Assembly: GCA_965205265.1 (NCBI GenBank) | Contig: CBDBGH010000003.1 | Location: 2,816,001 to 2,880,000 of the forward strand | Origin: Alphaproteobacteria bacterium | Lineage (GTDB): Bacteria; Pseudomonadota; Alphaproteobacteria; Bin95 | Length of the DNA stretch: 64,000 nt | Reading direction: 5' to 3' | In this document: positions 1 through 64,000 of the stretch, in pieces | How the letters are laid out: every line of letters starts with the position of its first letter | How positions within the stretch are numbered: position 1 is the stretch's first letter | The notes under the pieces: generated by a model | Told to the model about the DNA's origin: nothing | Database searches by the model: none | The model's input: only the letters and a program-made list of their open reading frames with translations | Made by a program: the position numbers and the translations under genes

Positions 1-85
1 TGTCCGTCTTCGGCTCCTCGCAGGCAGTCAGGGTCAAAGCCGACGTGCCCATCATCACCAGGGCGATTCTGCCCGAACGTTTCAT
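1..85 (-). CDS. 5' part of a lipoprotein, DUF1190/YgiB-like (runs off the window edge)
   Basis: Manual translation MKRSGRIALVMMGTSALTLTACEEPKTD; lipobox LTAC; AAGGAGG RBS upstream on the - strand. Family call from recalled N-terminal pattern. Confidence 0.65.
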   Translation of the reverse strand, partial: MKRSGRIALVMMGTSALTLTACEEPKTD

Positions 86-176
86 GGCAAGGCCCTCCTT
101 TCGCGAGGGGGATTACAAAGACAGGTTGACGGGGGAGACCAATGACACTTCTCCCGTCATACCTCAATGCTCCCTC

Positions 177-578
177 CGTCATACCCGGACTTGTTCCACT
201 GCTGTCCGGCTTAGATTTGGTGGACAGAGCGCATGGCTTGGATTCAAGCGGGTTTCGAGGGGTTCGGCGAGATCGGGACTCGGATCGACGCCCGGCGGCC
301 CGGCCCTGTTCCCGTCATGCCCGCCCCCCATATCGTCATGCCCGGACTTGTTCCGGGCATCCATACGGCCGCCCGGTGGAGCCGCTTGAGAGAGATACCC
401 GGAACAAGTCCGGGTATGACGAAAGAGTCTGCCCTGAGCCTGTCGAAGGGGGCATTCGGGCCTCACGGGCAAGGGGCGGATCGCAGACGCCGCGCGCCCC
501 CGAAACCCCAGGCGGACTCCCGTTCAGCCTCGCCCAATGGCTAAACCGGACAGCAATGGAACACGTCCGGGTATGACG
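177..578. mobile_element. MITE-like element bounded by 38-bp inverted repeats, carrying a REP pair
   Basis: 177-214 cgtcatacccggacttgttccactgctgtccggcttag vs 541-578 ctaaaccggacagcaatggaacacgtccgggtatgacg: 35/38 reverse-complement match; no real CDS inside. Confidence 0.7.
334..421. repeat. REP doublet (GTCATGCCCGGACTTGTTCCGGGCATC ... GATACCCGGAACAAGTCCGGGTATGAC)
   Basis: Two inverted hairpin units; near-identical copies at 23947-24033 and 27004-27091. Confidence 0.9.
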
Positions 579-649
579 CCGGAGAGAAGGTGCGAAGCCT
601 CGCAAACCTGTCGTCAACCTGTCCATCCAAACCCTTTCGCGAAAGAGGT

Positions 650-1819
650 TCAGCGGGCGAGGCGCATCTCGACCAGATTGGCGAAATAGCTCGACCCGAC
701 GGGCAGCACCTCGTCGTTGAAGTCGTAGCGCGGGTGATGCAGGCCGGGATCGTTGCCCGTCACGCCGCCGCCGAGCCAGATATAGGCTCCCGGCCTTTCC
801 AGCAGCATGTAGGAGAAGTCCTCGCCGCCCATCACCGGCGCGACAGTGCCGTCAACCCGGGACTCGCCGACCGTGGCGGCGGCGGCGGCGGCGGCGAAGC
901 CGGTCTCGCGCTCGTGGTTGACGGTCGGCGGATAGCCGCGCTCATAGTCGAAGGCGGCGCTTCCGCCCATCGCCGCCGCGACGGCTTCGGCGATGCGGGT
1001 CATGCCGGCCTCCATGGCGTCGCGAACCTCCGGGTCGAAAGTCCGCACCGTGCCGCACAGCGAGGCGGTGTCCGGAATCACATTGAAGGCCGTGCCGGCA
1101 TGGAACATGGTCGTGCTGATGACCGCCGACTTGATCGGGTCGGCGGTGCGCGACACCAGCGTCTGCCAGGTCGTGACGATCTGCGCCCCGATGGCGACCG
1201 GATCGACGGAAAGATGCGGCATGGCGGCATGCCCGCCCTTGCCCTGGACGGTCAGCTCGAACCGGTCGGCCGCGGCCATCATCGGCCCCGGCACGACGCC
1301 GATGGTGCCGGCCGGCAGCATGGGCGCATTGTGCAGGCCGTAAACCTCGTCGCAGGGGAAACAGTCGAACAACCCCTCCTCGACCATCTTGAGTCCGCCG
1401 GCGCCGCCTTCCTCCGCCGGTTGGAAGATGAGGTTCACGGTGCCGTCGAAGTTCCGTGTCTCGGCGAGATATTTGGCCGCGCCCAGCAGCATGGTCGTGT
1501 GGCCGTCATGCCCGCAGGCATGCATCCGTCCGGGATTGACCGACTTCCAGGGAGACTCGTTCTCCTCGTCCATCGGCAGGCAGTCCATGTCCGCGCGCAG
1601 CCCGATGGTGCGCCCGGAGGCGCCATTGCCCCGGATGACGCCGACCAGCCCGGTCCCGGCGATGTTCCGCGTCACCTCGACCCCCCAGCTTTCCAGCCGT
1701 TCGGCAACCAGGTCGGAGGTCCGGTGCTCCTCGTAGCCGAGCTCGGGATGCATGTGGAAGTCGCGCCGCCATTCGGTCAGTTGCTCGTGGTCGGCGGCGA
1801 TGGAATTGACGATCGGCAT
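650..1819 (-). CDS. M20 family amidohydrolase (hippurate hydrolase-like)
   Basis: WRRDFHMHPELGYEE, LRADMD, MHACGHDGH, QPAEEG, GGEDFS motifs. Confidence 0.93.
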   Translation of the reverse strand: MPIVNSIAADHEQLTEWRRDFHMHPELGYEEHRTSDLVAERLESWGVEVTRNIAGTGLVGVIRGNGASGRTIGLRADMDCLPMDEENESPWKSVNPGRMHACGHDGHTTMLLGAAKYLAETRNFDGTVNLIFQPAEEGGAGGLKMVEEGLFDCFPCDEVYGLHNAPMLPAGTIGVVPGPMMAAADRFELTVQGKGGHAAMPHLSVDPVAIGAQIVTTWQTLVSRTADPIKSAVISTTMFHAGTAFNVIPDTASLCGTVRTFDPEVRDAMEAGMTRIAEAVAAAMGGSAAFDYERGYPPTVNHERETGFAAAAAAATVGESRVDGTVAPVMGGEDFSYMLLERPGAYIWLGGGVTGNDPGLHHPRYDFNDEVLPVGSSYFANLVEMRLAR

Positions 1820-1825
1820 GGCTTC

Positions 1826-3220
1826 TCAAGCCTCCCTGGCTGCTTCCGTCTTCGACGGCCCGGCGACGAGCGCCGCATTCTCCGTCTCGAGTTCCTGTTC
1901 GATCGCGGCGATCGCCGCCGCCTGGCCGGGCGCCGGCGGGGCCGGCGGCCGCCACTCCAGACTATCGAAAACCCCGCAATGGGGACAAGCGCCGTGCCAA
2001 TCGGGCGACATGGCGCTGCACGCCCGGCAGAACCATGCCGGGTCCCCGGGCGCCAGCCGCGCCCGGGCGAGCCAGTTCCTGGCCGCGCCGGTATCGCCGT
2101 CCGCAACCGCAACGCTCGCCATCAACCGGCAGATGCGCGCCGGCGCGCCTTCACCCGCGAGCGGCTCGACCAGCTTGCGGGCTTCCGCCTGCTGCCCGGC
2201 CGCGAGAGCCAGATCGGCAAGCAGCGCGCGCGTCTCCGGCCGCGCGGCGTCGCCCTTCAACAGGCGTTGCCCCTGCGTGAAGCGCACGGCCGGCGCGAGC
2301 CGGCTCCACAACCCCTCCAGCGCCTCGCCCAGCATCGGGTGGGGAGCCTTCGTCCAGCCGTCGCGAAGCATCTTCTCCGCCCGGCTCCCGTGGCCGGCTG
2401 CGCCTTCCAGGCGCGCCGCGCGGGCCGTTGCAGCAGGCATGGCGGGGGCGAGCTTCCAGGCGGTGCGGGCGTGATTGAGGGCCGCGGCCCTGTCTTCGCG
2501 CTTCTCGGCGAGGCGGGACCGCTCCACGGCGACGATCGCGCGCCGGCGTCTCAGGTCTTCTCCCCGCACGAGCTTCCTGCCCGCCAGCGCCTCCAGCGCC
2601 GCCGACGCGCCGTCCCAGTCGCCATTCGCGGTGCGCAGGTCGAACAGCGCCTCGAGGACCCAGGGCGTGCCCGGCCGCTCCTTTTGCGCGCGGGCGGCGA
2701 TCGCGAGCGCCCCGGCCCGGTCGCCGGCGCGGTCGGCCTGCGCCATCAGGCCGCGCAGGCCGAGCAGGCTGGTCTCCGGTTCGTCCACCATGGCCTCGAA
2801 GAACTTCCGCGCCGCGCTGTCGTCGCCGTTCAATTGCGCCGCCTGCGCTGCAAGCAGCAGGGTAAGCGGCGCGCCGTCGAGCAACCGGTCGGCCTCGCGC
2901 GCGCGGCGCCTGGCCTCGTCGGACGCGCCCGCCGCCACCGCCACCATGCCGAGGCTGAGCGCCCGGTATCCGCGCTCGCGGCGCCGCCCGGCGCGCCCGA
3001 AGCGCATCGCCTGCGGCGCGCGGCGAAGCGCCAGCCAGGACCGGTAAACGAATGCCGCCAGCAGCACGACAAAGAGGAGCGCCACCAGAGGCGCGCCCGC
3101 GGGAGCCTCGACAACCAGGTCTCCGAGGCGGAGTTCGACATCGCCCGGCAATTGCGCCAGCAAAACGGCCGCGGCCACGACCAGCCCGATCTTGAGCAGC
3201 GTCCAGAGCAGGCGGATCAT
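1826..3220 (-). CDS. hemY: Heme biosynthesis-associated HemY_N/TPR membrane protein
   Basis: Two N-terminal TM helices, TPR-like helices, C-terminal CxxC..CPxC; downstream of hemC-hemD-mitofilin, the usual alphaproteobacterial order. Confidence 0.85.
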   Translation of the reverse strand: MIRLLWTLLKIGLVVAAAVLLAQLPGDVELRLGDLVVEAPAGAPLVALLFVVLLAAFVYRSWLALRRAPQAMRFGRAGRRRERGYRALSLGMVAVAAGASDEARRRAREADRLLDGAPLTLLLAAQAAQLNGDDSAARKFFEAMVDEPETSLLGLRGLMAQADRAGDRAGALAIAARAQKERPGTPWVLEALFDLRTANGDWDGASAALEALAGRKLVRGEDLRRRRAIVAVERSRLAEKREDRAAALNHARTAWKLAPAMPAATARAARLEGAAGHGSRAEKMLRDGWTKAPHPMLGEALEGLWSRLAPAVRFTQGQRLLKGDAARPETRALLADLALAAGQQAEARKLVEPLAGEGAPARICRLMASVAVADGDTGAARNWLARARLAPGDPAWFCRACSAMSPDWHGACPHCGVFDSLEWRPPAPPAPGQAAAIAAIEQELETENAALVAGPSKTEAAREA

Positions 3221-4419
3221 CTGCCGTCCCGGGCGGTGAGCGCCTCCAGCTCGGCGTCGGCCGCCAGCCGGTCGCGGGCGACGAGGCGCCAGCCCTCGAA
3301 GGGCAGCGGCAGGTCGCCGCCGAGCTCGGCGAGCGCGCCCGCCAGATCGCCGTCCTCGATATGGGCCTCCGCGCGCCCGAGAGCCGCATCGGCGTCCTCG
3401 CCGGCCAGGTCCCTGGAGACCCGGCGAACGCTCACGACATCGGAGAGCCGCCCGATCACGTCGTCGAGCCAGGGCGCGCCGGTCGTCCCTTCGGGCCGGA
3501 GGGTGCGGGCGCGGGCCAGCGCCTTGAAGCGCCGCGCCAGCGCATTCGCCGTCGGCAGGCCCCGTTCGGCATGCGCCGTCCAGGCGCCGAAACCGGGGCC
3601 GCCGGCCGCCTCGACCGCGTCCAGCTCCTCTCTGAACGGCGCGCCGGACTCCACGGCGAATCTGAGGCGCGCGGCCGCCAGCCTGACCCCGCCGTCCGCC
3701 TCGCCCGAGGAGGCAAGCTTCGCGACCGCGTCGCGCAGCACGGCCAGTTCCGCAAGCGCCTTGTCCGCAGACGCGCCGGCCTCGACAGCCGCGCGGTCGC
3801 TCCCCTCGAGCCCCTCCAGCCGGCCTTCCAGCGCCGCGACCGCCGCTTTCAGGGGCGCCAGCCCCGGGTCCGCAGCCGTCGGGCCCTCGCCGGCAGGTCG
3901 CGCCTCCAGGGCAGCGAGCCCTTCCCTGAGACGGGCAATCTCGGCCACGACGGCCGGATCGACGGCCGGCTCCGCCCGTTCGAGCGCAGCGATGCGCGCC
4001 TCCAGCGCCTCCAGCCGGGCGTCCAGGCGCCGCTCGAACGCCGCGAGCGCCTCGCGCAGAGCGGCGGCTTCGCCGGCTGCCGCCTCAAGTTTCTCCCGGT
4101 TCGCGGCTGTGGCCGCCACCCCGGCCTCCGCTTTCCGCACCCGTTCGGTCAGGCGCTCGATGTCGGCTGTCGTCGCCATGTCGGGCGGCGGGCCGGCGAG
4201 GAAGGCGGCAAGGCGCTCCGGCTGGGCGGCGACCAGATAGCCGAGCGCCGCGATGAACACGACCGGCAGCAGCCAGAGCAGCAGGAACAGCCGCCCGCGG
4301 CGCCGGCGGCGGGCGGCGGCCCTCTCCTCCGGCGTCCCGGCGGCGTCCCCGGCCGGGCGGTCGTCCGCAACCGCCTCGACCTCTATCGGCTCCGCCTCGT
4401 CTCCGGGTCGATCCGTCAT
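3217..4419 (-). CDS. COG4223 / mitofilin (Mic60)-like membrane-anchored coiled-coil protein
   Basis: Single TM, long Ala/Glu coiled coil, C-terminal GAPFREEL...GLPT...GDLAGALAEL; located between hemD and hemY. Confidence 0.8.
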   Translation of the reverse strand: MTDRPGDEAEPIEVEAVADDRPAGDAAGTPEERAAARRRRRGRLFLLLWLLPVVFIAALGYLVAAQPERLAAFLAGPPPDMATTADIERLTERVRKAEAGVAATAANREKLEAAAGEAAALREALAAFERRLDARLEALEARIAALERAEPAVDPAVVAEIARLREGLAALEARPAGEGPTAADPGLAPLKAAVAALEGRLEGLEGSDRAAVEAGASADKALAELAVLRDAVAKLASSGEADGGVRLAAARLRFAVESGAPFREELDAVEAAGGPGFGAWTAHAERGLPTANALARRFKALARARTLRPEGTTGAPWLDDVIGRLSDVVSVRRVSRDLAGEDADAALGRAEAHIEDGDLAGALAELGGDLPLPFEGWRLVARDRLAADAELEALTARDGR

Positions 4420-5162
4420 CGGCGTCCTTCGCCGGCAATGCCGGGCGTTTCCAGGATACGGTCCACTTCCGCCATCATCGCCTCGTGATCCGGCCGGCCG
4501 GCCACGCGGACCTCGCGCCAGGCAACGCCTTCCAGAGCCCGGCCCACGGCCTCGCTGAGGACACAGGCATGAACGCAGCGGCAGGACTCCCCAACGCCGC
4601 TCCGCCGCGCCAATCTAGCAAAGACCGCCGCCGACCGGGGAGAGAAAAACAGGGCGAGCTGTAGCCCACCGGCACTCAATTCCCCCATGAGCGCCGGGCT
4701 GAACGCCTCGGCGGCGCGGGCCCGGTAGAGCACCTCGCGCCGCACCCGGAACCCCGCCGGCGCCAGGGCGCCCGCCAGGTCTCCCGCAACGGCCTCTCCC
4801 GACGCATGGAGCAGCGGCCCCGCCGAGGCCTCGCAGCGCGCCGCCGCCAGCCGGGCCAGCGCCTCTCCGTCGCCCGCCGCGCTCTCGACCCGGCGGAACC
4901 CGGCGGCGCGCGCCGTCCGCGCCGTCGCGTCGCCCGCCGCAAGCGCCGGCAGGCCGCGCTCCGGCGAGGCCGCCGCGAAGGCGCGCACCCCGTTCGCGCT
5001 GGTGAACAGCAGCGCCTGCACGCCGGCAAGATCGAGGGCCGGCGCCGGCAGCAGCTCGATCCCGAGCATCGGCTCCACCAGTGCGGCCACGCCGCGCGCC
5101 GCCAGCGCGTCGGCCGTGCGGCCGGCATCCGGCAGCGGCCGGGTGACGAGCGCGCGGATCAC
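4416..5162 (-). CDS. hemD: Uroporphyrinogen-III synthase
   Basis: GTG start overlapping the hemC stop; ALVTRP, LFTSANGVRAF, LFFSPRSA motifs (C-terminal part of track ORF 4416..6068). Confidence 0.92.
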   Translation of the reverse strand: MIRALVTRPLPDAGRTADALAARGVAALVEPMLGIELLPAPALDLAGVQALLFTSANGVRAFAAASPERGLPALAAGDATARTARAAGFRRVESAAGDGEALARLAAARCEASAGPLLHASGEAVAGDLAGALAPAGFRVRREVLYRARAAEAFSPALMGELSAGGLQLALFFSPRSAAVFARLARRSGVGESCRCVHACVLSEAVGRALEGVAWREVRVAGRPDHEAMMAEVDRILETPGIAGEGRR

Positions 5163-6064
5163 GCCTCCAGCGCGCCCGGCGGCGCCTCCGCGCGGAGCGC
5201 TTCCCCCGCATCGAGCCCGATCGACTGCGCATCGCCGGCCGGGCCCGACCGGCACACTTCCCGCATCTCCGCCCCGTCCGGCGTCAGCAGCCGGCCCCGA
5301 AGCACGAGTTCGCCGTTCCGGAGGCGGGCATGGGCGGCAATCGGCGTCCGGCAGGAGCCGTCGAGCGCGGCGAGCAGGGCGCGCTCCGCCGCAACGCAGC
5401 AGGAGGTGGGTCCGTGGTCGATGGCGGCGAGGCGCTCGCGCAAGGCGTCGTCCCCCGCGCGGCATTCGATGCCGACCGCGCCCTGCCCCGCCGCCGGCAG
5501 CATCTCCTCCGGCGCAAGGGGCGCGGCGCGCGCCGCCAGGCCCAGCCGCACGAGCCCGGCCATGGCGAGGAAGGTCGCGTCGAACGCCCCGGCGCGCACC
5601 CGCTCCAGCCGCGTTTCGACATTGCCGCGGATGAGCGCCGGCACGAGGTCCGGGCGCCGGGCCAGCATCTGCGCCTGCCGGCGCAGCGAGGCCGTGCCGA
5701 CGCGCGCGCCCGGCGCCAGATCGGCGAGCGTGCGCGCTCCGCCCGCCAGGCCGTCGCGGGGGTCTTCGCGCGCCAGCATGGCGGCCAGTACGAAGCCCTC
5801 CGGCAACGCCGTCTCCAGATCCTTCACCGAGTGGACCGCGGCGTCGATCCGCCCGTCCGCCAGCGCCGCCTCGATCTCCTTGGCGAACAGGCCCTTGCCG
5901 CCGATATCGGCCAGCCGCCGGTCGCGGATCCGGTCGCCGGTCGTGCGGATCGCGACGATCTCGACATCGAGGCCGGGGTCGTGCGCCCGCAGGGCGGCGG
6001 CGGCCTCTTCCGCCTGCTTGAGAGCGAGCGGGCTGCCGCGCGTGCCGAGACGGAGTTTCGCCAT
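5159..6064 (-). CDS. hemC: Hydroxymethylbilane synthase (porphobilinogen deaminase)
   Basis: [44 protein letters not shown] motifs. Confidence 0.97.
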
Positions 6065-6144
6065 GCAAAGCGAGTTACCCGTTCCCGCCGACAGGCGCAA
6101 TCGGCCGTTGCACAGGCCCCGTGTGCCTGTATCGTCCTGCCGCC

Positions 6145-7176
6145 ATGCGGGTCCTCGGCATCGAGACGAGTTGCGACGAGACGGCGGCGGCCGTGGTGGA
6201 CGCCGACCGGCGCATCCTCGCCGAGCGCCTGTTCTCCCAGACCCGCGAGCACGCGCCCTATGGCGGCGTCGTGCCCGAGATCGCGGCCCGCGCCCATCTC
6301 GACCGCCTGGACGCGCTGGTGGCCGAAACGATGGCGGAGGCCGGCCTCGGCTTCGCCGGGCTCGACGGCATCGCCGCCGCCGCCGGACCGGGCCTGATCG
6401 GCGGGCTGCTTGTGGGCGCGACCGCGGCGAAGGCGATGGCGCTCGCGAGCGGGCGGCCCTTCCTCGCGGTCAACCACCTGGAGGCGCACGCGCTCACCGC
6501 AAGGCTCACGGACGGGCTCGACTTCCCCTATCTGCTGCTGCTGGTCTCCGGTGGACACACCCAATTGCTGGCGGTGGAAGGCGTCGGCCGCTACCGGCTC
6601 TACGGCGAGACCGAGGACGACGCGCTGGGCGAGGCGTTCGACAAGGCCGCCCGCCTGCTCGGGCTGGGCTTTCCCGGCGGGCCGGCGGTCGAGAAGGCGG
6701 CGGAGGCAGGCGACCCGGCGCGGTTCCGCCTGCCGCGTCCGCTCGCGGGACGGCCGGGCGCCGGCTTCTCCTTCTCCGGCCTCAAGACCGCGCTCCGCCG
6801 CGCCGCGGAGGCGCTGCCCGCGCCGGACGAACGGGACATTGCGGACCTCGCCGCGTCCTTCCAGACCGCCACCGCCGATACGCTGGCCGACCGCACCGCC
6901 AATGCCGCCGCCATGTTCCGCCGCGACTGCCCGGCGGGCCGGGTGCTAGTGGCGGCCGGCGGCGTCGCCGCGAACCGCAGCCTGCGGGCGCGCCTCCGGG
7001 AAGTGGCGGCGGCGCACGGCCTCGCCTTCGCCGCCCCGCCGCCGCGCCTCTGCACCGACAATGCCGCGATGGTGGCCTGGGCGGGGCTGGAGCGGCTGAG
7101 GCTCGGCGCGCGCGACGGCCTCGACTTCCGCCCCCGGCCGCGCTGGCCGCTCGCGTCTGCGAACGGCGCGCCGTGA
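6145..7176 (+). CDS. tsaD: tRNA N6-adenosine threonylcarbamoyltransferase
   Basis: [43 protein letters not shown] motifs. Confidence 0.97.
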
Positions 7177-8027
7177 GGGTCGGCGTGCTGGGCGCGGGCG
7201 CATGGGGCCAAGCGCTCGCGAAAACGGCGGCGCGCGCCGGGCACGAAGCGATGCTCTGGGGCCGGGCAGACGGCGCGGACCACTTCGAGGCCGCCGCCTC
7301 GGCCGAGGTCGTGGTTCTGGCGGTCCCGGCCCAGGCCATGGCCGAAATCGCCGACCGGCTCGATCCCGAAACCGTGCGCGGCGTGCCGGTAATCGCCGCC
7401 AAGGGGCTGGAGCGCGGCACCGGCCGGCTGATGAGCGAGGTTCTGGGTCCGAGCTTCGCCGCGGGCGTGCTCTCCGGCCCCAATTTCGCCGCCGAGGTCG
7501 CCGCCGGGCTGCCGACGGCGGCCGTGCTGGCCGGCGCGCCGCAGGCGGCCTTCGCCGCGGCCGGCTTCCGCGTCTATGAAAGCCGCGATGTCGTCGGGGT
7601 GCAGCTTTGCGGGGCGCTCAAGAATGTCATCGCCATCGCGGCGGGCATCGCCGAAGGACGCCGGCTCGGCGAGAACGCCCGCGCCGCGCTGGTGACGCGG
7701 GGCCTCGCGGAAATCCGCCGCCTCGTCATCGCCGAGGGCGGCGAGGCGGAGACGGTCGCGGGGCTAGCCGGCCTCGGCGACCTGATGCTGACCGCGACCA
7801 GCCCGACCTCGCGCAATTACGCCTACGGGGCGGCGCTCGGCAGGGGCGAGCCGCCGCCGGCCGCGCTTGCCGAAGGCGCGACCACGGCCGCGCCCGCCCT
7901 GTTCCGCGCGGCGCGCGCCGGCGTGGCGTTGCCGATTGCCGCGGCCGTCGCCGATATTGTCGCGGGGCGCGTCGATATAGAAACCGCCATGAAGCGGCTG
8001 CTCGCCCGCCCCGCCGGCCGCGAATAG
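7173..8027 (+). CDS. gpsA: NAD(P)H-dependent glycerol-3-phosphate dehydrogenase (short, 284 aa)
   Basis: GTG overlaps the tsaD stop; [42 protein letters not shown] motifs. Confidence 0.93.
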
Positions 8028-8133
8028 AGCGCGGCCCTGTCTCCCGCTCTCGACGGGTCCCACCCGTTCTGGCCAAAATCCGGGCGGCCATGTATATCGG
8101 CATACTGTTCCCGCACGGTCGGACGGCGCGCGA

Positions 8134-8280
8134 ATGAGCACGATGAACAGCGAGGTCCATTCGGTCGCCCGCTACGACGGCGATATCGCCGAGATCAAGG
8201 CGAGCCTGTTGCTGCTCAGATGGATGGTCGGCTTCACCCTGGCGTTTGCGGTCGCGATTACCTGGCGCGTTTTCGGGTAA
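8134..8280 (+). CDS. 48-aa coiled-coil plus C-terminal TM microprotein (DUF1640/CCDC90-like, truncated form)
   Basis: Manual translation MSTMNSEVHSVARYDGDIAEIKASLLLLRWMVGFTLAFAVAITWRVFG; below the ORF-track cutoff. Confidence 0.6.
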   Translation: MSTMNSEVHSVARYDGDIAEIKASLLLLRWMVGFTLAFAVAITWRVFG

Positions 8281-8371
8281 ACCCGCGTCCCCAGGCTGCG
8301 TTTCACTCTCTACCGGTTCTCCCGGAAATACCGGCGTATAGTCGTTCCCTGCTGAGGAGGGAGTGCGCCCG

Positions 8372-8785
8372 ATGAATTACTGGCTGTTCAAAAGCGAGCC
8401 CGGCGCGTGGTCCTGGCAGGACCAGCTGGATGCCGGCACGGCCGAATGGGACGGCGTGCGCAACTACCAGGCCGCCAACAACATGAAGGCGATGAAGGTC
8501 GGAGACCGGGGCTTCTTCTACCATTCGGTCGGCGAGCGCGCGATCGTCGGCACGGTCGAGGTGGTGAAGGAATACTACCCGGACCCGACCGACGCCTCGG
8601 GCCGCTTCGGCATGGTGGACGTGCGCGCCGTCGAGAGCGCGGCCCGCCCGGTGACGCTGGCGGAGATCAAGGCGGACCCCGACTTTTCGGAACTGCCGCT
8701 GGTGCGCCAGTCCAGGCTTTCCGTCTCGCCGGTGCCGGCCCCGCTCTGGGCGAAGCTCTGCGCGATGGCGGGCGTCTCCGGCTGA
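8372..8785 (+). CDS. EVE domain protein
   Basis: YWLFKSEP, WDGVRNYQAAN, FFYHS, SRLSVSPV motifs; GAGGAGG RBS. Confidence 0.95.
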   Translation: MNYWLFKSEPGAWSWQDQLDAGTAEWDGVRNYQAANNMKAMKVGDRGFFYHSVGERAIVGTVEVVKEYYPDPTDASGRFGMVDVRAVESAARPVTLAEIKADPDFSELPLVRQSRLSVSPVPAPLWAKLCAMAGVSG

Positions 8786-8798
8786 CCCGCCGGGCGCC

Positions 8799-9674
8799 AT
8801 GGGCTGGCTCGACCGCATCGCCGAGTGCAACCGGCACGACCTTTCCGGCTTCCTGCCCTTCGACGTCGGAGACAAGCGGATCGGCTGGGTCCGCCGCGGC
8901 CTGGCGGAGCGGCTCGCCGACCGGCCGGAGGTCTTTGCCGTCGGGGGCGGATCGGCCGGTTTCGCGCCCGCCCTCGGCGCGCCTGGACAGCGGAGCGCCG
9001 CGCTCGCCGGGATCGTCCGCGAATGGCACGGGAACGGCCTGCTGCGCCGGGTCAGCGGGGAGTTGCTCGCGGTCGGCGCGGGCATGGGTGAACCGCCGCT
9101 CTTCCTGATCGACCGTTCGGCCGTGCAGGCTTTCGGCTTCAGCGCGGTGGGCGTGCATGTCAACGGCTATGTGCGCCGCGACGACGGGCTGCATGTCTGG
9201 GTGGCGGAGCGTGCCGCCGGCCGCCACAGCTATCCGGGCATGCTGGACAACATGGTGGCCGGCGGGCAGCCGGCCGGCCTCTCGCTGATGGAGAATGTCG
9301 TCAAGGAAGCCGCCGAGGAGGCGGGCATCCCGGAGGCGCTTGCGGCGCACGCCCGGCCTGCCGGCGCCGTCACCTATTGCCTGGAGGCCGAAGCCGGCCT
9401 GCGCCCCGACATTCTCTATGTGTACGACCTCGAGCTTCCCGCCGGCTTCGAGCCGCGCAATGCCGACGGGGAGGTTGCGCATTTCGAGCTCTGGCCGGCC
9501 GCCCGCCTCGCCGAAACCGTGCGGGACACGAGGCGGTTCAAGTTCAACTGCAATCTCGTCATCATCGACTTCCTCATCCGCCGGGGCGTTCTCGGTCCGG
9601 AAGAGCCGGATTACGCGGCCATTCTCGCCGGCCTCCGCCCCCGGCTCCCCATCGACCCCTGGCGGTTGTGGTAG
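8799..9674 (+). CDS. NUDIX hydrolase with DUF4743 N-terminus
   Basis: GVHVNGYV, PGMLDNMVAGG, KEAAEEAG (Nudix box), DGEV..F, FKFNCNLV. Confidence 0.9.
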   Translation: MGWLDRIAECNRHDLSGFLPFDVGDKRIGWVRRGLAERLADRPEVFAVGGGSAGFAPALGAPGQRSAALAGIVREWHGNGLLRRVSGELLAVGAGMGEPPLFLIDRSAVQAFGFSAVGVHVNGYVRRDDGLHVWVAERAAGRHSYPGMLDNMVAGGQPAGLSLMENVVKEAAEEAGIPEALAAHARPAGAVTYCLEAEAGLRPDILYVYDLELPAGFEPRNADGEVAHFELWPAARLAETVRDTRRFKFNCNLVIIDFLIRRGVLGPEEPDYAAILAGLRPRLPIDPWRLW

Positions 9675-9707
9675 TCTCGCCGGGCGCGGGCGAGGCGGGA
9701 GGCTCCG

Positions 9708-10601
9708 ATGGTCCACGATGTCCTGAATGACGGTTTCCTTGAAGTCATCGACCCCGATGCGGCGCCGGAAAAGATCGGCGGCGGCTTCGATTTCACCGAG
9801 GGGCCCGTCTGGCATCCGCGCGAGAAGACCGTGGTTTTCTCCGACATGCCGGGCAACCGCATGCGCGTGTGGACCGAGGCCGGCGGCGTCGCCACCTTCC
9901 GCAAGCCCAGCAACATGGCGAACGGCAATGCCTACGACCGCGAAGGCCGGCTCGTCACCTGCGAGCACGCCACCAGCCGGGTGACGCGCACCCGCCATGA
10001 CGGCGGGGTCGAGGTGCTTGCCAGCCACTATGAGGGCAAGGAGCTCAACAGCCCGAACGACATCATCGTGGCGTCCGACGGCGCGATCCTCTTCACCGAT
10101 CCGGGCTTCGGCCGCATGGCCTATTACGGCGTCGAGCGCGAGTCCGAGCTGGATTTCCGCGGCGTTTACCGGCTGGAGCCGGGCGGCGGCGGGCCGCGCC
10201 TGCTCGCCTCGGATTTCGACCAGCCGAACGGCCTCTGCCTCTCGCTCGACGAGAAGCGCCTCTGGATCAACGACACCATGCGCGGCCATATCAGGGTGTT
10301 CGATGTGGAAGCGGACGGCGCGCTCTCCTCCGGCCGCGTCTGGGCGGAGGTTGCGGGCGAGGGGCCGGGCCTGCCCGACGGCATGAAGATCGACGCGGAG
10401 GAGCGGATCTACTGCACCGGCCCCGGCCCCGGCATCCATGTCTTCGACCGCGATGCGACACCGCTCGGCATCGTCCGCCTCCCGGAAGGCTGCGCCAATT
10501 TCTGCTTCGGCGGCGAAGACATGCGCACCCTCTTCGCCACCGCCTCCACCTCCCTCTACCGCATTCCGATGCGCGCGGCAGGACCGTTGTTGCGGTTCTG
10601 A
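9708..10601 (+). CDS. SMP-30/gluconolactonase/LRE family protein
   Basis: FTEGPVW, NSPND, PNGL, PDGMKID motifs. Confidence 0.93.
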   Translation: MVHDVLNDGFLEVIDPDAAPEKIGGGFDFTEGPVWHPREKTVVFSDMPGNRMRVWTEAGGVATFRKPSNMANGNAYDREGRLVTCEHATSRVTRTRHDGGVEVLASHYEGKELNSPNDIIVASDGAILFTDPGFGRMAYYGVERESELDFRGVYRLEPGGGGPRLLASDFDQPNGLCLSLDEKRLWINDTMRGHIRVFDVEADGALSSGRVWAEVAGEGPGLPDGMKIDAEERIYCTGPGPGIHVFDRDATPLGIVRLPEGCANFCFGGEDMRTLFATASTSLYRIPMRAAGPLLRF

Positions 10602-10618
10602 AGTTCCGGAGACCGGAA

Positions 10619-10852
10619 ATGACGGCCTGGAAACTCGACCCCGCGATTGCTGAGCTCCGGGCCGTCAAGGACGCCTACGCGGCGGAATTCGACTTCGACA
10701 TCGACGCGATTTGCGACCGCCTCATTGCCATGGAGAAGACTTCGGGCCGCGATTATGTCTCGCACCCTCCGCGCCGTGTCGCAGCGGAAGCGCCGGTGAT
10801 TTGTACGCCAAGTGAACCACTGGGGAACGATGATGGCGACAACCCGACCTGA
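10619..10852 (+). CDS. Small hypothetical protein (paralog 1 of a tandem pair)
   Basis: DPAIAELRAVKDAYAAEFDFDIDAI...RDYVSHPPRRV; GGAG RBS; paralogous to the next ORF. Confidence 0.75.
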   Translation: MTAWKLDPAIAELRAVKDAYAAEFDFDIDAICDRLIAMEKTSGRDYVSHPPRRVAAEAPVICTPSEPLGNDDGDNPT

Positions 10853-11021
10853 CCCGATAATCGCAGAAGTCCGGGCGGTGCGTGACGCGCATGCAGCCCG
10901 TTTCAACCACGATGTGAAGGCAATCTTCGAGGATATCCGCGCAAAGCAGAAGGCTTCGGAACGAGATTATGTCTCCTGTCCTCCCCGTCGCGTCATGGCG
11001 GAAGCGCCGAACGGGGAGTAA
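10830..11021 (+). CDS. Small hypothetical protein (paralog 2 of a tandem pair)
   Basis: DPIIAEVRAVRDAHAARFNHDVKAIFEDI...RDYVSCPPRRV. Confidence 0.78.
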   Translation: MMATTRPDPIIAEVRAVRDAHAARFNHDVKAIFEDIRAKQKASERDYVSCPPRRVMAEAPNGE

Positions 11022-11077
11022 GCGCGTCTGGAGGGCTGCCAGTGGGATCGAACAAAGCCCGCAATGCCCCCCAACCG

Positions 11078-11195
11078 CCTGCCCCCGCGAAGGCGGGGGT
11101 CGCCCCGGACCCCGATCCGGGGCCTCCGGAAGCATAGGCAACCCCTTCGACATCCCGCCAAGTGGCGCGAGGCCCCGGCTCGGAGGCGGGGCGAC
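11078..11195. repeat. REP-like doublet of a second family (GTCGCCCCGG...CCGGGG / GGCCCCGG...GGGGCGAC) with a nested mini-hairpin
   Basis: Hairpin ccccggaccccgatccgggg at 11103-11122 and inverted partner 11171-11195; extra hairpin cctgcccccgcgaaggcggggg at 11078-11099. Confidence 0.75.
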
Positions 11196-11324
11196 GGTGT
11201 TTTTACGTCTTCGACCCGGTCGCCGCTTGCCCGAATACCGCGAGGCACCCGTTCTCAAACGGTCTCTGACATCGCATATCAAGAAAAATTACCGATATTC
11301 TTGAATTTTGTTCCCTGTATGGGC

Positions 11325-11351
11325 TTGACATCTGGCGGATTGTGGTATGAT
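11325..11351 (+). promoter_or_regulatory. Sigma70-type promoter of cassette copy A
   Basis: TTGACA-N15-TATGAT with TGn extended -10, AT-rich upstream tract and TCAAGAA-N12-TTCTTGA palindrome (11279-11304); homologous promoter in copy B. Confidence 0.7.
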
Positions 11352-11360
11352 GGTCCCCAA

Positions 11361-11559
11361 GGAAGCGGACTCCGGAGCCGCCTCCCCGGGTGCCGCGCGG
11401 CCGAGCGGCGCCAGTTTCTGAAAACCCGTGAGAAGCCGACGGGAGACGTGCGCCCTGTGCCTCGCGCGCGCAATCAGGCGCGCGAACCGCGCCGCCGCGT
11501 AACGCCCGCCCGCGCCGGCACAGGCGCACGCGCGGGAGACGCGCGAAACAGGGACCCGC
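11361..11559 (+). ncRNA. Candidate structured leader / ncRNA, copy A
   Basis: Starts just after the promoter; blocks conserved with 24231-24440 (-): 39/42 and 23/27 identity, plus a GGAAGC-TCCGGA-GCYTCC hairpin. Confidence 0.5.
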
Positions 11560-11582
11560 TCCCCGTCGGAGGAGGAGAGACG

Positions 11583-12191
11583 ATGACCGCAACCGACCCC
11601 CGCCCCGCACTGGCGGCGATGCTGGCCGAAAAGTTGGCCCCCGCCGCCGCAGCCCTTGCCGAAGCTTATGCCCAGGACATGGGCGCAGCGCCGCCGCCGG
11701 AGGACGACCGCGCCCTTGCCGACCGTCACCGCGCCGGACGCGCCGCGCTCTCCCATCTGCGCCAGCTCCTCAACCTCCTCGACTGGGCCGCCGCCCGCAT
11801 GCCCGAACCGGAGCCGGCAGTCGTCGAAGAGCCGGCGGAGGACCTCGACGACTGGGTTCCGGAGCCGGAGCCCGAGACCGGCTATGACGGCAGCGAGGAC
11901 GAATACCACTATTTCGACGAGGTCTATGTCGGCAGCCAGCAGACGCCGGAGTTCCGGGCCTGGCATGCGGAGCAGGAGCGTCGCTTCGGGCCGCTGGTGC
12001 CGGACGAGGACAGTTACGACGGCAGCGAGGACTACTACAACTTCGGCGAGCGCCAGTATGTGGGCAAGCTGACCACGCCCGCGTTCTACGACTGGCTCGC
12101 CCGCCAGGAACGCCGCGAGGCCGCAGAACTCGCCGCAACGGAGGCCGCAGAAGGAGGCGGGGGTGCGGGGTTCAATGGACGGGGAGAGTAG
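11583..12191 (+). CDS. Orphan 202-aa protein: helical N-domain plus two 44-aa acidic/aromatic repeats
   Basis: Strong GGAGGAG RBS; GC3-biased codons; repeats YDGSEDEYHYFDEVYVGSQQTPEFRAWHAEQERR and YDGSEDYYNFGERQYVGKLTTPAFYDWLARQERR. Confidence 0.75.
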   Translation: MTATDPRPALAAMLAEKLAPAAAALAEAYAQDMGAAPPPEDDRALADRHRAGRAALSHLRQLLNLLDWAAARMPEPEPAVVEEPAEDLDDWVPEPEPETGYDGSEDEYHYFDEVYVGSQQTPEFRAWHAEQERRFGPLVPDEDSYDGSEDYYNFGERQYVGKLTTPAFYDWLARQERREAAELAATEAAEGGGGAGFNGRGE

Positions 12192-12288
12192 AAATCGGGC
12201 CGTATCGCCTGCCCGTCCCTCCCGCTTGCGGCGGAAATCGTCCTCACCCTGCCTGCCTTGCCCCCTCCCTCGCTTGCTCCTTTCTTCT

Positions 12289-12565
12289 CCTCCCCCGCTT
12301 GCGGGAGGCCGGGTGGGGCCCTCCCGGCGAGCCTGCCCCGGACCCCGATCCGGGGGGCACCTCCCGGGCTTCGCCCGCCGCTTGCGCTGGCGTGCAAGCG
12401 GCCCCTCACCCAACCCTCTCCCGGGGGGAGAGGGCTTTCCTGCGGAGGCGGCGTTCCATCTTGCCTGCCCCAATCCCTCCTTCGCTTGCGAGGGAAGGGT
12501 TGGGGCGGGAGGCCGTCTTTCCGCACGACGGCCTCTGCCGGGCTTCGCCCGCAGGCGGGGAGGGA
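12289..12565. repeat. Cluster of CCCTC(T)CCC...GGGAG(A)GG-type palindromic REP-like units
   Basis: cctcccccgcttgcgggagg, cccctcacccaaccctctcccggggggagaggg, ccctccttcgcttgcgagggaaggg, cccgcaggcggggaggga. Confidence 0.75.
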
Positions 12566-12585
12566 AGTCAGCGCACGGATAGCTT

Positions 12586-12690
12586 CATGCCTGAAACGGC
12601 TACAGCATATGAACCTGGCGCATGCAAAACATGACATTTCATGACGCCGGCCGGAGAGGGCCATGACCGAACATGACATCCCATGACATC
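12586..12690 (+). repeat. Phased CATGAC array (2+3 copies, 10-bp period), copy A
   Basis: CATGAC at 12630, 12640, 12662, 12672, 12682, preceded by the conserved ACAGCATATG...CGCATGCA block. Confidence 0.85.
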
Positions 12691-12747
12691 GGCCGGGAGG
12701 CGTCCCGGCAGCCGCTCTCCAGCGCCTTCGCCGGAACCCGGTCCGGT

Positions 12748-13830
12748 TCAGCCGCGCAGCGCCGGGAGGACCTCGGTCTCGATCAGCTGCTTTGCGACCG
12801 GCCCGGCCCCGCCTCCGGCGCTGCGCCAATTGCCGTTGACGACGATCTTGTCGAGCCCGAGCGCCCGCAGCCGGACGAGCCGTTCCAGCACCCGCTCCGG
12901 CGGCCCGACGGCGGCGTATTCCCGGATGAACGCCGGCGTCAGCACCGCCGCCTGCGCCGAATCGCCCTCCGTGTGCCTGTGCATGTCATAAGCCTGGCGC
13001 ATCGCCTCCATCACCCGGCGGTTCTCTTCGGAGAGCGGGCCGCTCGCCCGGCCGTGCATGACGGCGAAGCGCGCGAAGACGGTCAGGTTGCCGCGCACCA
13101 TGTCCTGGGCGGCTTCCATGTCGGGGTGGCAGCCGCAGGACACATAGGCGCCGAAACGCAGGCCTTCCGGGTCGAGGCCGGCCGCCTCGCGCGCCGCCCG
13201 GGCGGCGGCGATGCCCCAGGCGAGGCGCTCCGGCGAGGCGCCGAGCGCGAACATCACCCGGTCCGCCCGGCGCGCGGCGATGGCGATGACCTTCGGCCCC
13301 GTCGCCGCGACCTCGACAAGCGCCTTGCCGTCCCGCGCCGCAGCCCCGGCCATCCACCGGATGCGGCTCGCCGCCGGCGTCTCGGCGAGCGCCAGCGTCT
13401 CCACCGGCGGCGCGGATGCGGCCGGAATATCGACCAGCTCCTCGAACGCCACCTCGCCGCCCGACAGATAGGCCTGGAGGTGGGTGAGATAGCGCTCGAA
13501 CTGCCCGAGCCGCGCCGGGGCGCGGCCGAGATGGGCGAGCGCGGAATCGCCCCGGCCGATGCCGAGCGTCATCCGCCCCCGCGACACGCTGTTGACCGTG
13601 GCCGCCGCCGAGGCCAGCACCGCGGCCGTCCGCGTGACCGGATTGGAGACGCCCGTGCCGAGCCCGAGGCGCCGGGTAACGGTGGCCGCCATGGCCAGCG
13701 CGACGAAGGAATCGGCCGCGAGGTTCTGGGAATCGACGACATTGACGCCGTCCCAGCCGCTTTCCTCCAGCGCCCGCGCCTCGTGCAGAATGCCGCGCGG
13801 CGCGGGCATGCAATTGGTCCAGATTTCCAT
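12748..13830 (-). CDS. LLM-class (luciferase-like) flavin-dependent oxidoreductase
   Basis: DSQNLAAD, LGTGVSNPVTR, LGIGRGDSAL, AATGPK motifs; ATG at 13830 chosen over the track start. Confidence 0.9.
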   Translation of the reverse strand: MEIWTNCMPAPRGILHEARALEESGWDGVNVVDSQNLAADSFVALAMAATVTRRLGLGTGVSNPVTRTAAVLASAAATVNSVSRGRMTLGIGRGDSALAHLGRAPARLGQFERYLTHLQAYLSGGEVAFEELVDIPAASAPPVETLALAETPAASRIRWMAGAAARDGKALVEVAATGPKVIAIAARRADRVMFALGASPERLAWGIAAARAAREAAGLDPEGLRFGAYVSCGCHPDMEAAQDMVRGNLTVFARFAVMHGRASGPLSEENRRVMEAMRQAYDMHRHTEGDSAQAAVLTPAFIREYAAVGPPERVLERLVRLRALGLDKIVVNGNWRSAGGGAGPVAKQLIETEVLPALRG

Positions 13831-13985
13831 GAGCCCCCGATTCCCTCCCTGCGGGCAAGACGCGCGGGCCGGATTATTCCCGCTTCCGCGCCGCCCGCAA
13901 CCGCCGGCCGTTCCCTTGCGGCGGCCGGTCGTGGCAGTCTCCGCGCCCGGGCCCCTCCCCACCGGCGCCATGCAGGAGTTGGACC

Positions 13986-14855
13986 ATGAACCGACTGTTC
14001 ACCGAGGCCGAATCCGCGGAGATCGTCATCGAGCGGCTGGCCGGCTGCGACGATCCGCGGTTCCGCGCGGTCATGGAGGCCGCCATCCGGCACCTGCACG
14101 CCTTCGTGAAGGAGGTGGAGCCCACCGTCGGGGAATGGGCGCAGGCCATCCGGTTCCTGACCGCCACCGGGCAGATGTGCGACGACCGCCGCCAGGAATG
14201 GATTCTGGCCTCCGACGTGCTCGGCGTTTCCATGCTGGTGGAGACGCTGAACAACCGCTCCGAGGGCGGCGCCACGGAGGCGACGGTGCTCGGCCCCTTC
14301 CATGTCGAGGGCGCGCCGCAGCTCGAGCCCGGCAGCAATATCTGCCGGGACGGCAAGGGCGTGCCCTGCCTCGTCTCCGGGCGCGTCACCGATGTCGAAG
14401 GCAGGCCGCTGGCCGGCGCGGTCCTCGACATCTGGCAGACCGATGCGGACGGCTTCTACGACGTGCAGCAGCCGGAACTGCAGCCGGAGATGAACCTGCG
14501 CGGGCGGTTCCTCACGGGCGCGGACGGGCGCTATTCCTTCCGCACGGTGAGGCCCGTGTCATATCCGGTGCCGACCGACGGCCCGGTCGGGGACATATTG
14601 AGGCGCATGGGCCGGCACGCCTGGCGCCCGGCGCATATCCACTTTATCGCGAGCAAGCCCGGCTACCGGCGGCTCGTGACCCACATCTTCGCCCATGACG
14701 ACCCCTATATCGATTCGGACGCGGTATTCGGGGTCAAGGAATCGCTGCTGGTCGAGTTCCGCGAACATGACGACGGCGAGCAGGCGCGCGAGCTCGGCGT
14801 GGAGGCGCCCTTCTGCACCGCGGAGTTCGACATCCGGCTCGCCCGGGAAGGCTGA
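13986..14855 (+). CDS. Intradiol ring-cleavage dioxygenase (hydroxyquinol/catechol 1,2-dioxygenase-like)
   Basis: RQEWILASDVLG, TVLGPF, GFYDVQ, YPVPTDGP, RPAHIHF, DSDAVFGVK. Confidence 0.93.
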   Translation: MNRLFTEAESAEIVIERLAGCDDPRFRAVMEAAIRHLHAFVKEVEPTVGEWAQAIRFLTATGQMCDDRRQEWILASDVLGVSMLVETLNNRSEGGATEATVLGPFHVEGAPQLEPGSNICRDGKGVPCLVSGRVTDVEGRPLAGAVLDIWQTDADGFYDVQQPELQPEMNLRGRFLTGADGRYSFRTVRPVSYPVPTDGPVGDILRRMGRHAWRPAHIHFIASKPGYRRLVTHIFAHDDPYIDSDAVFGVKESLLVEFREHDDGEQARELGVEAPFCTAEFDIRLAREG

Positions 14856-14867
14856 GGCCGGGCGGGG

Positions 14868-15761
14868 CTACGGCGCGCGGACGAGCGCCGCGGCCTGCGC
14901 GGCGGAGAAGGCTTCCGCGCGGCCGCAGAACTGGCAGACCATCTCCAGCGAGCCGTCCTCCCGGCGCATGTCCTCCATCTCGCCGGCGGAAAGCGCGCGG
15001 AGCACGGTTTCCATCCGCGCCCGGCCGCCGCAGCGGCAGCCGTCGCGAAGCGGGCGCTGGGGATCGACGCGCAGCTCGTCGCGGTGGAAGAGGCGCAGCA
15101 GCAGCGCGTCGCCCGGCAGCGCGGGGTCGAGCAGTTCGTCCGGACCGACGGTGAGCATGTAGTGCCCGAGCCGGGTCCAGAGATCGCCGGTCTCCTCGGG
15201 CGGGTCCGGCTCGTCCGGGAGGCGCTGGAGCATCAGCGCCGCCGCGCGCCAGGCCCCGCCCCGCCGGCCGCAGGCGGCCGCAAGGCAGGTGTCGATCTGC
15301 TCCGACTGGCGGAAATAATGCAGCACGGACTGCGCGAGGCCGCCCCTGGCCAGTTCGACCACGCCCTGGTAGCGCTCGCCGCCGTCCGCCGGATCGAATG
15401 TGAACGCCAGATAGCCGGCGCCGAACGGGCCGCCGCCGGCCTCTGCCGGCCCGGCCTCGCCGTCGAAGCCGGCAAAGCCGCGCATGAGCCCCGCCGCGTC
15501 TATATCCGCCACCAGCCGGCGGATCGCGCCGTCGCCTTCGACCTGAAGCGTGAATATGCCGCCCGCCTTGAGCGACTGCGCGAGCGCGGCCGCGACCGCC
15601 AGCGATTCGCCCAGCACCGCCGCCGCTGCATCCGGATAGGCGTGCCGGTCGAGGATGCGCGCGACCTCCGGCCCGAGGCGCACGAGGCGGCCGCGCACCC
15701 TTGTGCCGGCCAGCCGGAAGGGTCTCACATAATCGTCGCGAAGCGCCGCGCGAGCCTCCAT
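14868..15761 (-). CDS. hslO: Hsp33 redox-regulated chaperone
   Basis: VRGRLVRL, YQGVVEL, YFRQSEQI, CRC...CQFC zinc motif; downstream of argF. Confidence 0.92.
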   Translation of the reverse strand: MEARAALRDDYVRPFRLAGTRVRGRLVRLGPEVARILDRHAYPDAAAAVLGESLAVAAALAQSLKAGGIFTLQVEGDGAIRRLVADIDAAGLMRGFAGFDGEAGPAEAGGGPFGAGYLAFTFDPADGGERYQGVVELARGGLAQSVLHYFRQSEQIDTCLAAACGRRGGAWRAAALMLQRLPDEPDPPEETGDLWTRLGHYMLTVGPDELLDPALPGDALLLRLFHRDELRVDPQRPLRDGCRCGGRARMETVLRALSAGEMEDMRREDGSLEMVCQFCGRAEAFSAAQAAALVRAP

Positions 15762-15770
15762 GCGCCGGCG

Positions 15771-16673
15771 CTACCGCCCGAGGCACCAGGCGAGAATGCC
15801 CTTCTGCGCATGCAGCCGGTTTTCCGCCTCGTCCCAGACGGCCGATTGCGGCCCGTCGATCACGGCGCCGGAAACCTCCTCGCCGCGGTGCGCCGGCAGG
15901 CAATGCAGGAAAATGGCGTCCGGCCGCGCCCCGGCCATCAGCCGCTCATCGACGCGGTACGGCGCCAGCAGGTTGTGGCGGCTGCTCTCGCTGCCGTCAT
16001 TCATCGACACCCAGACGTCGGTGACGACCGCATGGGCGCCGGATACAGCCGCCGCCGGGTCGTCGTGGAGGCTCACCCGCGCGCCGTTCGCTTCCGCCCA
16101 GGCGAGCGCGTCGGCCGGCGGACGGCGCTCCGGCGGGCAGCCGACGGCGAGGTCGAAATCGAAGCGCGCCGCCGCGTGGATCCAGCTCGTGGCGACATTA
16201 TTGCCGTCGCCGCTCCAGGCGATGCGCTTGCCGGCAATGGCGCCGCGCCGCTCTTCGAAGGTCATCACGTCCGCCATGAGCTGGCAGGGATGCGAGCGGT
16301 CGGTCAGCCCGTTGATGACCGGCACTTCGGCATTGGCGGCGAGCTCGGTCAGCTTGTCGTGGCTGTCGGTGCGGATCATGATCGCATCGACATAGCGCGA
16401 CAGCACCCGTGCCGTATCGGCCCAGCTCTCGCCGCGCTTGACCTGGGTTTCCTGGCCGGAAAGCACGATGACATGGCCGCCGAGCTGGCGCATGGCGACC
16501 TCGAAGGACACGCGGGTGCGCGTCGAGGGCTGCTCGAAGATCATCGCGAGCGTCTTGCCCTCGAGCGGCCGGTCCGGGTCCCCCGCCTTGAAGGCGAGGG
16601 CCCGGTCGAGGATGCGGCGGAGCGCGGCCCCGTCGTAATCCTTGAGGTCGAGGAAGTGGCGCGGCGCGCTCAT
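15771..16673 (-). CDS. argF: Ornithine carbamoyltransferase
   Basis: [35 protein letters not shown]. Confidence 0.97.
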
Positions 16674-16679
16674 ACGCTC

Positions 16680-17861
16680 TCACGCAGCGGCGGCGGCGAA
16701 TTCCCGGCAAGCGCCTTCGACCATGCCGACCGCCTCGCCGATATGCGAGTCCTCGACGACGAGCGGCGGCAGCAGCCGCACGACATTCTCGCCCGCCGGC
16801 ACCGCGAGCAGGCCCTGGCGGCGCAGTTCGCCCACAAATTCGCCGTTGGCGGGGCCGGTGCGCAGCCCGACCATCATGCCCGTGCCGCGCACTTCCAGGA
16901 TCGTGTCCGGATAGCGCGCCGCGAGCGCCGCGAGGCGCCCGTGCAGATCCCTGGCACGCGCCTGCACGTTGTCGAGGAAACCCTCGGCCAGCAGCGCGTC
17001 GAGCACGGCGTTGACGACGGCCGTCGCCAGCGGGTTGCCGCCGAATGTGGAGCCATGCGTGCCGGCGACCATGCCCGACGCCGCCTCTTCCGTCGCGAGG
17101 CAGGCGCCGACCGGGAACCCGCCGCCAAGGCCCTTGGCGAGCGCCATCACGTCCGGGCGGATGCCCGACCATTCATAGGCGAACAGCTTGCCGGTGCGGC
17201 CCATGCCGCACTGCACCTCGTCGAGGAACATCAGGAGGCCGAACTCGTCGCAGATCTCGCGCACGCCCTTGAGGTAGTCGGCGGACATCGGGCGGATGCC
17301 GCCCTCGCCCTGCACCGGCTCGACCAGAATGGCGCAGGTCTCGCCGGTGACGGCCGCGCGCAGCTCGTTGAGATTGCCGAAGGCCACCTGATCGAAGCCC
17401 TCGGTAACCGGGCCGAAGCCCTTGTAGAGCTTCTCCTGGCCGGATGCGGCGATGGAGGCGAGCGAGCGGCCGTGGAAGCAGCCCTCGACCGTGATGATGC
17501 GGAAGCGCTCCGGCTCGCCCTTGTCCGCATAGTGCTTGCGGACGAGCTTGATGCCGCATTCGATGGCCTCGAGGCCGGAATTGCAGAAGAAGACCGTGTC
17601 CGCGAAGCTGTTCTCGGTCAGTCGTCGCCCGGCTCGCTCCTGATTGGGAATATTGTACAGGTTCGAGGTATGCCAGAGTCGGCCGGCCTGATCCTGGAGC
17701 GCGGCGACAAGGCCGGGATGGGCGTGGCCGAGAGCGGTCACGGCGATCCCGCCGCCGAAGTCCAGGAACCGCCGCCCGTCGGACGCGAAGAGGTAGGGGC
17801 CCTCGCCTTTCTCGAAAGCGATGTCCCGATCCCCGTAGGTCGGCATCAGGGGGGCGATCAC
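16680..17861 (-). CDS. argD: Acetylornithine aminotransferase
   Basis: LMPTY, FFCNSG, FHGRS, EPVQGEGG, DEVQCGMGRTG, AKGLGGGFP, HGSTFGGNP; GTG start inferred. Confidence 0.95.
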   Translation of the reverse strand: MIAPLMPTYGDRDIAFEKGEGPYLFASDGRRFLDFGGGIAVTALGHAHPGLVAALQDQAGRLWHTSNLYNIPNQERAGRRLTENSFADTVFFCNSGLEAIECGIKLVRKHYADKGEPERFRIITVEGCFHGRSLASIAASGQEKLYKGFGPVTEGFDQVAFGNLNELRAAVTGETCAILVEPVQGEGGIRPMSADYLKGVREICDEFGLLMFLDEVQCGMGRTGKLFAYEWSGIRPDVMALAKGLGGGFPVGACLATEEAASGMVAGTHGSTFGGNPLATAVVNAVLDALLAEGFLDNVQARARDLHGRLAALAARYPDTILEVRGTGMMVGLRTGPANGEFVGELRRQGLLAVPAGENVVRLLPPLVVEDSHIGEAVGMVEGACREFAAAAA

Positions 17862-17971
17862 GATCGGGTCTCCTTCGGATGGTGCTTCAAACGACATCCC
17901 CGCCGCAGGCCGGCGGGGAAGCGCGCAATAGTGGTTGCCGGGCGGCTTATGTCAATGCCCGGCTTGAGGCC

Positions 17972-18697
17972 TCAGTCCTCGCGCACGCCGGCGGCGAGAT
18001 AGCCGCCGTCCACCGGCAGCACGACGCCGCTGACATAGGCCGCCGCCTCGCCGGCGAGGAACACCGCCGCATCCGCCATCTCCTCGGGGAAGCCGTAGCG
18101 CGCTGCCGGGATCATGCGATGGTAGTTGGCGCGGGCGGCCGGCGTGTGGTGGGCGCGGGTCAGCGCGGTATCGACCGGCCCCGGCGCAATCGCGTTCACC
18201 GTGACGCCGAAGGGCGCCAGTTCCATGGCCGCCTGTTGCGTGAGCGCGACAACGCCGGCCTTGGAGATGCCGTAGGCCATCCGTTCGGCCCCGACGCGCA
18301 CGCCGGAGATGGAGGCGATATTCACGATGCGCCCGTAGCCGGCTTCGACCATGGGGCGCGCCGCTTCCTGCAGACAATAGAAGCTGCCGTAGAGGTTGAT
18401 CCGGAGCACGCGGTCGAAATCTTCCGGCGTTACGTCGAAGATGGCATGGCGGACGCTGATGCCCGCGACATTGGCCAGAATGTCGATGCGGCCGTGGCGC
18501 GCGACCGTCTCCGCGACCAGCCGCCGGGCGTCCTCCGGCTTCGAGACGTCGATGGCGAGGCCGCCCGGCCCGAGCCCGTCCGCCTTCAGGTCGCTCTCCA
18601 CCACTTCCGCCCCTTCGGCGCGAAAGGCTGCGGCAATCGCCCCGCCGATCCCGCCGCCGGCCCCCGTCACCGCCGCTACCCGCCCTTGCAACCGCAT
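17972..18697 (-). CDS. Short-chain dehydrogenase/reductase
   Basis: TGAGGGIG, NVAG, YGISK, NAIAPG, VDGG. Confidence 0.93.
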   Translation of the reverse strand: MRLQGRVAAVTGAGGGIGGAIAAAFRAEGAEVVESDLKADGLGPGGLAIDVSKPEDARRLVAETVARHGRIDILANVAGISVRHAIFDVTPEDFDRVLRINLYGSFYCLQEAARPMVEAGYGRIVNIASISGVRVGAERMAYGISKAGVVALTQQAAMELAPFGVTVNAIAPGPVDTALTRAHHTPAARANYHRMIPAARYGFPEEMADAAVFLAGEAAAYVSGVVLPVDGGYLAAGVRED

Positions 18698-18866
18698 GGC
18701 TTTGTTTCCTTTCCGCGAAAGTCCAAACCCCGACAGCCCGGTCTCACGCCGGGAATCCGGACGAGGCTAGCACATGCCTGCGGCGCACCGGCATCGATAG
18801 CCTGCAAACGCGCGCGCGACGGGGTAGTATGCGCCGCACCGATATATCCGGCCGGAGGCAGGGCGT

Positions 18867-19823
18867 TTGCCCATTACGCTGCGCCAGTTGCGCTATTTTC
18901 AGGCTCTCGTCGCGCACGGCTCCTTCAGCCGCGCCGCGGAGAGCGTATTCGTGTCCCAGCCGGCGCTTTCGCTCCAGATTCGCGAGCTTGAGGCGACGCT
19001 CGGCGGGCCGCTGGTGGAGCGCGAGAGCCGCGGCGTTCATCTCACCCGCCTCGGCCGGGAGGCGCATGAGCAGACGCTCCAGATTCTGGACGAGACCAAT
19101 TTCCTCGAGCTCATGGGGAAACAGTTCGATGACGGCCGGGCAACCGTCGCTGTCGGCATTATTTCCACCCTGTCGCCCTATCTGCTGCCGGGCCTTCTCG
19201 AGCGCTTGCAGGAAACGACGCCCCGCATCGAACCCAGCGTCGTCGAGGCGACCGGCAACGAGTTGATATCGGGCCTCCAGTCGGGCCGCCTGGATGCTGC
19301 GATCCTGTCCCTTCCGGTCGGCGTGATCGAGTTCCCGGAGCGGGAATTGTTCGAAGACCGGTTCCTGGTCGCGGGCCTCGCCGGCTTGCTGGACGCCGTC
19401 CGCTCGCATTCCGATTCCCCCCGGCCCGAGGATCTGGCGCGGGCCGATATCGGGCCGCTGCTTACCCTTGCGGACGGGCATTGCCTCGCCGACCAGGTTC
19501 TGGGGGCCTGCTCGATGTGGCGCCAGCAGGACGTCCACCGCGGCGCCGGCTCGCTGGCCACGCTTTCGCGTCTGGTCGCGGGCGGCGAAGGTATTGCGCT
19601 CATTCCGGAGACCGCCCTGTCCTGCGAAAGCGGGATGTCTCCCGGCCTTCGCTTCCTGCGCTTCGCCGCGCCGGAGCCGCTGCGCCGGATCGGCCTGATC
19701 CATCGCTTGGCTGCCCACGGCCAGCGCTGGATCGACCCCCTGGCCGAAGCGGTGGCGGATGCCGGCAGGGACCTGACCGGACAGGCGCGCCGGCTGGTGG
19801 CCGAGGCTCCAACGGCCGCCTGA
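18867..19823 (+). CDS. oxyR: LysR regulator, OxyR-like
   Basis: TLRQLRYF...SQPALSLQIRELE HTH; DGHCLADQVLGAC carries both OxyR-type cysteines; SLATLSRLVAGG. Confidence 0.7.
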   Translation: MPITLRQLRYFQALVAHGSFSRAAESVFVSQPALSLQIRELEATLGGPLVERESRGVHLTRLGREAHEQTLQILDETNFLELMGKQFDDGRATVAVGIISTLSPYLLPGLLERLQETTPRIEPSVVEATGNELISGLQSGRLDAAILSLPVGVIEFPERELFEDRFLVAGLAGLLDAVRSHSDSPRPEDLARADIGPLLTLADGHCLADQVLGACSMWRQQDVHRGAGSLATLSRLVAGGEGIALIPETALSCESGMSPGLRFLRFAAPEPLRRIGLIHRLAAHGQRWIDPLAEAVADAGRDLTGQARRLVAEAPTAA

Positions 19824-19854
19824 GCCGGGCCGCCGCGGGTCCTTACCGCCCGCA

Positions 19855-21558
19855 CTATCCGCCTGCCGCCTTCGCCATGAAGTCGAAATCGCAGCCCCGG
19901 TTCGCCTGGGTCACGGTCTCCAGATAGAGCTTGAGATAGCCGCGTTCGGAACCGGCATGGGCCGGCGGGCTCCAGCCGGCGCGCCGCCGGGCGAGCTCCA
20001 CCTCGTCCACCAGCAGGTCGAGGCGCCGCCCCGGCGTGTCGAGGCGGATGCGGTCGCCCGTCCGGACGAGCGCGAGCGGCCCGCCGACCGCCGCCTCCGG
20101 GCAGCAATGCAGCACGATCGTGCCGAAGGCCGTGCCCGACATGCGCGCGTCGGAGATCCGCACCATGTCGCGGACGCCCTGTGCCGCGAGCTTTTTCGGG
20201 ATGGGCATCGAGCCCGCCTCCGGCATGCCCGGCGCGCCCTTCGGTCCGGCATTGCGGAGCACCAGCACATCGTCCGCCGCCACATCGAGGCCGGGGTCGT
20301 CGATCCGCGCCGCGAGGTCCTCCAGCCCGTCGAACACCACCGCCCGGCCCTCATGCGCGAGCAGGTCCGGGCTCGCCGCCGACTGCTTGATGACCGCCGT
20401 GTCCGGCGCGAGCGTGCCGCGCAGCACGGCGACGCCCCCTTCCGGCCAGATCGGGTCCGCCAGCGGCCGCACGACCGCCTGGCCCGGATGCTCGTCGGCC
20501 GCCCCGTCGATCTCCTCGCCGAGCGTGCGCCCCGTCACCGTCAGCGCGTCGAGGTTCAGCAACGCCCTCAGCTCCTTTAGGATGGGCGCCGCGCCGCCCG
20601 CGCGGTGCAGGTCCTCCATGTAGTGTTGGCCAGAGGGCTTGAGATCCACCAGCACGGGCGTCTCCCGGCCCATCGCATCGATGGCGTCGAGGTCCACCTC
20701 GATCCCGAGCCGGCCGGCGACCGCCGCCATGTGGATCAGGCCGTTGGTCGAGCCGCCGACGGCAAGCAGCATGCGAAAGGCGTTCTCGAAGGCGGCCGGC
20801 GTCATGATGCGGTCGGGAGTCAGCCCCTCCCCGGCCAGCGCCACGGCACGGGCCCCGGTGGCCTCCGCATGGCGCAGGCGGTCGGCATGGACCGCCGGGA
20901 TGGCCGCGCCGCCCGGCAGCATCATGCCGACGGTCTCCGTCATCAGCGCCATCGTGGAGGCGGTGCCCATCACCATGCAGGTGCCGGCCGTCGGCATCAG
21001 CCGTCCGCCCGCGAGCTCGATTTCGGCCTCGTCCATATCGCCGGCCCGATAGAGTCCCCAGAGCCGCCGGCAGTCCGTGCAGGCGCCGAGCCTCTCGCCC
21101 CGGAAATGGCCGGTCATCATCGGTCCCGTCACCTCCATGATGGCGGGAATGCCCGCGCTCGCCGCGCCCATCAGCAGCGCCGGCACCGTCTTGTCGCAGC
21201 CGCCGATCAGCACCACGGCGTCCATCGGCTGGGCGCGGACCATCTCTTCTGTGTCCATCGCCATGAGGTTGCGCAGGAACATCGAGGTCGGGTGCGAAAA
21301 GCTCTCGTGGATCGAAATCGTCGGGAAGCGGATCGGCAGCCCGCCCGCATGCATGACGCCGCGCTCGATGGCGGCGATCAGGTCCGGCACGGTGCGGTGG
21401 CAGCCATTGAAGCCGCTGAACGTGTCGGTGATGGCGACGATCGGGCGTTCGAGCGCCTCGTCGGAATAGCCCATCGCCTTGATGAACGCCTTGCGCAGGA
21501 AGAAGGAGAGCCCGGCGTCGCCGTATTGGGCGAGGCCGGAACGGATGCCATCGGTCAC
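19855..21558 (-). CDS. IlvD/Edd family dehydratase
   Basis: GTG at 21558; NGCH, RNLMAM, GGCDKTVP, GTCMVMGTASTM, GGSTN, GPKGAPGMPE, SDARMSGT. Track ORF 19855..22641 runs on into the IS. Confidence 0.93.
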   Translation of the reverse strand: MTDGIRSGLAQYGDAGLSFFLRKAFIKAMGYSDEALERPIVAITDTFSGFNGCHRTVPDLIAAIERGVMHAGGLPIRFPTISIHESFSHPTSMFLRNLMAMDTEEMVRAQPMDAVVLIGGCDKTVPALLMGAASAGIPAIMEVTGPMMTGHFRGERLGACTDCRRLWGLYRAGDMDEAEIELAGGRLMPTAGTCMVMGTASTMALMTETVGMMLPGGAAIPAVHADRLRHAEATGARAVALAGEGLTPDRIMTPAAFENAFRMLLAVGGSTNGLIHMAAVAGRLGIEVDLDAIDAMGRETPVLVDLKPSGQHYMEDLHRAGGAAPILKELRALLNLDALTVTGRTLGEEIDGAADEHPGQAVVRPLADPIWPEGGVAVLRGTLAPDTAVIKQSAASPDLLAHEGRAVVFDGLEDLAARIDDPGLDVAADDVLVLRNAGPKGAPGMPEAGSMPIPKKLAAQGVRDMVRISDARMSGTAFGTIVLHCCPEAAVGGPLALVRTGDRIRLDTPGRRLDLLVDEVELARRRAGWSPPAHAGSERGYLKLYLETVTQANRGCDFDFMAKAAGG

Positions 21559-21656
21559 GGGTGGAGCGCCTTTCGATCGTTCGGGGCGGAAGGGTTCGAG
21601 TTTGCGGCCCCGGGAGCGGAGGGCCAAGCCCGATGTGTCATGGAGTGTCATGTTTT
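21487..21656 (+). repeat. 170-bp direct repeat, left copy (IS target duplication)
   Basis: Identical by eye to 23573-23742; abuts the left TIR. Confidence 0.93.
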
Positions 21657-23572
21657 CCTGACTTCGACGGTTGGGCTGACTTCTGACCGATCTCGCGTCT
21701 GGAGTTTTCAGTAAAGCCAATGAGTTGGCAGTTGCGGTGCGGTCAAGCTGCGTTGTAGTGCCTAGTAAATCTTTGAGACTGTCAATGCCTCCGCCACGCG
21801 CTACACTCCCCCCATGTTCGTGCGCATCAAGACCTCCCCCAACAGCCCGCGACGCTCGGTCCAGATCGTCGAGGCCGTGCGCGACGGCGGCAAGGTCCGA
21901 CAGCGCATCGTCCGCCATGTCGGCGTGGCCATGGACGAGGACGAGCTCGAGCGCCTGAGGCAGCTCGGCGAGTACGTCAAGGCGAAGCTGGAGGACGAGC
22001 GTCAGCCGGCATTGTTTGCGCCCGAGAAGATCGCTGAGCAGGCGATCCGTGTCGGCCGCCGGGGGGACGGCAAGGAGGAACTCCCGGTCGACCTCAAGCA
22101 GCTTGAAGAGGAGCAGCGCCTGATCACAGGCATCCACGAGGTCTATGGCGAGATCTACCGGCTGCTGGGCCTCGACGCGCTGCTGCCGCGCTCGCGCTAC
22201 CGGGCCTCCCATGACGCGCTGTTCCATGTGGTGATGGCGCGGGTAGCCAACCCCGACAGCAAGCGGGGCAGCGTGCGCCGGCTCGAGGAGGACTTCGGCG
22301 TGAGTCTTCCGCTCGAGAAGGTCTACCGGATGATGGATCAGCTCGACGCGACGGTGATCGAGCGACTGCGCACGCGCGTCGGCGAGGCGAGCCGGTCGCT
22401 GCTGCCGGAGCCGGTCGCGATCCTCTTCTTCGATTGCACCACGCTCTACTTCGAGACGGCCGCCGAGGACGAGCTTCGCCAGCACGGCTTCAGCAAGGAC
22501 GGCAAACACAAGGACTCGCAGGTTCTGCTGGCGCTGATGGTGACGCGCGAAGGGCTGCCGATCAGCTACGAGGTCTTCCCCGGCGCCACCTACGAGGGAC
22601 ACAGCATGGTCCCGGTCCTGCAGGACATGCAGCGCCGCCACCAGGTGGAGCGCACGGTATGCGTGGCCGACCGGGGCATGCTGAGCGCCGACAACCTCGA
22701 CGCCATGGACGCCATCGGCGGCGAGTATGTCGTCGGCGCGCGGCTGCGCAAGCTGCCGCTCGCGCTGCTGGGGCAGGTTCTCGACCCCGGGACCTATGCC
22801 CCGCTGGAGGGCTCACAGGACCGCCGGGTCGGCGAGTGGGAGTACAAGGGCCGTCGCCTGATCGTCGTCTTCTGCCCCCAGCGCGCACGCAAGGACGCGC
22901 ACGAGCGCCGCCATCAGGTGGAACGCCTGCTCGACAGGCTGGCCCGCAGCGACAATCCCAGGGAACTGCTCTCCAATCACGGGGCGAAGCGCTTCATCGC
23001 CGTCGAGGGCGACGCACGGCTCACGGTGAACCCGGAGAAGATCGCCGAGGCCGCACGATGGGACGGGCTCACCGGCGTCATCACCAATCTGCGCGACGCG
23101 CGCGTCACCGAAGTGATGGCTCACTACCAGGGGCTCTGGCAGGTCGAGGAGAGCTTCCGGATCACCAAACACGACCTGAAGATACGTCCCATCTGGCACT
23201 GGAACCCGGACCGGATCCGCGCTCACATCGCCATCGCCTTCCTGGCCTTCGCCTGCGTTCGACACCTTGCGTACCGCGTCGCCATCCAGAAGCGGCGGAT
23301 GTCCCCGGAGGTCATCCGCTCCGCCCTCGTCCACCGCCAGTGCTCCCTGCTGCGCTGTCGGCAATCGGGCAACCGCTACGTCATCCCCTCGAAGCCGACA
23401 CCGGCGGCGGAGCAGATTTACGCAACCATGGGGCTGCCCCTGACGATCACCCCGTATCAACTCGCCTGACCGTCGACGAAGCACGGCTCGAAGAAATGCC
23501 GGATGTAGTGCCTAGCCGAAATGAGAACCAGGCAATATCAACTACTTATGCGAATCAACCGTCGAAGTCAGG
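21657..23572 (+). mobile_element. IS1634-family insertion sequence (1916 bp)
   Basis: Perfect 17-bp TIRs CCTGACTTCGACGGTTG / CAACCGTCGAAGTCAGG; long flanking direct repeat; single transposase. Confidence 0.93.
21814..23469 (+). CDS. IS1634 family DDE transposase
   Basis: MFVRIK...VRDGGKVRQRIV, FFDCTTLYFE, GFSKDGK, VADRGM, YQGLWQVEESFRITKHDLKIRPIWHW, IRAHIAIAFLA. Confidence 0.93.
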   Translation: MFVRIKTSPNSPRRSVQIVEAVRDGGKVRQRIVRHVGVAMDEDELERLRQLGEYVKAKLEDERQPALFAPEKIAEQAIRVGRRGDGKEELPVDLKQLEEEQRLITGIHEVYGEIYRLLGLDALLPRSRYRASHDALFHVVMARVANPDSKRGSVRRLEEDFGVSLPLEKVYRMMDQLDATVIERLRTRVGEASRSLLPEPVAILFFDCTTLYFETAAEDELRQHGFSKDGKHKDSQVLLALMVTREGLPISYEVFPGATYEGHSMVPVLQDMQRRHQVERTVCVADRGMLSADNLDAMDAIGGEYVVGARLRKLPLALLGQVLDPGTYAPLEGSQDRRVGEWEYKGRRLIVVFCPQRARKDAHERRHQVERLLDRLARSDNPRELLSNHGAKRFIAVEGDARLTVNPEKIAEAARWDGLTGVITNLRDARVTEVMAHYQGLWQVEESFRITKHDLKIRPIWHWNPDRIRAHIAIAFLAFACVRHLAYRVAIQKRRMSPEVIRSALVHRQCSLLRCRQSGNRYVIPSKPTPAAEQIYATMGLPLTITPYQLA

Positions 23573-23742
23573 CGCCTTGCGCAGGAAGAAGGAGAGCCCG
23601 GCGTCGCCGTATTGGGCGAGGCCGGAACGGATGCCATCGGTCACGGGTGGAGCGCCTTTCGATCGTTCGGGGCGGAAGGGTTCGAGTTTGCGGCCCCGGG
23701 AGCGGAGGGCCAAGCCCGATGTGTCATGGAGTGTCATGTTTT
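23573..23742 (+). repeat. 170-bp direct repeat, right copy (contains a duplicate of the first ~24 codons of the dehydratase gene)
   Basis: Identical by eye to 21487-21656; abuts the right TIR. Confidence 0.93.
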
Positions 23743-23834
23743 GTCATGGGGACCGGCGGGACACTGTGCGATATGTCATGCGATGTCATGATCTGCATGC
23801 GTGCAGAGCATATGCTGTGGCCCGTCCGGGCATG
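23723..23834 (-). repeat. Phased CATGAC array (2+3 copies, 10-bp period), copy B
   Basis: GTCATG on + at 23723, 23733, 23743, 23775, 23785, followed by TGCATGCG...CATATGCTGT; homologous to 12586-12690. Confidence 0.85.
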
Positions 23835-23858
23835 GGCGCGACTATTCCATTCGGTTCC

Positions 23859-24141
23859 CAGGGCAATCGCTTTTGAAGATTTGCGAGCAGGGCGCATGGG
23901 ATGGACCGAGGCCCGGCGTCCCCGCCTCCTTCCCATCCCTCTTCCCGTCATGCCCGGACTCGCTCCGGGCATCTCCCGCCGCTGCTTCCGCCGAACGGCC
24001 GCATGGATACCCGGAACGAGTCCGGGTATGACGGAGGGGGCGTTCGGACATGATGGAGGAGCCTGCCCTGAGCTTGTCGAAGGGGGCGTTCGGGCATGAC
24101 GGGGGTGTTCACGCATAGCAAATCCGAAAGCGATAGCCCTG
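23859..24141. mobile_element. 283-bp MITE with ~25-bp TIRs and a 10-bp target-site duplication, carrying REP cargo
   Basis: TIRs cagggcaatcgcttttgaagatttgc / gcaaatccgaaagcgatagccctg; ATTCGGTTCC at 23849-23858 and 24142-24151. Confidence 0.85.
23947..24101. repeat. REP doublet with duplicated tail and nested CCTGCCCTGAGCTTGTCGAAGGG
   Basis: Same family as 334-421 and 27004-27111. Confidence 0.88.
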
Positions 24142-24230
24142 ATTCGGTTCCGGTGACTGTTTGTCTTCGGCATAGGTTGTTCCTTTCACTCCTGTTTCGT
24201 TCCGTTCGTCCCGCCGTTGGCCGGCCGGCG

Positions 24231-24440
24231 GCGGGACCCTAATTCGCGCGTATCCCGAGCGCGGGCGCCCGCGCCCGTGGGCGGGCGTATCGCGCCGGCG
24301 CGGTTCGCGCGCCTGATTGCCCGCATGTGCTTGCGCGCGCGAGCCAGGCGCAGGGCGCACCTTGCCTGTTGGCCGAATCGGGGGCTTTTTTCGCGCCGGC
24401 GCCGACGCGGAAGAGGAAGCGGCCTCCGGATGCTGCTTCC
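24231..24440 (-). ncRNA. Candidate structured leader / ncRNA, copy B
   Basis: Collinear conserved blocks with 11361-11559, directly downstream of the promoter. Confidence 0.5.
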
Positions 24441-24453
24441 TTCCTTTCGTCCC

Positions 24454-24480
24454 ATTATAGCACATTTTTCTAAAAAACAA
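24454..24480 (-). promoter_or_regulatory. Sigma70-type promoter of cassette copy B
   Basis: TTGTTT-N15-TATAAT with TGn extension (TGCTATAAT) and AT-rich upstream tract; same spacing as copy A. Confidence 0.7.
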
Positions 24481-24607
24481 GATCATAACTGGAATTTATT
24501 CGATATTCATGAACAAAGGTCATATTCGCTCTCGCGGCCGGGTGCGGCTTCCGCCAGGAGTCGGGGAGGCGTAGGCTCGTTCCCGGCGCGATTCGGAGAG
24601 GAAACCG

Positions 24608-25444
24608 ATGCCCGATACCCTGGCCGACCTGGTGAAGAAGCGTTACGGCCCCGAGACGCCCGGCGGCGCCGACCTGCCGGCGGAAGGCCCGCTCGCGGCG
24701 ATCCTCGACCGGCGCACCCACCGCCGCTATACGGACCGGCCGGTGCCGGAGGACATGCTGGACCTGCTGTTCGCCTGCGCCTTCTCCGCAAGCGCCAAGT
24801 CCGACCTCCAGCAGGCCTCGGTCGTGCGCATCGCCGACCCGGCGCTCCGGGCAGAGATCGCGGCGCTCATCCCGGGCATGCCCTGGATCGGCACGGCGCC
24901 GGTGTTCATGGTGTGGTGCGGCGACGGGCGGCGCATCAGGCGAATCTGCACGTTGCGCGGCAGGCCCTTCGCCAACGACCATCTGGACGCCGCCTTCAAC
25001 CCGACCGTCGATACCGCGCTCGCCATGCAGACCTTCATCCTGTCGGCGGAGGCGGCGGGCCTCGGCTGCTGCCCGATCAGCGTCGTGCGCAACCATGCCT
25101 TCCGGATCGGCGAGCTGCTGGGCCTGCCGGAATGGGTGTTCCCGGTCGCCGGGCTCTGCGTCGGCTGGCCGGCGGCACAGGGCTATATCTCCATGCGGGT
25201 GCCGCCCTCGGTCACGGTCCATACCGACCGCTATGACGACGACAGGCTGGCCGCCGGCATCGACGCCTATGACCGCCGGCGCGACGCGGTTTACAGCATT
25301 CCCCCGGACAAGCAGCGGGACCTCGACCTTTACGGCGAGGCTGCGTTCTACGGCTGGTCCGAGGACAAGGCCCGGCAGGTCTCGCATACCGAGCGCGAGG
25401 ATTTCGGCGCCTTCCTCCGGCAACAGGGCTACCGGCTGGATTGA
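24608..25444 (+). CDS. Nitroreductase, NfsA/Frp-like
   Basis: RRTHRRYTD, SKSDLQQ, VDTALAMQ, GLGCCPIS, LPEWVFPVAGLCVGWP. Confidence 0.92.
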   Translation: MPDTLADLVKKRYGPETPGGADLPAEGPLAAILDRRTHRRYTDRPVPEDMLDLLFACAFSASAKSDLQQASVVRIADPALRAEIAALIPGMPWIGTAPVFMVWCGDGRRIRRICTLRGRPFANDHLDAAFNPTVDTALAMQTFILSAEAAGLGCCPISVVRNHAFRIGELLGLPEWVFPVAGLCVGWPAAQGYISMRVPPSVTVHTDRYDDDRLAAGIDAYDRRRDAVYSIPPDKQRDLDLYGEAAFYGWSEDKARQVSHTEREDFGAFLRQQGYRLD

Positions 25445-26694
25445 TGGCCCCTCGCGCCGCGGGCGGCATCGGGCGGGTCTTCGCCAACCGCAACTACCGC
25501 CTCTATTTCACCGGCAATGCGGTCTCGCTGATCGGCACCTGGATGCAGCGCACCGGCGTCGGCGCGCTTGCCTGGGAACTGACGGAATCGGCGTTTTTTC
25601 TCGGGCTGATCGCCACGGCGGAATTCCTGCCTTCGATCCTGCTGGGCCCCTTCGCCGGCGCGGTCGCGGACCGGCTGAACCGGCTTGGCATCATCGCCGC
25701 CATGCAGGGCCTGCTCTGCCTCCAGGCCTTCACCCTCGGCCTGCTGACCGTCACCGGCCTCACAACGCCGGAATCGCTTTTCCTGCTCACCCTGCTGCTC
25801 GGCACCGCGACGGCCATCGCGCAGCCCGCGCGCCTGTCGCTGGTGCCCTCGCTGGTGGGCCGCGACGACATCCCGTCGGCCGTGGCGGTCAACTCCATCG
25901 GCTGGAACAGCGCGCGTTTCATCGGCCCGACGCTCGCCGGGCCGCTGCTCCTGCATTTCGGGCCGGTAAGCGGCGCCGGCTGGGCCTTCCTTTGCAATAC
26001 GGCCACCTTTGCCGTCTTCCTCATCGTCCTGCCGATGCTGAGGCTCAGCCCCCGGTTGCAGGTGCGGCGCGAGCGCAGGAGCCTCTTTGCCGAGATCGGT
26101 GACGGCTTCCGCTATATCGGCCGCCATGCCGGCGTCGGCCCGCTGATCCTGCTCCTGCTGGCCGGGGCCCTGCTGGTCCGGCCCTATGTGGAACTGCTGC
26201 CCGCCTTTGCCGACGTGGTGTTCGAGCGCGGCGCGGAGGGCTTCTCCATGCTGATCGCGGTCAATGGCCTTGGCGCGCTTGCGGGCGGCCTCTGGCTTGC
26301 CTGGCGCGGCAACCGGCGGGGGCTTGCCCCCATCGTGTTCGCGGGCTCGGCGGTGCATGCGGCGATGGTGGCGCTGTTTTCGGTGCTCGGACATTTCGAA
26401 TTCGCGCTGGCGGCGCTGGCGGTGGCGGGGTTCGCCATGCTGGTCATGGGCGTCGGCGCGCAGAGCCTGATCCAGATGGGCACGCCGTCCGACATGCTGG
26501 GCCGGGTGCTGAGCGTTTACGGCCTCACCTTCCGCGCCGGCCCGGCGCTCGGCGCGCTCGCGATGGGCGCGCTCGCGGACAGCATCGGCCTCACCTGGCC
26601 GGTGCTCGGCGGCGCCTGCTTATGCCTCGCCGCCATCGTCCTGCTCGCCCGCCGCCTGAGGACCGTCCGCGCCGCCCTGGAGCCGGAGCGGTAG
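25444..26694 (+). CDS. MFS transporter (MFS_3/DUF894-like)
   Basis: NRNYRLYFTGNAVSLIGTWMQ, GAVADRLNR, about 12 TM segments. Confidence 0.9.
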   Translation: MAPRAAGGIGRVFANRNYRLYFTGNAVSLIGTWMQRTGVGALAWELTESAFFLGLIATAEFLPSILLGPFAGAVADRLNRLGIIAAMQGLLCLQAFTLGLLTVTGLTTPESLFLLTLLLGTATAIAQPARLSLVPSLVGRDDIPSAVAVNSIGWNSARFIGPTLAGPLLLHFGPVSGAGWAFLCNTATFAVFLIVLPMLRLSPRLQVRRERRSLFAEIGDGFRYIGRHAGVGPLILLLLAGALLVRPYVELLPAFADVVFERGAEGFSMLIAVNGLGALAGGLWLAWRGNRRGLAPIVFAGSAVHAAMVALFSVLGHFEFALAALAVAGFAMLVMGVGAQSLIQMGTPSDMLGRVLSVYGLTFRAGPALGALAMGALADSIGLTWPVLGGACLCLAAIVLLARRLRTVRAALEPER

Positions 26695-26759
26695 GCGCTT
26701 GTCGAAGGCGCCGCCGGGAGCGATAATCCGAAGCTGGCGGCAAGTCGGGAGACGGTCCG

Positions 26760-26981
26760 ATGTACGTGATTGCCATTCTCGCGATAGCCGTTCTGCTGTT
26801 TGTCCTCGCTTCGCGGGATTACAAGAGGATGCAACGCGGCGAGCTGTATCTGGCGTCCGCCGGCCTTGTCGCTACCCACGACCACCTCATCCACAACAAC
26901 GCGTCCGAATCGTTTTTCGCAGGCCCGGCCTCCCACTCGGTCATGGACCATCACCATTTGGGCGATTCCGGCATCTATTAG
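26760..26981 (+). CDS. Small membrane-anchored His-rich protein (73 aa)
   Basis: N-terminal TM (YVIAILAIAVLLFVLA), tail THDHLIH...SHSVMDHHH; GGGAG RBS. Confidence 0.55.
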   Translation: MYVIAILAIAVLLFVLASRDYKRMQRGELYLASAGLVATHDHLIHNNASESFFAGPASHSVMDHHHLGDSGIY

Positions 26982-27003
26982 TACTAGCGTTCCGACCCCT
27001 TCT

Positions 27004-27111
27004 CGTCATGCCCGGACTTGTTCCGGGCATCCATGCGGCCGCTCGGCGGAGGCGGTTGAGAGAGATGCCCGGAACAAGTCCGGGCATGACGGAGGGAGCG
27101 TTCGGGCATGA
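27004..27111. repeat. REP doublet with duplicated tail
   Basis: cgtcatgcccggacttgttccgggcatc...gatgcccggaacaagtccgggcatgacggagggagcgttcgggcatgac. Confidence 0.9.
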
Positions 27112-27205
27112 CGAGAGAAGACGCAGCGCAACGACAACCGGGCCTTGCCGGGGGCGGGGCGATGGCGCACCATCGGCTGCGTTCCCGACGCGGATATACC
27201 CTCCC

Positions 27206-28405
27206 ATGGACCTCGACTACCGGCCCGACGCCCCCTGCGCGCTCGAAGGCGTGCGCATTCTCGACATTTCCCGGCTGGTCGCCGGCAATGCGATCTCCCA
27301 TGTGCTCGCCGACCACGGCGCGGAGGTCGTCAAGGTCGAGGACCCGGGCGAGGGCGACGCGCTCCGCCACTGGACCGCCGCCGGCGTCGCCTGCAACTGG
27401 AAGGTGTATGCGCGCAACAAGAAGAGCATCTCGCTGAACCTTCGCAGCGAGAAGGGCCGCGAAGTCCTGCTGGAACTCCTGCCCACGGCGCAGGTGCTGG
27501 TGGAGAACTTCAAGGCCGGCGCGCTGGAGCGGATGGGCCTCGGGCCCGACGTGCTGCTAGCGCGCAACCCGAAGCTGGTCGTCGCGCGGGTCAGCGGCTA
27601 CGGCCAGACAGGCCCCTACGCCCACAAGCCGGGCTTCGGCACGCTGGTTGAGGCGATGTCGGGCTTCGCCTACAAGAACGGCTTTCCCGACAAGCCGCCG
27701 GCCCTGCCGCCGCTCGCGCTCGCCGACAATGTCGCCGGGCTCTACGGCGCGTTCGGCGTCATGGTGGCGCTCCGGGAAGTCGAGCTGAAGGGCGGCGAAG
27801 GCCAGGTGATCGACCTTTCCCTGCTTGAGCCGCTGGTGTCCATCCTGGGCCCGGACGCCGCAATCCACAGCGCGACCGGCGAGGCCCCGGCCCGGCTCGG
27901 CAACGCCTCCAACACCACCTCGCCGCGCAATGCCTACCGGACGAAGGACGGCGAGTGGATCGCCATGAGCGGGTCCATGCAGTCCATGGCGATGCGCATT
28001 TTCCGCACCATCGGCCGCGCCGACATGTGCGACGACCCGCGCTACAACACCCAGGCCGCGCGTTCCGCCAACCGCGAGGAGGTGGACGCCATCGTCGGCG
28101 GTTTCATCGCGGAACGCACGCTGGCGGAAGCGATGGAGGTGTTCGAGCGCGAGGGCGTGACGGCGGGGCCGATCTATTCCGCCGGGCAGTTGAAGGAAGA
28201 CCGCCATGCGAAGGAGCGCGGCGTGATCGTCAACCTGCCGGACGACGAACTCGGCCGGCTGCCGATGCACAATGTCATCCCGCGCCTTTCGGGCACGCCG
28301 GGCGCCATCCGCACGCCCGCGCCCGAAATCGGCGCGCATAACGAGGAAATCCTGGGCGCTCTCGGCCTGGACCTCGACCGGCTCAAGGAGGAGGGCGCAT
28401 TATGA
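27206..28405 (+). CDS. CaiB/BaiF family III CoA-transferase
   Basis: LEGVRILDISRLVAGN, LADHGAEVVKVE, RNKKS, VENFKAG, SGYGQTGPY. Confidence 0.93.
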   Translation: MDLDYRPDAPCALEGVRILDISRLVAGNAISHVLADHGAEVVKVEDPGEGDALRHWTAAGVACNWKVYARNKKSISLNLRSEKGREVLLELLPTAQVLVENFKAGALERMGLGPDVLLARNPKLVVARVSGYGQTGPYAHKPGFGTLVEAMSGFAYKNGFPDKPPALPPLALADNVAGLYGAFGVMVALREVELKGGEGQVIDLSLLEPLVSILGPDAAIHSATGEAPARLGNASNTTSPRNAYRTKDGEWIAMSGSMQSMAMRIFRTIGRADMCDDPRYNTQAARSANREEVDAIVGGFIAERTLAEAMEVFEREGVTAGPIYSAGQLKEDRHAKERGVIVNLPDDELGRLPMHNVIPRLSGTPGAIRTPAPEIGAHNEEILGALGLDLDRLKEEGAL

Positions 28406-29286
28406 GCCTGCCCGTCTGGCGCTCGCTGCTGTTCATCCCGGCGACGGCGCAGAAATTCATCGAGAAGGGCCCCGGCGTCGGGGCCGACGGGCTGATCCTC
28501 GACCTGGAGGACTCGGTCGCGGCCAATGCCAAGGAGGCCGCCCGCGCCGCCGCGCCGGACATCGTGCGCGGCTTCGCCTCGCAGGGCATCGACACGCTGG
28601 TGCGCATCAACCGGCCCTGGCGGCTCGCGGTGCGCGACCTGGAGGCCGTCGTCATCCCGGAGCTCACCGGCCTGCTCTGCCCGATGGTGGACAGCGCCGC
28701 GCATGTGATCGCGCTGAGCCAGACGGTGGCCGAGCTGGAGACCGAGCGCGGCATCCCGGCGGGGCAGGTCAGGCTCTGCATCGCCGTCGAGACGGCGAAG
28801 GGCTATCTCAACCTCCGCGAGATCGCCCATGCCGACCCGCGCAGCGTCTCGCTGTCGCTCGGCTCGGAGGATTTCGGCCTCTCCATGGGCATGACCGCCG
28901 ACGAGGAGACGCTTTACGGCCTGAAGCAGCAGGTGGTCGCCTGCGCCAGGGAGGCCGGCATCCTGCCGATGGGCTTCGTCGGCTCCATCGCCGAGTTCCG
29001 CGACATAGAGGGTTTCCGGCGCATCGTCCGCCGGTCGAAGAAGATGGGCCTCCAGGGCGCGTCCTGCATCCACCCGAACCAGGTGCGGATCTGCAATGAG
29101 GAGTTCGGCCCGACCGGGGCGGAGGTCGATGAGGCCCGGCGCGTGATAGAGGCCTATGACGAGGCGCTGGCGCGCGGCGAGGGCGCCATCACCGTGGACG
29201 GCAAGATGGTGGACGTGCCGGTCGCCGAGCGCGCCAAGGCCGTGCTCCGCATCGCCGACGCAATCGCGGCCCGGCAGGCCCGCTGA
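28402..29286 (+). CDS. CitE/HpcH-type CoA-ester lyase
   Basis: RSLLFIP, LDLEDSV, VRIN, GSEDF, CIHPNQV, GKMVDVP. Confidence 0.92.
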   Translation: MSLPVWRSLLFIPATAQKFIEKGPGVGADGLILDLEDSVAANAKEAARAAAPDIVRGFASQGIDTLVRINRPWRLAVRDLEAVVIPELTGLLCPMVDSAAHVIALSQTVAELETERGIPAGQVRLCIAVETAKGYLNLREIAHADPRSVSLSLGSEDFGLSMGMTADEETLYGLKQQVVACAREAGILPMGFVGSIAEFRDIEGFRRIVRRSKKMGLQGASCIHPNQVRICNEEFGPTGAEVDEARRVIEAYDEALARGEGAITVDGKMVDVPVAERAKAVLRIADAIAARQAR

Positions 29287-29298
29287 CGGTTCCCCCGT

Positions 29299-30627
29299 TC
29301 AGACTCCTGCCGCGAAGAGGGCGAGGCCGGCGAGCGCGGCCATGGCAAGGGTGCGGAATGCGCCCTGACGCAGCATGAAGAGCGCGGCGGCGGCGAGCGC
29401 GGCGAGCGCGAGCGCCTTCAGGTCGAGGCTCGCCGGGTCCGGCAGATAGACCGAGACCGGGCCCGCCTCGGCCCGCGCGCCTGCCGCGAACAGCACGTTG
29501 AGCGCGAACCAGGCCGAGAGGTTGGCGATCACGCCCACAACGGCGGCCGTCACGCCCGCCAGCGCAGCCTGCAGGCCGGGCCGGCCCCTGAGGCGCTCGA
29601 CATGCGGGGCGCCGGCGAAGATGAACAGGAAGCAGGGCGCGAATGTGACCCAGAGCGTCAGCCCTGCGCCCAGCAGCCCCGCAACCAGCGGGTCGAGCCC
29701 GCCGGCCTCGCGCCATGCCGCGAGGAAGCCGACGAATTCCACCACCAGGATGAGCGGCCCCGGCGTCGTCTCCGCGAGCCCGAGCGCATCCAGCATCTCG
29801 CCGGGCGCCAGCCAGCCCCTTGCGGCCACGGCCTCCTGCGCCACCCAGGAGAGCACCGCATAGGCCCCGCCGAAGGTCAGCACCGCCATCTTGGAGAAGA
29901 AGACGGCGATGCCGGAGAACACATGCCCGCCGCCGAGCCAGGCCAGCAGGACCGCCGTCGGCAGCAGCCAGGCCGCGAGCAGGACGAGCGCCACCCTGCC
30001 GGTTCCGGACCGCCTGCCGGCTGGGCCGGGGGGACCGGCCGGCGCCTCCGCCGCCCCAGTCCCGCTTCCGCCGCCGAAGAACGCCCGCGCGCCGCCCAGC
30101 AGCGCCGCCGCGGCGATGACGGCCGGGAAGGGCGCATCGAACAGGAAGAGCGCCGCGAACGCTCCGCAGGCGAGCGCCCAGGCGAAGCCGTCCTTCAGCG
30201 CCCGCGCGCCGATCCTGAGCAGCGCCTCGACGACCAGCGCCAGCACCGCCGCCTTCACGCCGAGAAAGGCCGCCTCGACCGCCGGCAGCCGGCCGTAAAG
30301 CGCATAGACGGCGGCGAGCGCGGCGATGACGACCGCGCCGGGCAGGATGAACAGCAGCCCCGCCGCCAGGCCCCCGCGCATGCCGTGCAGCAGCCAGCCG
30401 GTATAGGTGGCGAGCTGCTGCGCTTCGGGGCCCGGCAGCAGCATGCAGAAATTGAGCGCATGCAGGAAACGCGGCTCGTCGAGCCAGCGCTTCTCCTCCA
30501 CCGCGACGCGGTGCATGAGGGCGATCTGCGCCGCCGGCCCGCCGAAACTGGCGAACCCGATCCGCGTCCAGGCGGCCAGCGCCTCCCGGAACGGAACCGG
30601 CGCGTCCGGCGGCGTCTCCGCGCTCAG
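29299..30627 (-). CDS. chrA: Chromate efflux transporter (long-chain CHR), probable CTG start
   Basis: LPGPEAQQ, TFGGAYAVL, ETTPGPL motifs; the conserved IGFASFGGPAAQIA lies upstream of the first ATG (30516); CTG overlaps the upstream TGA. Confidence 0.88.
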   Translation of the reverse strand: MSAETPPDAPVPFREALAAWTRIGFASFGGPAAQIALMHRVAVEEKRWLDEPRFLHALNFCMLLPGPEAQQLATYTGWLLHGMRGGLAAGLLFILPGAVVIAALAAVYALYGRLPAVEAAFLGVKAAVLALVVEALLRIGARALKDGFAWALACGAFAALFLFDAPFPAVIAAAALLGGARAFFGGGSGTGAAEAPAGPPGPAGRRSGTGRVALVLLAAWLLPTAVLLAWLGGGHVFSGIAVFFSKMAVLTFGGAYAVLSWVAQEAVAARGWLAPGEMLDALGLAETTPGPLILVVEFVGFLAAWREAGGLDPLVAGLLGAGLTLWVTFAPCFLFIFAGAPHVERLRGRPGLQAALAGVTAAVVGVIANLSAWFALNVLFAAGARAEAGPVSVYLPDPASLDLKALALAALAAAALFMLRQGAFRTLAMAALAGLALFAAGV

Positions 30628-31376
30628 CCGTCCCAGACCTGTTCGGGAAGCGGCAGGCCGCGGAAGTCCTGGGCCCCGAGCGGGCCGTCCGTCTCGATGC
30701 CGAGCATCTCGTGGATCAGCATCAGCTGGCGGACATGCTGGGCCGGATGCCAGGTGGTGCGCTCGAACACCTCATGCAGCGGTTGCGCGCCGTAATAGGT
30801 GTCCACCGGGTCCGGCTTGCGTCCCGACTCCCACCAGCGGGCGACCCGCGCGCGCACATCTTCGCCATAAGCCACGATGTCCGCCACGGTCTGCATGTCG
30901 TCCGGCGGCGGCGCGGTCAGCGCCTCGTAGTTCACCGGTTCGCCGCGCTCCATCGCCGAGATCGTCGCGTCGGCGATGTTGAAGATGTGGTGGAACAGCA
31001 CCCGGTAGGCGCGGTCGCGGCCGGGCAGCTTGTCGCCGAGCCGGTCGTCCGGCACCTGGGCCACATAGCGCGCGGCGGCCGCCAGCACCATGTCGAGCTT
31101 CGCCGCCAGCTCCGGCATGGTGAGCTCCGGCCCCACATCCTCGTCGAGGCCGAGAAACGCCACCACGTCCGAGATCGCCTGCGCGAAGACGAAATCCCTG
31201 CCGCGCGAGACGACGGGGATCGACCGAGCGCCGAGCTCGCGCAACAGGTCCATGCCCGTCGGATGGGTCGTCACGTCGATACTGTCGAACTCGATCCCAC
31301 GGACCGAGAGGAACTCCTTGGTTCTCAGGCAGCTGGTTCAGCCGGGCCGCCAGAAAACCCTGATCGCCTCGCTCAT
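30624..31376 (-). CDS. Probable selenoprotein: glutaredoxin/NrdH-like UxxC domain fused to a DinB/YfiT-like domain (250 aa)
   Basis: MSEAIRVFWRPG-TGA-TSCLRTKEFLSVRGIEFDSIDV is in frame with track ORF 30624..31274; GGAGG RBS; SIPVV cis-Pro motif; LFHHIF and WHPAQH metal-His motifs. Confidence 0.82.
31304..31329 (-). promoter_or_regulatory. Candidate bacterial SECIS hairpin
   Basis: mRNA CCUGAGAAC-CAAGGA-GUUCCUCUCGG starting 9 nt after the UGA; G-containing loop about 18 nt downstream of the codon. Confidence 0.6.
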
Positions 31377-31514
31377 GCGCACGCCTCCCCTGCCCTCGGA
31401 TGACGCATCATAGGCCCATCGCCCGCTTCGGGCCACGGTTTCGACAAGCCGATTGCGGCCCGTGCCGCTCTGTCCTAACCTCGCCTTCGGAGCGGAGAGG
31501 GGGTTCCCAGCGCG

Positions 31515-32075
31515 ATGTCCTTCCCGGCGATGCTCGAAGCGCTCGAGACCGGGCTCAAATGGGTGAACGACCATGTGATGGTGGGCCTCAAATGGCTCGC
31601 CATCGTCCTGCTCGCCCTCATGCTCATCATCGTCGATATCGCCGTGTTCATGCGCTACGTGATGAATGACGCGCTGGCCTGGTCGGAAGAGATCGCCAAG
31701 TTCGTCATGGTGTGGCTCACCTTCTTCGTGGCGCCCATCGGCCTGCGCATGGGCGCGCATGTCGGCATCGAGGTGCTGCTCGGCCAGCTGCGGGGCCGGG
31801 TCCGCCAGTTCCTCATCATGATGATCTTCGCCGGCATCATCGCGCTCATGATCGTGTTCATAAAGGAAGGGGCGTTCATGACCTGGAACGCCCGCATCCA
31901 GCGCGCCTCCACGATCGATATCTCGATCTTCTATGTCTATATCTGCATGCCGGTCGGCAGCTTCGCCGTCGCGATGGTGGCGCTGGAATACATGGTCAAC
32001 GCGCTCCGGGGCGTCATAGACCCCGCCAATGCGCGGCCGACGCTCACGCAGCAGGACGCGGCCAGAGCGGAATAG
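31515..32075 (+). CDS. dctQ: TRAP transporter small permease
   Basis: VFMRYV...WSEEIAKFVMVW...GAHVGIE; four TMs. Confidence 0.92.
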   Translation: MSFPAMLEALETGLKWVNDHVMVGLKWLAIVLLALMLIIVDIAVFMRYVMNDALAWSEEIAKFVMVWLTFFVAPIGLRMGAHVGIEVLLGQLRGRVRQFLIMMIFAGIIALMIVFIKEGAFMTWNARIQRASTIDISIFYVYICMPVGSFAVAMVALEYMVNALRGVIDPANARPTLTQQDAARAE

Positions 32076-32096
32076 CGGGGGCAGCAAGCGGAACCC

Positions 32097-33407
32097 ATGG
32101 GCGTCACCTTCTTCTGGATATTCCTCGCTGCGATGTTCATCGGCATGCCGATCGTCTTCGCGCTCGGCTTCGCGCCGATGGTCGGCTTCCTGCTGGCGGA
32201 GAAGCCGATCTTCCTGAAGATGCTCTTCCAGCGCACCTTCGCGGGCATCCACCAGTTCCCGCTCTTGGCGATCCCGTTCTTCATCCTGACGGGCGAGGTG
32301 ATGAACCGGGCCGGCATCACGATGAGCCTGGTCAATTTCGCCAACACGCTGGTCGGCCATCTGCGCGGCGGCCTCGCGCATGTGAACATCGTCACCAGCA
32401 TGCTGTTCGCCGGCATCAGCGGCTCCGCCGTCGCCGACACCTCGGCGGTCGGCTCGATCCTGATCCCGGCGATGGAGAAGGACGGCTACAGCCGCAAATT
32501 CGCCGCCGCGATCACGGCCGCCTCCTCGGTGATCGGCCCGATCATCCCGCCGAGCCTCATCATGGTGGTCTATGCCTTCATCATGAATGTCTCGGTCGCC
32601 GGGCTGTTCGCCGCCGGGCTCATTCCGGGGTTGATGGTTGGCTTCATGCTGATGACGGTGACGGGCATCATCTCCAAGCGGCGCAACTACCCGAAGGCGC
32701 ACAGCCGCGCGACCGTCAGGGAAGTCGGCTCCGCGGCCTGGGGCGCGGTGCTGCCGCTGATGACGCCGGTCATCATCCTGGGCGGCATCCTCGGCGGCAT
32801 CTTCACGCCCACCGAATCGGCGGCGGCGGCGGCCTTCTACGCGCTGTTCATCAGCCTGATCGTGCTGCGCACCCTGAAGTTCCGCGACCTGCCGGACCTG
32901 TTCCTCCACGCGGCCGTCACTTCGGGGGCGATCCTGCTGATCATCGGCACGGCGACGGCCTTCGCCGCCATCGCCAGCCTCTCGCAGGTGCCGGTCCACC
33001 TCTCCAACTTCTTCTTCAGCATTACCAGCGACCCGCTGTTGCTGCTGTTCTTCATCAATGTGCTGCTGCTCATCGTCGGCATGTTCCTGGACGCCGGCCC
33101 GGCGATTCTGATCCTCGGCCCGATCCTGGCGCCGACCATGACGGGCCTCGGCGTCGATCCGCTCCATTTCGCCGTCATCATGTGCATCAACCTCACCATC
33201 GGCCTCGCGACGCCGCCCATGGGGCTCATCCTGTTCGTCGCCTCGGGGATATCGCGATTGCGCGTCGAGGTGATCGCGCTCGAAATGCTGCCGCTCCTGG
33301 CCGTGGAAATCCTGGCGATCTTCGTCGTCACCTATTTCCCGGTCATCTCCATGTCGCTGCCCTACTGGCTCGGCTTCACCAGAAACGCGCCGGGCTTCTT
33401 CGTGTGA
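32097..33407 (+). CDS. dctM: TRAP transporter large permease
   Basis: LLAIPFFILTG, FAGISGSAVAD, IIPPS, FTPTES, TPPMG. Confidence 0.95.
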   Translation: MGVTFFWIFLAAMFIGMPIVFALGFAPMVGFLLAEKPIFLKMLFQRTFAGIHQFPLLAIPFFILTGEVMNRAGITMSLVNFANTLVGHLRGGLAHVNIVTSMLFAGISGSAVADTSAVGSILIPAMEKDGYSRKFAAAITAASSVIGPIIPPSLIMVVYAFIMNVSVAGLFAAGLIPGLMVGFMLMTVTGIISKRRNYPKAHSRATVREVGSAAWGAVLPLMTPVIILGGILGGIFTPTESAAAAAFYALFISLIVLRTLKFRDLPDLFLHAAVTSGAILLIIGTATAFAAIASLSQVPVHLSNFFFSITSDPLLLLFFINVLLLIVGMFLDAGPAILILGPILAPTMTGLGVDPLHFAVIMCINLTIGLATPPMGLILFVASGISRLRVEVIALEMLPLLAVEILAIFVVTYFPVISMSLPYWLGFTRNAPGFFV

Positions 33408-33499
33408 CGCGGCAAATGGAGGACATCCGGCCCGAAGGCATTCGGCCGGAACACCGCCGCAATCCCGCGGCCGTTACTGCTTCCGAAGGGAGGAGGAAG

Positions 33500-34555
33500 A
33501 TGAAGAAACATCTGGAACTGTTAGGCTCGGTCGGCGTCGGCCTCGCCGTCGCGCTCGGCGGCGCCGGCGCGGCGGGCGCGGCGGACACGACCATCAAGAT
33601 CTGCCATATCGGCTCGACCGACGACGAGGACCACAAGGGCTCGCTCGTCTTCGAGAATTTCGTCGAGTCCCAGACCAACGGCGCGGTCGAGGTCGAGATC
33701 TATCCCGCCGGCCAGCTCTGCGGCAATTTCCGCCAGTGTCTGGAATCGGTCCAGCTCGGCACCTGCGAGATCACGGGAACGACCGTCGGCGGCATCGCCA
33801 ACATCTTCCCGGAAATCCAGGTCACCGACCTGCCCTACATCTTCCCGAACGACCGCGTCGCCGAGAAGGTGATGAAGAGCCCGTTCATGGACGAGGTTCG
33901 CAAGGCTGTGCTGGAGAAGACCGGCACGCTGCGCCTCATGGGCCTCAACAATACGGGCGGCTGGCGCGACTTCTTCACCATCGACGTCACCATCAGGACG
34001 CCGGCCGACCTCGCGGGCGTGAAGATGCGCACCATCGAGTCGCCGCTGCAGGTCGAGATGGTCAATCTGATGGGCGGCAATCCGACGCCGATTCCGTGGC
34101 AGGAGCTCTACACCTCGCTCGCCACCGGCGTCGTGATCGGCACCAAGAACGGCATCACCGACATCGTGAACATGAAGTTCCACGAGTTCCTGAACCGTGT
34201 GACGCTCGACCACCACGCCTACATGTTCCTGTTCTGGTGGATGAACGACGACTTCCTGCAGGGCCTCTCGCCCGAGCTGAAGCGGATCGTCGCCGCCGGC
34301 TTTCACCACATGACCTCGATGGCCTCGGACGACCCGAAGTTCACGGCGCTCGCCGGCTATGCGGCCTTCAAGGAGCGCGGCGGCCAGGTCTATGTGCCGA
34401 CGCCGGAGGAGAAGGCGCAGTTCGTCGAGTCGGTCCAGCCGCTGAAGCAATGGTATGTGGAGCGCTTCGGCGACAAGTGGCTGAAGCTGCTTGAGGAATC
34501 CATCGCCCAGGCGGAGAAGGAAATCGAGGAAGAGGACGCAAGGCTGCTCAACTAG
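33500..34555 (+). CDS. dctP: TRAP transporter solute-binding protein
   Basis: Signal peptide; EIYPAGQL, DLPYIF, DLAGVKMRT, ELYTSLATGVV; GGAGGAGG RBS. Confidence 0.93.
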   Translation: MKKHLELLGSVGVGLAVALGGAGAAGAADTTIKICHIGSTDDEDHKGSLVFENFVESQTNGAVEVEIYPAGQLCGNFRQCLESVQLGTCEITGTTVGGIANIFPEIQVTDLPYIFPNDRVAEKVMKSPFMDEVRKAVLEKTGTLRLMGLNNTGGWRDFFTIDVTIRTPADLAGVKMRTIESPLQVEMVNLMGGNPTPIPWQELYTSLATGVVIGTKNGITDIVNMKFHEFLNRVTLDHHAYMFLFWWMNDDFLQGLSPELKRIVAAGFHHMTSMASDDPKFTALAGYAAFKERGGQVYVPTPEEKAQFVESVQPLKQWYVERFGDKWLKLLEESIAQAEKEIEEEDARLLN

Positions 34556-34577
34556 ACAGCCCCTCTTCCGCCGACCT

Positions 34578-34614
34578 GCCCGCGGCCGGCCCCGCCCGGC
34601 CGCGGGCTTCCTTT
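34578..34614. terminator. GC-rich hairpin between convergent dctP and rbsK
   Basis: gcccgcggccgg-N6-ccggccgcgggc followed by ttccttt. Confidence 0.6.
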
Positions 34615-35536
34615 ATGCGCCGGCCAGCAGCGCCTCCACTTCGGCGCGGTCGGGCATGGAACTCGCCGTGCCTGCGCGCGTGACGGAGATGCCGGCGGCG
34701 GCGCAGCCGAAGTGGACGGCCGCGACCGGGTCCCGGCCCTCCGCCAGCGCGGTGGCGAAGGCGCCGTTGAAGGCGTCGCCCGCGCCGGTCGTCTCCACCA
34801 CCGGCCCGGCATCGAAGGCGGGCACAAGCATCGCGCCCTCCGGGCCGTCGTAAAGCGCGCCGCGCGGGCCGAGCGTGATGACGGCCGCGCCGGCGCCGCG
34901 CTCCCGCAGCGCGGCCGCCGCCCGGCGCGCGCCCGCCTCGTCCTCTACGCACACGCCGGTGAGCGCCTCGGCTTCGGCCTCGTTCGGCGTCACATAGTCC
35001 GAGAGCCGGAGCATGTCGCCGGGCGCATCCGCCGCCGGCGCGGGATTGAGCACCGTCACCACGCCCGCCTCCCGCGCGATGGCGAGCGCGCGGGCCGCCG
35101 CCGGCAGGGGCTGCTCGAATTGCGTCACGAACACCGACGCGGAACGGATGGCGTCGGCCGCCGCATCGACATCCGCCTCGGAAATCTCGTTCGCAGCGCC
35201 CGTGCAGACGACGATGGCGTTCTCGCCCCAGGCTGCTTCCACCAGCACCGCCGCCGCGCCCGTCGCCGCCGTGTCGGAGCGCGCGACAAGCGGCTCGACG
35301 CCCGCCTCGGCCCAGGCCGCGAGCCCCATATCGGCGAAGGAATCGCGGCCGATCCGGGAAATGAACTGCACTTCCGCGCCGAGCCGGGCGGCCGCCACCG
35401 CCTGGTTCGAGCCCTTGCCGCCGGGGCTGAGCGCCACGCTCTCGCCGATGACGGTCTCGCCCATCCGGGGCAGGCGCGGTGTCCGGAAGGTCGCATCGAC
35501 GACGAAGATGCCGAGAATTGCGATACGCGCGGTCAT
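34613..35536 (-). CDS. rbsK: Ribokinase (PfkB family)
   Basis: PGGKGSNQAVAAARLGA, LNPAPA, PNEAEA, TTGAGDAFNGAF. Confidence 0.9.
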   Translation of the reverse strand: MTARIAILGIFVVDATFRTPRLPRMGETVIGESVALSPGGKGSNQAVAAARLGAEVQFISRIGRDSFADMGLAAWAEAGVEPLVARSDTAATGAAAVLVEAAWGENAIVVCTGAANEISEADVDAAADAIRSASVFVTQFEQPLPAAARALAIAREAGVVTVLNPAPAADAPGDMLRLSDYVTPNEAEAEALTGVCVEDEAGARRAAAALRERGAGAAVITLGPRGALYDGPEGAMLVPAFDAGPVVETTGAGDAFNGAFATALAEGRDPVAAVHFGCAAAGISVTRAGTASSMPDRAEVEALLAGA

Positions 35537-35720
35537 GGAAACGCGCTCAGGCCCCGGTCGGCAGCGAAAGCGGCGCGGCAGCCGCCGGCGGTTTTGCGCT
35601 CATTGACATGGACCGGGCCTCCGGGCTGTATTCGCCGCCAACCTAGCGGCTCGGGACGTCGGCGAGAACCGCCCCGGCCCTTCGCATACCGAAATGACGG
35701 AAACACGGGAGAGACGAGGC

Positions 35721-36689
35721 ATGGCCTATCGCGTAATGCTGCAAATGCCCTACACGGCGGGGCTCAAATCGGTGCTCGAGGGGCGCGACGATATCGCGGT
35801 CGAGCGCTTCACCGAGCTCTCCGAGGACAACATCCTGCAGCATATCGCCAATTACGACGCGGCGATCCTGGGCGTGGCGCCCTTCACCCGCCGGATCGTC
35901 GGCAATGCCGAACGGCTGAAGATCGTCGCCCGCCACGGCGTCGGCTACGACGCGGTGGATGTGCCGGCGCTGACCGAGGCGGGTGTGCCGCTCGCCGTCG
36001 TCGGCACGGCCAACTCGATCACCGTCGCCGAGCACTCCCTGTTCTTCATGCTGGCGCTCGCCAAGCGCGCCCTCCTCTACGACCGCGAGCTGCGCAAGGG
36101 CAATTGGGACATCCGCTTCGAGACGCCGGCCTACGACATTGCCGGGCGCACGGTGCTGATCCTGGGCTTCGGGCGCATCGGCCGCCGGCTGGTGCCGCGC
36201 TGCGCCGCCATGGGCATGAATGTGCTGGTCCACGACCCCTATGTGATCCAGGACGCGATTACGACCGCAGGCGCGACGCCGGTGGAGGACTGGCGGGCCA
36301 TGCTGCCGGAGATTGACTTCCTGTCCGTCAACTGCCCGAAGAACGAGGAAACGGACGGCATGGTGGGCGCGGCCGAACTCGCCGCCATGAAACCGACCGC
36401 CTTCGTCGTGAACACGGCGCGCGGCAATATCGTCGAGGAGAAGGCGCTTTACGACGCGCTCAAGAACCGGGCGATCGCGGGCGCCGGCATCGACCCGTTC
36501 GTCGTCGAACCGGCGACGGCGGACGAGCCGCTGTTCGAGCTCGACAACATCATCGTCTCGCCCCATTCGGCGGGCGTGAGCGAGGAGTCCATGTTCCGCA
36601 TGGGCGCGGCCGCCGCGCAGAATGTCGTCGATTGCTTCGAAGGCAGGCTCGACCCGGACAACGTCATCAACCGGGAAGTCCTGGGCTAA
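35721..36689 (+). CDS. D-2-hydroxyacid dehydrogenase (SerA-like, no ACT domain)
   Basis: RHGVGYDAVD, VAEH, GFGRIG, NTARG, SPHSAG. Confidence 0.92.
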   Translation: MAYRVMLQMPYTAGLKSVLEGRDDIAVERFTELSEDNILQHIANYDAAILGVAPFTRRIVGNAERLKIVARHGVGYDAVDVPALTEAGVPLAVVGTANSITVAEHSLFFMLALAKRALLYDRELRKGNWDIRFETPAYDIAGRTVLILGFGRIGRRLVPRCAAMGMNVLVHDPYVIQDAITTAGATPVEDWRAMLPEIDFLSVNCPKNEETDGMVGAAELAAMKPTAFVVNTARGNIVEEKALYDALKNRAIAGAGIDPFVVEPATADEPLFELDNIIVSPHSAGVSEESMFRMGAAAAQNVVDCFEGRLDPDNVINREVLG

Positions 36690-36695
36690 CCGGCT

Positions 36696-37688
36696 TCACT
36701 GCATCCGCTCTTCCGGCTGGATGAGGTAGAGGGGCGTCTCGCCGCGAACCGCGCGCAGGCAATTGGCGACGGCGCGTCCGAGGACGACCGGGCGCCGGCT
36801 GCCGCCGACCGAGGCCGAGTTGTGCGGCGAGCCGATGACATTCGGCAGGTCGAGCAGGGCTGTATCGACCCGGAAGCTGCCGTGGCGGACCGGCTCCACC
36901 CACCAGGCATCGAGGCATGCGGTGAAGGACGGCCGGGCGACAAGGTGGTCGTAGAGCGCGCGTTCGTCGATGATCTCGCCGCGCGCGAGGTTCACGAGGA
37001 TGGCGTTGTCCTTCATGCGCCGGAGCGCGTCCGCATCGATAACCCCCTCGGTCGCGGTGCTGAGCGGCGCGGTGATGAACAGGATGTCGGCGGCCTCCAG
37101 CAGCTCGTCCAGCCTGTCCGGGGTGCCGATCCAGTCAGCCGGCTCTTCGCTGGCGCCGCGCCGGTTGACGGCGTGGATCCTCATGCCGAAGGCGCGCATC
37201 AGCCGGGCGACCGCCGCCCCGATGCCGCCGAAGCCCAATATGCCGCAGACGCCGCCCGCCAGCCGGATATTGGGCTGGAACTGGTTGAAGCGCCCGGCGC
37301 GGAGCTCCGCATGCTCGGCGAACAGCCGCTTGGCGGCGGCCAGCGCCAGGGCGGCGCCGTGCTCGGCCATCGGCTCCGCGGAGGCGCCGCCATTGCCGGC
37401 GACCGGAAGCTCCGGCGGCAGGTCCTTCAGCGGCATGAAGTCCACGCCGGCAGGCAGCATCTGCAGCAGCCCGGCTCCGGCCAGGAGCGGCCATTCCTCC
37501 CGCCGGAAGTCGTTGCCCGTATGCCGGGCGAGCAGGGCTGCCGCGCGTTGCAGCATGCGCGCGCGGGCTTGGGGCGACGCGGCGTCGGCGAGGTAAAGGA
37601 GGGGGCCCGCGCCGCCCCAGGCTTCGGCGATGAAGCCGCGGTCCCGCTCGTTGGCGTCGAAGGCGACGACAAGGGCGTCTCTGGTCAA
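36696..37688 (-). CDS. D-2-hydroxyacid dehydrogenase
   Basis: TTG start overlapping the upstream stop; AGVD, MAEH, GFGGIG, NLARG, DAWW.EP, SPHNS (3' part of track ORF 36696..40298). Confidence 0.88.
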   Translation of the reverse strand: MTRDALVVAFDANERDRGFIAEAWGGAGPLLYLADAASPQARARMLQRAAALLARHTGNDFRREEWPLLAGAGLLQMLPAGVDFMPLKDLPPELPVAGNGGASAEPMAEHGAALALAAAKRLFAEHAELRAGRFNQFQPNIRLAGGVCGILGFGGIGAAVARLMRAFGMRIHAVNRRGASEEPADWIGTPDRLDELLEAADILFITAPLSTATEGVIDADALRRMKDNAILVNLARGEIIDERALYDHLVARPSFTACLDAWWVEPVRHGSFRVDTALLDLPNVIGSPHNSASVGGSRRPVVLGRAVANCLRAVRGETPLYLIQPEERMQ

Positions 37689-38584
37689 GGTCTCCGTTCT
37701 CCCGCGCGTCTGGCCAGCACCGTCTCGCGATAGCCGATATAGAGGCCCGACGCCACAATCAGGCCGGCCCCGACCCAGGTCCAGAGGTCCGGGAAGTAGC
37801 CGAAGACGACGAAGCCGAGCAGCGCCGCGAAGATCAGGTGGCTGTAGTTGAAAGGCGCGATGACCGAGGCCGGGCCGCAGCCGAGCGCCACGGTGTAGAG
37901 ATAGTGGCCGAGGCCGGAGAGCAGGCCGAGCGAGGCGATCATGGCGATCTCGACCGGGCTTGTCGGCACACGCCAGTCGCTCCAGACGACAAGGCTGAGT
38001 GCGACCGTTCCGACCACGGTGGCGATGGTCGCCGACGTCGCCGCGTCCTCGCCCGCGGAGAGCTTGCGCGTCAGCAAGGCGTAGAAGGCGCTGGAGACGG
38101 CGGAGCCGAGCGTGAAGACGATCTGCCAGGGCGTATCGCCGAAACCCGGCCTGATGATGACGAGCGCGCCGACGAAGCCGATTGCGACGGCCGACCAGCG
38201 CCTCGGCCCGACCCGCTCGCCGAGCACCGGGCCCGACAAAGCGGTGATGAACACGGGGCCGAGCATGGTGATGGCGGCGGCCGTGGCGAGCGGCACCCAC
38301 TTGATCGCGAGGAAGAAGCAGAGCGAGGCCGCGAGCAGGCAGGCGCCGCGCAGGACCTGCGCCGCCGGGCGCGCCGTCCGCAACAGCAGGAAGCGCGGGC
38401 CGCGCATGGGCGTGAACACCGCGACCATGAACAGCAGCGCGCCGACATAGCGGGCCCAGACAAGCTGCACGGACCCGTAGTCGGCGCGCAGGATCTTCAC
38501 CTCCGCATTGAGGATGGAGAAAAGCGCGACGGCGGACACCACGAGCAGGATCGCCAGTCCGATGCGGTCGCGGGGCCGGTTCAT
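37685..38584 (-). CDS. DMT/EamA family transporter
   Basis: About 10 TMs; LGERVGPRRW, IIRPG, IAPFNY. Confidence 0.92.
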   Translation of the reverse strand: MNRPRDRIGLAILLVVSAVALFSILNAEVKILRADYGSVQLVWARYVGALLFMVAVFTPMRGPRFLLLRTARPAAQVLRGACLLAASLCFFLAIKWVPLATAAAITMLGPVFITALSGPVLGERVGPRRWSAVAIGFVGALVIIRPGFGDTPWQIVFTLGSAVSSAFYALLTRKLSAGEDAATSATIATVVGTVALSLVVWSDWRVPTSPVEIAMIASLGLLSGLGHYLYTVALGCGPASVIAPFNYSHLIFAALLGFVVFGYFPDLWTWVGAGLIVASGLYIGYRETVLARRAGERRP

Positions 38585-38605
38585 AGGGGGACGGCTGAGG
38601 CCAGG

Positions 38606-41600
38606 CTACTGGGCGGCGGCCGCGCTTGCGAGCTGGCGGTGGACGAGCGCGGCGTAGAGGCCCCGCCGCGCCAGCAATTCGCCATGCGTGCCGGTTTCGA
38701 CCAGCCTGCCGCCGTCGAGCACCACGATCTTGTCCGCATCGCGCACGGTGGAGAGGCGGTGCGCGATCACCACGGTCGTCCTGTCGGCCTTCAGCACGTC
38801 GAGCGCGCGGCGCACGGCGAGTTCGTTGAGCGCGTCCAGATGGCTGGTGGCCTCGTCCAGGATCAGGATCGGCGCGTCCTTGAGGAAGGCACGAGCGATG
38901 GCGACCCGCTGGCGCTGGCCGCCGGAGAGGCTGGCGCCGCGCTCGCCGACCACGGTTTCGAGCCCTTCGGGGAGCGTGCGGATAAGCGGTCCGAGCGCGG
39001 CATGGTCCAGCGCTGCGGTCAGCTCCGCCTCGCTCGCGCCGGGCCGGGCGATGGTCACATTCGCGCGCAGCGTGTCGTTGAAAAGATATGTGTCCTGCGA
39101 GACCAGCGCGATGCGGCTGCGCAGCTCGTCCAGCCTGTAGTCGCGCAGGTCCACGCCATTGAGCGCGATACGGCCGGCATCCGGGTCCCAGAAGCGCATC
39201 AGCAATTGCGCCGTCGTGGTCTTGCCCGCCCCGGAGGCGCCGACCAGCGCCACCGTCTTCCCGGCCGGGATGGTCACCGTGACGTCGCCGAGCGCCCGCC
39301 GGGACTGGCCGGGATAGGCGAAGCTCACACCCTCCAGCGAGAGGCCCGCCTGCATGTCGCCGCCCTCTTCCGCGCCTGGCCCGTCCGCCACCGGCACCGG
39401 CTCGTTCTCCAGCGCGTAATAGCGCCGGGTCGCGCCCAGCGTGTCCGCCAGCCGCCGCCCGATCTGGGCGATCTCCGAGACCGGCAGGAAGGCCGACATG
39501 GCGAGCAGCGCCAGCAGCGGCAGGAGCCCGGCATCGACCGCGCCCGCCTGGACCAGCAGCGCGCCGCTCACCACCACCGCAAGGCCGCCGAGGCCGGTCA
39601 GCACTTCCAGCAGGCTTTCCTGCAGGGTCACCTCGCCGAAGAAGGGCAGGCGGAGCGCGATATGCCGGTCGGCCAGCCGGTCGAAGCCGTCCGCGCGGCG
39701 GCGTTCGTCCTGGAAGGAGACGATTTCGCCGAGCCCCTGGACGGAGTCGATGGCATAGGCGCCGAGCTCGCCCGCCGCCTCGCGCGCCCGGGAGCCGAGC
39801 CGGTCCACCCGGCCGCGCATCAGGAAGGGGCTGAGCCCGACGGCCGCCAGGAACGGAACCAGCGCGAGCGCAATCCACGGACTCGCCGAGCCCAGCACGA
39901 CGATGACGAGGGCCGGCACCAGCACCGCAACGAAGGCGGGCGCGACGGTGTGGGCGAAAAAATACTCGATGAGCTCGATGTCGTGCGTGGCGAGGTTCAT
40001 CAGGTCGCCTGTGCGCCGCCGCACCAGATAGGCGGGCGCCAGCTTGTCCAGCTTGCGGAAGGCATCGACGCGCATCTCCGCCAGCAGGCGGAACGCCATG
40101 TCGTGCGCCACCCAGGATTCGAGCCAGTGGACGATGCCGGCCAGGGGCGCCAGCACCCAGAGCCAGACGAGAAGATGATCGTAGGGCGCGCCGTTCTTCA
40201 GGCTGAAGACGATGAGCGCGCTCACCGCGCCGACGCCGATAAAGGCGAGCACGCGCACGACGCCGAACAGGAAGGTCAGCCCGAGGCGGCCCTTCCACGG
40301 CAGGATCACGCGCATCAGTGCGGCGACGACCTGGAACCAGGCGAGCCCTTCCGCCTTGATGACGCCTTCCGTCGGCGCCTGCTTCGCCCCGCCGGGCGTT
40401 GCGTCCAGGGTTTCCGTCGTCGGGCGTTCGGCGGCGTCGATGAGGAGGTCGTCTTCCCTTTCCTCGGACTCGCGCGCCTGCTCGCGCATGAGCGAGGCAT
40501 AGACGCCGTCAGGCATCGTCATCAGCTCGCCATGCGGCCCGCTTTCCACGACCCGCCCCTCCTCCATCGCGAGGATGCGGTCGCAGTCGATCACACTGGA
40601 GAGCCGGTGGGCGAGGATCAGCGTGGTGCGGCCCTGCATCAGCCGGTCGAGCGCTTCCTGGATGACGGCCTCATTGTCGGCATCGACGGCCGAGAGCGCC
40701 TCGTCCAGCACCAGAATCGGCGTGTCGCGGAGCACCGCGCGGGCAATCGCAACGCGCTGGCGCTGCCCGCCGGACAGCTTGATCCCCTTCTCGCCGATGA
40801 TCGTCTCGTAGCCGTCCGGCAGCGTGTCGATGAAGCCCTTGATGTTGGCGACCCGCGCCGCCTCCTCGACTTCCTGCACGCTCGCATCCGGGCGGCCCAT
40901 GCGGATGTTCTCGCCGATGGTGCCGTGGAAGAGGAAGGTGTCCTGGTTGACAACCGAAATGTTGCGCCGGATCTGCGCGAAGCTCATCTGCCGGAGATCG
41001 ATGCCGCCCAGGGTTACGCGCCCGGCGTCCGGGTCGAAGAAGCGCAGCAGCAGGCGCACGATGGATGTCTTGCCGCAGCCGCTCTGCCCGACCACGCCGA
41101 TCCGCTCTCCCGGCGCGACCGAGAAGGAAAGGCCCCTGTGCGCCGGCCCGCGCGCGCCGGGATAGCCGAAGGTCACATTCTCGAACGCGATGGCCGGTGC
41201 CAGACGGTCCGCCTGCTCGTTCTCGGGGCCGTCGGCAACCTCCTGTCCGGCATCGAGGATGGCGTAGATGCCCTGGGCCGCCGACAGCCCGACCATGCCC
41301 TGGTGGAGCACGGCGCGGAGGTCCCGCATCGGGCGGAAGATCTCAACGCCCATCATCAGGATGACGAGCAGGCCCGCGAGCTCCATCTCGCCGGCGGAGA
41401 CCCTGGACGCGCCGAGCGCCAGCGCCGCCGCCGCCCCGATGGCGATCATGCAGTCGGTAATGCCGCGCGAGAGCACATTCGTGCCGAGCACCCACATGGT
41501 GCGCCGGAAGAGTTCGCGCGCCTTGTACGCCAGCAGGTCGGCCCGGGCCGCGCTCTGCCCGAAGGCCTTGAGCGTGCCGAGGCCCTGGATGGAGTCGAGG

Positions 41601-42193
41601 AACTCGGCCGCGAAGTCGGCATAGGCCGTCTGGCGCTTGCGCGAACTCATCACGTCGAGGCTGTGCCAGGCGGCGGGCAGCAGCAGCGCGGCGAGCGCGA
41701 AGGCGCACAGGACCGCCGCAACGGGCAGGTCGATGAATGCAACGAAGGCGAAGATGAGCAGCGGCGTCAGGAACGACACCAGGAGTTGGGGCAGATACTG
41801 GCCGAAATAGGTTTCGAGCTGCTCGACGCCATCGACCAGCGAGAGCGTGAGCGCGCCGGAGCGCTGCCGCCCGGCATAGGAAGGCCCGAGCGCCGCGATG
41901 CGGTCGAACAGCATGCGCCGGAGCCGCTTCTGGACGAGCGCGGCCGTCTTGTGTGCGACGATGGTCCGCCAGTGCTCGCACGCCCCGCGCGCCACCATCA
42001 CAACGGCGATGCCGAGTATGGGCCAGACCAGTTCGGCGGCGGTGGCGCCGGCGAAGACGCGCCCGATCAGCCAGCCGAGCAGCGCCAGCCGCGCGACGCC
42101 CAGCGCCGCCGCCAGCAGCCCGACCGCCATCGAGAAGAAGATGCGCCCGCGAACGCCCTCGGTGAAGCGCCAGAGGCGAAGTTCCAGATGCAT
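38606..42193 (-). CDS. Fused heterodimeric ABC transporter (TMD-NBD-TMD-NBD, CydDC/IrtAB-like)
   Basis: Two Walker A motifs (GQSGCGKT, GASGAGKT), two LSGGQRQR signatures, two TM domains. Confidence 0.92.
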   Translation of the reverse strand: MHLELRLWRFTEGVRGRIFFSMAVGLLAAALGVARLALLGWLIGRVFAGATAAELVWPILGIAVVMVARGACEHWRTIVAHKTAALVQKRLRRMLFDRIAALGPSYAGRQRSGALTLSLVDGVEQLETYFGQYLPQLLVSFLTPLLIFAFVAFIDLPVAAVLCAFALAALLLPAAWHSLDVMSSRKRQTAYADFAAEFLDSIQGLGTLKAFGQSAARADLLAYKARELFRRTMWVLGTNVLSRGITDCMIAIGAAAALALGASRVSAGEMELAGLLVILMMGVEIFRPMRDLRAVLHQGMVGLSAAQGIYAILDAGQEVADGPENEQADRLAPAIAFENVTFGYPGARGPAHRGLSFSVAPGERIGVVGQSGCGKTSIVRLLLRFFDPDAGRVTLGGIDLRQMSFAQIRRNISVVNQDTFLFHGTIGENIRMGRPDASVQEVEEAARVANIKGFIDTLPDGYETIIGEKGIKLSGGQRQRVAIARAVLRDTPILVLDEALSAVDADNEAVIQEALDRLMQGRTTLILAHRLSSVIDCDRILAMEEGRVVESGPHGELMTMPDGVYASLMREQARESEEREDDLLIDAAERPTTETLDATPGGAKQAPTEGVIKAEGLAWFQVVAALMRVILPWKGRLGLTFLFGVVRVLAFIGVGAVSALIVFSLKNGAPYDHLLVWLWVLAPLAGIVHWLESWVAHDMAFRLLAEMRVDAFRKLDKLAPAYLVRRRTGDLMNLATHDIELIEYFFAHTVAPAFVAVLVPALVIVVLGSASPWIALALVPFLAAVGLSPFLMRGRVDRLGSRAREAAGELGAYAIDSVQGLGEIVSFQDERRRADGFDRLADRHIALRLPFFGEVTLQESLLEVLTGLGGLAVVVSGALLVQAGAVDAGLLPLLALLAMSAFLPVSEIAQIGRRLADTLGATRRYYALENEPVPVADGPGAEEGGDMQAGLSLEGVSFAYPGQSRRALGDVTVTIPAGKTVALVGASGAGKTTTAQLLMRFWDPDAGRIALNGVDLRDYRLDELRSRIALVSQDTYLFNDTLRANVTIARPGASEAELTAALDHAALGPLIRTLPEGLETVVGERGASLSGGQRQRVAIARAFLKDAPILILDEATSHLDALNELAVRRALDVLKADRTTVVIAHRLSTVRDADKIVVLDGGRLVETGTHGELLARRGLYAALVHRQLASAAAAQ

Positions 42194-42310
42194 GGGGCCC
42201 TTCCAGACGCGGCCGAAACCGGACCCGCGAAAGCCGGCCGCGGACCCGGCGGCCCGGTTTGGGCGGAAACCCGGCCCATGTCAACGACGCCCCGGAAGCC
42301 GGCTCCGGCT

Positions 42311-42667
42311 TCACCAGCGCCGCCACGCCTCCACGATCAGCGCCAAGGCGGCGGTCCAGACGAGGGCGGCGGCGGCGCGGAACGCCCATTGCGCCGGGCG
42401 CGGCCAGCGGCGGATGGCCCGCCGGCTCCAGTAAAGCAGGGGAATGCACCAGGGCGCCGCCCAGCTTACCGCAATGGCGGCCGGCCACCGGGCCTCCTGC
42501 GGCGCGGGCCCGCCGAAGAAGAACCGGGTCACGGCGTCCGAGACGACGGCGCCGGGGATGGAAAGCATGACGAGGCCGAACAGGAAGCCCAGGCCCAGAG
42601 CCGCCAGCAGCACATAGCAGCGCGGCGAGAAGACGAAGAGCAGAATGCGGAACCAGAGGTCGTTCAT
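42311..42667 (-). CDS. Small membrane protein, hypothetical
   Basis: MNDLWFRILLFVF...; three to four hydrophobic segments; GAGG RBS. Confidence 0.6.
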   Translation of the reverse strand: MNDLWFRILLFVFSPRCYVLLAALGLGFLFGLVMLSIPGAVVSDAVTRFFFGGPAPQEARWPAAIAVSWAAPWCIPLLYWSRRAIRRWPRPAQWAFRAAAALVWTAALALIVEAWRRW

Positions 42668-42741
42668 GCCGCCCTCTGCGCTTGCGGCGCGGCGCCGGCT
42701 GCTGCAAGAGTCGGGGCGATGGAACATCGGAGGCCCGCCCC

Positions 42742-43632
42742 ATGACGCCCGAACGCATTCTGGCCGAACCGCCGCGCGTGCTGCCGCAGCAGGCGCGCAT
42801 CGACTATTTCGAGAAGGGTTTCGCGCTGGTCGAGGATGCGGTGCCGGAGGCCTGGATCGACCGGCTGCTGGCAGTCACCGGGCGCATGGTGGAGGCGAGC
42901 CGCTCGGAGCGGGAATCGGGACATGTCTTCGACCTCGCCCCCGAACACAGCGCCGACCGCCCGCGCGTGCGCCGCATCAAGCGCCCGGACGAGCAGGACG
43001 GGGCCTATTGGGCCTTCGTGCAGGAGGTGCTGGCCGACATGGCGGCCGACCTGCTGGGCCCGGATGTCGTGTTCCACCATTCCAAGCTGAACTTCAAATG
43101 GTTCGAGGGCGGCGACGAGGTGCAGTGGCACCAGGACATCCAGTTCTATCCGCATACCAACTACGACCATCTGACCGTCGGCACCTACCTTTCGGACACG
43201 GGGCCCGAAAACGGCCCCATGTCCATGCTGCCCGGAAGCCACAGAGGACCGCTCTACGACCTCTACGCGCCGGACGGCAACTGGGCGGGCCACCTGCAGG
43301 CCGAAGACGCCGCCGCCCTGGCGACGGACGACGCCGAAACCCTCACCTGCCGGCGGGGCGCCGTCACGATCCACAATTGCCGCACGCTTCACTATTCCCG
43401 CCCGAGCCGGACCGACGCCGGGCGGCCGCTGCTGCTGAACGCCTTTGCCGCCGCCGACGCCCGGCCCTATACGCCGCATCCCGACCCGTCCCGCCACACC
43501 GGCGAGGTGGTCCGCGGCGCGCCCGCGCGGATCGCCCGCCACGATCCCCGGTCCTGCCCGATTCCGCCGGACTGGTCGGGCGGCTACAGCTCGATCTTCG
43601 CTGCGCAGTCCGGCGAAGACGCGGCGATGTAG
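42742..43632 (+). CDS. Phytanoyl-CoA dioxygenase (PhyH) family Fe/2OG dioxygenase
   Basis: KLNFK, WHQD, LPGSH, TLHYS motifs. Confidence 0.92.
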   Translation: MTPERILAEPPRVLPQQARIDYFEKGFALVEDAVPEAWIDRLLAVTGRMVEASRSERESGHVFDLAPEHSADRPRVRRIKRPDEQDGAYWAFVQEVLADMAADLLGPDVVFHHSKLNFKWFEGGDEVQWHQDIQFYPHTNYDHLTVGTYLSDTGPENGPMSMLPGSHRGPLYDLYAPDGNWAGHLQAEDAAALATDDAETLTCRRGAVTIHNCRTLHYSRPSRTDAGRPLLLNAFAAADARPYTPHPDPSRHTGEVVRGAPARIARHDPRSCPIPPDWSGGYSSIFAAQSGEDAAM

Positions 43633-43641
43633 CCCGGCCCG

Positions 43642-44430
43642 TCAGCGGTTGTTGTAGTTCCCAGCCCGCTTTTCGCGCCAGGCGGCGATGGCTTCCTTGT
43701 GGTCCTCGCTGGAGCGCGCCAGCACCATGTGCGACGACACCATGTCGAGAGCGCTGCGCAGGTCCATGTCCAGCCCGGCATACATGGCGCGCTTGATGAG
43801 CCGGATCGAGATCGGCGAGGAGTTCACCAGCTTCTCCACATAGGCGCGGGTGCCCGCCTGGAGTTCGTCATCGGGGAAGACCTTGTTGACCAAGCCGATC
43901 TCCAGCGCTTCCTGAGCCGAGAGGAAGTCCGCGCTCCAGAGCAGCTCCAGCGCCTTCGGCACGCCGACGATGCGCGGCAGGAACCACGCCCCGCCATTGC
44001 CCGGCACGAGGCCGACGCGCACATAGGTCTCCGCGAAGCGCGCACTCTCGGCAGCGAAGCGCAGGTCGGCATGCAGGCTCATATCCATGCCGGCGCCGAC
44101 GGCGACGCCGTTCACGGCCGCGATCACCGGCTTGTCGATCTCGCGGATCTTGAGCGAGAGCTTCTGGATCAGGTCCCAGAGGCCCGACTTGATCTCCAGC
44201 GGCGTCGGCGGCGTGTCGCTGCCCATCTGCCGGGTGTCCCCGCCGGCGCAGAAGCCGCGTCCGGCTGCGGTGACGATCACCGCCCAGATATCCTCGCGCG
44301 TCCGGCACTCCTCCAGCCGGTCCAGGTATCCCGTCAGCATCTCATGCGTGAAGGCGTTCAGCCGGTCCGGGTTGTTGAAGGTGATGGTCGCGATTCTGTC
44401 GCTGACATCGAAAAGCAGTTTGTCGGTCAC
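43642..44430 (-). CDS. Enoyl-CoA hydratase/isomerase
   Basis: [31 protein letters not shown]. Confidence 0.93.
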
Positions 44431-44582
44431 GCCGTTCCTCCGGTGGTCTCATCGACGGAGGCAGCCTAGCCCGATTTTCCATCCGCGGTCACGGCTGGCG
44501 AAGAAAAGGACGGGACTTCATACTGGAGCCGTTCTCCGGCGAACCGCCGACAAGGCCGGCGTCCATGCAGAGGAGGAGCCCG

Positions 44583-46310
44583 ATGTCGACTCTCACCCAA
44601 AGCCCGGCTGCCGGCCTCGCGGAGCCCGGCGCGCCGCGGGACGGCCTGTCCCATGTCACCGGCGAACGGGCGCCGCCGCTCGGATACCAGACCATTCCGC
44701 AGGCGCTCGGCGAGGCGGTTTCCCGCCACGGCGCGCGCCGCGCGGTCGTGCTGCCGCAAGAGGGCCGGACGCTGACCTATGAGGAGCTCGACTGGCAGGT
44801 GGACGCGCTCGCCGCCGGGCTCCTCGCCCTGGGGCTCGGCAAGGGCGACCGCGTCGGCATCTGGTCGCCCAACCGGCTCGAATGGGTCCTGACCCAGTTC
44901 GCCACCGCCCGCTTCGGCGCGATCCTGGTCAACATCAACCCCGCCTACCGGCCGTTCGAGCTCGAATATGCGCTGAATGCGGTCGGCTGCAAGGCGATCG
45001 TCGCGGCGGAAGCCTTCAAGTCGTCGCGCTATATCGACATGCTGCGCGAGCTCGCCCCCGAGCTCGAAAGCTGCGAGCCGGGCCGGCTCAATTCGTCGAA
45101 ACTGCCCCGCCTCGAAACCGTCATCGCGATGAGCGACGAGCCGGGCCCCGGGATCTTCCGCTTCGAGGACGCGATCCGGCTCGGCGGGCCGGAGCAGATG
45201 GCGCAGCTGGACGCGCTCACCGCGAGCCTCAGCCCCGACGACCCGATCAACATCCAGTTCACCTCCGGCACCACGGGGTCTCCCAAGGGCGCGACGCTCA
45301 CCCACTACAACATCGTCAACAATGCGCGCTTCGTCACCGGCCGCATCCGGCTGGCCGAGGGGGAGGCGCTGTGCATCCCGGTGCCGCTCTACCACTGTTT
45401 CGGCATGGTGATGGGGGTGCTGGGCTGCGTCACGCAGGGCGCTGCGATGGTGTTTCCGGGCGAGGGCTTCGATGCGGCGGAAACGCTGTATGCGGTGTCG
45501 GAAGCCCGCTGCGCCGCGCTTTACGGCGTGCCGACCATGTTCGTCGCCATGCTGGAGGAGGCGGCGCGCGGCGGCTACGACCTGTCCTCGCTGCGAACGG
45601 GCGTCATGGCGGGCGCGAGTTGCCCCATCGAGGTGATGCAGCGGGTGATCGACGAGATGAACATGAAGGAAGTCACCATCTGTTACGGCATGACCGAGAC
45701 CTCGCCCGTCTCGTTCCAGAGCTTCGTGGACGACCCGATCGACAAGCGCGTGACGACGGTGGGGCGCGTCCACCCGCATCTGGAGGTCAAGATCGTCGAT
45801 GCCGAGGGCAAGATCGTCCCGGTCGGCGAGTCGGGGGAGCTATGCACGCGCGGCTATTCGGTGATGCGCGGCTACTGGGGCGACGAAGAGCGGACGAGCG
45901 AGAGCATCGTGGACGGCTGGATGCACTCGGGCGACCTGGCGACGCTCGACGAGGAGGGCTTCTGCTGCATCGTCGGGCGGGTGAAGGACATGATCATCCG
46001 CGGCGGCGAGAACGTCTATCCGCGCGAGATCGAGGACTATCTGTTCCGCCATCCCGATATCCGCGAGGCGCAGGTGTTCGGCATCCCGGACAGGCGGTTC
46101 GGCGAGCAGGTCTGCGCCTGGGTCGTGCCGCATGAGGGCGCGGCGCTCCAGCCCGAGGACGTGGTGGCGTTCTGCCGGGGCCGGATCGCGCACTTCAAGG
46201 TGCCGAAGCATGTGCGCATCGTCGAAGAACTGCCGATGACGGTCACGGGCAAGCCGCAGAAATTCGTCATGCGCGACTGGATGGTGGAGAACGGCTACGC
46301 CGACACCTGA
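44583..46310 (+). CDS. Acyl-CoA synthetase (AMP-binding, ACSF2-like)
   Basis: [44 protein letters not shown]. Confidence 0.95.
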
Positions 46311-46387
46311 CCCGCTCTCCCGTCGCCCCGGACGGCGCGCCAGCGGCGATCCGGGGCCTCCATGCAGCGGTGTCCCGGCCCCGCAAA

Positions 46388-47038
46388 TCAGCCGAGCTTG
46401 GCGAGCAGCTCCGCCGGGATGTGCGGCACCGGGTCCGAGTTCTGCCAGCAGGGCAGCGCTTCCACCCGGGCGATCCAGCCCCTTATGTTCGGGTAGTCGT
46501 CGAGCGGCAGCTTTTGCACGGCATGCAGGTGCATCGGCGCGGCGACCGCGATATCGGCGATGGTCGGGTTGTCGGCGCAGAGCCACTCGCGCCCTTCGAG
46601 CGCCGTTTCCAGGATCGAGGCGAGATTGCGGAACGCCGGCTCGTGCGCGTCCAGTACCGCCTGGTCCGGCGTCGAGTCGAGGATCGGGTTGACCACGTTC
46701 TGGACCAGATAGACATAGCAGGCGTCGAACCACTTGCTGCATTCCCAGAGCAGCCAGCGGGCGATGTCGGCGCGAATCTTCGCGTCGGCCGGATAGGCCG
46801 TCCTGTTGCCGGTCTTCTCCGCCCCATAGACGAGGATGGCGTTCGACTCCCACAGCACGAGGTCGCCGTCCACCAGCGCGGGCAGTTCCGCATTCGGGTT
46901 GACCGCCCGGAATTCGGGCTTCTTGTGATCCCCGCCGAAATAGCTGAGCAACTCGTCCTCGTAGCCGGCGCCGATGAGGTCGAGGCCGGCGACGACCTTG
47001 CGGCAATTCACGGTGATCGGGTCGTAGTAGAGCTTCAT
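46388..47038 (-). CDS. Glutathione S-transferase
   Basis: VNPNAELPALVDGD...ESNAI, PTIADIA. Confidence 0.92.
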   Translation of the reverse strand: MKLYYDPITVNCRKVVAGLDLIGAGYEDELLSYFGGDHKKPEFRAVNPNAELPALVDGDLVLWESNAILVYGAEKTGNRTAYPADAKIRADIARWLLWECSKWFDACYVYLVQNVVNPILDSTPDQAVLDAHEPAFRNLASILETALEGREWLCADNPTIADIAVAAPMHLHAVQKLPLDDYPNIRGWIARVEALPCWQNSDPVPHIPAELLAKLG

Positions 47039-47096
47039 CTGGGCGGTCTCCCGGCTGGCTTCGATTGCCCTGTTTACCCCGTCGCTACCCTTCCGC

Positions 47097-48104
47097 CTAA
47101 AGGAATTTCGGCAGCACCTTATCGGTGAAACCGAGGAAGGAGGAATGGCTGAGCGGCGCGCACATCAGGTAGTGCAGGTCGATCTCTTCCCTCAAGCGGC
47201 AAAGCTGGTCGGCGACGCGGGCGGGCGAGCCCCAGATCGCCACATCGTCGAGATAGCGCTCCACCGGATCGACGGCTTCGACGGTGCCGTCCGCCAGCAC
47301 CCGCTCGGTCGGGTTGGCGGTGCCCTTGGATTCGTTCTTGTAGGTCGCGACCATCCAGGCGGCGCCGCGCCGGACGATCTCCGCCGCCTCTTCGTCGCTG
47401 TCGGCAACCGCCAGAAGCCGCGCGGTCGGGATGTCCTGGCCGGACGCGGGATGGCCGGCGGCGTCGCGCGCGCGGCGCCATGTGTCGCGGATGCCGTTCA
47501 GGCCGTCGAAGGTCGCATGCGGGCCGAGCAGCGGCGCCAGCCCCGCCCTGCCGGCCCAGGCGGCGGCGTCGGGGGAGCCGCAGGCCGCCCAGACCGGCGG
47601 ATGCGGCTGCTGGGCCGGTTTCGGCAGCACCTCGACATTCTCGAAGCGCCAGTATTCGCCCTGCCAGTCCAGCCGCTCGTTCCGCCATGCGGCCAGCACG
47701 ATCTCGACCGCTTCCTGGAACCGCGCCCGGCTCTCCGCCATGGGCACGCCGAAGGTGCGGAACTCGTCCGGATCGAAGCCCCGGCCCGCGCCCCAGCTCA
47801 CCCGCCCGCCGGAAAGCTGGTCCAGCAGCGCCACTTCCTCGGCGAGCCGCAGCGGGTGGTAGAAGGGGGCGAGCGACACCGCCGTGCCGATGCGCAGCCG
47901 GCTGGTGCGCTCCGCCACCTGCACGCCGATCATGTGGACCGACGGGCAAACGCTGTAATCCGTGAAATGGTGCTCCGCCAGCCAGACCGCGTCGTAGCCG
48001 GTCTCGTCCATGATGCGGATGCGGTCCATCGCCCGCCGGTACACCTCGGTCAGCGCGGCGCGCCGGCCGGGCCAGGAGAAGAACTGCAGGACGCCGAATT
48101 TCAC
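47097..48104 (-). CDS. LLM-class flavin-dependent oxidoreductase
   Basis: GTG overlapping the upstream stop; WLAEHHF, RIGTAV, HPLRLAEE, GAGRG, PKPAQQPHPP. Confidence 0.92.
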   Translation of the reverse strand: MKFGVLQFFSWPGRRAALTEVYRRAMDRIRIMDETGYDAVWLAEHHFTDYSVCPSVHMIGVQVAERTSRLRIGTAVSLAPFYHPLRLAEEVALLDQLSGGRVSWGAGRGFDPDEFRTFGVPMAESRARFQEAVEIVLAAWRNERLDWQGEYWRFENVEVLPKPAQQPHPPVWAACGSPDAAAWAGRAGLAPLLGPHATFDGLNGIRDTWRRARDAAGHPASGQDIPTARLLAVADSDEEAAEIVRRGAAWMVATYKNESKGTANPTERVLADGTVEAVDPVERYLDDVAIWGSPARVADQLCRLREEIDLHYLMCAPLSHSSFLGFTDKVLPKFL

Positions 48105-48907
48105 GAACGCCGTTCCCAGGCCCGCGCGCCGGGAGCGGGCGGGTCGTTGGGCGGGCCGGCGAAGCATTGCGCGATCGCCATCCAGGCCCGCGCCGGTCCG
48201 CCCGTCACCTCCAGATCGACATCGGCGATATTGCGGCCCTGCGTCACGACGCGGCAGAAATCGAGCGCGGTGCCTTCCACTCGGTCCGTCGCGCTTTCCG
48301 CACCGCGCTGCCAGAGCGCGCCGGAGGGGAGCGTAAGCCGCACATGAGGGACGGGCGCCGGCGGCTCCAGGCCGCGATTGCGGAAGGTCCAGCCGAAGGT
48401 CTGGCAGCCGAGCACGCAGATATTCGCCAGCCGGTCGAAATGCGCGCGCGGCGCCTGCAGCAGGTCGTAGATGTCCTGCCCGTGCGCCCAGGTCTCCATC
48501 TGGCGGGCCGTGGCGAAGGAGCGCAGGCCCATATCGGGGCCGACCCAGGCGACGCGGCGGTCGGGGTCCTCCCCTTCCATCAGGTCGCAAAGACGCGAGA
48601 GGCAGGTCCACCACTGCTCCAGCAGCGCGGGGCCCTCGCGCATGTCAGGCGCGCCCTCCAAAGCATCCGGCGCGGGGTCGCCGCGCTCCCGCGCCGCCCG
48701 GCGCGCTTCGACGACCCGCGCGAAGCGGTCCGGGTCCTCAAGCGAGACCGACGCCATCCAGTCGCCGAAATGGAGATGCTGCATGACGGCGTTCACCGTC
48801 CAGTCCTTGAAGGGCGTCGGCCGTGCCCAGTCCGCATCCTCCAGCCCGGTCAGGAAGGCATGGAGTGCGACGCCCTCCTCGCGCAAGTCGATTGCCTGCT
48901 GAAACAT
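48101..48907 (-). CDS. TIGR03084-type MDMPI/DinB-superfamily metal-binding protein
   Basis: TPFKDWT...HLH, ARQMETWAHGQD, TFGWTF, DFCRVVTQ, IAQCFAGPP. Confidence 0.85.
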   Translation of the reverse strand: MFQQAIDLREEGVALHAFLTGLEDADWARPTPFKDWTVNAVMQHLHFGDWMASVSLEDPDRFARVVEARRAARERGDPAPDALEGAPDMREGPALLEQWWTCLSRLCDLMEGEDPDRRVAWVGPDMGLRSFATARQMETWAHGQDIYDLLQAPRAHFDRLANICVLGCQTFGWTFRNRGLEPPAPVPHVRLTLPSGALWQRGAESATDRVEGTALDFCRVVTQGRNIADVDLEVTGGPARAWMAIAQCFAGPPNDPPAPGARAWERRS

Positions 48908-48986
48908 TCCCGGTTCTCCCCCCGGCCAATTATGGCACGGTTCCCGCGCCCGGCGCGAGGCATAGGCCCGGGGCGCGCTTGCGGCT

Positions 48987-50186
48987 ATGGTGCGCCATCG
49001 CGAAAACGGGGAATCGGTCTTGTTCCGGCAGGAATTCGAAACGCTTGAGCAGAACGGCATCACCGGGGTGGCGCTGCCCCGGATCAACGACCCGAATGTC
49101 ATTCCGCTCTGGTTCGGCGAGGGCGACCTCGTCACGCCCGCCTTCATCCGCGAGGCGGCCAAGCAGGCCATCGACGACGGCCTGACCTTCTACAACCACC
49201 CGAGCGGCCGCGCGGAACTGCTGGCGGCAATCAAGGCGTATCTCGACCGGATTTACGACCTCGACCTCGACCCGGACCGGCTCGTCGTGCCCGGTTCGAC
49301 CATGCTCGGCATCTTCATGGCGGCGCGCATGACCGCGGGCGCGGGCGACCATGCGCTGATCGTCAGCCCCAACTGGCCGAATATCGACCGCGCCTTCCAG
49401 ATGACCGGGGCGGCGTTCGACTTCGTGCGCCAGCGGCTCGGCCCGGAGGGCTGGAAGCTGCATCTGGAGGATGTCTTCGAGGCGGCCCGGCCGAACACGC
49501 GCGCGCTGTTCATCAACACGCCCTGCAACCCGACCGGCTGGGTCATGCCGGCTTCGGAACAGCGCCGCCTGCTCGACTTCTGCCGCGAGCGCGGCATCGT
49601 CATCCTCGCGGACGAGGTCTATCACCGGAACATATTCGACGGCGACGCCGCGCCTTCCTTCCTGCAGGTCGCAGCCTCCGATGACCCTCTCATCGTCGTC
49701 AACGGCTTCTCGAAGGCGTTCGCGATGACCGGCTGGCGGCTCGGCTGGATGGTGGTGCCCTCGGGCTACCGCGAGCAGATGGCCGCCTATTCGGAATGCG
49801 CGAACACCGGCGCGCCGCCCATCGTGCAGAGCGCCGGCATCGCCGCGCTGGAGCAAGGCGAGCCGTTGGTGCGGGAGCTTCGCGAACGCTACCGGGCGGG
49901 GCGCGACTCGGTGATGAAGATCCTGGCCCCCCATCCGCGCATCGAGCTGCAAATGCCGGAGGGCGCGTTCTACGCCTTTCCGCGCGTCCGGGGGCTCAGG
50001 TCCAGCATGGATTTCTCGCAGGGCCTGCTGGCGGAAGAGGATGTCGGCACGGCGCCGGGCTTTACCTTCGGCCCCGGCAACGAGGAGAACTTCCGCCTCT
50101 GCTTCGCGCGGTCCGGGGAGCAGCTCGAAACGGCGCTCCACCGCATCGCCGGCTATCTGGACCGCCACGACAACGAATTCGGCTGA
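48987..50186 (+). CDS. Class I/II PLP-dependent aminotransferase
   Basis: LWFGEGD, NTPCNPTG, ADEVY, FSKAFAMTGWRLGW. Confidence 0.93.
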   Translation: MVRHRENGESVLFRQEFETLEQNGITGVALPRINDPNVIPLWFGEGDLVTPAFIREAAKQAIDDGLTFYNHPSGRAELLAAIKAYLDRIYDLDLDPDRLVVPGSTMLGIFMAARMTAGAGDHALIVSPNWPNIDRAFQMTGAAFDFVRQRLGPEGWKLHLEDVFEAARPNTRALFINTPCNPTGWVMPASEQRRLLDFCRERGIVILADEVYHRNIFDGDAAPSFLQVAASDDPLIVVNGFSKAFAMTGWRLGWMVVPSGYREQMAAYSECANTGAPPIVQSAGIAALEQGEPLVRELRERYRAGRDSVMKILAPHPRIELQMPEGAFYAFPRVRGLRSSMDFSQGLLAEEDVGTAPGFTFGPGNEENFRLCFARSGEQLETALHRIAGYLDRHDNEFG

Positions 50187-50230
50187 GCCTCCGCTTGGCG
50201 GAGGCATCCCGGAACGCGAACGGACAAGAC

Positions 50231-51445
50231 ATGCCAATGGCGCAAACGGGCGCGCCCCCGCTCCGGGGCATCAGGGTGGTGGACTTCTCGCGCGTCATCG
50301 CGGGCCCGCTCTGCACGCAGATCCTGGCCGACATGGGCGCGGAGGTCGTCAAGATCGAGAACCCGGAGACGGGCGACGACACCCGCCGGATGGCCGAGCC
50401 CGGCGCAGCGGGAGAGAGCCATTTCTTCCTCGCCTACAACCGCAACAAGAAGAGCCTCGCCCTCGATGTCCGCACGCCGGAGGGCAAGCAGGTCGTGCTC
50501 GACCTGCTGGCGGACGCCGATGTCGTCGTCGAGAATTTCCGCGTGGGCGTGATGAAGCGCTTCGGCCTCGACTACGCCTCGCTTGCCGAACGCTTCCCGC
50601 AACTCGTCTATCTCTCCGTCTCCGCCTACGGGCAGGACGGGCCGATGGCGGACCGGCCCGGCTTCGATCCCGTTCTGCAGGCCGAATTCGGCATGATGTC
50701 GCTGACGGGCGAACCCGACGGAAGGCCCATGCGCCACCCGCTCTCGCTCATCGACACGATGACGGCGCTCTATGCCGCCGCCTCCGTCAATGCGGCCCTG
50801 CTTGCCCGGCGCGATACGGGCCGGGGCCAGTATATCGAGCTTGCGCTCGCCGATGTGGCGGTGGCCGCGCTCGGCAATGCGGGCCTCTACTATCTTTGCA
50901 GCGGCGAGCCGCCGCCGCGCACGGGCAACAGCCATATCACCTCGACGCCGACCAACCTGTTCCAGGCGGCCGACGGCCCGCTCTACATGGCGCTCGGCAC
51001 CGACCGGCTGTTCGGCCAGTTATGCCGCGACGTGCTGGACCGACCCGACCTGCCCGAGGACCCCCGCTTCGCCTCGCCGGCCGCGCGGCTCGCAAACCGG
51101 CCGGAACTGTTCGCCATCCTGAACGACATATTCGGCAGAGAGCCCCGCGCGCACTGGCTGGCGAAAATGCGCCACCTTCCGGCCGGGCCCGTGCGGAGCC
51201 TTGCGGAGGCGCTGGAATCGGAGGAGGTCGCCCATCGCGGCATGGTGCGCACCATCGACCACCCGGCTGCGGGACCGATCCGCATTCTCGGCTCGCCCAT
51301 CCATTTCAGCGACACGCCGGTCCGGGTGGATGGCGCGCCGCCGCCGCTCCACGGCGGCGATACCGAAGCCGTGCTGCGGGGCCTCGGTTACGACGACGCC
51401 CGGATCGCCTCACTGCGCGCGAGCGGGACGCTCGGCCGGCACTGA
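50231..51445 (+). CDS. CaiB/BaiF family III CoA-transferase
   Basis: LRGIRVVDFSRVIAGP, GDDTR, NRNKKS, VENFR. Confidence 0.93.
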   Translation: MPMAQTGAPPLRGIRVVDFSRVIAGPLCTQILADMGAEVVKIENPETGDDTRRMAEPGAAGESHFFLAYNRNKKSLALDVRTPEGKQVVLDLLADADVVVENFRVGVMKRFGLDYASLAERFPQLVYLSVSAYGQDGPMADRPGFDPVLQAEFGMMSLTGEPDGRPMRHPLSLIDTMTALYAAASVNAALLARRDTGRGQYIELALADVAVAALGNAGLYYLCSGEPPPRTGNSHITSTPTNLFQAADGPLYMALGTDRLFGQLCRDVLDRPDLPEDPRFASPAARLANRPELFAILNDIFGREPRAHWLAKMRHLPAGPVRSLAEALESEEVAHRGMVRTIDHPAAGPIRILGSPIHFSDTPVRVDGAPPPLHGGDTEAVLRGLGYDDARIASLRASGTLGRH

Positions 51446-51464
51446 GCTCCGGCCCGCAGCGCCC

Positions 51465-52325
51465 ATGCAGCCGCAACGCAATCTCGGCGCCATCGCCTGG
51501 ATGATCGGCGCCGCGGCGGCGTTCAGCCTGCTGGTCGTCTGCGTGCGGGAGCTGTCAGCAAGCCTGCCGACGCCGGAAATCCTGTTCTTCCGCTGCATCT
51601 TCACCATGGCGCTGCTGGTCCCCTGGGCGGTGCGGGCCGGCCGGGACGGGCTGCGCATCCGGCGTCCCTGGCCCAACCTGCTGCGCGGGGTCAGCACCTT
51701 CGCCGCCATGACGATGTGGTTCCACGCCATCGGCATCGTGCCGCTTGCCGATGCGGTGGCGATCCAGTCGGCCTATCCCCTGTTCACGATCCTGCTGGCG
51801 ATGCTGCTGTTCGCCGAGCGCCCCGGAGTCCGCCGCTGGCTGGCGACGCTCGCGGGCTTCGCCGGCGTGCTGGTCATCGTGCGGCCCGGCTTCGTGGCGG
51901 TCGGCCTGCCCACGGCCATGCTGCTCGGCGCGGCGCTCTGCTACGCGGTCAGCAACATCTGCGTGAAGGCCATGGCGGACACGGAATCCCCGACCCGCAT
52001 GGTGTTCACTGTGAACGCGCTGCTGCTCGCCTTCTCGGCCGTTCCGACGGCGCTCATGTGGGTGACGCCGTCGCTCGATGCGCTGCCCTGGATCGCGCTG
52101 CTCGCGGGCTCGGGCTTCGCCGCGCATATGTGCCTGACGCGCGCGCTCGCGACCGGGGAAGCCGGCACGGTCATGCCGTTCGACTTCCTCCGCCTGCCCT
52201 TCGCCGCGCTGGGCGGCCTCATGCTCTACGGCGAAGTCCCCGATGTGTGGACCGTCGCCGGCGGCATCCTCGTCTTTGCGAGCGCGACCTATATCGCCAT
52301 GCGCGAAGCCCGCCCGGGGCGCTGA
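51465..52325 (+). CDS. DMT/EamA family transporter
   Basis: About 10 TMs; ILFFR, IVRPG, VMPFDFLRL. Confidence 0.9.
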   Translation: MQPQRNLGAIAWMIGAAAAFSLLVVCVRELSASLPTPEILFFRCIFTMALLVPWAVRAGRDGLRIRRPWPNLLRGVSTFAAMTMWFHAIGIVPLADAVAIQSAYPLFTILLAMLLFAERPGVRRWLATLAGFAGVLVIVRPGFVAVGLPTAMLLGAALCYAVSNICVKAMADTESPTRMVFTVNALLLAFSAVPTALMWVTPSLDALPWIALLAGSGFAAHMCLTRALATGEAGTVMPFDFLRLPFAALGGLMLYGEVPDVWTVAGGILVFASATYIAMREARPGR

Positions 52326-52442
52326 GCCCGCCCGGGCCGCTGCTGCAAGAAATGGTGGAAGGCCAATGAGTCTCAACTCTCAACCGTTGGCATAGAGTCA
52401 CAGTCAGAATGGCTCTTGAGTGCAGAATTGTGGATCATTTGA

Positions 52443-53285
52443 CTATGAAACAATTCCAGTTTTGTTAACAGATTCTATAAACCTAATCGCAAGCAAACAT
52501 ACTTCGTATACTACTGCCAAGAGAATAAACCCCAGAGCCGCTCCCGAAGCTGTTAGCAGAAGTCGTGGCGAACGTATTATCGATATCGCCACAATACAAA
52601 CGATCAGAACAACCGATAAAACTGGCAAGAAACTATCAGAAATCACTGAAGCGGTTATACTCGCCAAAAGAAATACAATGGCGAACAGTGCCGCAGAGTA
52701 TCGGTTTACTGTTCTAATTAACTTGTGCCACCTCTCGCCACGATAAACTCTCCTCAATGTAGCAAATACCACAGCAACAGAGATAACATAAATCATCAAA
52801 GCACCGATGCCTAATATTGAATTATTGAAGAAAAAAATAAACATATCCATGGTTTCTTTATGATACCACTCTAAGCCAGAAATGATAGTAGGAGTTGTAC
52901 TATTGAACGCAAACATCACTACATCCCAGCATAGAATAATAAAAAATATTGCACCTAAGGCACCGGAAATGAACTGTATGGTTACACTATTTTGGTCATC
53001 GGGTGTTTTTGATGAAGATATCAATGAAGATATGCCAAGTGGTAGAAAAAATACCAACGCAGTTAGAGAATCTTTTTCAATTTGATTGAGTTTTGGTAAG
53101 TCCAAATACAAAAGTATATTGTCCCATAGCCATCTTGTAAATGGATACCATTGTTCAATTACCCATTTCGCAAAAGAACCAACTCCAATAGCAGTTCCCA
53201 ATATAAATGCTAGCTTGACTCCTGCTGCCAAGTAAGCAAATGCCCGAGCCATCTCGCTCAGAGTCACTCTTATCGGTTCCATCAT
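52443..53285 (-). CDS. AT-rich multi-pass membrane protein of unknown function
   Basis: 280-aa open frame in an AT-rich tract where long ORFs are unlikely by chance; seven to eight hydrophobic segments. Confidence 0.75.
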   Translation of the reverse strand: MMEPIRVTLSEMARAFAYLAAGVKLAFILGTAIGVGSFAKWVIEQWYPFTRWLWDNILLYLDLPKLNQIEKDSLTALVFFLPLGISSLISSSKTPDDQNSVTIQFISGALGAIFFIILCWDVVMFAFNSTTPTIISGLEWYHKETMDMFIFFFNNSILGIGALMIYVISVAVVFATLRRVYRGERWHKLIRTVNRYSAALFAIVFLLASITASVISDSFLPVLSVVLIVCIVAISIIRSPRLLLTASGAALGFILLAVVYEVCLLAIRFIESVNKTGIVS

Positions 53286-53388
53286 ACTTCAATTTCCAAG
53301 TGTCTTGCTTATTAATTTAAACGCGCCCGCCTTTTCAACCTCCAGAAAGAGAAGGGCGCTCGAAAGGCAGCCTGAAACGCAAAGACCG

Positions 53389-54129
53389 TCACCCCGCCTC
53401 GCGCGCGCCGGCGACGAGCCTGGCAAGGTCCTCCTGCGAGGCGGCGCCGGGGACGATGGCGTTCTTCACCAGGAAGGCCGGGGTGCCGCGGATGCCGAGC
53501 GTTTGCGCAAGAGCGTGGTTGCGTTCGATGACTGCCGTGACGGCCTCGCTCTCCATGTCGGCGCGCAATTGCGCGATGTCGAGGCCGGTCTCCGCGGCGA
53601 TGTCCATGATCCGGTCCTCGTCGAGCGCGCCGGAGGCGGACATGAGCGCGACATGGAACTCGGTCCATTTGCCCTGCCTGTCGGCGGCGAGCGAGGCGCG
53701 GGCGGCGACCACCGACGGCGGGCCCAGGATCGGGAACTCCTTGAAGACGATGCGCAGCCGGCCGTCCGCGGCCGCCAGCGCCATCACATCGTCCAGCACA
53801 CGCTTGCAGAAGCCGCAGCGATAGTCGAAGAACTCGACCAGCACCGCGTCGGCGTCCTCCGGCCCGATGGCAGGGTCGCCTTCCGCACGCGCCAACGCCT
53901 CCCAATTGGCGGCGATGCGCCCGACCTGCTGCTGCCGCCGGTATTGCTCCTGCTCGTCCCACCAGGCCTGCACCGCCTTGAGAACGATTTCAGGGTCCTT
54001 CTGGCGCAGATATTCGATGACGGCGGACACCTCCTGCTCCGTGTCGGCCCGCGCCTCGCGGACGGTCCAGGGCAGGCAGGCGAGCGCGGCGAGGAGGACG
54101 GCGAGAACGGCGCGGGAAAGCAGGGTCAT
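53389..54129 (-). CDS. DsbA family thiol-disulfide oxidoreductase (Com1/ScsC-like)
   Basis: Signal peptide; EFFDYRCGFCK, KEFPILG, GIRGTP. Confidence 0.93.
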   Translation of the reverse strand: MTLLSRAVLAVLLAALACLPWTVREARADTEQEVSAVIEYLRQKDPEIVLKAVQAWWDEQEQYRRQQQVGRIAANWEALARAEGDPAIGPEDADAVLVEFFDYRCGFCKRVLDDVMALAAADGRLRIVFKEFPILGPPSVVAARASLAADRQGKWTEFHVALMSASGALDEDRIMDIAAETGLDIAQLRADMESEAVTAVIERNHALAQTLGIRGTPAFLVKNAIVPGAASQEDLARLVAGAREAG

Positions 54130-54195
54130 GGCGGCCGGACCCCTTTTGCGGTGGAAGCCCCCTTATGGCCCCGGCCGGCGCGTTCGGCAAGCCGC

Positions 54196-55602
54196 TCAGG
54201 CGGCCGCGTCGGCCTCCTTGCCGAACAGGCGGACCCGGGCGCCCGCGAGCAGGTCGGTGAGCCGGTTGCGGATTGCCCAGAGGCAGACCAGCGAGGGCAG
54301 GACCATGAGCGTGGTGATGACGAAGAAGGTCCCCCAGTCGCCTTCCAGCCAGTCAACCAGCTCCCCCGAGGAGGCGGCGAAGATCGTGCGCCCGGCCGTG
54401 CCGATGGAGGCGAGCAGCGCATACTGGGTCGCGGTGTAGGTCCGGTCCACCAGCATCGAGATGAAGGCGACGAAGGTGACGGTGGCGAATGCGCTGGTGA
54501 GGTCGTCCATGACGACGGCCGTCGCGAACAGCAGCTCCGACTTGCCGGACCATGCCATCAGCGCGAACAGGAGGTTCGTCGCCGCCATGGCAATGCCGGA
54601 GACGAACATCGCCTTGATAAGCCCGATGCGGATGGCGAAGAGGCCGCCCAGCACGGTGAAGACGAGCGTGGTGAGCCAGCCGAGCCCCTTGGAATAGACG
54701 GCGATGTCCGACTTCGAGAAGCCCACCTCCTTGTAGAAAATGAGCGACATGCGGCCCATGAAGGCCTCGCCGATCTTGAACAGGAAGATGAAGCCGAGCA
54801 CGGCGGCGGCAATCGCGACGCCGTTCTGCCGGAAGAAGCTCATCAGCGGCCCGACCAGGGTTCCGGCGAGCCAGGAGGAGACGCGCCCGGCCGCGCCGGG
54901 AACGCCGAGGCGCGACGCGATGGCCCGCTCGTCCCGCTCCTGAGCGGCGGCGCGGGCGGCGGCGGAGGCCTCCGGCACGAAGGCAAGGCCGATATTGCAG
55001 AGCACGACCAATATGCCGAGCACGAGGAAGGTCGCCTGCCAGTAACGCTCGACGCCCGCCTGCTCGAAATACTGCGCCGCCTCCAGCGCGACGACGCCGC
55101 CGAGCTTGTAGCCGGTCCACCAGCCCACCACGGCGACGGCGGCGCCCGCGGCCATGGATTCGCCCTCGTCCCTGCCGATCTGCTCGATCCGGAGCGCGTC
55201 GACGGCGATGTCCTGGGTGGCCGACGCGACGGCGATGGCGAGCCCGATGGCGACTACGAGGCCGAGATCGGCCGACGGCTCGACTGTGCTCCACAGGATG
55301 AGGCAGACGAGGATGACCGCCTGCAGCGCCACGATCCACGACCGGCGGTGGCCGAGCCGGTCCGCGATCCAGGGCAGGCGGATGCGGTCGATCAGCGGCG
55401 CCCAGAGGAAGTTGAAGGCATAGACGCCGAAGATGAGCCCCGCCCAGCCGATGGCGCTGCGGCTCAGCCCGTCCTCCTTCAGCCAGAGGTTGAGGCTGCT
55501 GCCGATAAGCACCCAGGGAAAGCCGCTGACGATGCCCAGCAGCAGGATGCGCGCCATGCGCCGCTCGAGATAGGTCCCGAGCGTGCCCCGAAGTGCCGTC
55601 AC
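54196..55602 (-). CDS. ampG: AmpG family muropeptide MFS transporter
   Basis: GIVSGFP, FLWAPLIDR, SATQDIAVDALRIE, TATQYALL. Confidence 0.88.
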   Translation of the reverse strand: MTALRGTLGTYLERRMARILLLGIVSGFPWVLIGSSLNLWLKEDGLSRSAIGWAGLIFGVYAFNFLWAPLIDRIRLPWIADRLGHRRSWIVALQAVILVCLILWSTVEPSADLGLVVAIGLAIAVASATQDIAVDALRIEQIGRDEGESMAAGAAVAVVGWWTGYKLGGVVALEAAQYFEQAGVERYWQATFLVLGILVVLCNIGLAFVPEASAAARAAAQERDERAIASRLGVPGAAGRVSSWLAGTLVGPLMSFFRQNGVAIAAAVLGFIFLFKIGEAFMGRMSLIFYKEVGFSKSDIAVYSKGLGWLTTLVFTVLGGLFAIRIGLIKAMFVSGIAMAATNLLFALMAWSGKSELLFATAVVMDDLTSAFATVTFVAFISMLVDRTYTATQYALLASIGTAGRTIFAASSGELVDWLEGDWGTFFVITTLMVLPSLVCLWAIRNRLTDLLAGARVRLFGKEADAAA

Positions 55603-55635
55603 GCTGCCCCTCTCCGCCCCCGGGCGCGGCGTGCG

Positions 55636-56022
55636 CTAGTTGTCGATCACGGCCATGGCGGCGATTTCGACCAGGAACTCGGGCCGGACGAGGCCGGCCT
55701 GCACGCAGGCGCGCGCCGGCGGGTTCTCGGGGAAGTAGGAGGCGTAAACCTCGTTCATCGCGGCGTAGTCGGCGAGGTCCTTGAGGTAGATCGTGTTGTA
55801 CACGATGTCCTGCATGGAGCCGCCGGCCTCTTCGAGAATTTCCCTGATGTTCTCCAGCACCTGCCGGGTCTGCGCGCCGGCGTCTCCCTCGCCGATGAGG
55901 GTCCCGGAGGCATCGAGCGCCAGCATGCCCGCCGTGCAGACGAGCCCGCCGGAGCGGAAGCCCGGCGAATAGGGCGCGAGCGGGGGCGGAGAGCCCTTGG
56001 GCAGTATCGGTTGACCGGCCAT
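55636..56022 (-). CDS. RidA/RutC family protein
   Basis: PLAPYSPG, QTRQVLENI, MNEVYASYF, PARACV, LVEI. Confidence 0.92.
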   Translation of the reverse strand: MAGQPILPKGSPPPLAPYSPGFRSGGLVCTAGMLALDASGTLIGEGDAGAQTRQVLENIREILEEAGGSMQDIVYNTIYLKDLADYAAMNEVYASYFPENPPARACVQAGLVRPEFLVEIAAMAVIDN

Positions 56023-56146
56023 GCGGAGGTTCCTTCCCTCGGTTGCGAACCCCGTCCGGACGGGCGCGGCGCGGATCGCAGTTTCCTTCGCGAGCGATAG
56101 CACTGCCGAAGCCTCTGCGGCAAGCGGCGGGGACACCGTGCCGCCG

Positions 56147-56659
56147 TCACCCCCGGGCTTCTGCCGGACGGAGGCCGGTAAGCGGTTTCTCGAGAAAAAA
56201 CACGCCCTCCATCGGATTGTCGTAATAGGCCGGGATTTCGCGGAAGCCCATCGACCGGTAGAGCGCGACCGCTTCATGCAGGCGGGTCAGCGTGTCGAGG
56301 CGCATGAACGCGTAGCCGGCATCCGCGCCCGTCTGCACGACCGCCCCGGCCAGCCTTCGCCCGAGGCCGAGGCCGCGCCAGCGCGGGCGCACATAGAGGC
56401 GTTTCATCTCACAGATGCCGGGCTCCAGCCCCTTCATGCCGACACCGCCCGCAGCCGAACCGTCAGAGGCCCGCGCGAGCAGCAGCCGGCCTCCCGGCGG
56501 CGCATACAACTCTGCCAGCGCGTCCAGTTCCGCAGGGAAGTCCTGGAAGGAGAGGTCCTCGCCCAACCATTGCTGGTATTCGGCGAACAGCGCCCGCATT
56601 TCGGCGATTTCGGCCGGCGTCGAAGCTTCGACTATCGCAACCGGCTCCGCGGCGCACAT
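56147..56659 (-). CDS. GNAT N-acetyltransferase
   Basis: CEMKRLYVRPRWRGLGLG, RLDT, ALYRSMGF. Confidence 0.92.
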   Translation of the reverse strand: MCAAEPVAIVEASTPAEIAEMRALFAEYQQWLGEDLSFQDFPAELDALAELYAPPGGRLLLARASDGSAAGGVGMKGLEPGICEMKRLYVRPRWRGLGLGRRLAGAVVQTGADAGYAFMRLDTLTRLHEAVALYRSMGFREIPAYYDNPMEGVFFLEKPLTGLRPAEARG

Positions 56660-56671
56660 GCTCCGGCCCTC

Positions 56672-57655
56672 CTAGCCGGCGAAGGCCCGGAGCCGCTCGA
56701 CGATGGTCCCATCCGCCTCGAAGCCGCCCGAGGCTCTCGCCGCCTCGCGCACCGCCCAGGAACGGTCGAAGGGCATGCGGACGGGATGGGCCGGGTCCGC
56801 CGGCTTCGCGGTCCGGACGGTCTCGGCGTAGTCGGCGATGCGCTGCTTGAAGCCTTCCGTGTCGCCGAAAATGTCCGGACGGATAGCGACGATGAGCATG
56901 CCGAACCCGGCCAGGTCCGGCGTGATGCCCTCCGAGCCCGCGAGCACGCCCAGCATCTGCACCACGAGGCCGAGGCCGGAGCCCTTGTGCCCGCCCCAGG
57001 CGGCGAACGCGCCGGCGAGCGCCGCATCCGGGTCCGCGGTCGGGCGCCCGTCCGGGCCGAAGGCGCGTCCTTCCGGCAGCGGCCGGCCCGTGCGGCGGGC
57101 GAGCAGCACCTCGGCATGCATGATGGTGCTGGTGCCGATATCCCACACGACGGGGCGGTCGGCGGAAGGAAAGCCGAAGCAGATCGGGTTGGTGCCGAAC
57201 CGGCCTTCGGCAGCGCCGTAGGGCGCGACCCAGGGCGTGGCGTTGGAGGCGATCATGGTCACGAGGTCGCGGGCCGCCGCCTGTTCGGCGAAGTAGCTCA
57301 GCATGCCCGTGTACCAGGTATCGACCGCGCCGACGGCGGAGAGGCCCATTGCGTTCGCCTTGTCGATGGCGATGTCGGTCGCGCGCTGCCCGACGATGTA
57401 GCCGACATGGTCCGCGCCGTCGATGCGGGCCGAGACCGGCGTTTCATGCGTGACCGCGATGGGCCGGGAGGGCTGCCCGGTGCGCCCGATCCGTTCGGTG
57501 ATCGACACGGCCCGCGCAAGGCCGCCATAGGAAACGCCGCGCAACTCGCAGTCGATCAGATGGTTCACGATGGACGGGATGTCCTCCGCCGCGAAGCCGA
57601 GCTTCGCCATGACCCTGTCGAGCAGGGCACGGGCAGTCTCGATGGCAATGCGCAT
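56672..57655 (-). CDS. Ldh_2 family (type 2 malate/L-lactate dehydrogenase-like) oxidoreductase
   Basis: CELRG, FGTNPICFGFP, GGHKGSGLGLVV. Confidence 0.88.
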   Translation of the reverse strand: MRIAIETARALLDRVMAKLGFAAEDIPSIVNHLIDCELRGVSYGGLARAVSITERIGRTGQPSRPIAVTHETPVSARIDGADHVGYIVGQRATDIAIDKANAMGLSAVGAVDTWYTGMLSYFAEQAAARDLVTMIASNATPWVAPYGAAEGRFGTNPICFGFPSADRPVVWDIGTSTIMHAEVLLARRTGRPLPEGRAFGPDGRPTADPDAALAGAFAAWGGHKGSGLGLVVQMLGVLAGSEGITPDLAGFGMLIVAIRPDIFGDTEGFKQRIADYAETVRTAKPADPAHPVRMPFDRSWAVREAARASGGFEADGTIVERLRAFAG

Positions 57656-57673
57656 GGGCGCGTCCGCCCGGAT

Positions 57674-58516
57674 TTACCGCGGCTTGCGCCGGCGGCCGCC
57701 CGTGCCTTCGAACAGGATGTTCTCGCGCCGGTCGGCGTCCCGGGCGACGGCCTCGAAATCCGCCCCGTCCATCCGCCGGGCCGGCGGCGACACGATGGCG
57801 AAGTGCCCGAAGCGGTCCTCTCCCGCCACCAGCGCGACCTCGGTTTCCGGGCCGGAACGCGCGCTCATGGCAGGCGCGATATAGCGGATGGCCGCGCCGA
57901 TGCGCCGGTCGCCCGTGCCGTTCGGGCCGGAGGCGTGGAACAGGTGGCCGTGGTGCAGCGAGGCCTGCCCCGGCTTCAGCACCACATCCACGGCCGCGTC
58001 CTCGTCCACCTCGACCTGGATTTCCTGGCCGCGGGTCAGCAGGTTGTCGGCGGCGAAGCTGTCGGCATGCGGCACGATGCGCTCCCGGTGGCTGCCCGGG
58101 ATGAAGCGCATGCAGCCGCTCTCCTCCGTCGCCGGCGAGAGCGCCACCCAGAGCGTCGTCTCCTCCGCCTTGTCGAGTCCCCAATAGGTCAGGTCCTGAT
58201 GCCAGGAGACGTAGCTCGGCGTGTTCGCTTCCTTGATGAACAGCCCCGACCCCCAGACCATGACATCGGGCCCCAGCACCGCCTGCGCCGCCTCGACCAT
58301 CTTCGGGTGGCGGACCAGCCGGTCGAAGGACGGCAGGAAGCGGGCCGGGAAGCCGCGCAGCAGGCCGAGCCGCTTCGGGTCGTCCGCAAGCTCGGCCTCG
58401 CCCCGCTCAAGGTCGGCGCGCAACTCCCCGGCTTCCGCCTCGGTCACGATGTCGAGCGGGAAGACGAACCCGTCGCGGGCATAGTCGAGCGCAATTCTCG
58501 ATTCGGTCATGTTCAT
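57674..58516 (-). CDS. PhyH family Fe/2OG dioxygenase
   Basis: SWHQDLTYWGL, WVALS, IPGSH, FHASGPN, RRIG. Confidence 0.92.
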   Translation of the reverse strand: MNMTESRIALDYARDGFVFPLDIVTEAEAGELRADLERGEAELADDPKRLGLLRGFPARFLPSFDRLVRHPKMVEAAQAVLGPDVMVWGSGLFIKEANTPSYVSWHQDLTYWGLDKAEETTLWVALSPATEESGCMRFIPGSHRERIVPHADSFAADNLLTRGQEIQVEVDEDAAVDVVLKPGQASLHHGHLFHASGPNGTGDRRIGAAIRYIAPAMSARSGPETEVALVAGEDRFGHFAIVSPPARRMDGADFEAVARDADRRENILFEGTGGRRRKPR

Positions 58517-58570
58517 GGCTTGGCGGCGGAGCCTTGCGGCTCTTCTCCGATGCTGGGGGTTGCGGGCGGC

Positions 58571-59338
58571 CTATTCCCGGTAAGTCGGGTCGTCCCTGTC
58601 GAGCAGTTCCAGATAGGCGGACCAGTCGTCGTCCCGGCCGGGCCGGGCCAGGAACTCGTCGAACTGCCGGGCGGTCCTCTCGCAGACCTCGGCCGAGGGC
58701 ATGTCGAGCCCGTTGCCGGAGGCATGGGCGGCGGCCATCGCGTCGAGCTGCGCGGCGCAGGCGCGCTCCAGCGCATGGAGCAGCATCCAGGTGCTCGGAA
58801 TCGACGGGCCGGCGGCGAGCAGGCCGTGGTTCTTCAGCACCAGCGCGCGCCCTTTGGGGCCGATATCCCGCGCGATCCGCTCGCGCTCGTCCAGCTCCGT
58901 CTCACCGCTCTCCCAGTCGTGGTAGCCGACGCGCCCGTGGAAGGCGAGCGCCGTCTGCGAGGCGGGCAGCAGTTCGACGTCCAGCGAGGAAAGCGCCATG
59001 CCCTGCACGGTGTGGGTGTGCGCCGTGCAGGCCACGTCCGGGCGCGCGTCGAGCACGGCGGAATGCAGCATGATGCCGACCGCGTTGAGCGGGCTGCCTG
59101 TCTCCAGCGGATCGCCGCCCTCGCGGTCGGTCTTGACCAGCGAGGAAGCCGTCATCTCCTCGAACATGAGGCCGTAGGGATTGAGGAGGAAGCGGTCGGG
59201 CTCATCGGGAACGCGCGCCGAGAAGTGCGTCAGCGCGAGGTCGGAGAGGTCGTGCTTCGCCGCCAGCCGGAAGACGGCCGCCAGGTTGACGCGCGCCTCC
59301 CATTCGGCTTCGGAAACGCGGGAACGGATATCGGGCAT
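58571..59338 (-). CDS. Class II aldolase/adducin family protein
   Basis: THFSARVP, LNPYGLMFEE, HSAV, HTHT, LKNHG. Confidence 0.92.
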   Translation of the reverse strand: MPDIRSRVSEAEWEARVNLAAVFRLAAKHDLSDLALTHFSARVPDEPDRFLLNPYGLMFEEMTASSLVKTDREGGDPLETGSPLNAVGIMLHSAVLDARPDVACTAHTHTVQGMALSSLDVELLPASQTALAFHGRVGYHDWESGETELDERERIARDIGPKGRALVLKNHGLLAAGPSIPSTWMLLHALERACAAQLDAMAAAHASGNGLDMPSAEVCERTARQFDEFLARPGRDDDWSAYLELLDRDDPTYRE

Positions 59339-59351
59339 GGATGCTCCCCGC

Positions 59352-60122
59352 TCAGTGCCGCCAGGAGGAATCGGCCCGGTCGAGCAGGCGCAGCTGCGAC
59401 TCCCAGCCGTCATAGGGGTTGTAGCTGCGATTGGCCCGCGGGCGCCTCTCCTGCTCGTCCAGAAAGGCCTCTGAAAGCGTGGCGAGCGGCGCGCCCGTCG
59501 CTTCCGCAAGCATCTGCGTCTTCGCGGCCTTTTCGAGGTCGTAGAGCCGCGCCCAGGCCTCGCGCACGCTGCGCCCGCCGACGAGGAAGCCGTGATTCTT
59601 CAACACCATGACATCCGCATCGCCCATATCGGCGATCAGCCGTTCGCGCTCGTCCAGGTCGAAGGCGATGCCCTCATAGTCGTGATAGGCGATGCGCCCG
59701 TGGAACTGCATCGCCTTCTGGTTGAGCGGCCGAAGCCCCTGCGGCAGTGCGGCCAGAGCGATGCCGGTGCGGGTGTGCGTATGTGCGACGCAGGCGAGGT
59801 CGGGCCGCGCCATATGGACCGCCGAGTGGATGGTGAAGCCGGCGGCGTTGACCCCGTAGCGGCTCTCGCCGAGCAGATTGCCCTCCGTGTCCACCTTGAC
59901 GAGGTTCGACGCCGTCACCTGCTCGAACAACAGGCCCCAGGGGTTGAGGAGGAAGGCGTCCTCGTCCCCCGGCACGCGCGCGGAGAGATGGGTGTAGGTA
60001 AGATCGGTCATGCCGTGCCGGGCGCAGAGGCGGTAGAGCGCGGCGAGATCGACCCGGATCGCCCACTCCTCCGGGCTGACGCGGTCCTGCAGCGACTGTT
60101 CGACGGCGTGGGAATCGGGCAT
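59352..60122 (-). CDS. Class II aldolase/adducin family protein (paralog)
   Basis: THLSARVP, LNPWGLLFEQ, GFTIHSAVH, HTHT, LKNHG. Confidence 0.93.
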   Translation of the reverse strand: MPDSHAVEQSLQDRVSPEEWAIRVDLAALYRLCARHGMTDLTYTHLSARVPGDEDAFLLNPWGLLFEQVTASNLVKVDTEGNLLGESRYGVNAAGFTIHSAVHMARPDLACVAHTHTRTGIALAALPQGLRPLNQKAMQFHGRIAYHDYEGIAFDLDERERLIADMGDADVMVLKNHGFLVGGRSVREAWARLYDLEKAAKTQMLAEATGAPLATLSEAFLDEQERRPRANRSYNPYDGWESQLRLLDRADSSWRH

Positions 60123-60235
60123 GGGCTGAACTCCTCCGTCGCCCGCGGGCGGGCGCACAAATCGGTCGCAGTGCTTTCCGGCGTGAGAATTGAGCATAGG
60201 ATAGCCCGAAATCCGCAAGCGAAGGAACCGCTTCC

Positions 60236-61117
60236 ATGAGCATCGGCTATGTCGGCCTCGGCAATATGGGCGGCGCGCTGGCCCGCCGCCTCGCGCTTAC
60301 GCATCCGCTGCGTGTCTTCGACCTCCGCCAGGAGGCGATGCAGGCTTTGGCGGATCGGAATTGCACGCCTGTCCAGTCCGCCGCGGCGCTGGGCGCGGAA
60401 TGCGGCACGGTGCTGACCTGCCTGCCGACCTCGGACGATGTGCGCCGTGCGGTGTTCGGGCCGGGCGGGCTCGCCGAGGGCATGGCCCCGGGCGGCATCG
60501 TCCTCGACCAGACGACCGGCGACCCGAACGCGACGCGCGCCATGGCGGCGGAACTCGCCGAGCGCGGCATCCGGCTGATCGACGCACCGGTCTCCGGCGG
60601 CAGGCAGGGCGCGGACGCCGGCACCATCGCCATCATGGTCGGGGCCGAAGACGCGGACTACGCCGAAGCGCTGCCGCTGCTCCATGCCATCAGCCCCAAT
60701 GTCTTCCATTGCGGCGGCGTCGGCGCAGGCCATGTCATGAAGCTCGTGAACAATGTGGTCGCCGCGTCGGTTGCGGCCGCGACCTGGGAAGCGGTCGCGG
60801 TGGGCGTCAAGAACGGCCTCGACTTCGCAAAGGCGGTCGAGGTGCTGAACAAGGCTTCGGGCCGCAGCTACATGTCGGAGATCGTGCTGGCGGCGCAGAC
60901 CGGCGGGCCGCATCCCTTCGGCTTCGGGCTGGCCTTGATGCACAAGGATGTGCGCCTCGCCACCCAGCTCGGCGCGGACAGCGGCGCGCCGATGTTCCTC
61001 GCCAATGTCGCCCGCGAGTTCTACCAGGCTTCGCTCGCCCATCTCGGCCCCGAAGCCGACATGACCGAGCTCGTTCGCACCGTGGAGCGCAATGCAGACG
61101 TAAAGGTGGTGCCGTAA
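60236..61117 (+). CDS. 3-hydroxyisobutyrate dehydrogenase family oxidoreductase
   Basis: GYVGLGNMG, DAPVSGG, MKLVNN, KDVRLA. Confidence 0.92.
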   Translation: MSIGYVGLGNMGGALARRLALTHPLRVFDLRQEAMQALADRNCTPVQSAAALGAECGTVLTCLPTSDDVRRAVFGPGGLAEGMAPGGIVLDQTTGDPNATRAMAAELAERGIRLIDAPVSGGRQGADAGTIAIMVGAEDADYAEALPLLHAISPNVFHCGGVGAGHVMKLVNNVVAASVAAATWEAVAVGVKNGLDFAKAVEVLNKASGRSYMSEIVLAAQTGGPHPFGFGLALMHKDVRLATQLGADSGAPMFLANVAREFYQASLAHLGPEADMTELVRTVERNADVKVVP

Positions 61118-61193
61118 GGGGTACCGCCTCCAATGACCGCTTGGAGGACATTCGCCATCCTCGACCCTCGCCGCCGCCCGGGGCTCGAGACCC

Positions 61194-62072
61194 TCACCCG
61201 GAGCGCTTGAGGCATTCCACCAGACTGCCGACGATCGGCCAGCCCTTGATGGCGTGCGGATAGGCCACGGAATAGGGGCGGTCGATCTGCATTTCCGGCG
61301 CCTCGACGCGCCGAAGCCGTCCGGCTTCCAGATGGTGCTCCGCCGTCATCGCCGGTACCAGCGCGACGCCGAGCCCCGCGAGAGCGCACTGGATCGCCGC
61401 GCTGCTGGTCGTGACACGCAGCCCGGCGCCGGCGTCGATGACCCGCTCTCCGGAAAGAAAGTCGCTCCAGTCCGGACCCGTTGCGTAGTCGGTTCCCCAG
61501 TCCGTATGAATGAGTACCTTGTCCGGCAATGCCGGCGCCGACGCGCCGTGACAGGCGATGACGGCCGGGGTTGCGATGGCGATGATCCGGTCGCGGAACA
61601 GCACTTCCGTGCAATAGTCCGCATAGAGCGAATGACCGTGGAAAATCCGCATATGCACGCGGTCGCGGTTGAAGTCGACCGGATCGTCCTCAATCCTGAT
61701 ATCCACCTGCCGGTCGCCGCCGTCCGCGAGCCAGTCGGCCAGCCGCAGGGGGAGCCACGTCTCGGCCACGGACGGCAGCGCGCTGAGCACGAGGCGGGCG
61801 CGCCGGGCGATCCCCTGCATCCGCTCGGAAAGATCGCCTATCGCTGTGAGCGCATTGGCCAGCGGCGGATAGGCGGTCAGCCCCGCGTCGGTCAGCGACA
61901 GCCGGTTGCCCTGGCGCAGGAAAAGCGTGCGGCCCCAGAAACGCTCCAGGACCTTCACCTGCTGGCTGACCGCGGCCGAAGTGACCCCGAGCTCGCGGGC
62001 GGCGGCGGCGAAGGAGCCTGTTCGCGCTGCCGCCTCGAAGGCCGGAAGCGATTTGAGAGGAGGTCCCGCCAT
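61194..62072 (-). CDS. LysR regulator, GcvA-like
   Basis: PPLKSLPAFEAAARTGSF...AVSQQVK HTH; GLGVAL; divergent from the M24 gene. Confidence 0.92.
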   Translation of the reverse strand: MAGPPLKSLPAFEAAARTGSFAAAARELGVTSAAVSQQVKVLERFWGRTLFLRQGNRLSLTDAGLTAYPPLANALTAIGDLSERMQGIARRARLVLSALPSVAETWLPLRLADWLADGGDRQVDIRIEDDPVDFNRDRVHMRIFHGHSLYADYCTEVLFRDRIIAIATPAVIACHGASAPALPDKVLIHTDWGTDYATGPDWSDFLSGERVIDAGAGLRVTTSSAAIQCALAGLGVALVPAMTAEHHLEAGRLRRVEAPEMQIDRPYSVAYPHAIKGWPIVGSLVECLKRSG

Positions 62073-62276
62073 GCACCCTTCCGAAAGAATTTCTTTTGGC
62101 CTTTAAATAGATTATCTATTGCTTGGGGAAATGCAAGCCCATAGGACGCCGGAGGCGTAGCGCTGTGCCGAGGCCCGGGACATGGAAGACGTCATCGACC
62201 TGGCGAGAGGCCCGGTTGACCCTCCGGACGCAGCCTGTGCGCCCGGGGAACGCCGAGGCTTCTGCGATTGCCGGGC

Positions 62277-63533
62277 ATGAAGCGCGCGCCTGTCTTCAAG
62301 GACGACCGAAAGGCGGCCTATCTGAACCCGGAGGGCGCCGGGAAGCCGCTGAAGAGCCCGGTGCCCCGCGAGGTGCTGGACCGCGCCCGCAGCTACCGCC
62401 TGCAGCGGCTTCGCGACAGGTGCGCCGCCGCCGATTGCGCCGCCTTGCTGCTCTACGATTCCACTAATATCCGATACGCCTTCGATTGCTCGAACATGCA
62501 GGTCTGGTGCCTGCACAGCCCGTTGCGCTACGCGCTGATATTCGCCGACGGCCCGGCCATCATGTTCGAACTCAGGGACGGCATGAGGCAGTCGGAGGGG
62601 CTGCCGGGCATCGACGAACTGCGCACGGCAAGGACATGGATGTTCATGGCGCGCGGCGACAAGTCCGAAGCCGCAATGGCCGCCTGGGCCGACGAGATCG
62701 CCGACCTGGTGCGCCTGCACGGCGGCGGCAATCGCCGAATCGCCTGCGACCGGCTGGACGGCGCCGGCGCGCACGCACTGGAGGCGCGCGGCCTGACCTA
62801 TGTCGAGGGCACCCGCGTTACCGAGATCGCACGGTCGATCAAGTCCGGGGACGAGATCGAACTGATGCGTTGGACGATGCGCGTCTGCGAGGCCGGCATG
62901 GCCCGGGTTTACGACCATTCCTTGCCCGGCGCGACGGAGCGCGAGCTCTGGGCCCACCTTCATTTCGAGAATGCCCGCTCGGGCGGCGACTGGCTGGAGA
63001 CCAAGCTTCTCACGGCGGGCCCGCGCACCAATCCCTGGTACCAGGAGTGCTCGGACAGGATGTGCCGGGCCGGTGAGATGATTTCGCTCGATACCGACAT
63101 GATCGGACCCTACGGATACTGCGCCGATGTCTCGCGGTCCTGGACCTGCGGCTACACGCCCATGACCGACCGGCAGCGCCGGCTCTACGAGACTGCGCTC
63201 GACCAGATCCGGCACAATCTCGACCTCGTGCGCCCGGGCATGGAATTCGTCGAGTTCAACGAGAAGAGCTGGCGGATCCCGGAGCGGCATGTGCCCTATC
63301 GTTACACGCTGGCCGTCCACGGTGTCGGCATGGCCGATGAATGGCCGGCGGTGCCGCTGCATGTCGACTGGTCCGATCTTGCCATGTCCGGGCGGTTCGA
63401 GCCCGGAATGGCGGTCTGCGTCGAAAGCCTGGTGGGCGAACGGGGTTCGGAAAGCGTCAAGCTGGAAACCCAGGTGCTGGTGACCGAGTCCGGCTGCGAA
63501 CGTCTGGACAGCTTTCCCTACGAGGGGGACTAG
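62277..63533 (+). CDS. M24B peptidase-fold protein, DddP (DMSP lyase)-like
   Basis: NIRYAFDCSNMQVW, WLETKLLTAGPRTNPWYQEC, DTDMIGPYG, HGVGMADEWP, VKLETQVL resemble recalled DddP motifs. Confidence 0.75.
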   Translation: MKRAPVFKDDRKAAYLNPEGAGKPLKSPVPREVLDRARSYRLQRLRDRCAAADCAALLLYDSTNIRYAFDCSNMQVWCLHSPLRYALIFADGPAIMFELRDGMRQSEGLPGIDELRTARTWMFMARGDKSEAAMAAWADEIADLVRLHGGGNRRIACDRLDGAGAHALEARGLTYVEGTRVTEIARSIKSGDEIELMRWTMRVCEAGMARVYDHSLPGATERELWAHLHFENARSGGDWLETKLLTAGPRTNPWYQECSDRMCRAGEMISLDTDMIGPYGYCADVSRSWTCGYTPMTDRQRRLYETALDQIRHNLDLVRPGMEFVEFNEKSWRIPERHVPYRYTLAVHGVGMADEWPAVPLHVDWSDLAMSGRFEPGMAVCVESLVGERGSESVKLETQVLVTESGCERLDSFPYEGD

Positions 63534-63555
63534 ACCGCGGGCCGCGTATCTTTGC

Positions 63556-63583
63556 TTGACGCGGCGGAGCCTGTTTCTAGATT
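63556..63583 (+). promoter_or_regulatory. Putative sigma70 promoter of thrS
   Basis: TTGACG-N16-TAGATT, about 36 nt upstream of the ATG. Confidence 0.5.
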
Positions 63584-63619
63584 GCGGCCTTTCCTGGTCC
63601 CGGGACATTTGCGCATCCT

Positions 63620-64000
63620 ATGAGCGACATCGCCCTGACAATGCCCGACGGCTCCGTGCGCCCTTTCGCGCGCGGCGGCACCGGCGCCGATCTGGCGGCG
63701 GACATTTCCCGAAGCCTCGCGAAACGCGCGGTCGCCATCCGCGTGGGCGGCGCGTTGCGCGACCTCGCCGAGCCGCTCACGGAGGACGGCGCCGTCGAGA
63801 TCGTGACTCGCGACGACCCGGACGGCCTCGACCTCATCCGCCACGATGCCGCCCATGCGCTGGCCGAGGCGGCGAAGGAGCTCTACCCGGAGATCCAGAT
63901 CACCATCGGCCCGGTGATCGAGAACGGCTTCTACTACGACTTCTCGCGCGCCGAGCCGTTCACGCCGGACGACCTGGCGTTGCTGGAAGAGCGGATGCGC
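63620..64000 (+). CDS. thrS: Threonyl-tRNA synthetase, 5' part
   Basis: TGS domain (MPDGSVR), [25 protein letters not shown]; runs off the window edge. Confidence 0.96.

Follow-up and report, generated by a model that had tools for sequence, protein, structure and literature searches.

PICI and SaPI islands are about 10-15 kb long and carry an integrase, att sites and replication and repressor modules. Phage pac sites lie within terS genes and are made of phased boxes, and canonical TerS proteins are 140-180 aa long. Helically repeated sites are also known from the Pho-box motif for OmpR/PhoB-family regulators, which consists of TGTCA-type direct repeats with an 11-bp period. In the window (the whole stretch of 64,000 nt that was analysed), two loci, copies A and B, belong to a family that fits no described element. 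The preliminary description had not recognised them as a described element either, and searches of the literature on sponge symbionts, small terminase and alphaproteobacterial CATGAC repeats gave no description of the family. For LexA and phage satellites, only SaPI/PICI work turned up; a passage of this work describes SaPI operon I, the packaging operon holding terS, as LexA-controlled (PMC5052747).

Re-reading of both loci showed that they are present as described before (Table 1). Their resemblance is far above chance: whole-genome BLAST found the leader at 77 loci and the 3' module at 67, every one of them on contig C3.

Table 1. Features of copies A and B and of the interval that they enclose, in window coordinates.
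Feature	Coordinates	Strand	Details
Copy A, 5' module	11283..11351	+	AT-rich tract; TTGACA 11325-11330; 15-nt spacer; TGn + TATGAT 11346-11351
Copy A, leader (putative 5' UTR)	11352..11582	+	Alignment of 62 leaders
Copy A, cargo	11583..12191	+	202-aa protein, conserved family without a name
Copy A, REP/MITE-like filler	12192..12585	.	Between ORF and 3' module
Copy A, 3' module	12586..12692	+	CATGCC..CATATG..GCATGC, then five CATGAC in 10-bp phase (12630, 12640, 12662, 12672, 12682)
Copy B, 5' module	24454..24528	-	AT-rich tract; TTGTTT 24480-24475; 15-nt spacer; TGn + TATAAT 24459-24454
Copy B, leader	24174..24453	-	Down to ATG at 24173
Copy B, cargo remnant	23839..24173	-	Short ORF of the MPKT..NR class, start 24173, MITE-interrupted
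Copy B, 3' module	23718..23838	-	Five CATGAC (23790, 23780, 23748, 23738, 23728)
Interval enclosed by convergent pair A/B	12748..21655	.	Ordinary metabolic and housekeeping genes

At the 5' edge of copy A, BLAST similarity with sister copies begins at 11269-11287, and contigs from other samples part ways at 11283. The two hexamers of its 5' module are those written earlier as TTG-N18-TATRAT, with TGn directly before the second hexamer. The leader holds the P1 hairpin GGAAGCGG...CCGCCTCC (11361-11385) and GTGCGCCCTG, followed by the near-invariant core GCAATCAGGCGCGCGAACCGCGCC at 11470-11493, and a ribosome-binding site at about 11569-11579 precedes the ATG at 11583. The filler includes a REP-like stretch (12192-12570). 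Sister copies align with copy A only to about 12169 and then again from about 12483, and in one contig of run X5 position 12148 is followed directly by 12575, so that the filler is missing. In copy B, the remnant ORF begins with MPKTNSHRNR, and the MITE inside it (about 24103-23946) has similar copies elsewhere in the genome. The interval between the two copies is unique within the genome, and its Pfam matches are luciferase-like monooxygenase, catechol dioxygenase, Hsp33, ornithine carbamoyltransferase, class-III aminotransferase, SDR and dihydroxy-acid dehydratase.

TTGACA-N15-TGnTATGAT is probably a promoter. A sigma-70 scan that required a 16-18-nt spacer gave no promoter in copy A or B, where the spacer is 15 nt, so the assignment draws on conservation and on the TGn extended -10; the 5' block is conserved in the consensus of 71 copies. 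The sigma-70/terminator scan also gave no sites in either copy.

About 70 units, copies A and B among them, are dispersed over 4.6 Mb of the chromosome of this sponge symbiont (genome G000), where they are intergenic. Each unit is 0.4-1.4 kb long and consists of an AT-rich tract, the promoter-like sequence, a GC-rich leader of about 230 nt, a single ORF and, at the 3' end, CATGAC repeats arrayed at 10-bp spacing (for example, positions 570/580/613/623/633). The leader and the 3' module occur together in the same orientation, as had been suggested. Of the 77 leaders from the whole-genome BLAST, 56 are followed on their own strand by a 3' module no more than 5 kb away. When the pattern CATGAC-N4-CATGA was searched, 91 arrays were found, and 72 of these follow a leader core of the same strand at a distance of 0.1-2.5 kb; the control, the pattern read backwards, had 0 occurrences in the same genome scan. 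Of 16 other genomes of the genus, 13 contain the family. Copies number about 70-120 in these genomes, and the 24-nt core is invariant. The core motif had 92 matches in G005 and 118 in G012, two other genomes of the genus, with 0 for the reversed control. Units coincide with synteny breakpoints between species.

The view of the loci as a cassette family, in which the cargo between conserved 5' and 3' modules can be exchanged, was borne out by these units, which have three classes of cargo. The first class is a protein of 303-311 aa that has the DNA-binding domain of a terminase small subunit (TerS), the second is an orphan of about 200 aa as in copy A, and the third comprises short or decayed ORFs as in copy B. 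A terminase had been considered for a full-length copy, and seven copies do encode the TerS-like protein. Similarity among these seven units spans about 1.28 kb with sharp ends and unrelated flanks. The TerS-like cargo matches PF03592 Terminase_2 over residues 11-85 (E 4e-13, 50.6 bits versus a cut-off of 26.1), and all seven Terminase_2 matches in G000 are unit cargo. It also matches phrog_51 terminase small subunit (E 5.5e-14) and, among PDB profiles, those of the solved DNA-binding domains of SF6/SPP1-type TerS (2CMP, 4ZC3 and 3ZQP; E 5e-9 to 3e-8). In the AF2 monomer, an HTH at residues 12-50 is predicted with pLDDT >90 and is followed by long helices (52-106). The long, partly disordered acidic tail is unlike canonical TerS. 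Neither PADLOC nor NCBIfam gave a match to this protein. The TerS-type unit also has internal-deletion derivatives that join its N-terminal codons to the array, and many unit copies are decayed. No catalytic domain was detected in any class of cargo, and, as previously stated, no integrase or transposase lies within the units.

The GC content of the 202-aa ORF by codon position is 0.79/0.49/0.82. The protein has 151 homologues at E<=1e-3, none of them named and none with a Pfam domain. Its AF2 model (pLDDT 77) is predicted to contain a helical hairpin and two beta-hairpin/helix repeats. Searches of Pfam, PADLOC and NCBIfam gave no match, nor did Foldseek against PDB at E<=1e-3; a weak match to phrog_31793 (E 3e-5) was obtained, and ESM Atlas returned only clusters without a name at 0.84-0.85. 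A relationship between the 202-aa cargo and the TerS-like protein was ruled out (hhalign probability 0.1). The orphan of about 200 aa makes a new protein family, and the long TerS-like proteins make a TerS-like one.

TerS-like genes in other sponge-symbiont MAGs, with 44-48% identity in whole-protein alignment, have a different 5' region. Their leader is absent, but CATGAC (or CNTGAC) is kept three times at 10-bp spacing. As in this genus, the stop codon lies within the second repeat (...HD[IKN][ST]*). The leader had been regarded as a defining end of the family; instead, it is a genus-specific addition. Between the -10 and the ribosome-binding site, the distant genes carry GAAC-N7-GAAC, which we take to be the alphaproteobacterial LexA box. 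The lexA gene of G000 has GAACCAATATAGAAC upstream. The ancestral layout in other lineages, namely promoter, GAAC-N7-GAAC box, terS-like gene and three CATGAC repeats, is presumably under SOS control, judging from the box. The exact box is found in only 3 of 72 units of G000.

The units are not randomly arranged on the chromosome. Convergent neighbours are a median of 15.5 kb apart, and divergent (back-to-back) neighbours a median of 89 kb. Among the 28 gaps shorter than 35 kb, 20 are convergent and none is divergent (permutation p<1e-5). The same trend was seen in the pair distances of G005, which shares ancestry and orthologous unit sites with G000 and is therefore not an independent replicate. 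The interiors of 21 convergent pairs have no specific family in common, and the largest shared cluster is that of SDR-type paralogues (10 proteins in 7 pairs). This geometry calls for a polar mechanism. Replicative transposition plus inversion was tried as an origin of the pairs and not retained, since at the A/B site in G012, a single case, no inverted interior was seen; the interior halves there are collinear with their own flanks, and unit A is absent. Unit orientation was also compared with that of the neighbouring genes of 63 units. It was the same as that of the upstream gene in 34 and opposite in 29, and for the downstream gene the numbers were 31 and 32. Regulation of neighbouring genes by the units was dropped for lack of an orientation bias.

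The best reading of the units is that they may be orphan terS/pac-like cassettes exploited by a helper phage. More fully, copies A and B would be members of a dispersed, genus-wide family of small transcription units derived from an orphan SOS-type terS-like gene and used for pac-like packaging, a proposal that we make tentatively and hold to be possible. The TerS-like protein from the seven intact copies would oligomerise and bind the CATGAC array, which would act as a pac-like site; being 10 bp apart, its repeats are expected to lie on one face of the helix. The bound protein would recruit the large terminase of a helper phage, whether infecting or induced, and the DNA beside each unit would then be packaged in one direction, in the manner of SaPI/PICI TerS and of lateral transduction. 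The cis site would be kept by units that have different cargo or none, and these would be served in trans. The protein encoded elsewhere, which had been proposed to serve the cassettes, could plausibly be the TerS-like protein of sister copies. In this genus, the conserved, putatively regulatory leader of about 200 nt may have taken the place of the LexA operator region. Packaging does not account for the arrival of units at new loci.

This packaging reading is supported by the family size, the co-linearity, the discrete TerS-type units, the TerS domain and the 10-bp phasing. The three CATGAC repeats kept in distant terS-like genes, the LexA-type box, the SaPI parallel and the close convergent pairs of G000, with the same trend in G005, also argue for it. 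Against it stand the unusual acidic tail, the small number of units with an exact box and the failure to find a helper or close IMG/VR relatives. No helper phage for these units was found in searches of G000 or in IMG/VR. In G000, no match to PF03354 or PF03237 was found for a large terminase and none to PF05065 for an HK97 capsid, and only a sub-threshold portal fragment was present, on contig C2. No close TerS-like relative was detected on IMG/VR phage contigs, where four matches with 28-36% identity covered the HTH only.

The claim that the units are mobile has indirect support. Six of 40 unit loci of G005 (L174, L179, L181, L183, L184 and L195) are empty in G000, where the flanks are contiguous, but the units lack terminal inverted repeats (their ends are (A)ATTGTTC... 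and ...CATGACAC) and the duplications are ambiguous. The vacant loci would be expected of a non-autonomous, MITE-like transposable element family moved by a putative enzyme, in which the TerS-like HTH protein acts as an end-binding or accessory protein and the array as the end site. About 70 dispersed intergenic copies with sharp boundaries, the internal-deletion derivatives, and the tandem and partial units that adjoin existing arrays are consistent with such elements. So are the repeats at L174 (9 bp) and L179 (11 bp), where a sequence that is single in G000 flanks the insert on both sides in G005, although microhomology deletion is an equally possible source of them. However, L195 has no duplication and 11 bp replaced, 42-47 bp are replaced at L181, L183 and L184, and many units are at orthologous sites in G000 and G005. 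With the missing inverted repeats and the lack of a catalytic domain in any cargo, we consider a transposable element family unlikely. The long-term retention at orthologous sites would fit a TerS-like protein domesticated as a transcription or nucleoid factor, or as an anti-phage terminase decoy, with the arrays as its binding sites on the chromosome and the convergent pairs as marks of chromosomal domain boundaries. Searches of the genome gave no phage morphogenesis genes, and the strongly non-random pairs surround ordinary host genes. In contrast, PADLOC and NCBIfam gave no match, the 63 units show no orientation bias relative to flanking genes, and many copies are decayed; we hold this reading to be quite improbable.

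The leader could also point to multicopy genes for regulatory RNAs or small proteins, in which it is a riboregulator, a protein sponge or a sensor, and in which the array is a 3' RNA or DNA element that does not serve packaging. Its core is near-invariant in 62 aligned copies and across species, and the leader is retained while the cargo decays. The pairing of the P1 hairpin is kept through changes, as at columns 84/93 (UG 30, UA 21, CG 7, GU 1, unpaired 0). Contigs of a sponge metatranscriptome run, for which only contigs were used, cover the unit with a depth peak on the leader core; because the depth reflects a multi-copy sequence and possible DNA carry-over, inseparably, they are uninformative on expression of the unit. 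The leader had been called structured, and it is conserved, but mainly in primary sequence, with weak covariation. RNAalifold on the MAFFT leader alignment predicted 15 pairs, of which one covaries. A structure of 36 pairs assembled by hand had 90.7% paired cells versus 89.6% in shuffles, and 8 pairs with compensatory change were observed versus 7.1 in shuffles, without an excess; a structured RNA is thus no more than possible. The fold z-score is -1.63. In Rfam, 0 matches in the window reached the gathering threshold, and at E<=5 the segment 11200-12800 gave nothing but miRNA-type noise. Moreover, the leader is missing from the distant TerS-like units, in which the arrays are kept. We regard a family of regulatory-RNA or small-protein genes as rather unlikely.

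If the units are indeed orphan terS/pac-like cassettes, a further and doubtful step would be that they are a new class of minimal pac cassettes from which phage-mediated packaging starts, in one direction, at about 70 sites of the chromosome, as a built-in, SOS-timed gene exchange. Facing units 5-33 kb apart would then each transduce the enclosed genes together with the partner unit, so that convergent pairs would persist and back-to-back pairs would not. Sponge symbionts would hold dozens of orphan packaging-initiation modules, and any compatible phage could become a carrier of defined chromosome segments. Such a route of gene exchange has not been described for uncultured symbionts, and the units would be a very small new phage-dependent element. 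Even with the mechanism wrong, the large unannotated family, its link to synteny breakpoints and the pair geometry stay concrete and testable.

Among the known systems, SaPI/PICI islands also have a chromosomal, non-phage terS-type gene, and a further parallel is the candidate cis site with which the terS-like gene of the units ends. The presumed SOS control of the ancestral layout (GAAC-N7-GAAC) has its counterpart in the LexA control that a passage of the SaPI account gives for operon I (PMC5052747). In contrast to these islands, the units, only 0.4-1.4 kb long, lack an integrase, att site, replication module and repressor as well as capsid-remodelling genes, number about 70 per genome where the islands have one or a few copies, and have exchangeable cargo; a genus-specific leader replaces the operator, and no helper phage was found. 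The units resemble SPP1/SF6-type pac sites in an N-terminal domain that matches solved TerS DNA-binding domains and in helically phased direct repeats that adjoin the end of the terS-like gene or lie within it, but no terL or morphogenesis module is adjacent, and the site is at about 90 places of the genome, many without a terS-like gene beside it. Like MITEs and non-autonomous IS, they are intergenic, have a high copy number and include forms derived by deletion from a longer coding copy, whereas the units lack terminal inverted repeats, the longest copy has no transposase domain and each unit has a conserved promoter-like region. Integron gene cassettes likewise combine a variable ORF with a conserved cis element at its 3' boundary, and the two main cargos of the units, which are unrelated, have the same ends. 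The units, however, are dispersed rather than arrayed beside intI, have their own promoter-like regions, and end in direct repeats instead of an attC-type imperfect palindrome. The arrays are also similar to Pho-box arrays of the OmpR/PhoB family in having TGTCA-containing direct repeats, on the complementary strand, about once per helical turn, but their period is 10 bp rather than 11, and they are in a 3' position with no orientation relation to the neighbouring genes.

The window corresponds to G000:C3:2816001-2880000. Its two loci, copy A on the forward strand and copy B on the reverse strand, have the layout that the preliminary description gave them, which was borne out when the sequence was read again. 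Their promoter is proposed from conservation and has no match in a sigma-70 scan, which required a spacer of 16–18 nt and returned no promoter in copy A or copy B. The copies form one convergent pair with a spacing of 12.9 kb, to which an IS of 1.9 kb and a duplication of 170 bp contribute, and the units of the orthologous pair in the related genome G005 are 10.2 kb apart.

Copies A and B and adjoining features (window positions)
Feature	Position	Strand	Description
Copy A	about 11283–12692	+	whole unit
Copy A, 5' part		+	AT-rich tract; TTGACA, 15 nt, TATGAT with TGn ahead of the second hexamer
Copy A, middle (5' to 3')	11583–12191 (ORF)	+	GC-rich leader, RBS, 202-aa ORF, REP-like filler
Copy A, 3' module		+	five CATGAC repeats
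Most conserved block	11434–11569		136 nt
Copy B	about 24528–23718	-	5' and 3' modules same as copy A
Copy B, cargo		-	short ORF only, interrupted by a MITE
ORF pair	10619–11020		two tandem small paralogous ORFs, immediately 5' of copy A
Gene pair	12748–14855		genes for a luciferase-like monooxygenase and a catechol dioxygenase, directly 3' of the copy A array
IS	21656–23572		1917 bp, just past the copy B array
Direct duplication	21487–21656 = 23573–23742		170 bp, flanks the IS

The IS codes for a 551-aa DDE_Tnp_1 transposase and is present in about 75 copies with 99.7–100% identity. Both ORFs 5' of copy A end in ...DYVS.PPRRV.AEAP, and the orthologous site of genome G012 is without this ORF pair, unit A and the two downstream genes. 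The monooxygenase and dioxygenase genes occupy other positions in G002 and G012; array-adjacent gene content differs from species to species.

BLAST with the leaders and 3' modules of both copies identified 77 leader and 67 3'-module loci in the genome, all on contig C3. For 56 of the 77 leaders, a same-strand 3' module follows downstream at no more than 5 kb, and 12 modules had no partner. The most conserved block has 73 matches in the genome, among which one is spurious, one is a fragment, and those at 343 and 4632910 stem from a duplication in the assembly. The 71-copy consensus is conserved from the AT-rich tract through ...TTGAAT-N15-TGCTATGAT into the leader. The pattern CATGAC-N4-CATGA makes up 91 arrays in the genome (backwards-read control, 0), and 72 of these arrays lie 0.1–2.5 kb downstream of a same-strand leader core; several of the 19 arrays without a leader are fragments detached by IS insertion, for example beside copy B. 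Since leaders and arrays are paired on one strand, the modules do not occur independently of each other, which had been named as the result that would speak against a common unit.

Three cargo classes were distinguished among the ORFs beginning at the conserved RBS. The class resembling the terminase small subunit (TerS-like; 7 copies, 303–311 aa, N-terminus MP(V/A)LDPTLSLSSRQEAFCRHY) is matched by Pfam Terminase_2 at E 4e-13 and by phrog_51 (terminase small subunit) at E 5.5e-14, and its family profile hits three solved TerS DNA-binding domains of the SF6/SPP1 type (2CMP, 4ZC3 and 3ZQP). AF2 predicts an HTH with confidence at residues 12–50; long helices at 52–106 come next, then helical segments that are partly disordered. 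The genome has no Terminase_2 match outside these seven unit-borne proteins, and no close relative was found in IMG/VR. The 200-aa family, to which the copy A protein belongs, has about a dozen copies and 151 homologues (E ≤ 1e-3; identity as low as about 50% across almost the full length), with no named protein and no Pfam domain among them. Its AF2 model (pLDDT 77) combines a helical hairpin with two beta-hairpin/helix repeats; a fold search with this model gave no match, and the family is unrelated to the TerS-like protein. The majority of units are short (400–800 bp) and carry either a ~31-aa ORF (MPKTRSxRNRxEYPxP...) or a deletion derivative that fuses the opening codons of the TerS-like or 200-aa class directly to the array. 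The reading frame through the 3' module varies between copies, so the conservation of this module is not protein-coding. TerS-like genes in all lineages examined and the 200-aa family consensus end in ...HD(I/K/N)(S/T)*, which places the stop codon within the second CATGAC repeat.

The seven TerS-type copies are 89–100% alike across about 1.28 kb with no similarity beyond, and their ends, (A)ATTGTTC... and ...CATGACATTTCATGACATCCCATGAC|AC, have no terminal inverted repeats. Contigs from other public samples depart from the copy A sequence at 11283 and, for two-repeat copies, after 12645. Many units occupy orthologous sites in G000 (the genome of the window), G005, G007 and G014; at some of these sites the cargo differs, or the units are tandem or partial. 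Units coincide with interspecies synteny breaks. At 6 of the 40 G005 unit loci (L174, L179, L181, L183, L184 and L195), the G000 flanks are contiguous and the unit is absent. The insert is flanked on both sides by 9 bp at L174 and by 11 bp at L179, occurring once in G000, which fits either target duplication or microhomology deletion. L195 has 489 bp inserted in place of 11 bp with no duplication, and at L181, L183 and L184 the insert replaces 42–47 bp. The L195 unit is about 20 bp from a LexA-type GTTC-N7-GTTC box that is kept in both species (empty site, G000:C3:2159761-2159791).

Unit arrays are insertion hot spots. A 16-copy IS-like repeat starting GGGGCTTATATGGATAGGTTGAC (C3, e.g. 980253, 1205677, 4009082, 3619630, 1589128) has 5 copies directly behind CATGA of an array and 3 more beside GTCATG, the remaining sites being AT-rich. 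A second repeat end, GGAG(T/C)GGGCCCC..GGACAGTT (C3, e.g. 656, 647608, 1271100, 1576906, 3365209, 3851418), borders at least 9 arrays on their 3' side and is also found off units.

Units lie between genes, and their orientation is unbiased relative to the flanking genes, which were called with our own codon-usage caller (63 units; upstream gene on the same strand 34, opposite 29; downstream 31 and 32). Their orientation relative to each other is strongly patterned. Convergent neighbours, a + unit followed by a - unit with arrays facing inward, have a median spacing of 15.5 kb (n=22) in G000, whereas divergent neighbours have a median of 89 kb (n=22) and a minimum not under 41 kb (Mann-Whitney p=1.7e-7). 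The 28 gaps below 35 kb comprise 20 convergent, 8 tandem and 0 divergent, and 20 close convergent pairs were reached in 0 of 100,000 orientation shuffles. In G005 the medians are 15.9 kb (convergent) and 76.8 kb (divergent; p=1.5e-6), and the gaps below 35 kb include 20 convergent and 3 divergent ones; this pattern is not independent, because ancestry and many orthologous sites are common to both genomes. The segments within 21 convergent pairs (7.8–55.6 kb) contain ordinary genes that are unrelated to each other.

In G000 (completeness 98.98%, contamination rating 7.28%), no match was found to the large terminase families PF03354 and PF03237 or to HK97 capsid PF05065, and a portal was seen only as a sub-threshold fragment on contig C2. 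C2 (43 kb) resembles an approximately 28.3-kb circle that was assembled about 1.5 times over, the genes at 252-2828 being found again at 28551-31127; it is only 49% coding under the host codon model, has the portal-like fragment at 20818-21054 and has no CATGAC arrays. Two stretches of C3, the initial 27 kb and 36.6–61 kb, recur near the contig end with >99.9% identity (G000:C3:4632568-4659093 and 5407582-5432139), and the last 0.83 Mb holds many IS copies and no unit except the duplicate of that at 343. Mis-joining, or a second replicon inside C3, is possible.

On the most economical reading, each unit is an orphan terS/pac-like cassette. Among the cargo classes, only the TerS-like protein has a DNA-binding domain, and its gene is still linked to helically phased repeats, with a fixed stop-codon register, across lineages whose TerS-like proteins share only 44–48% identity with that of G000; this lasting linkage points to the CATGAC repeats as the best candidate binding site. 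As SaPI/PICI TerS and lateral transduction suggest by analogy, the protein on the repeats would recruit the large terminase of a helper phage and start packaging in one direction. Inward-facing arrays would then package the segment between them and the partner unit, which could favour keeping convergent pairs. In rival readings, the same protein may be a domesticated DNA-binding factor or decoy, or the units may be a trans-mobilised element or a regulatory RNA family. By membership test, the units fall into none of the known families considered, and a literature search found no description of them.

Leader DNA is present in 13 of the 16 other genomes of the genus and in 0 of 8 genomes of two sister genera; three single weak matches in other families (E 2e-4 to 8e-4) are probably noise. 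The invariant leader core motif gave 92 matches in G005 and 118 in G012 (control, 0). The TerS-like protein was found in 12 of the 16 genomes, with up to 16 copies each, and in 0 of 20 genomes of two sister genera. Related loci occur in MAGs labelled sponge-associated uncultured Alphaproteobacteria or 'Rhodospirillaceae'. TerS-like genes in other MAG lineages (340–420 aa; 37–48% identity in whole-protein alignment) lack the GC-rich leader. Their AT-rich promoter is canonically spaced (e.g. TTGCAT-N16-TATACT), GAAC-N7-GAAC lies between the -10 and the RBS, and three terminal CATGAC (or CNTGAC) repeats at 10-bp spacing are kept. GAAC-N7-GAAC is the LexA box of Alphaproteobacteria; GAACCAATATAGAAC lies upstream of the lexA gene in G000, and the exact box is present in only 3 of 72 G000 units. 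The leader-less layout suggests that the core of the system is the promoter, the terS-like gene and the phased TGAC-core repeats, and that the leader is a later, genus-specific substitute for the operator region. The known parallel is the SaPI packaging operon, which includes terS and is LexA-controlled (PMC5052747).
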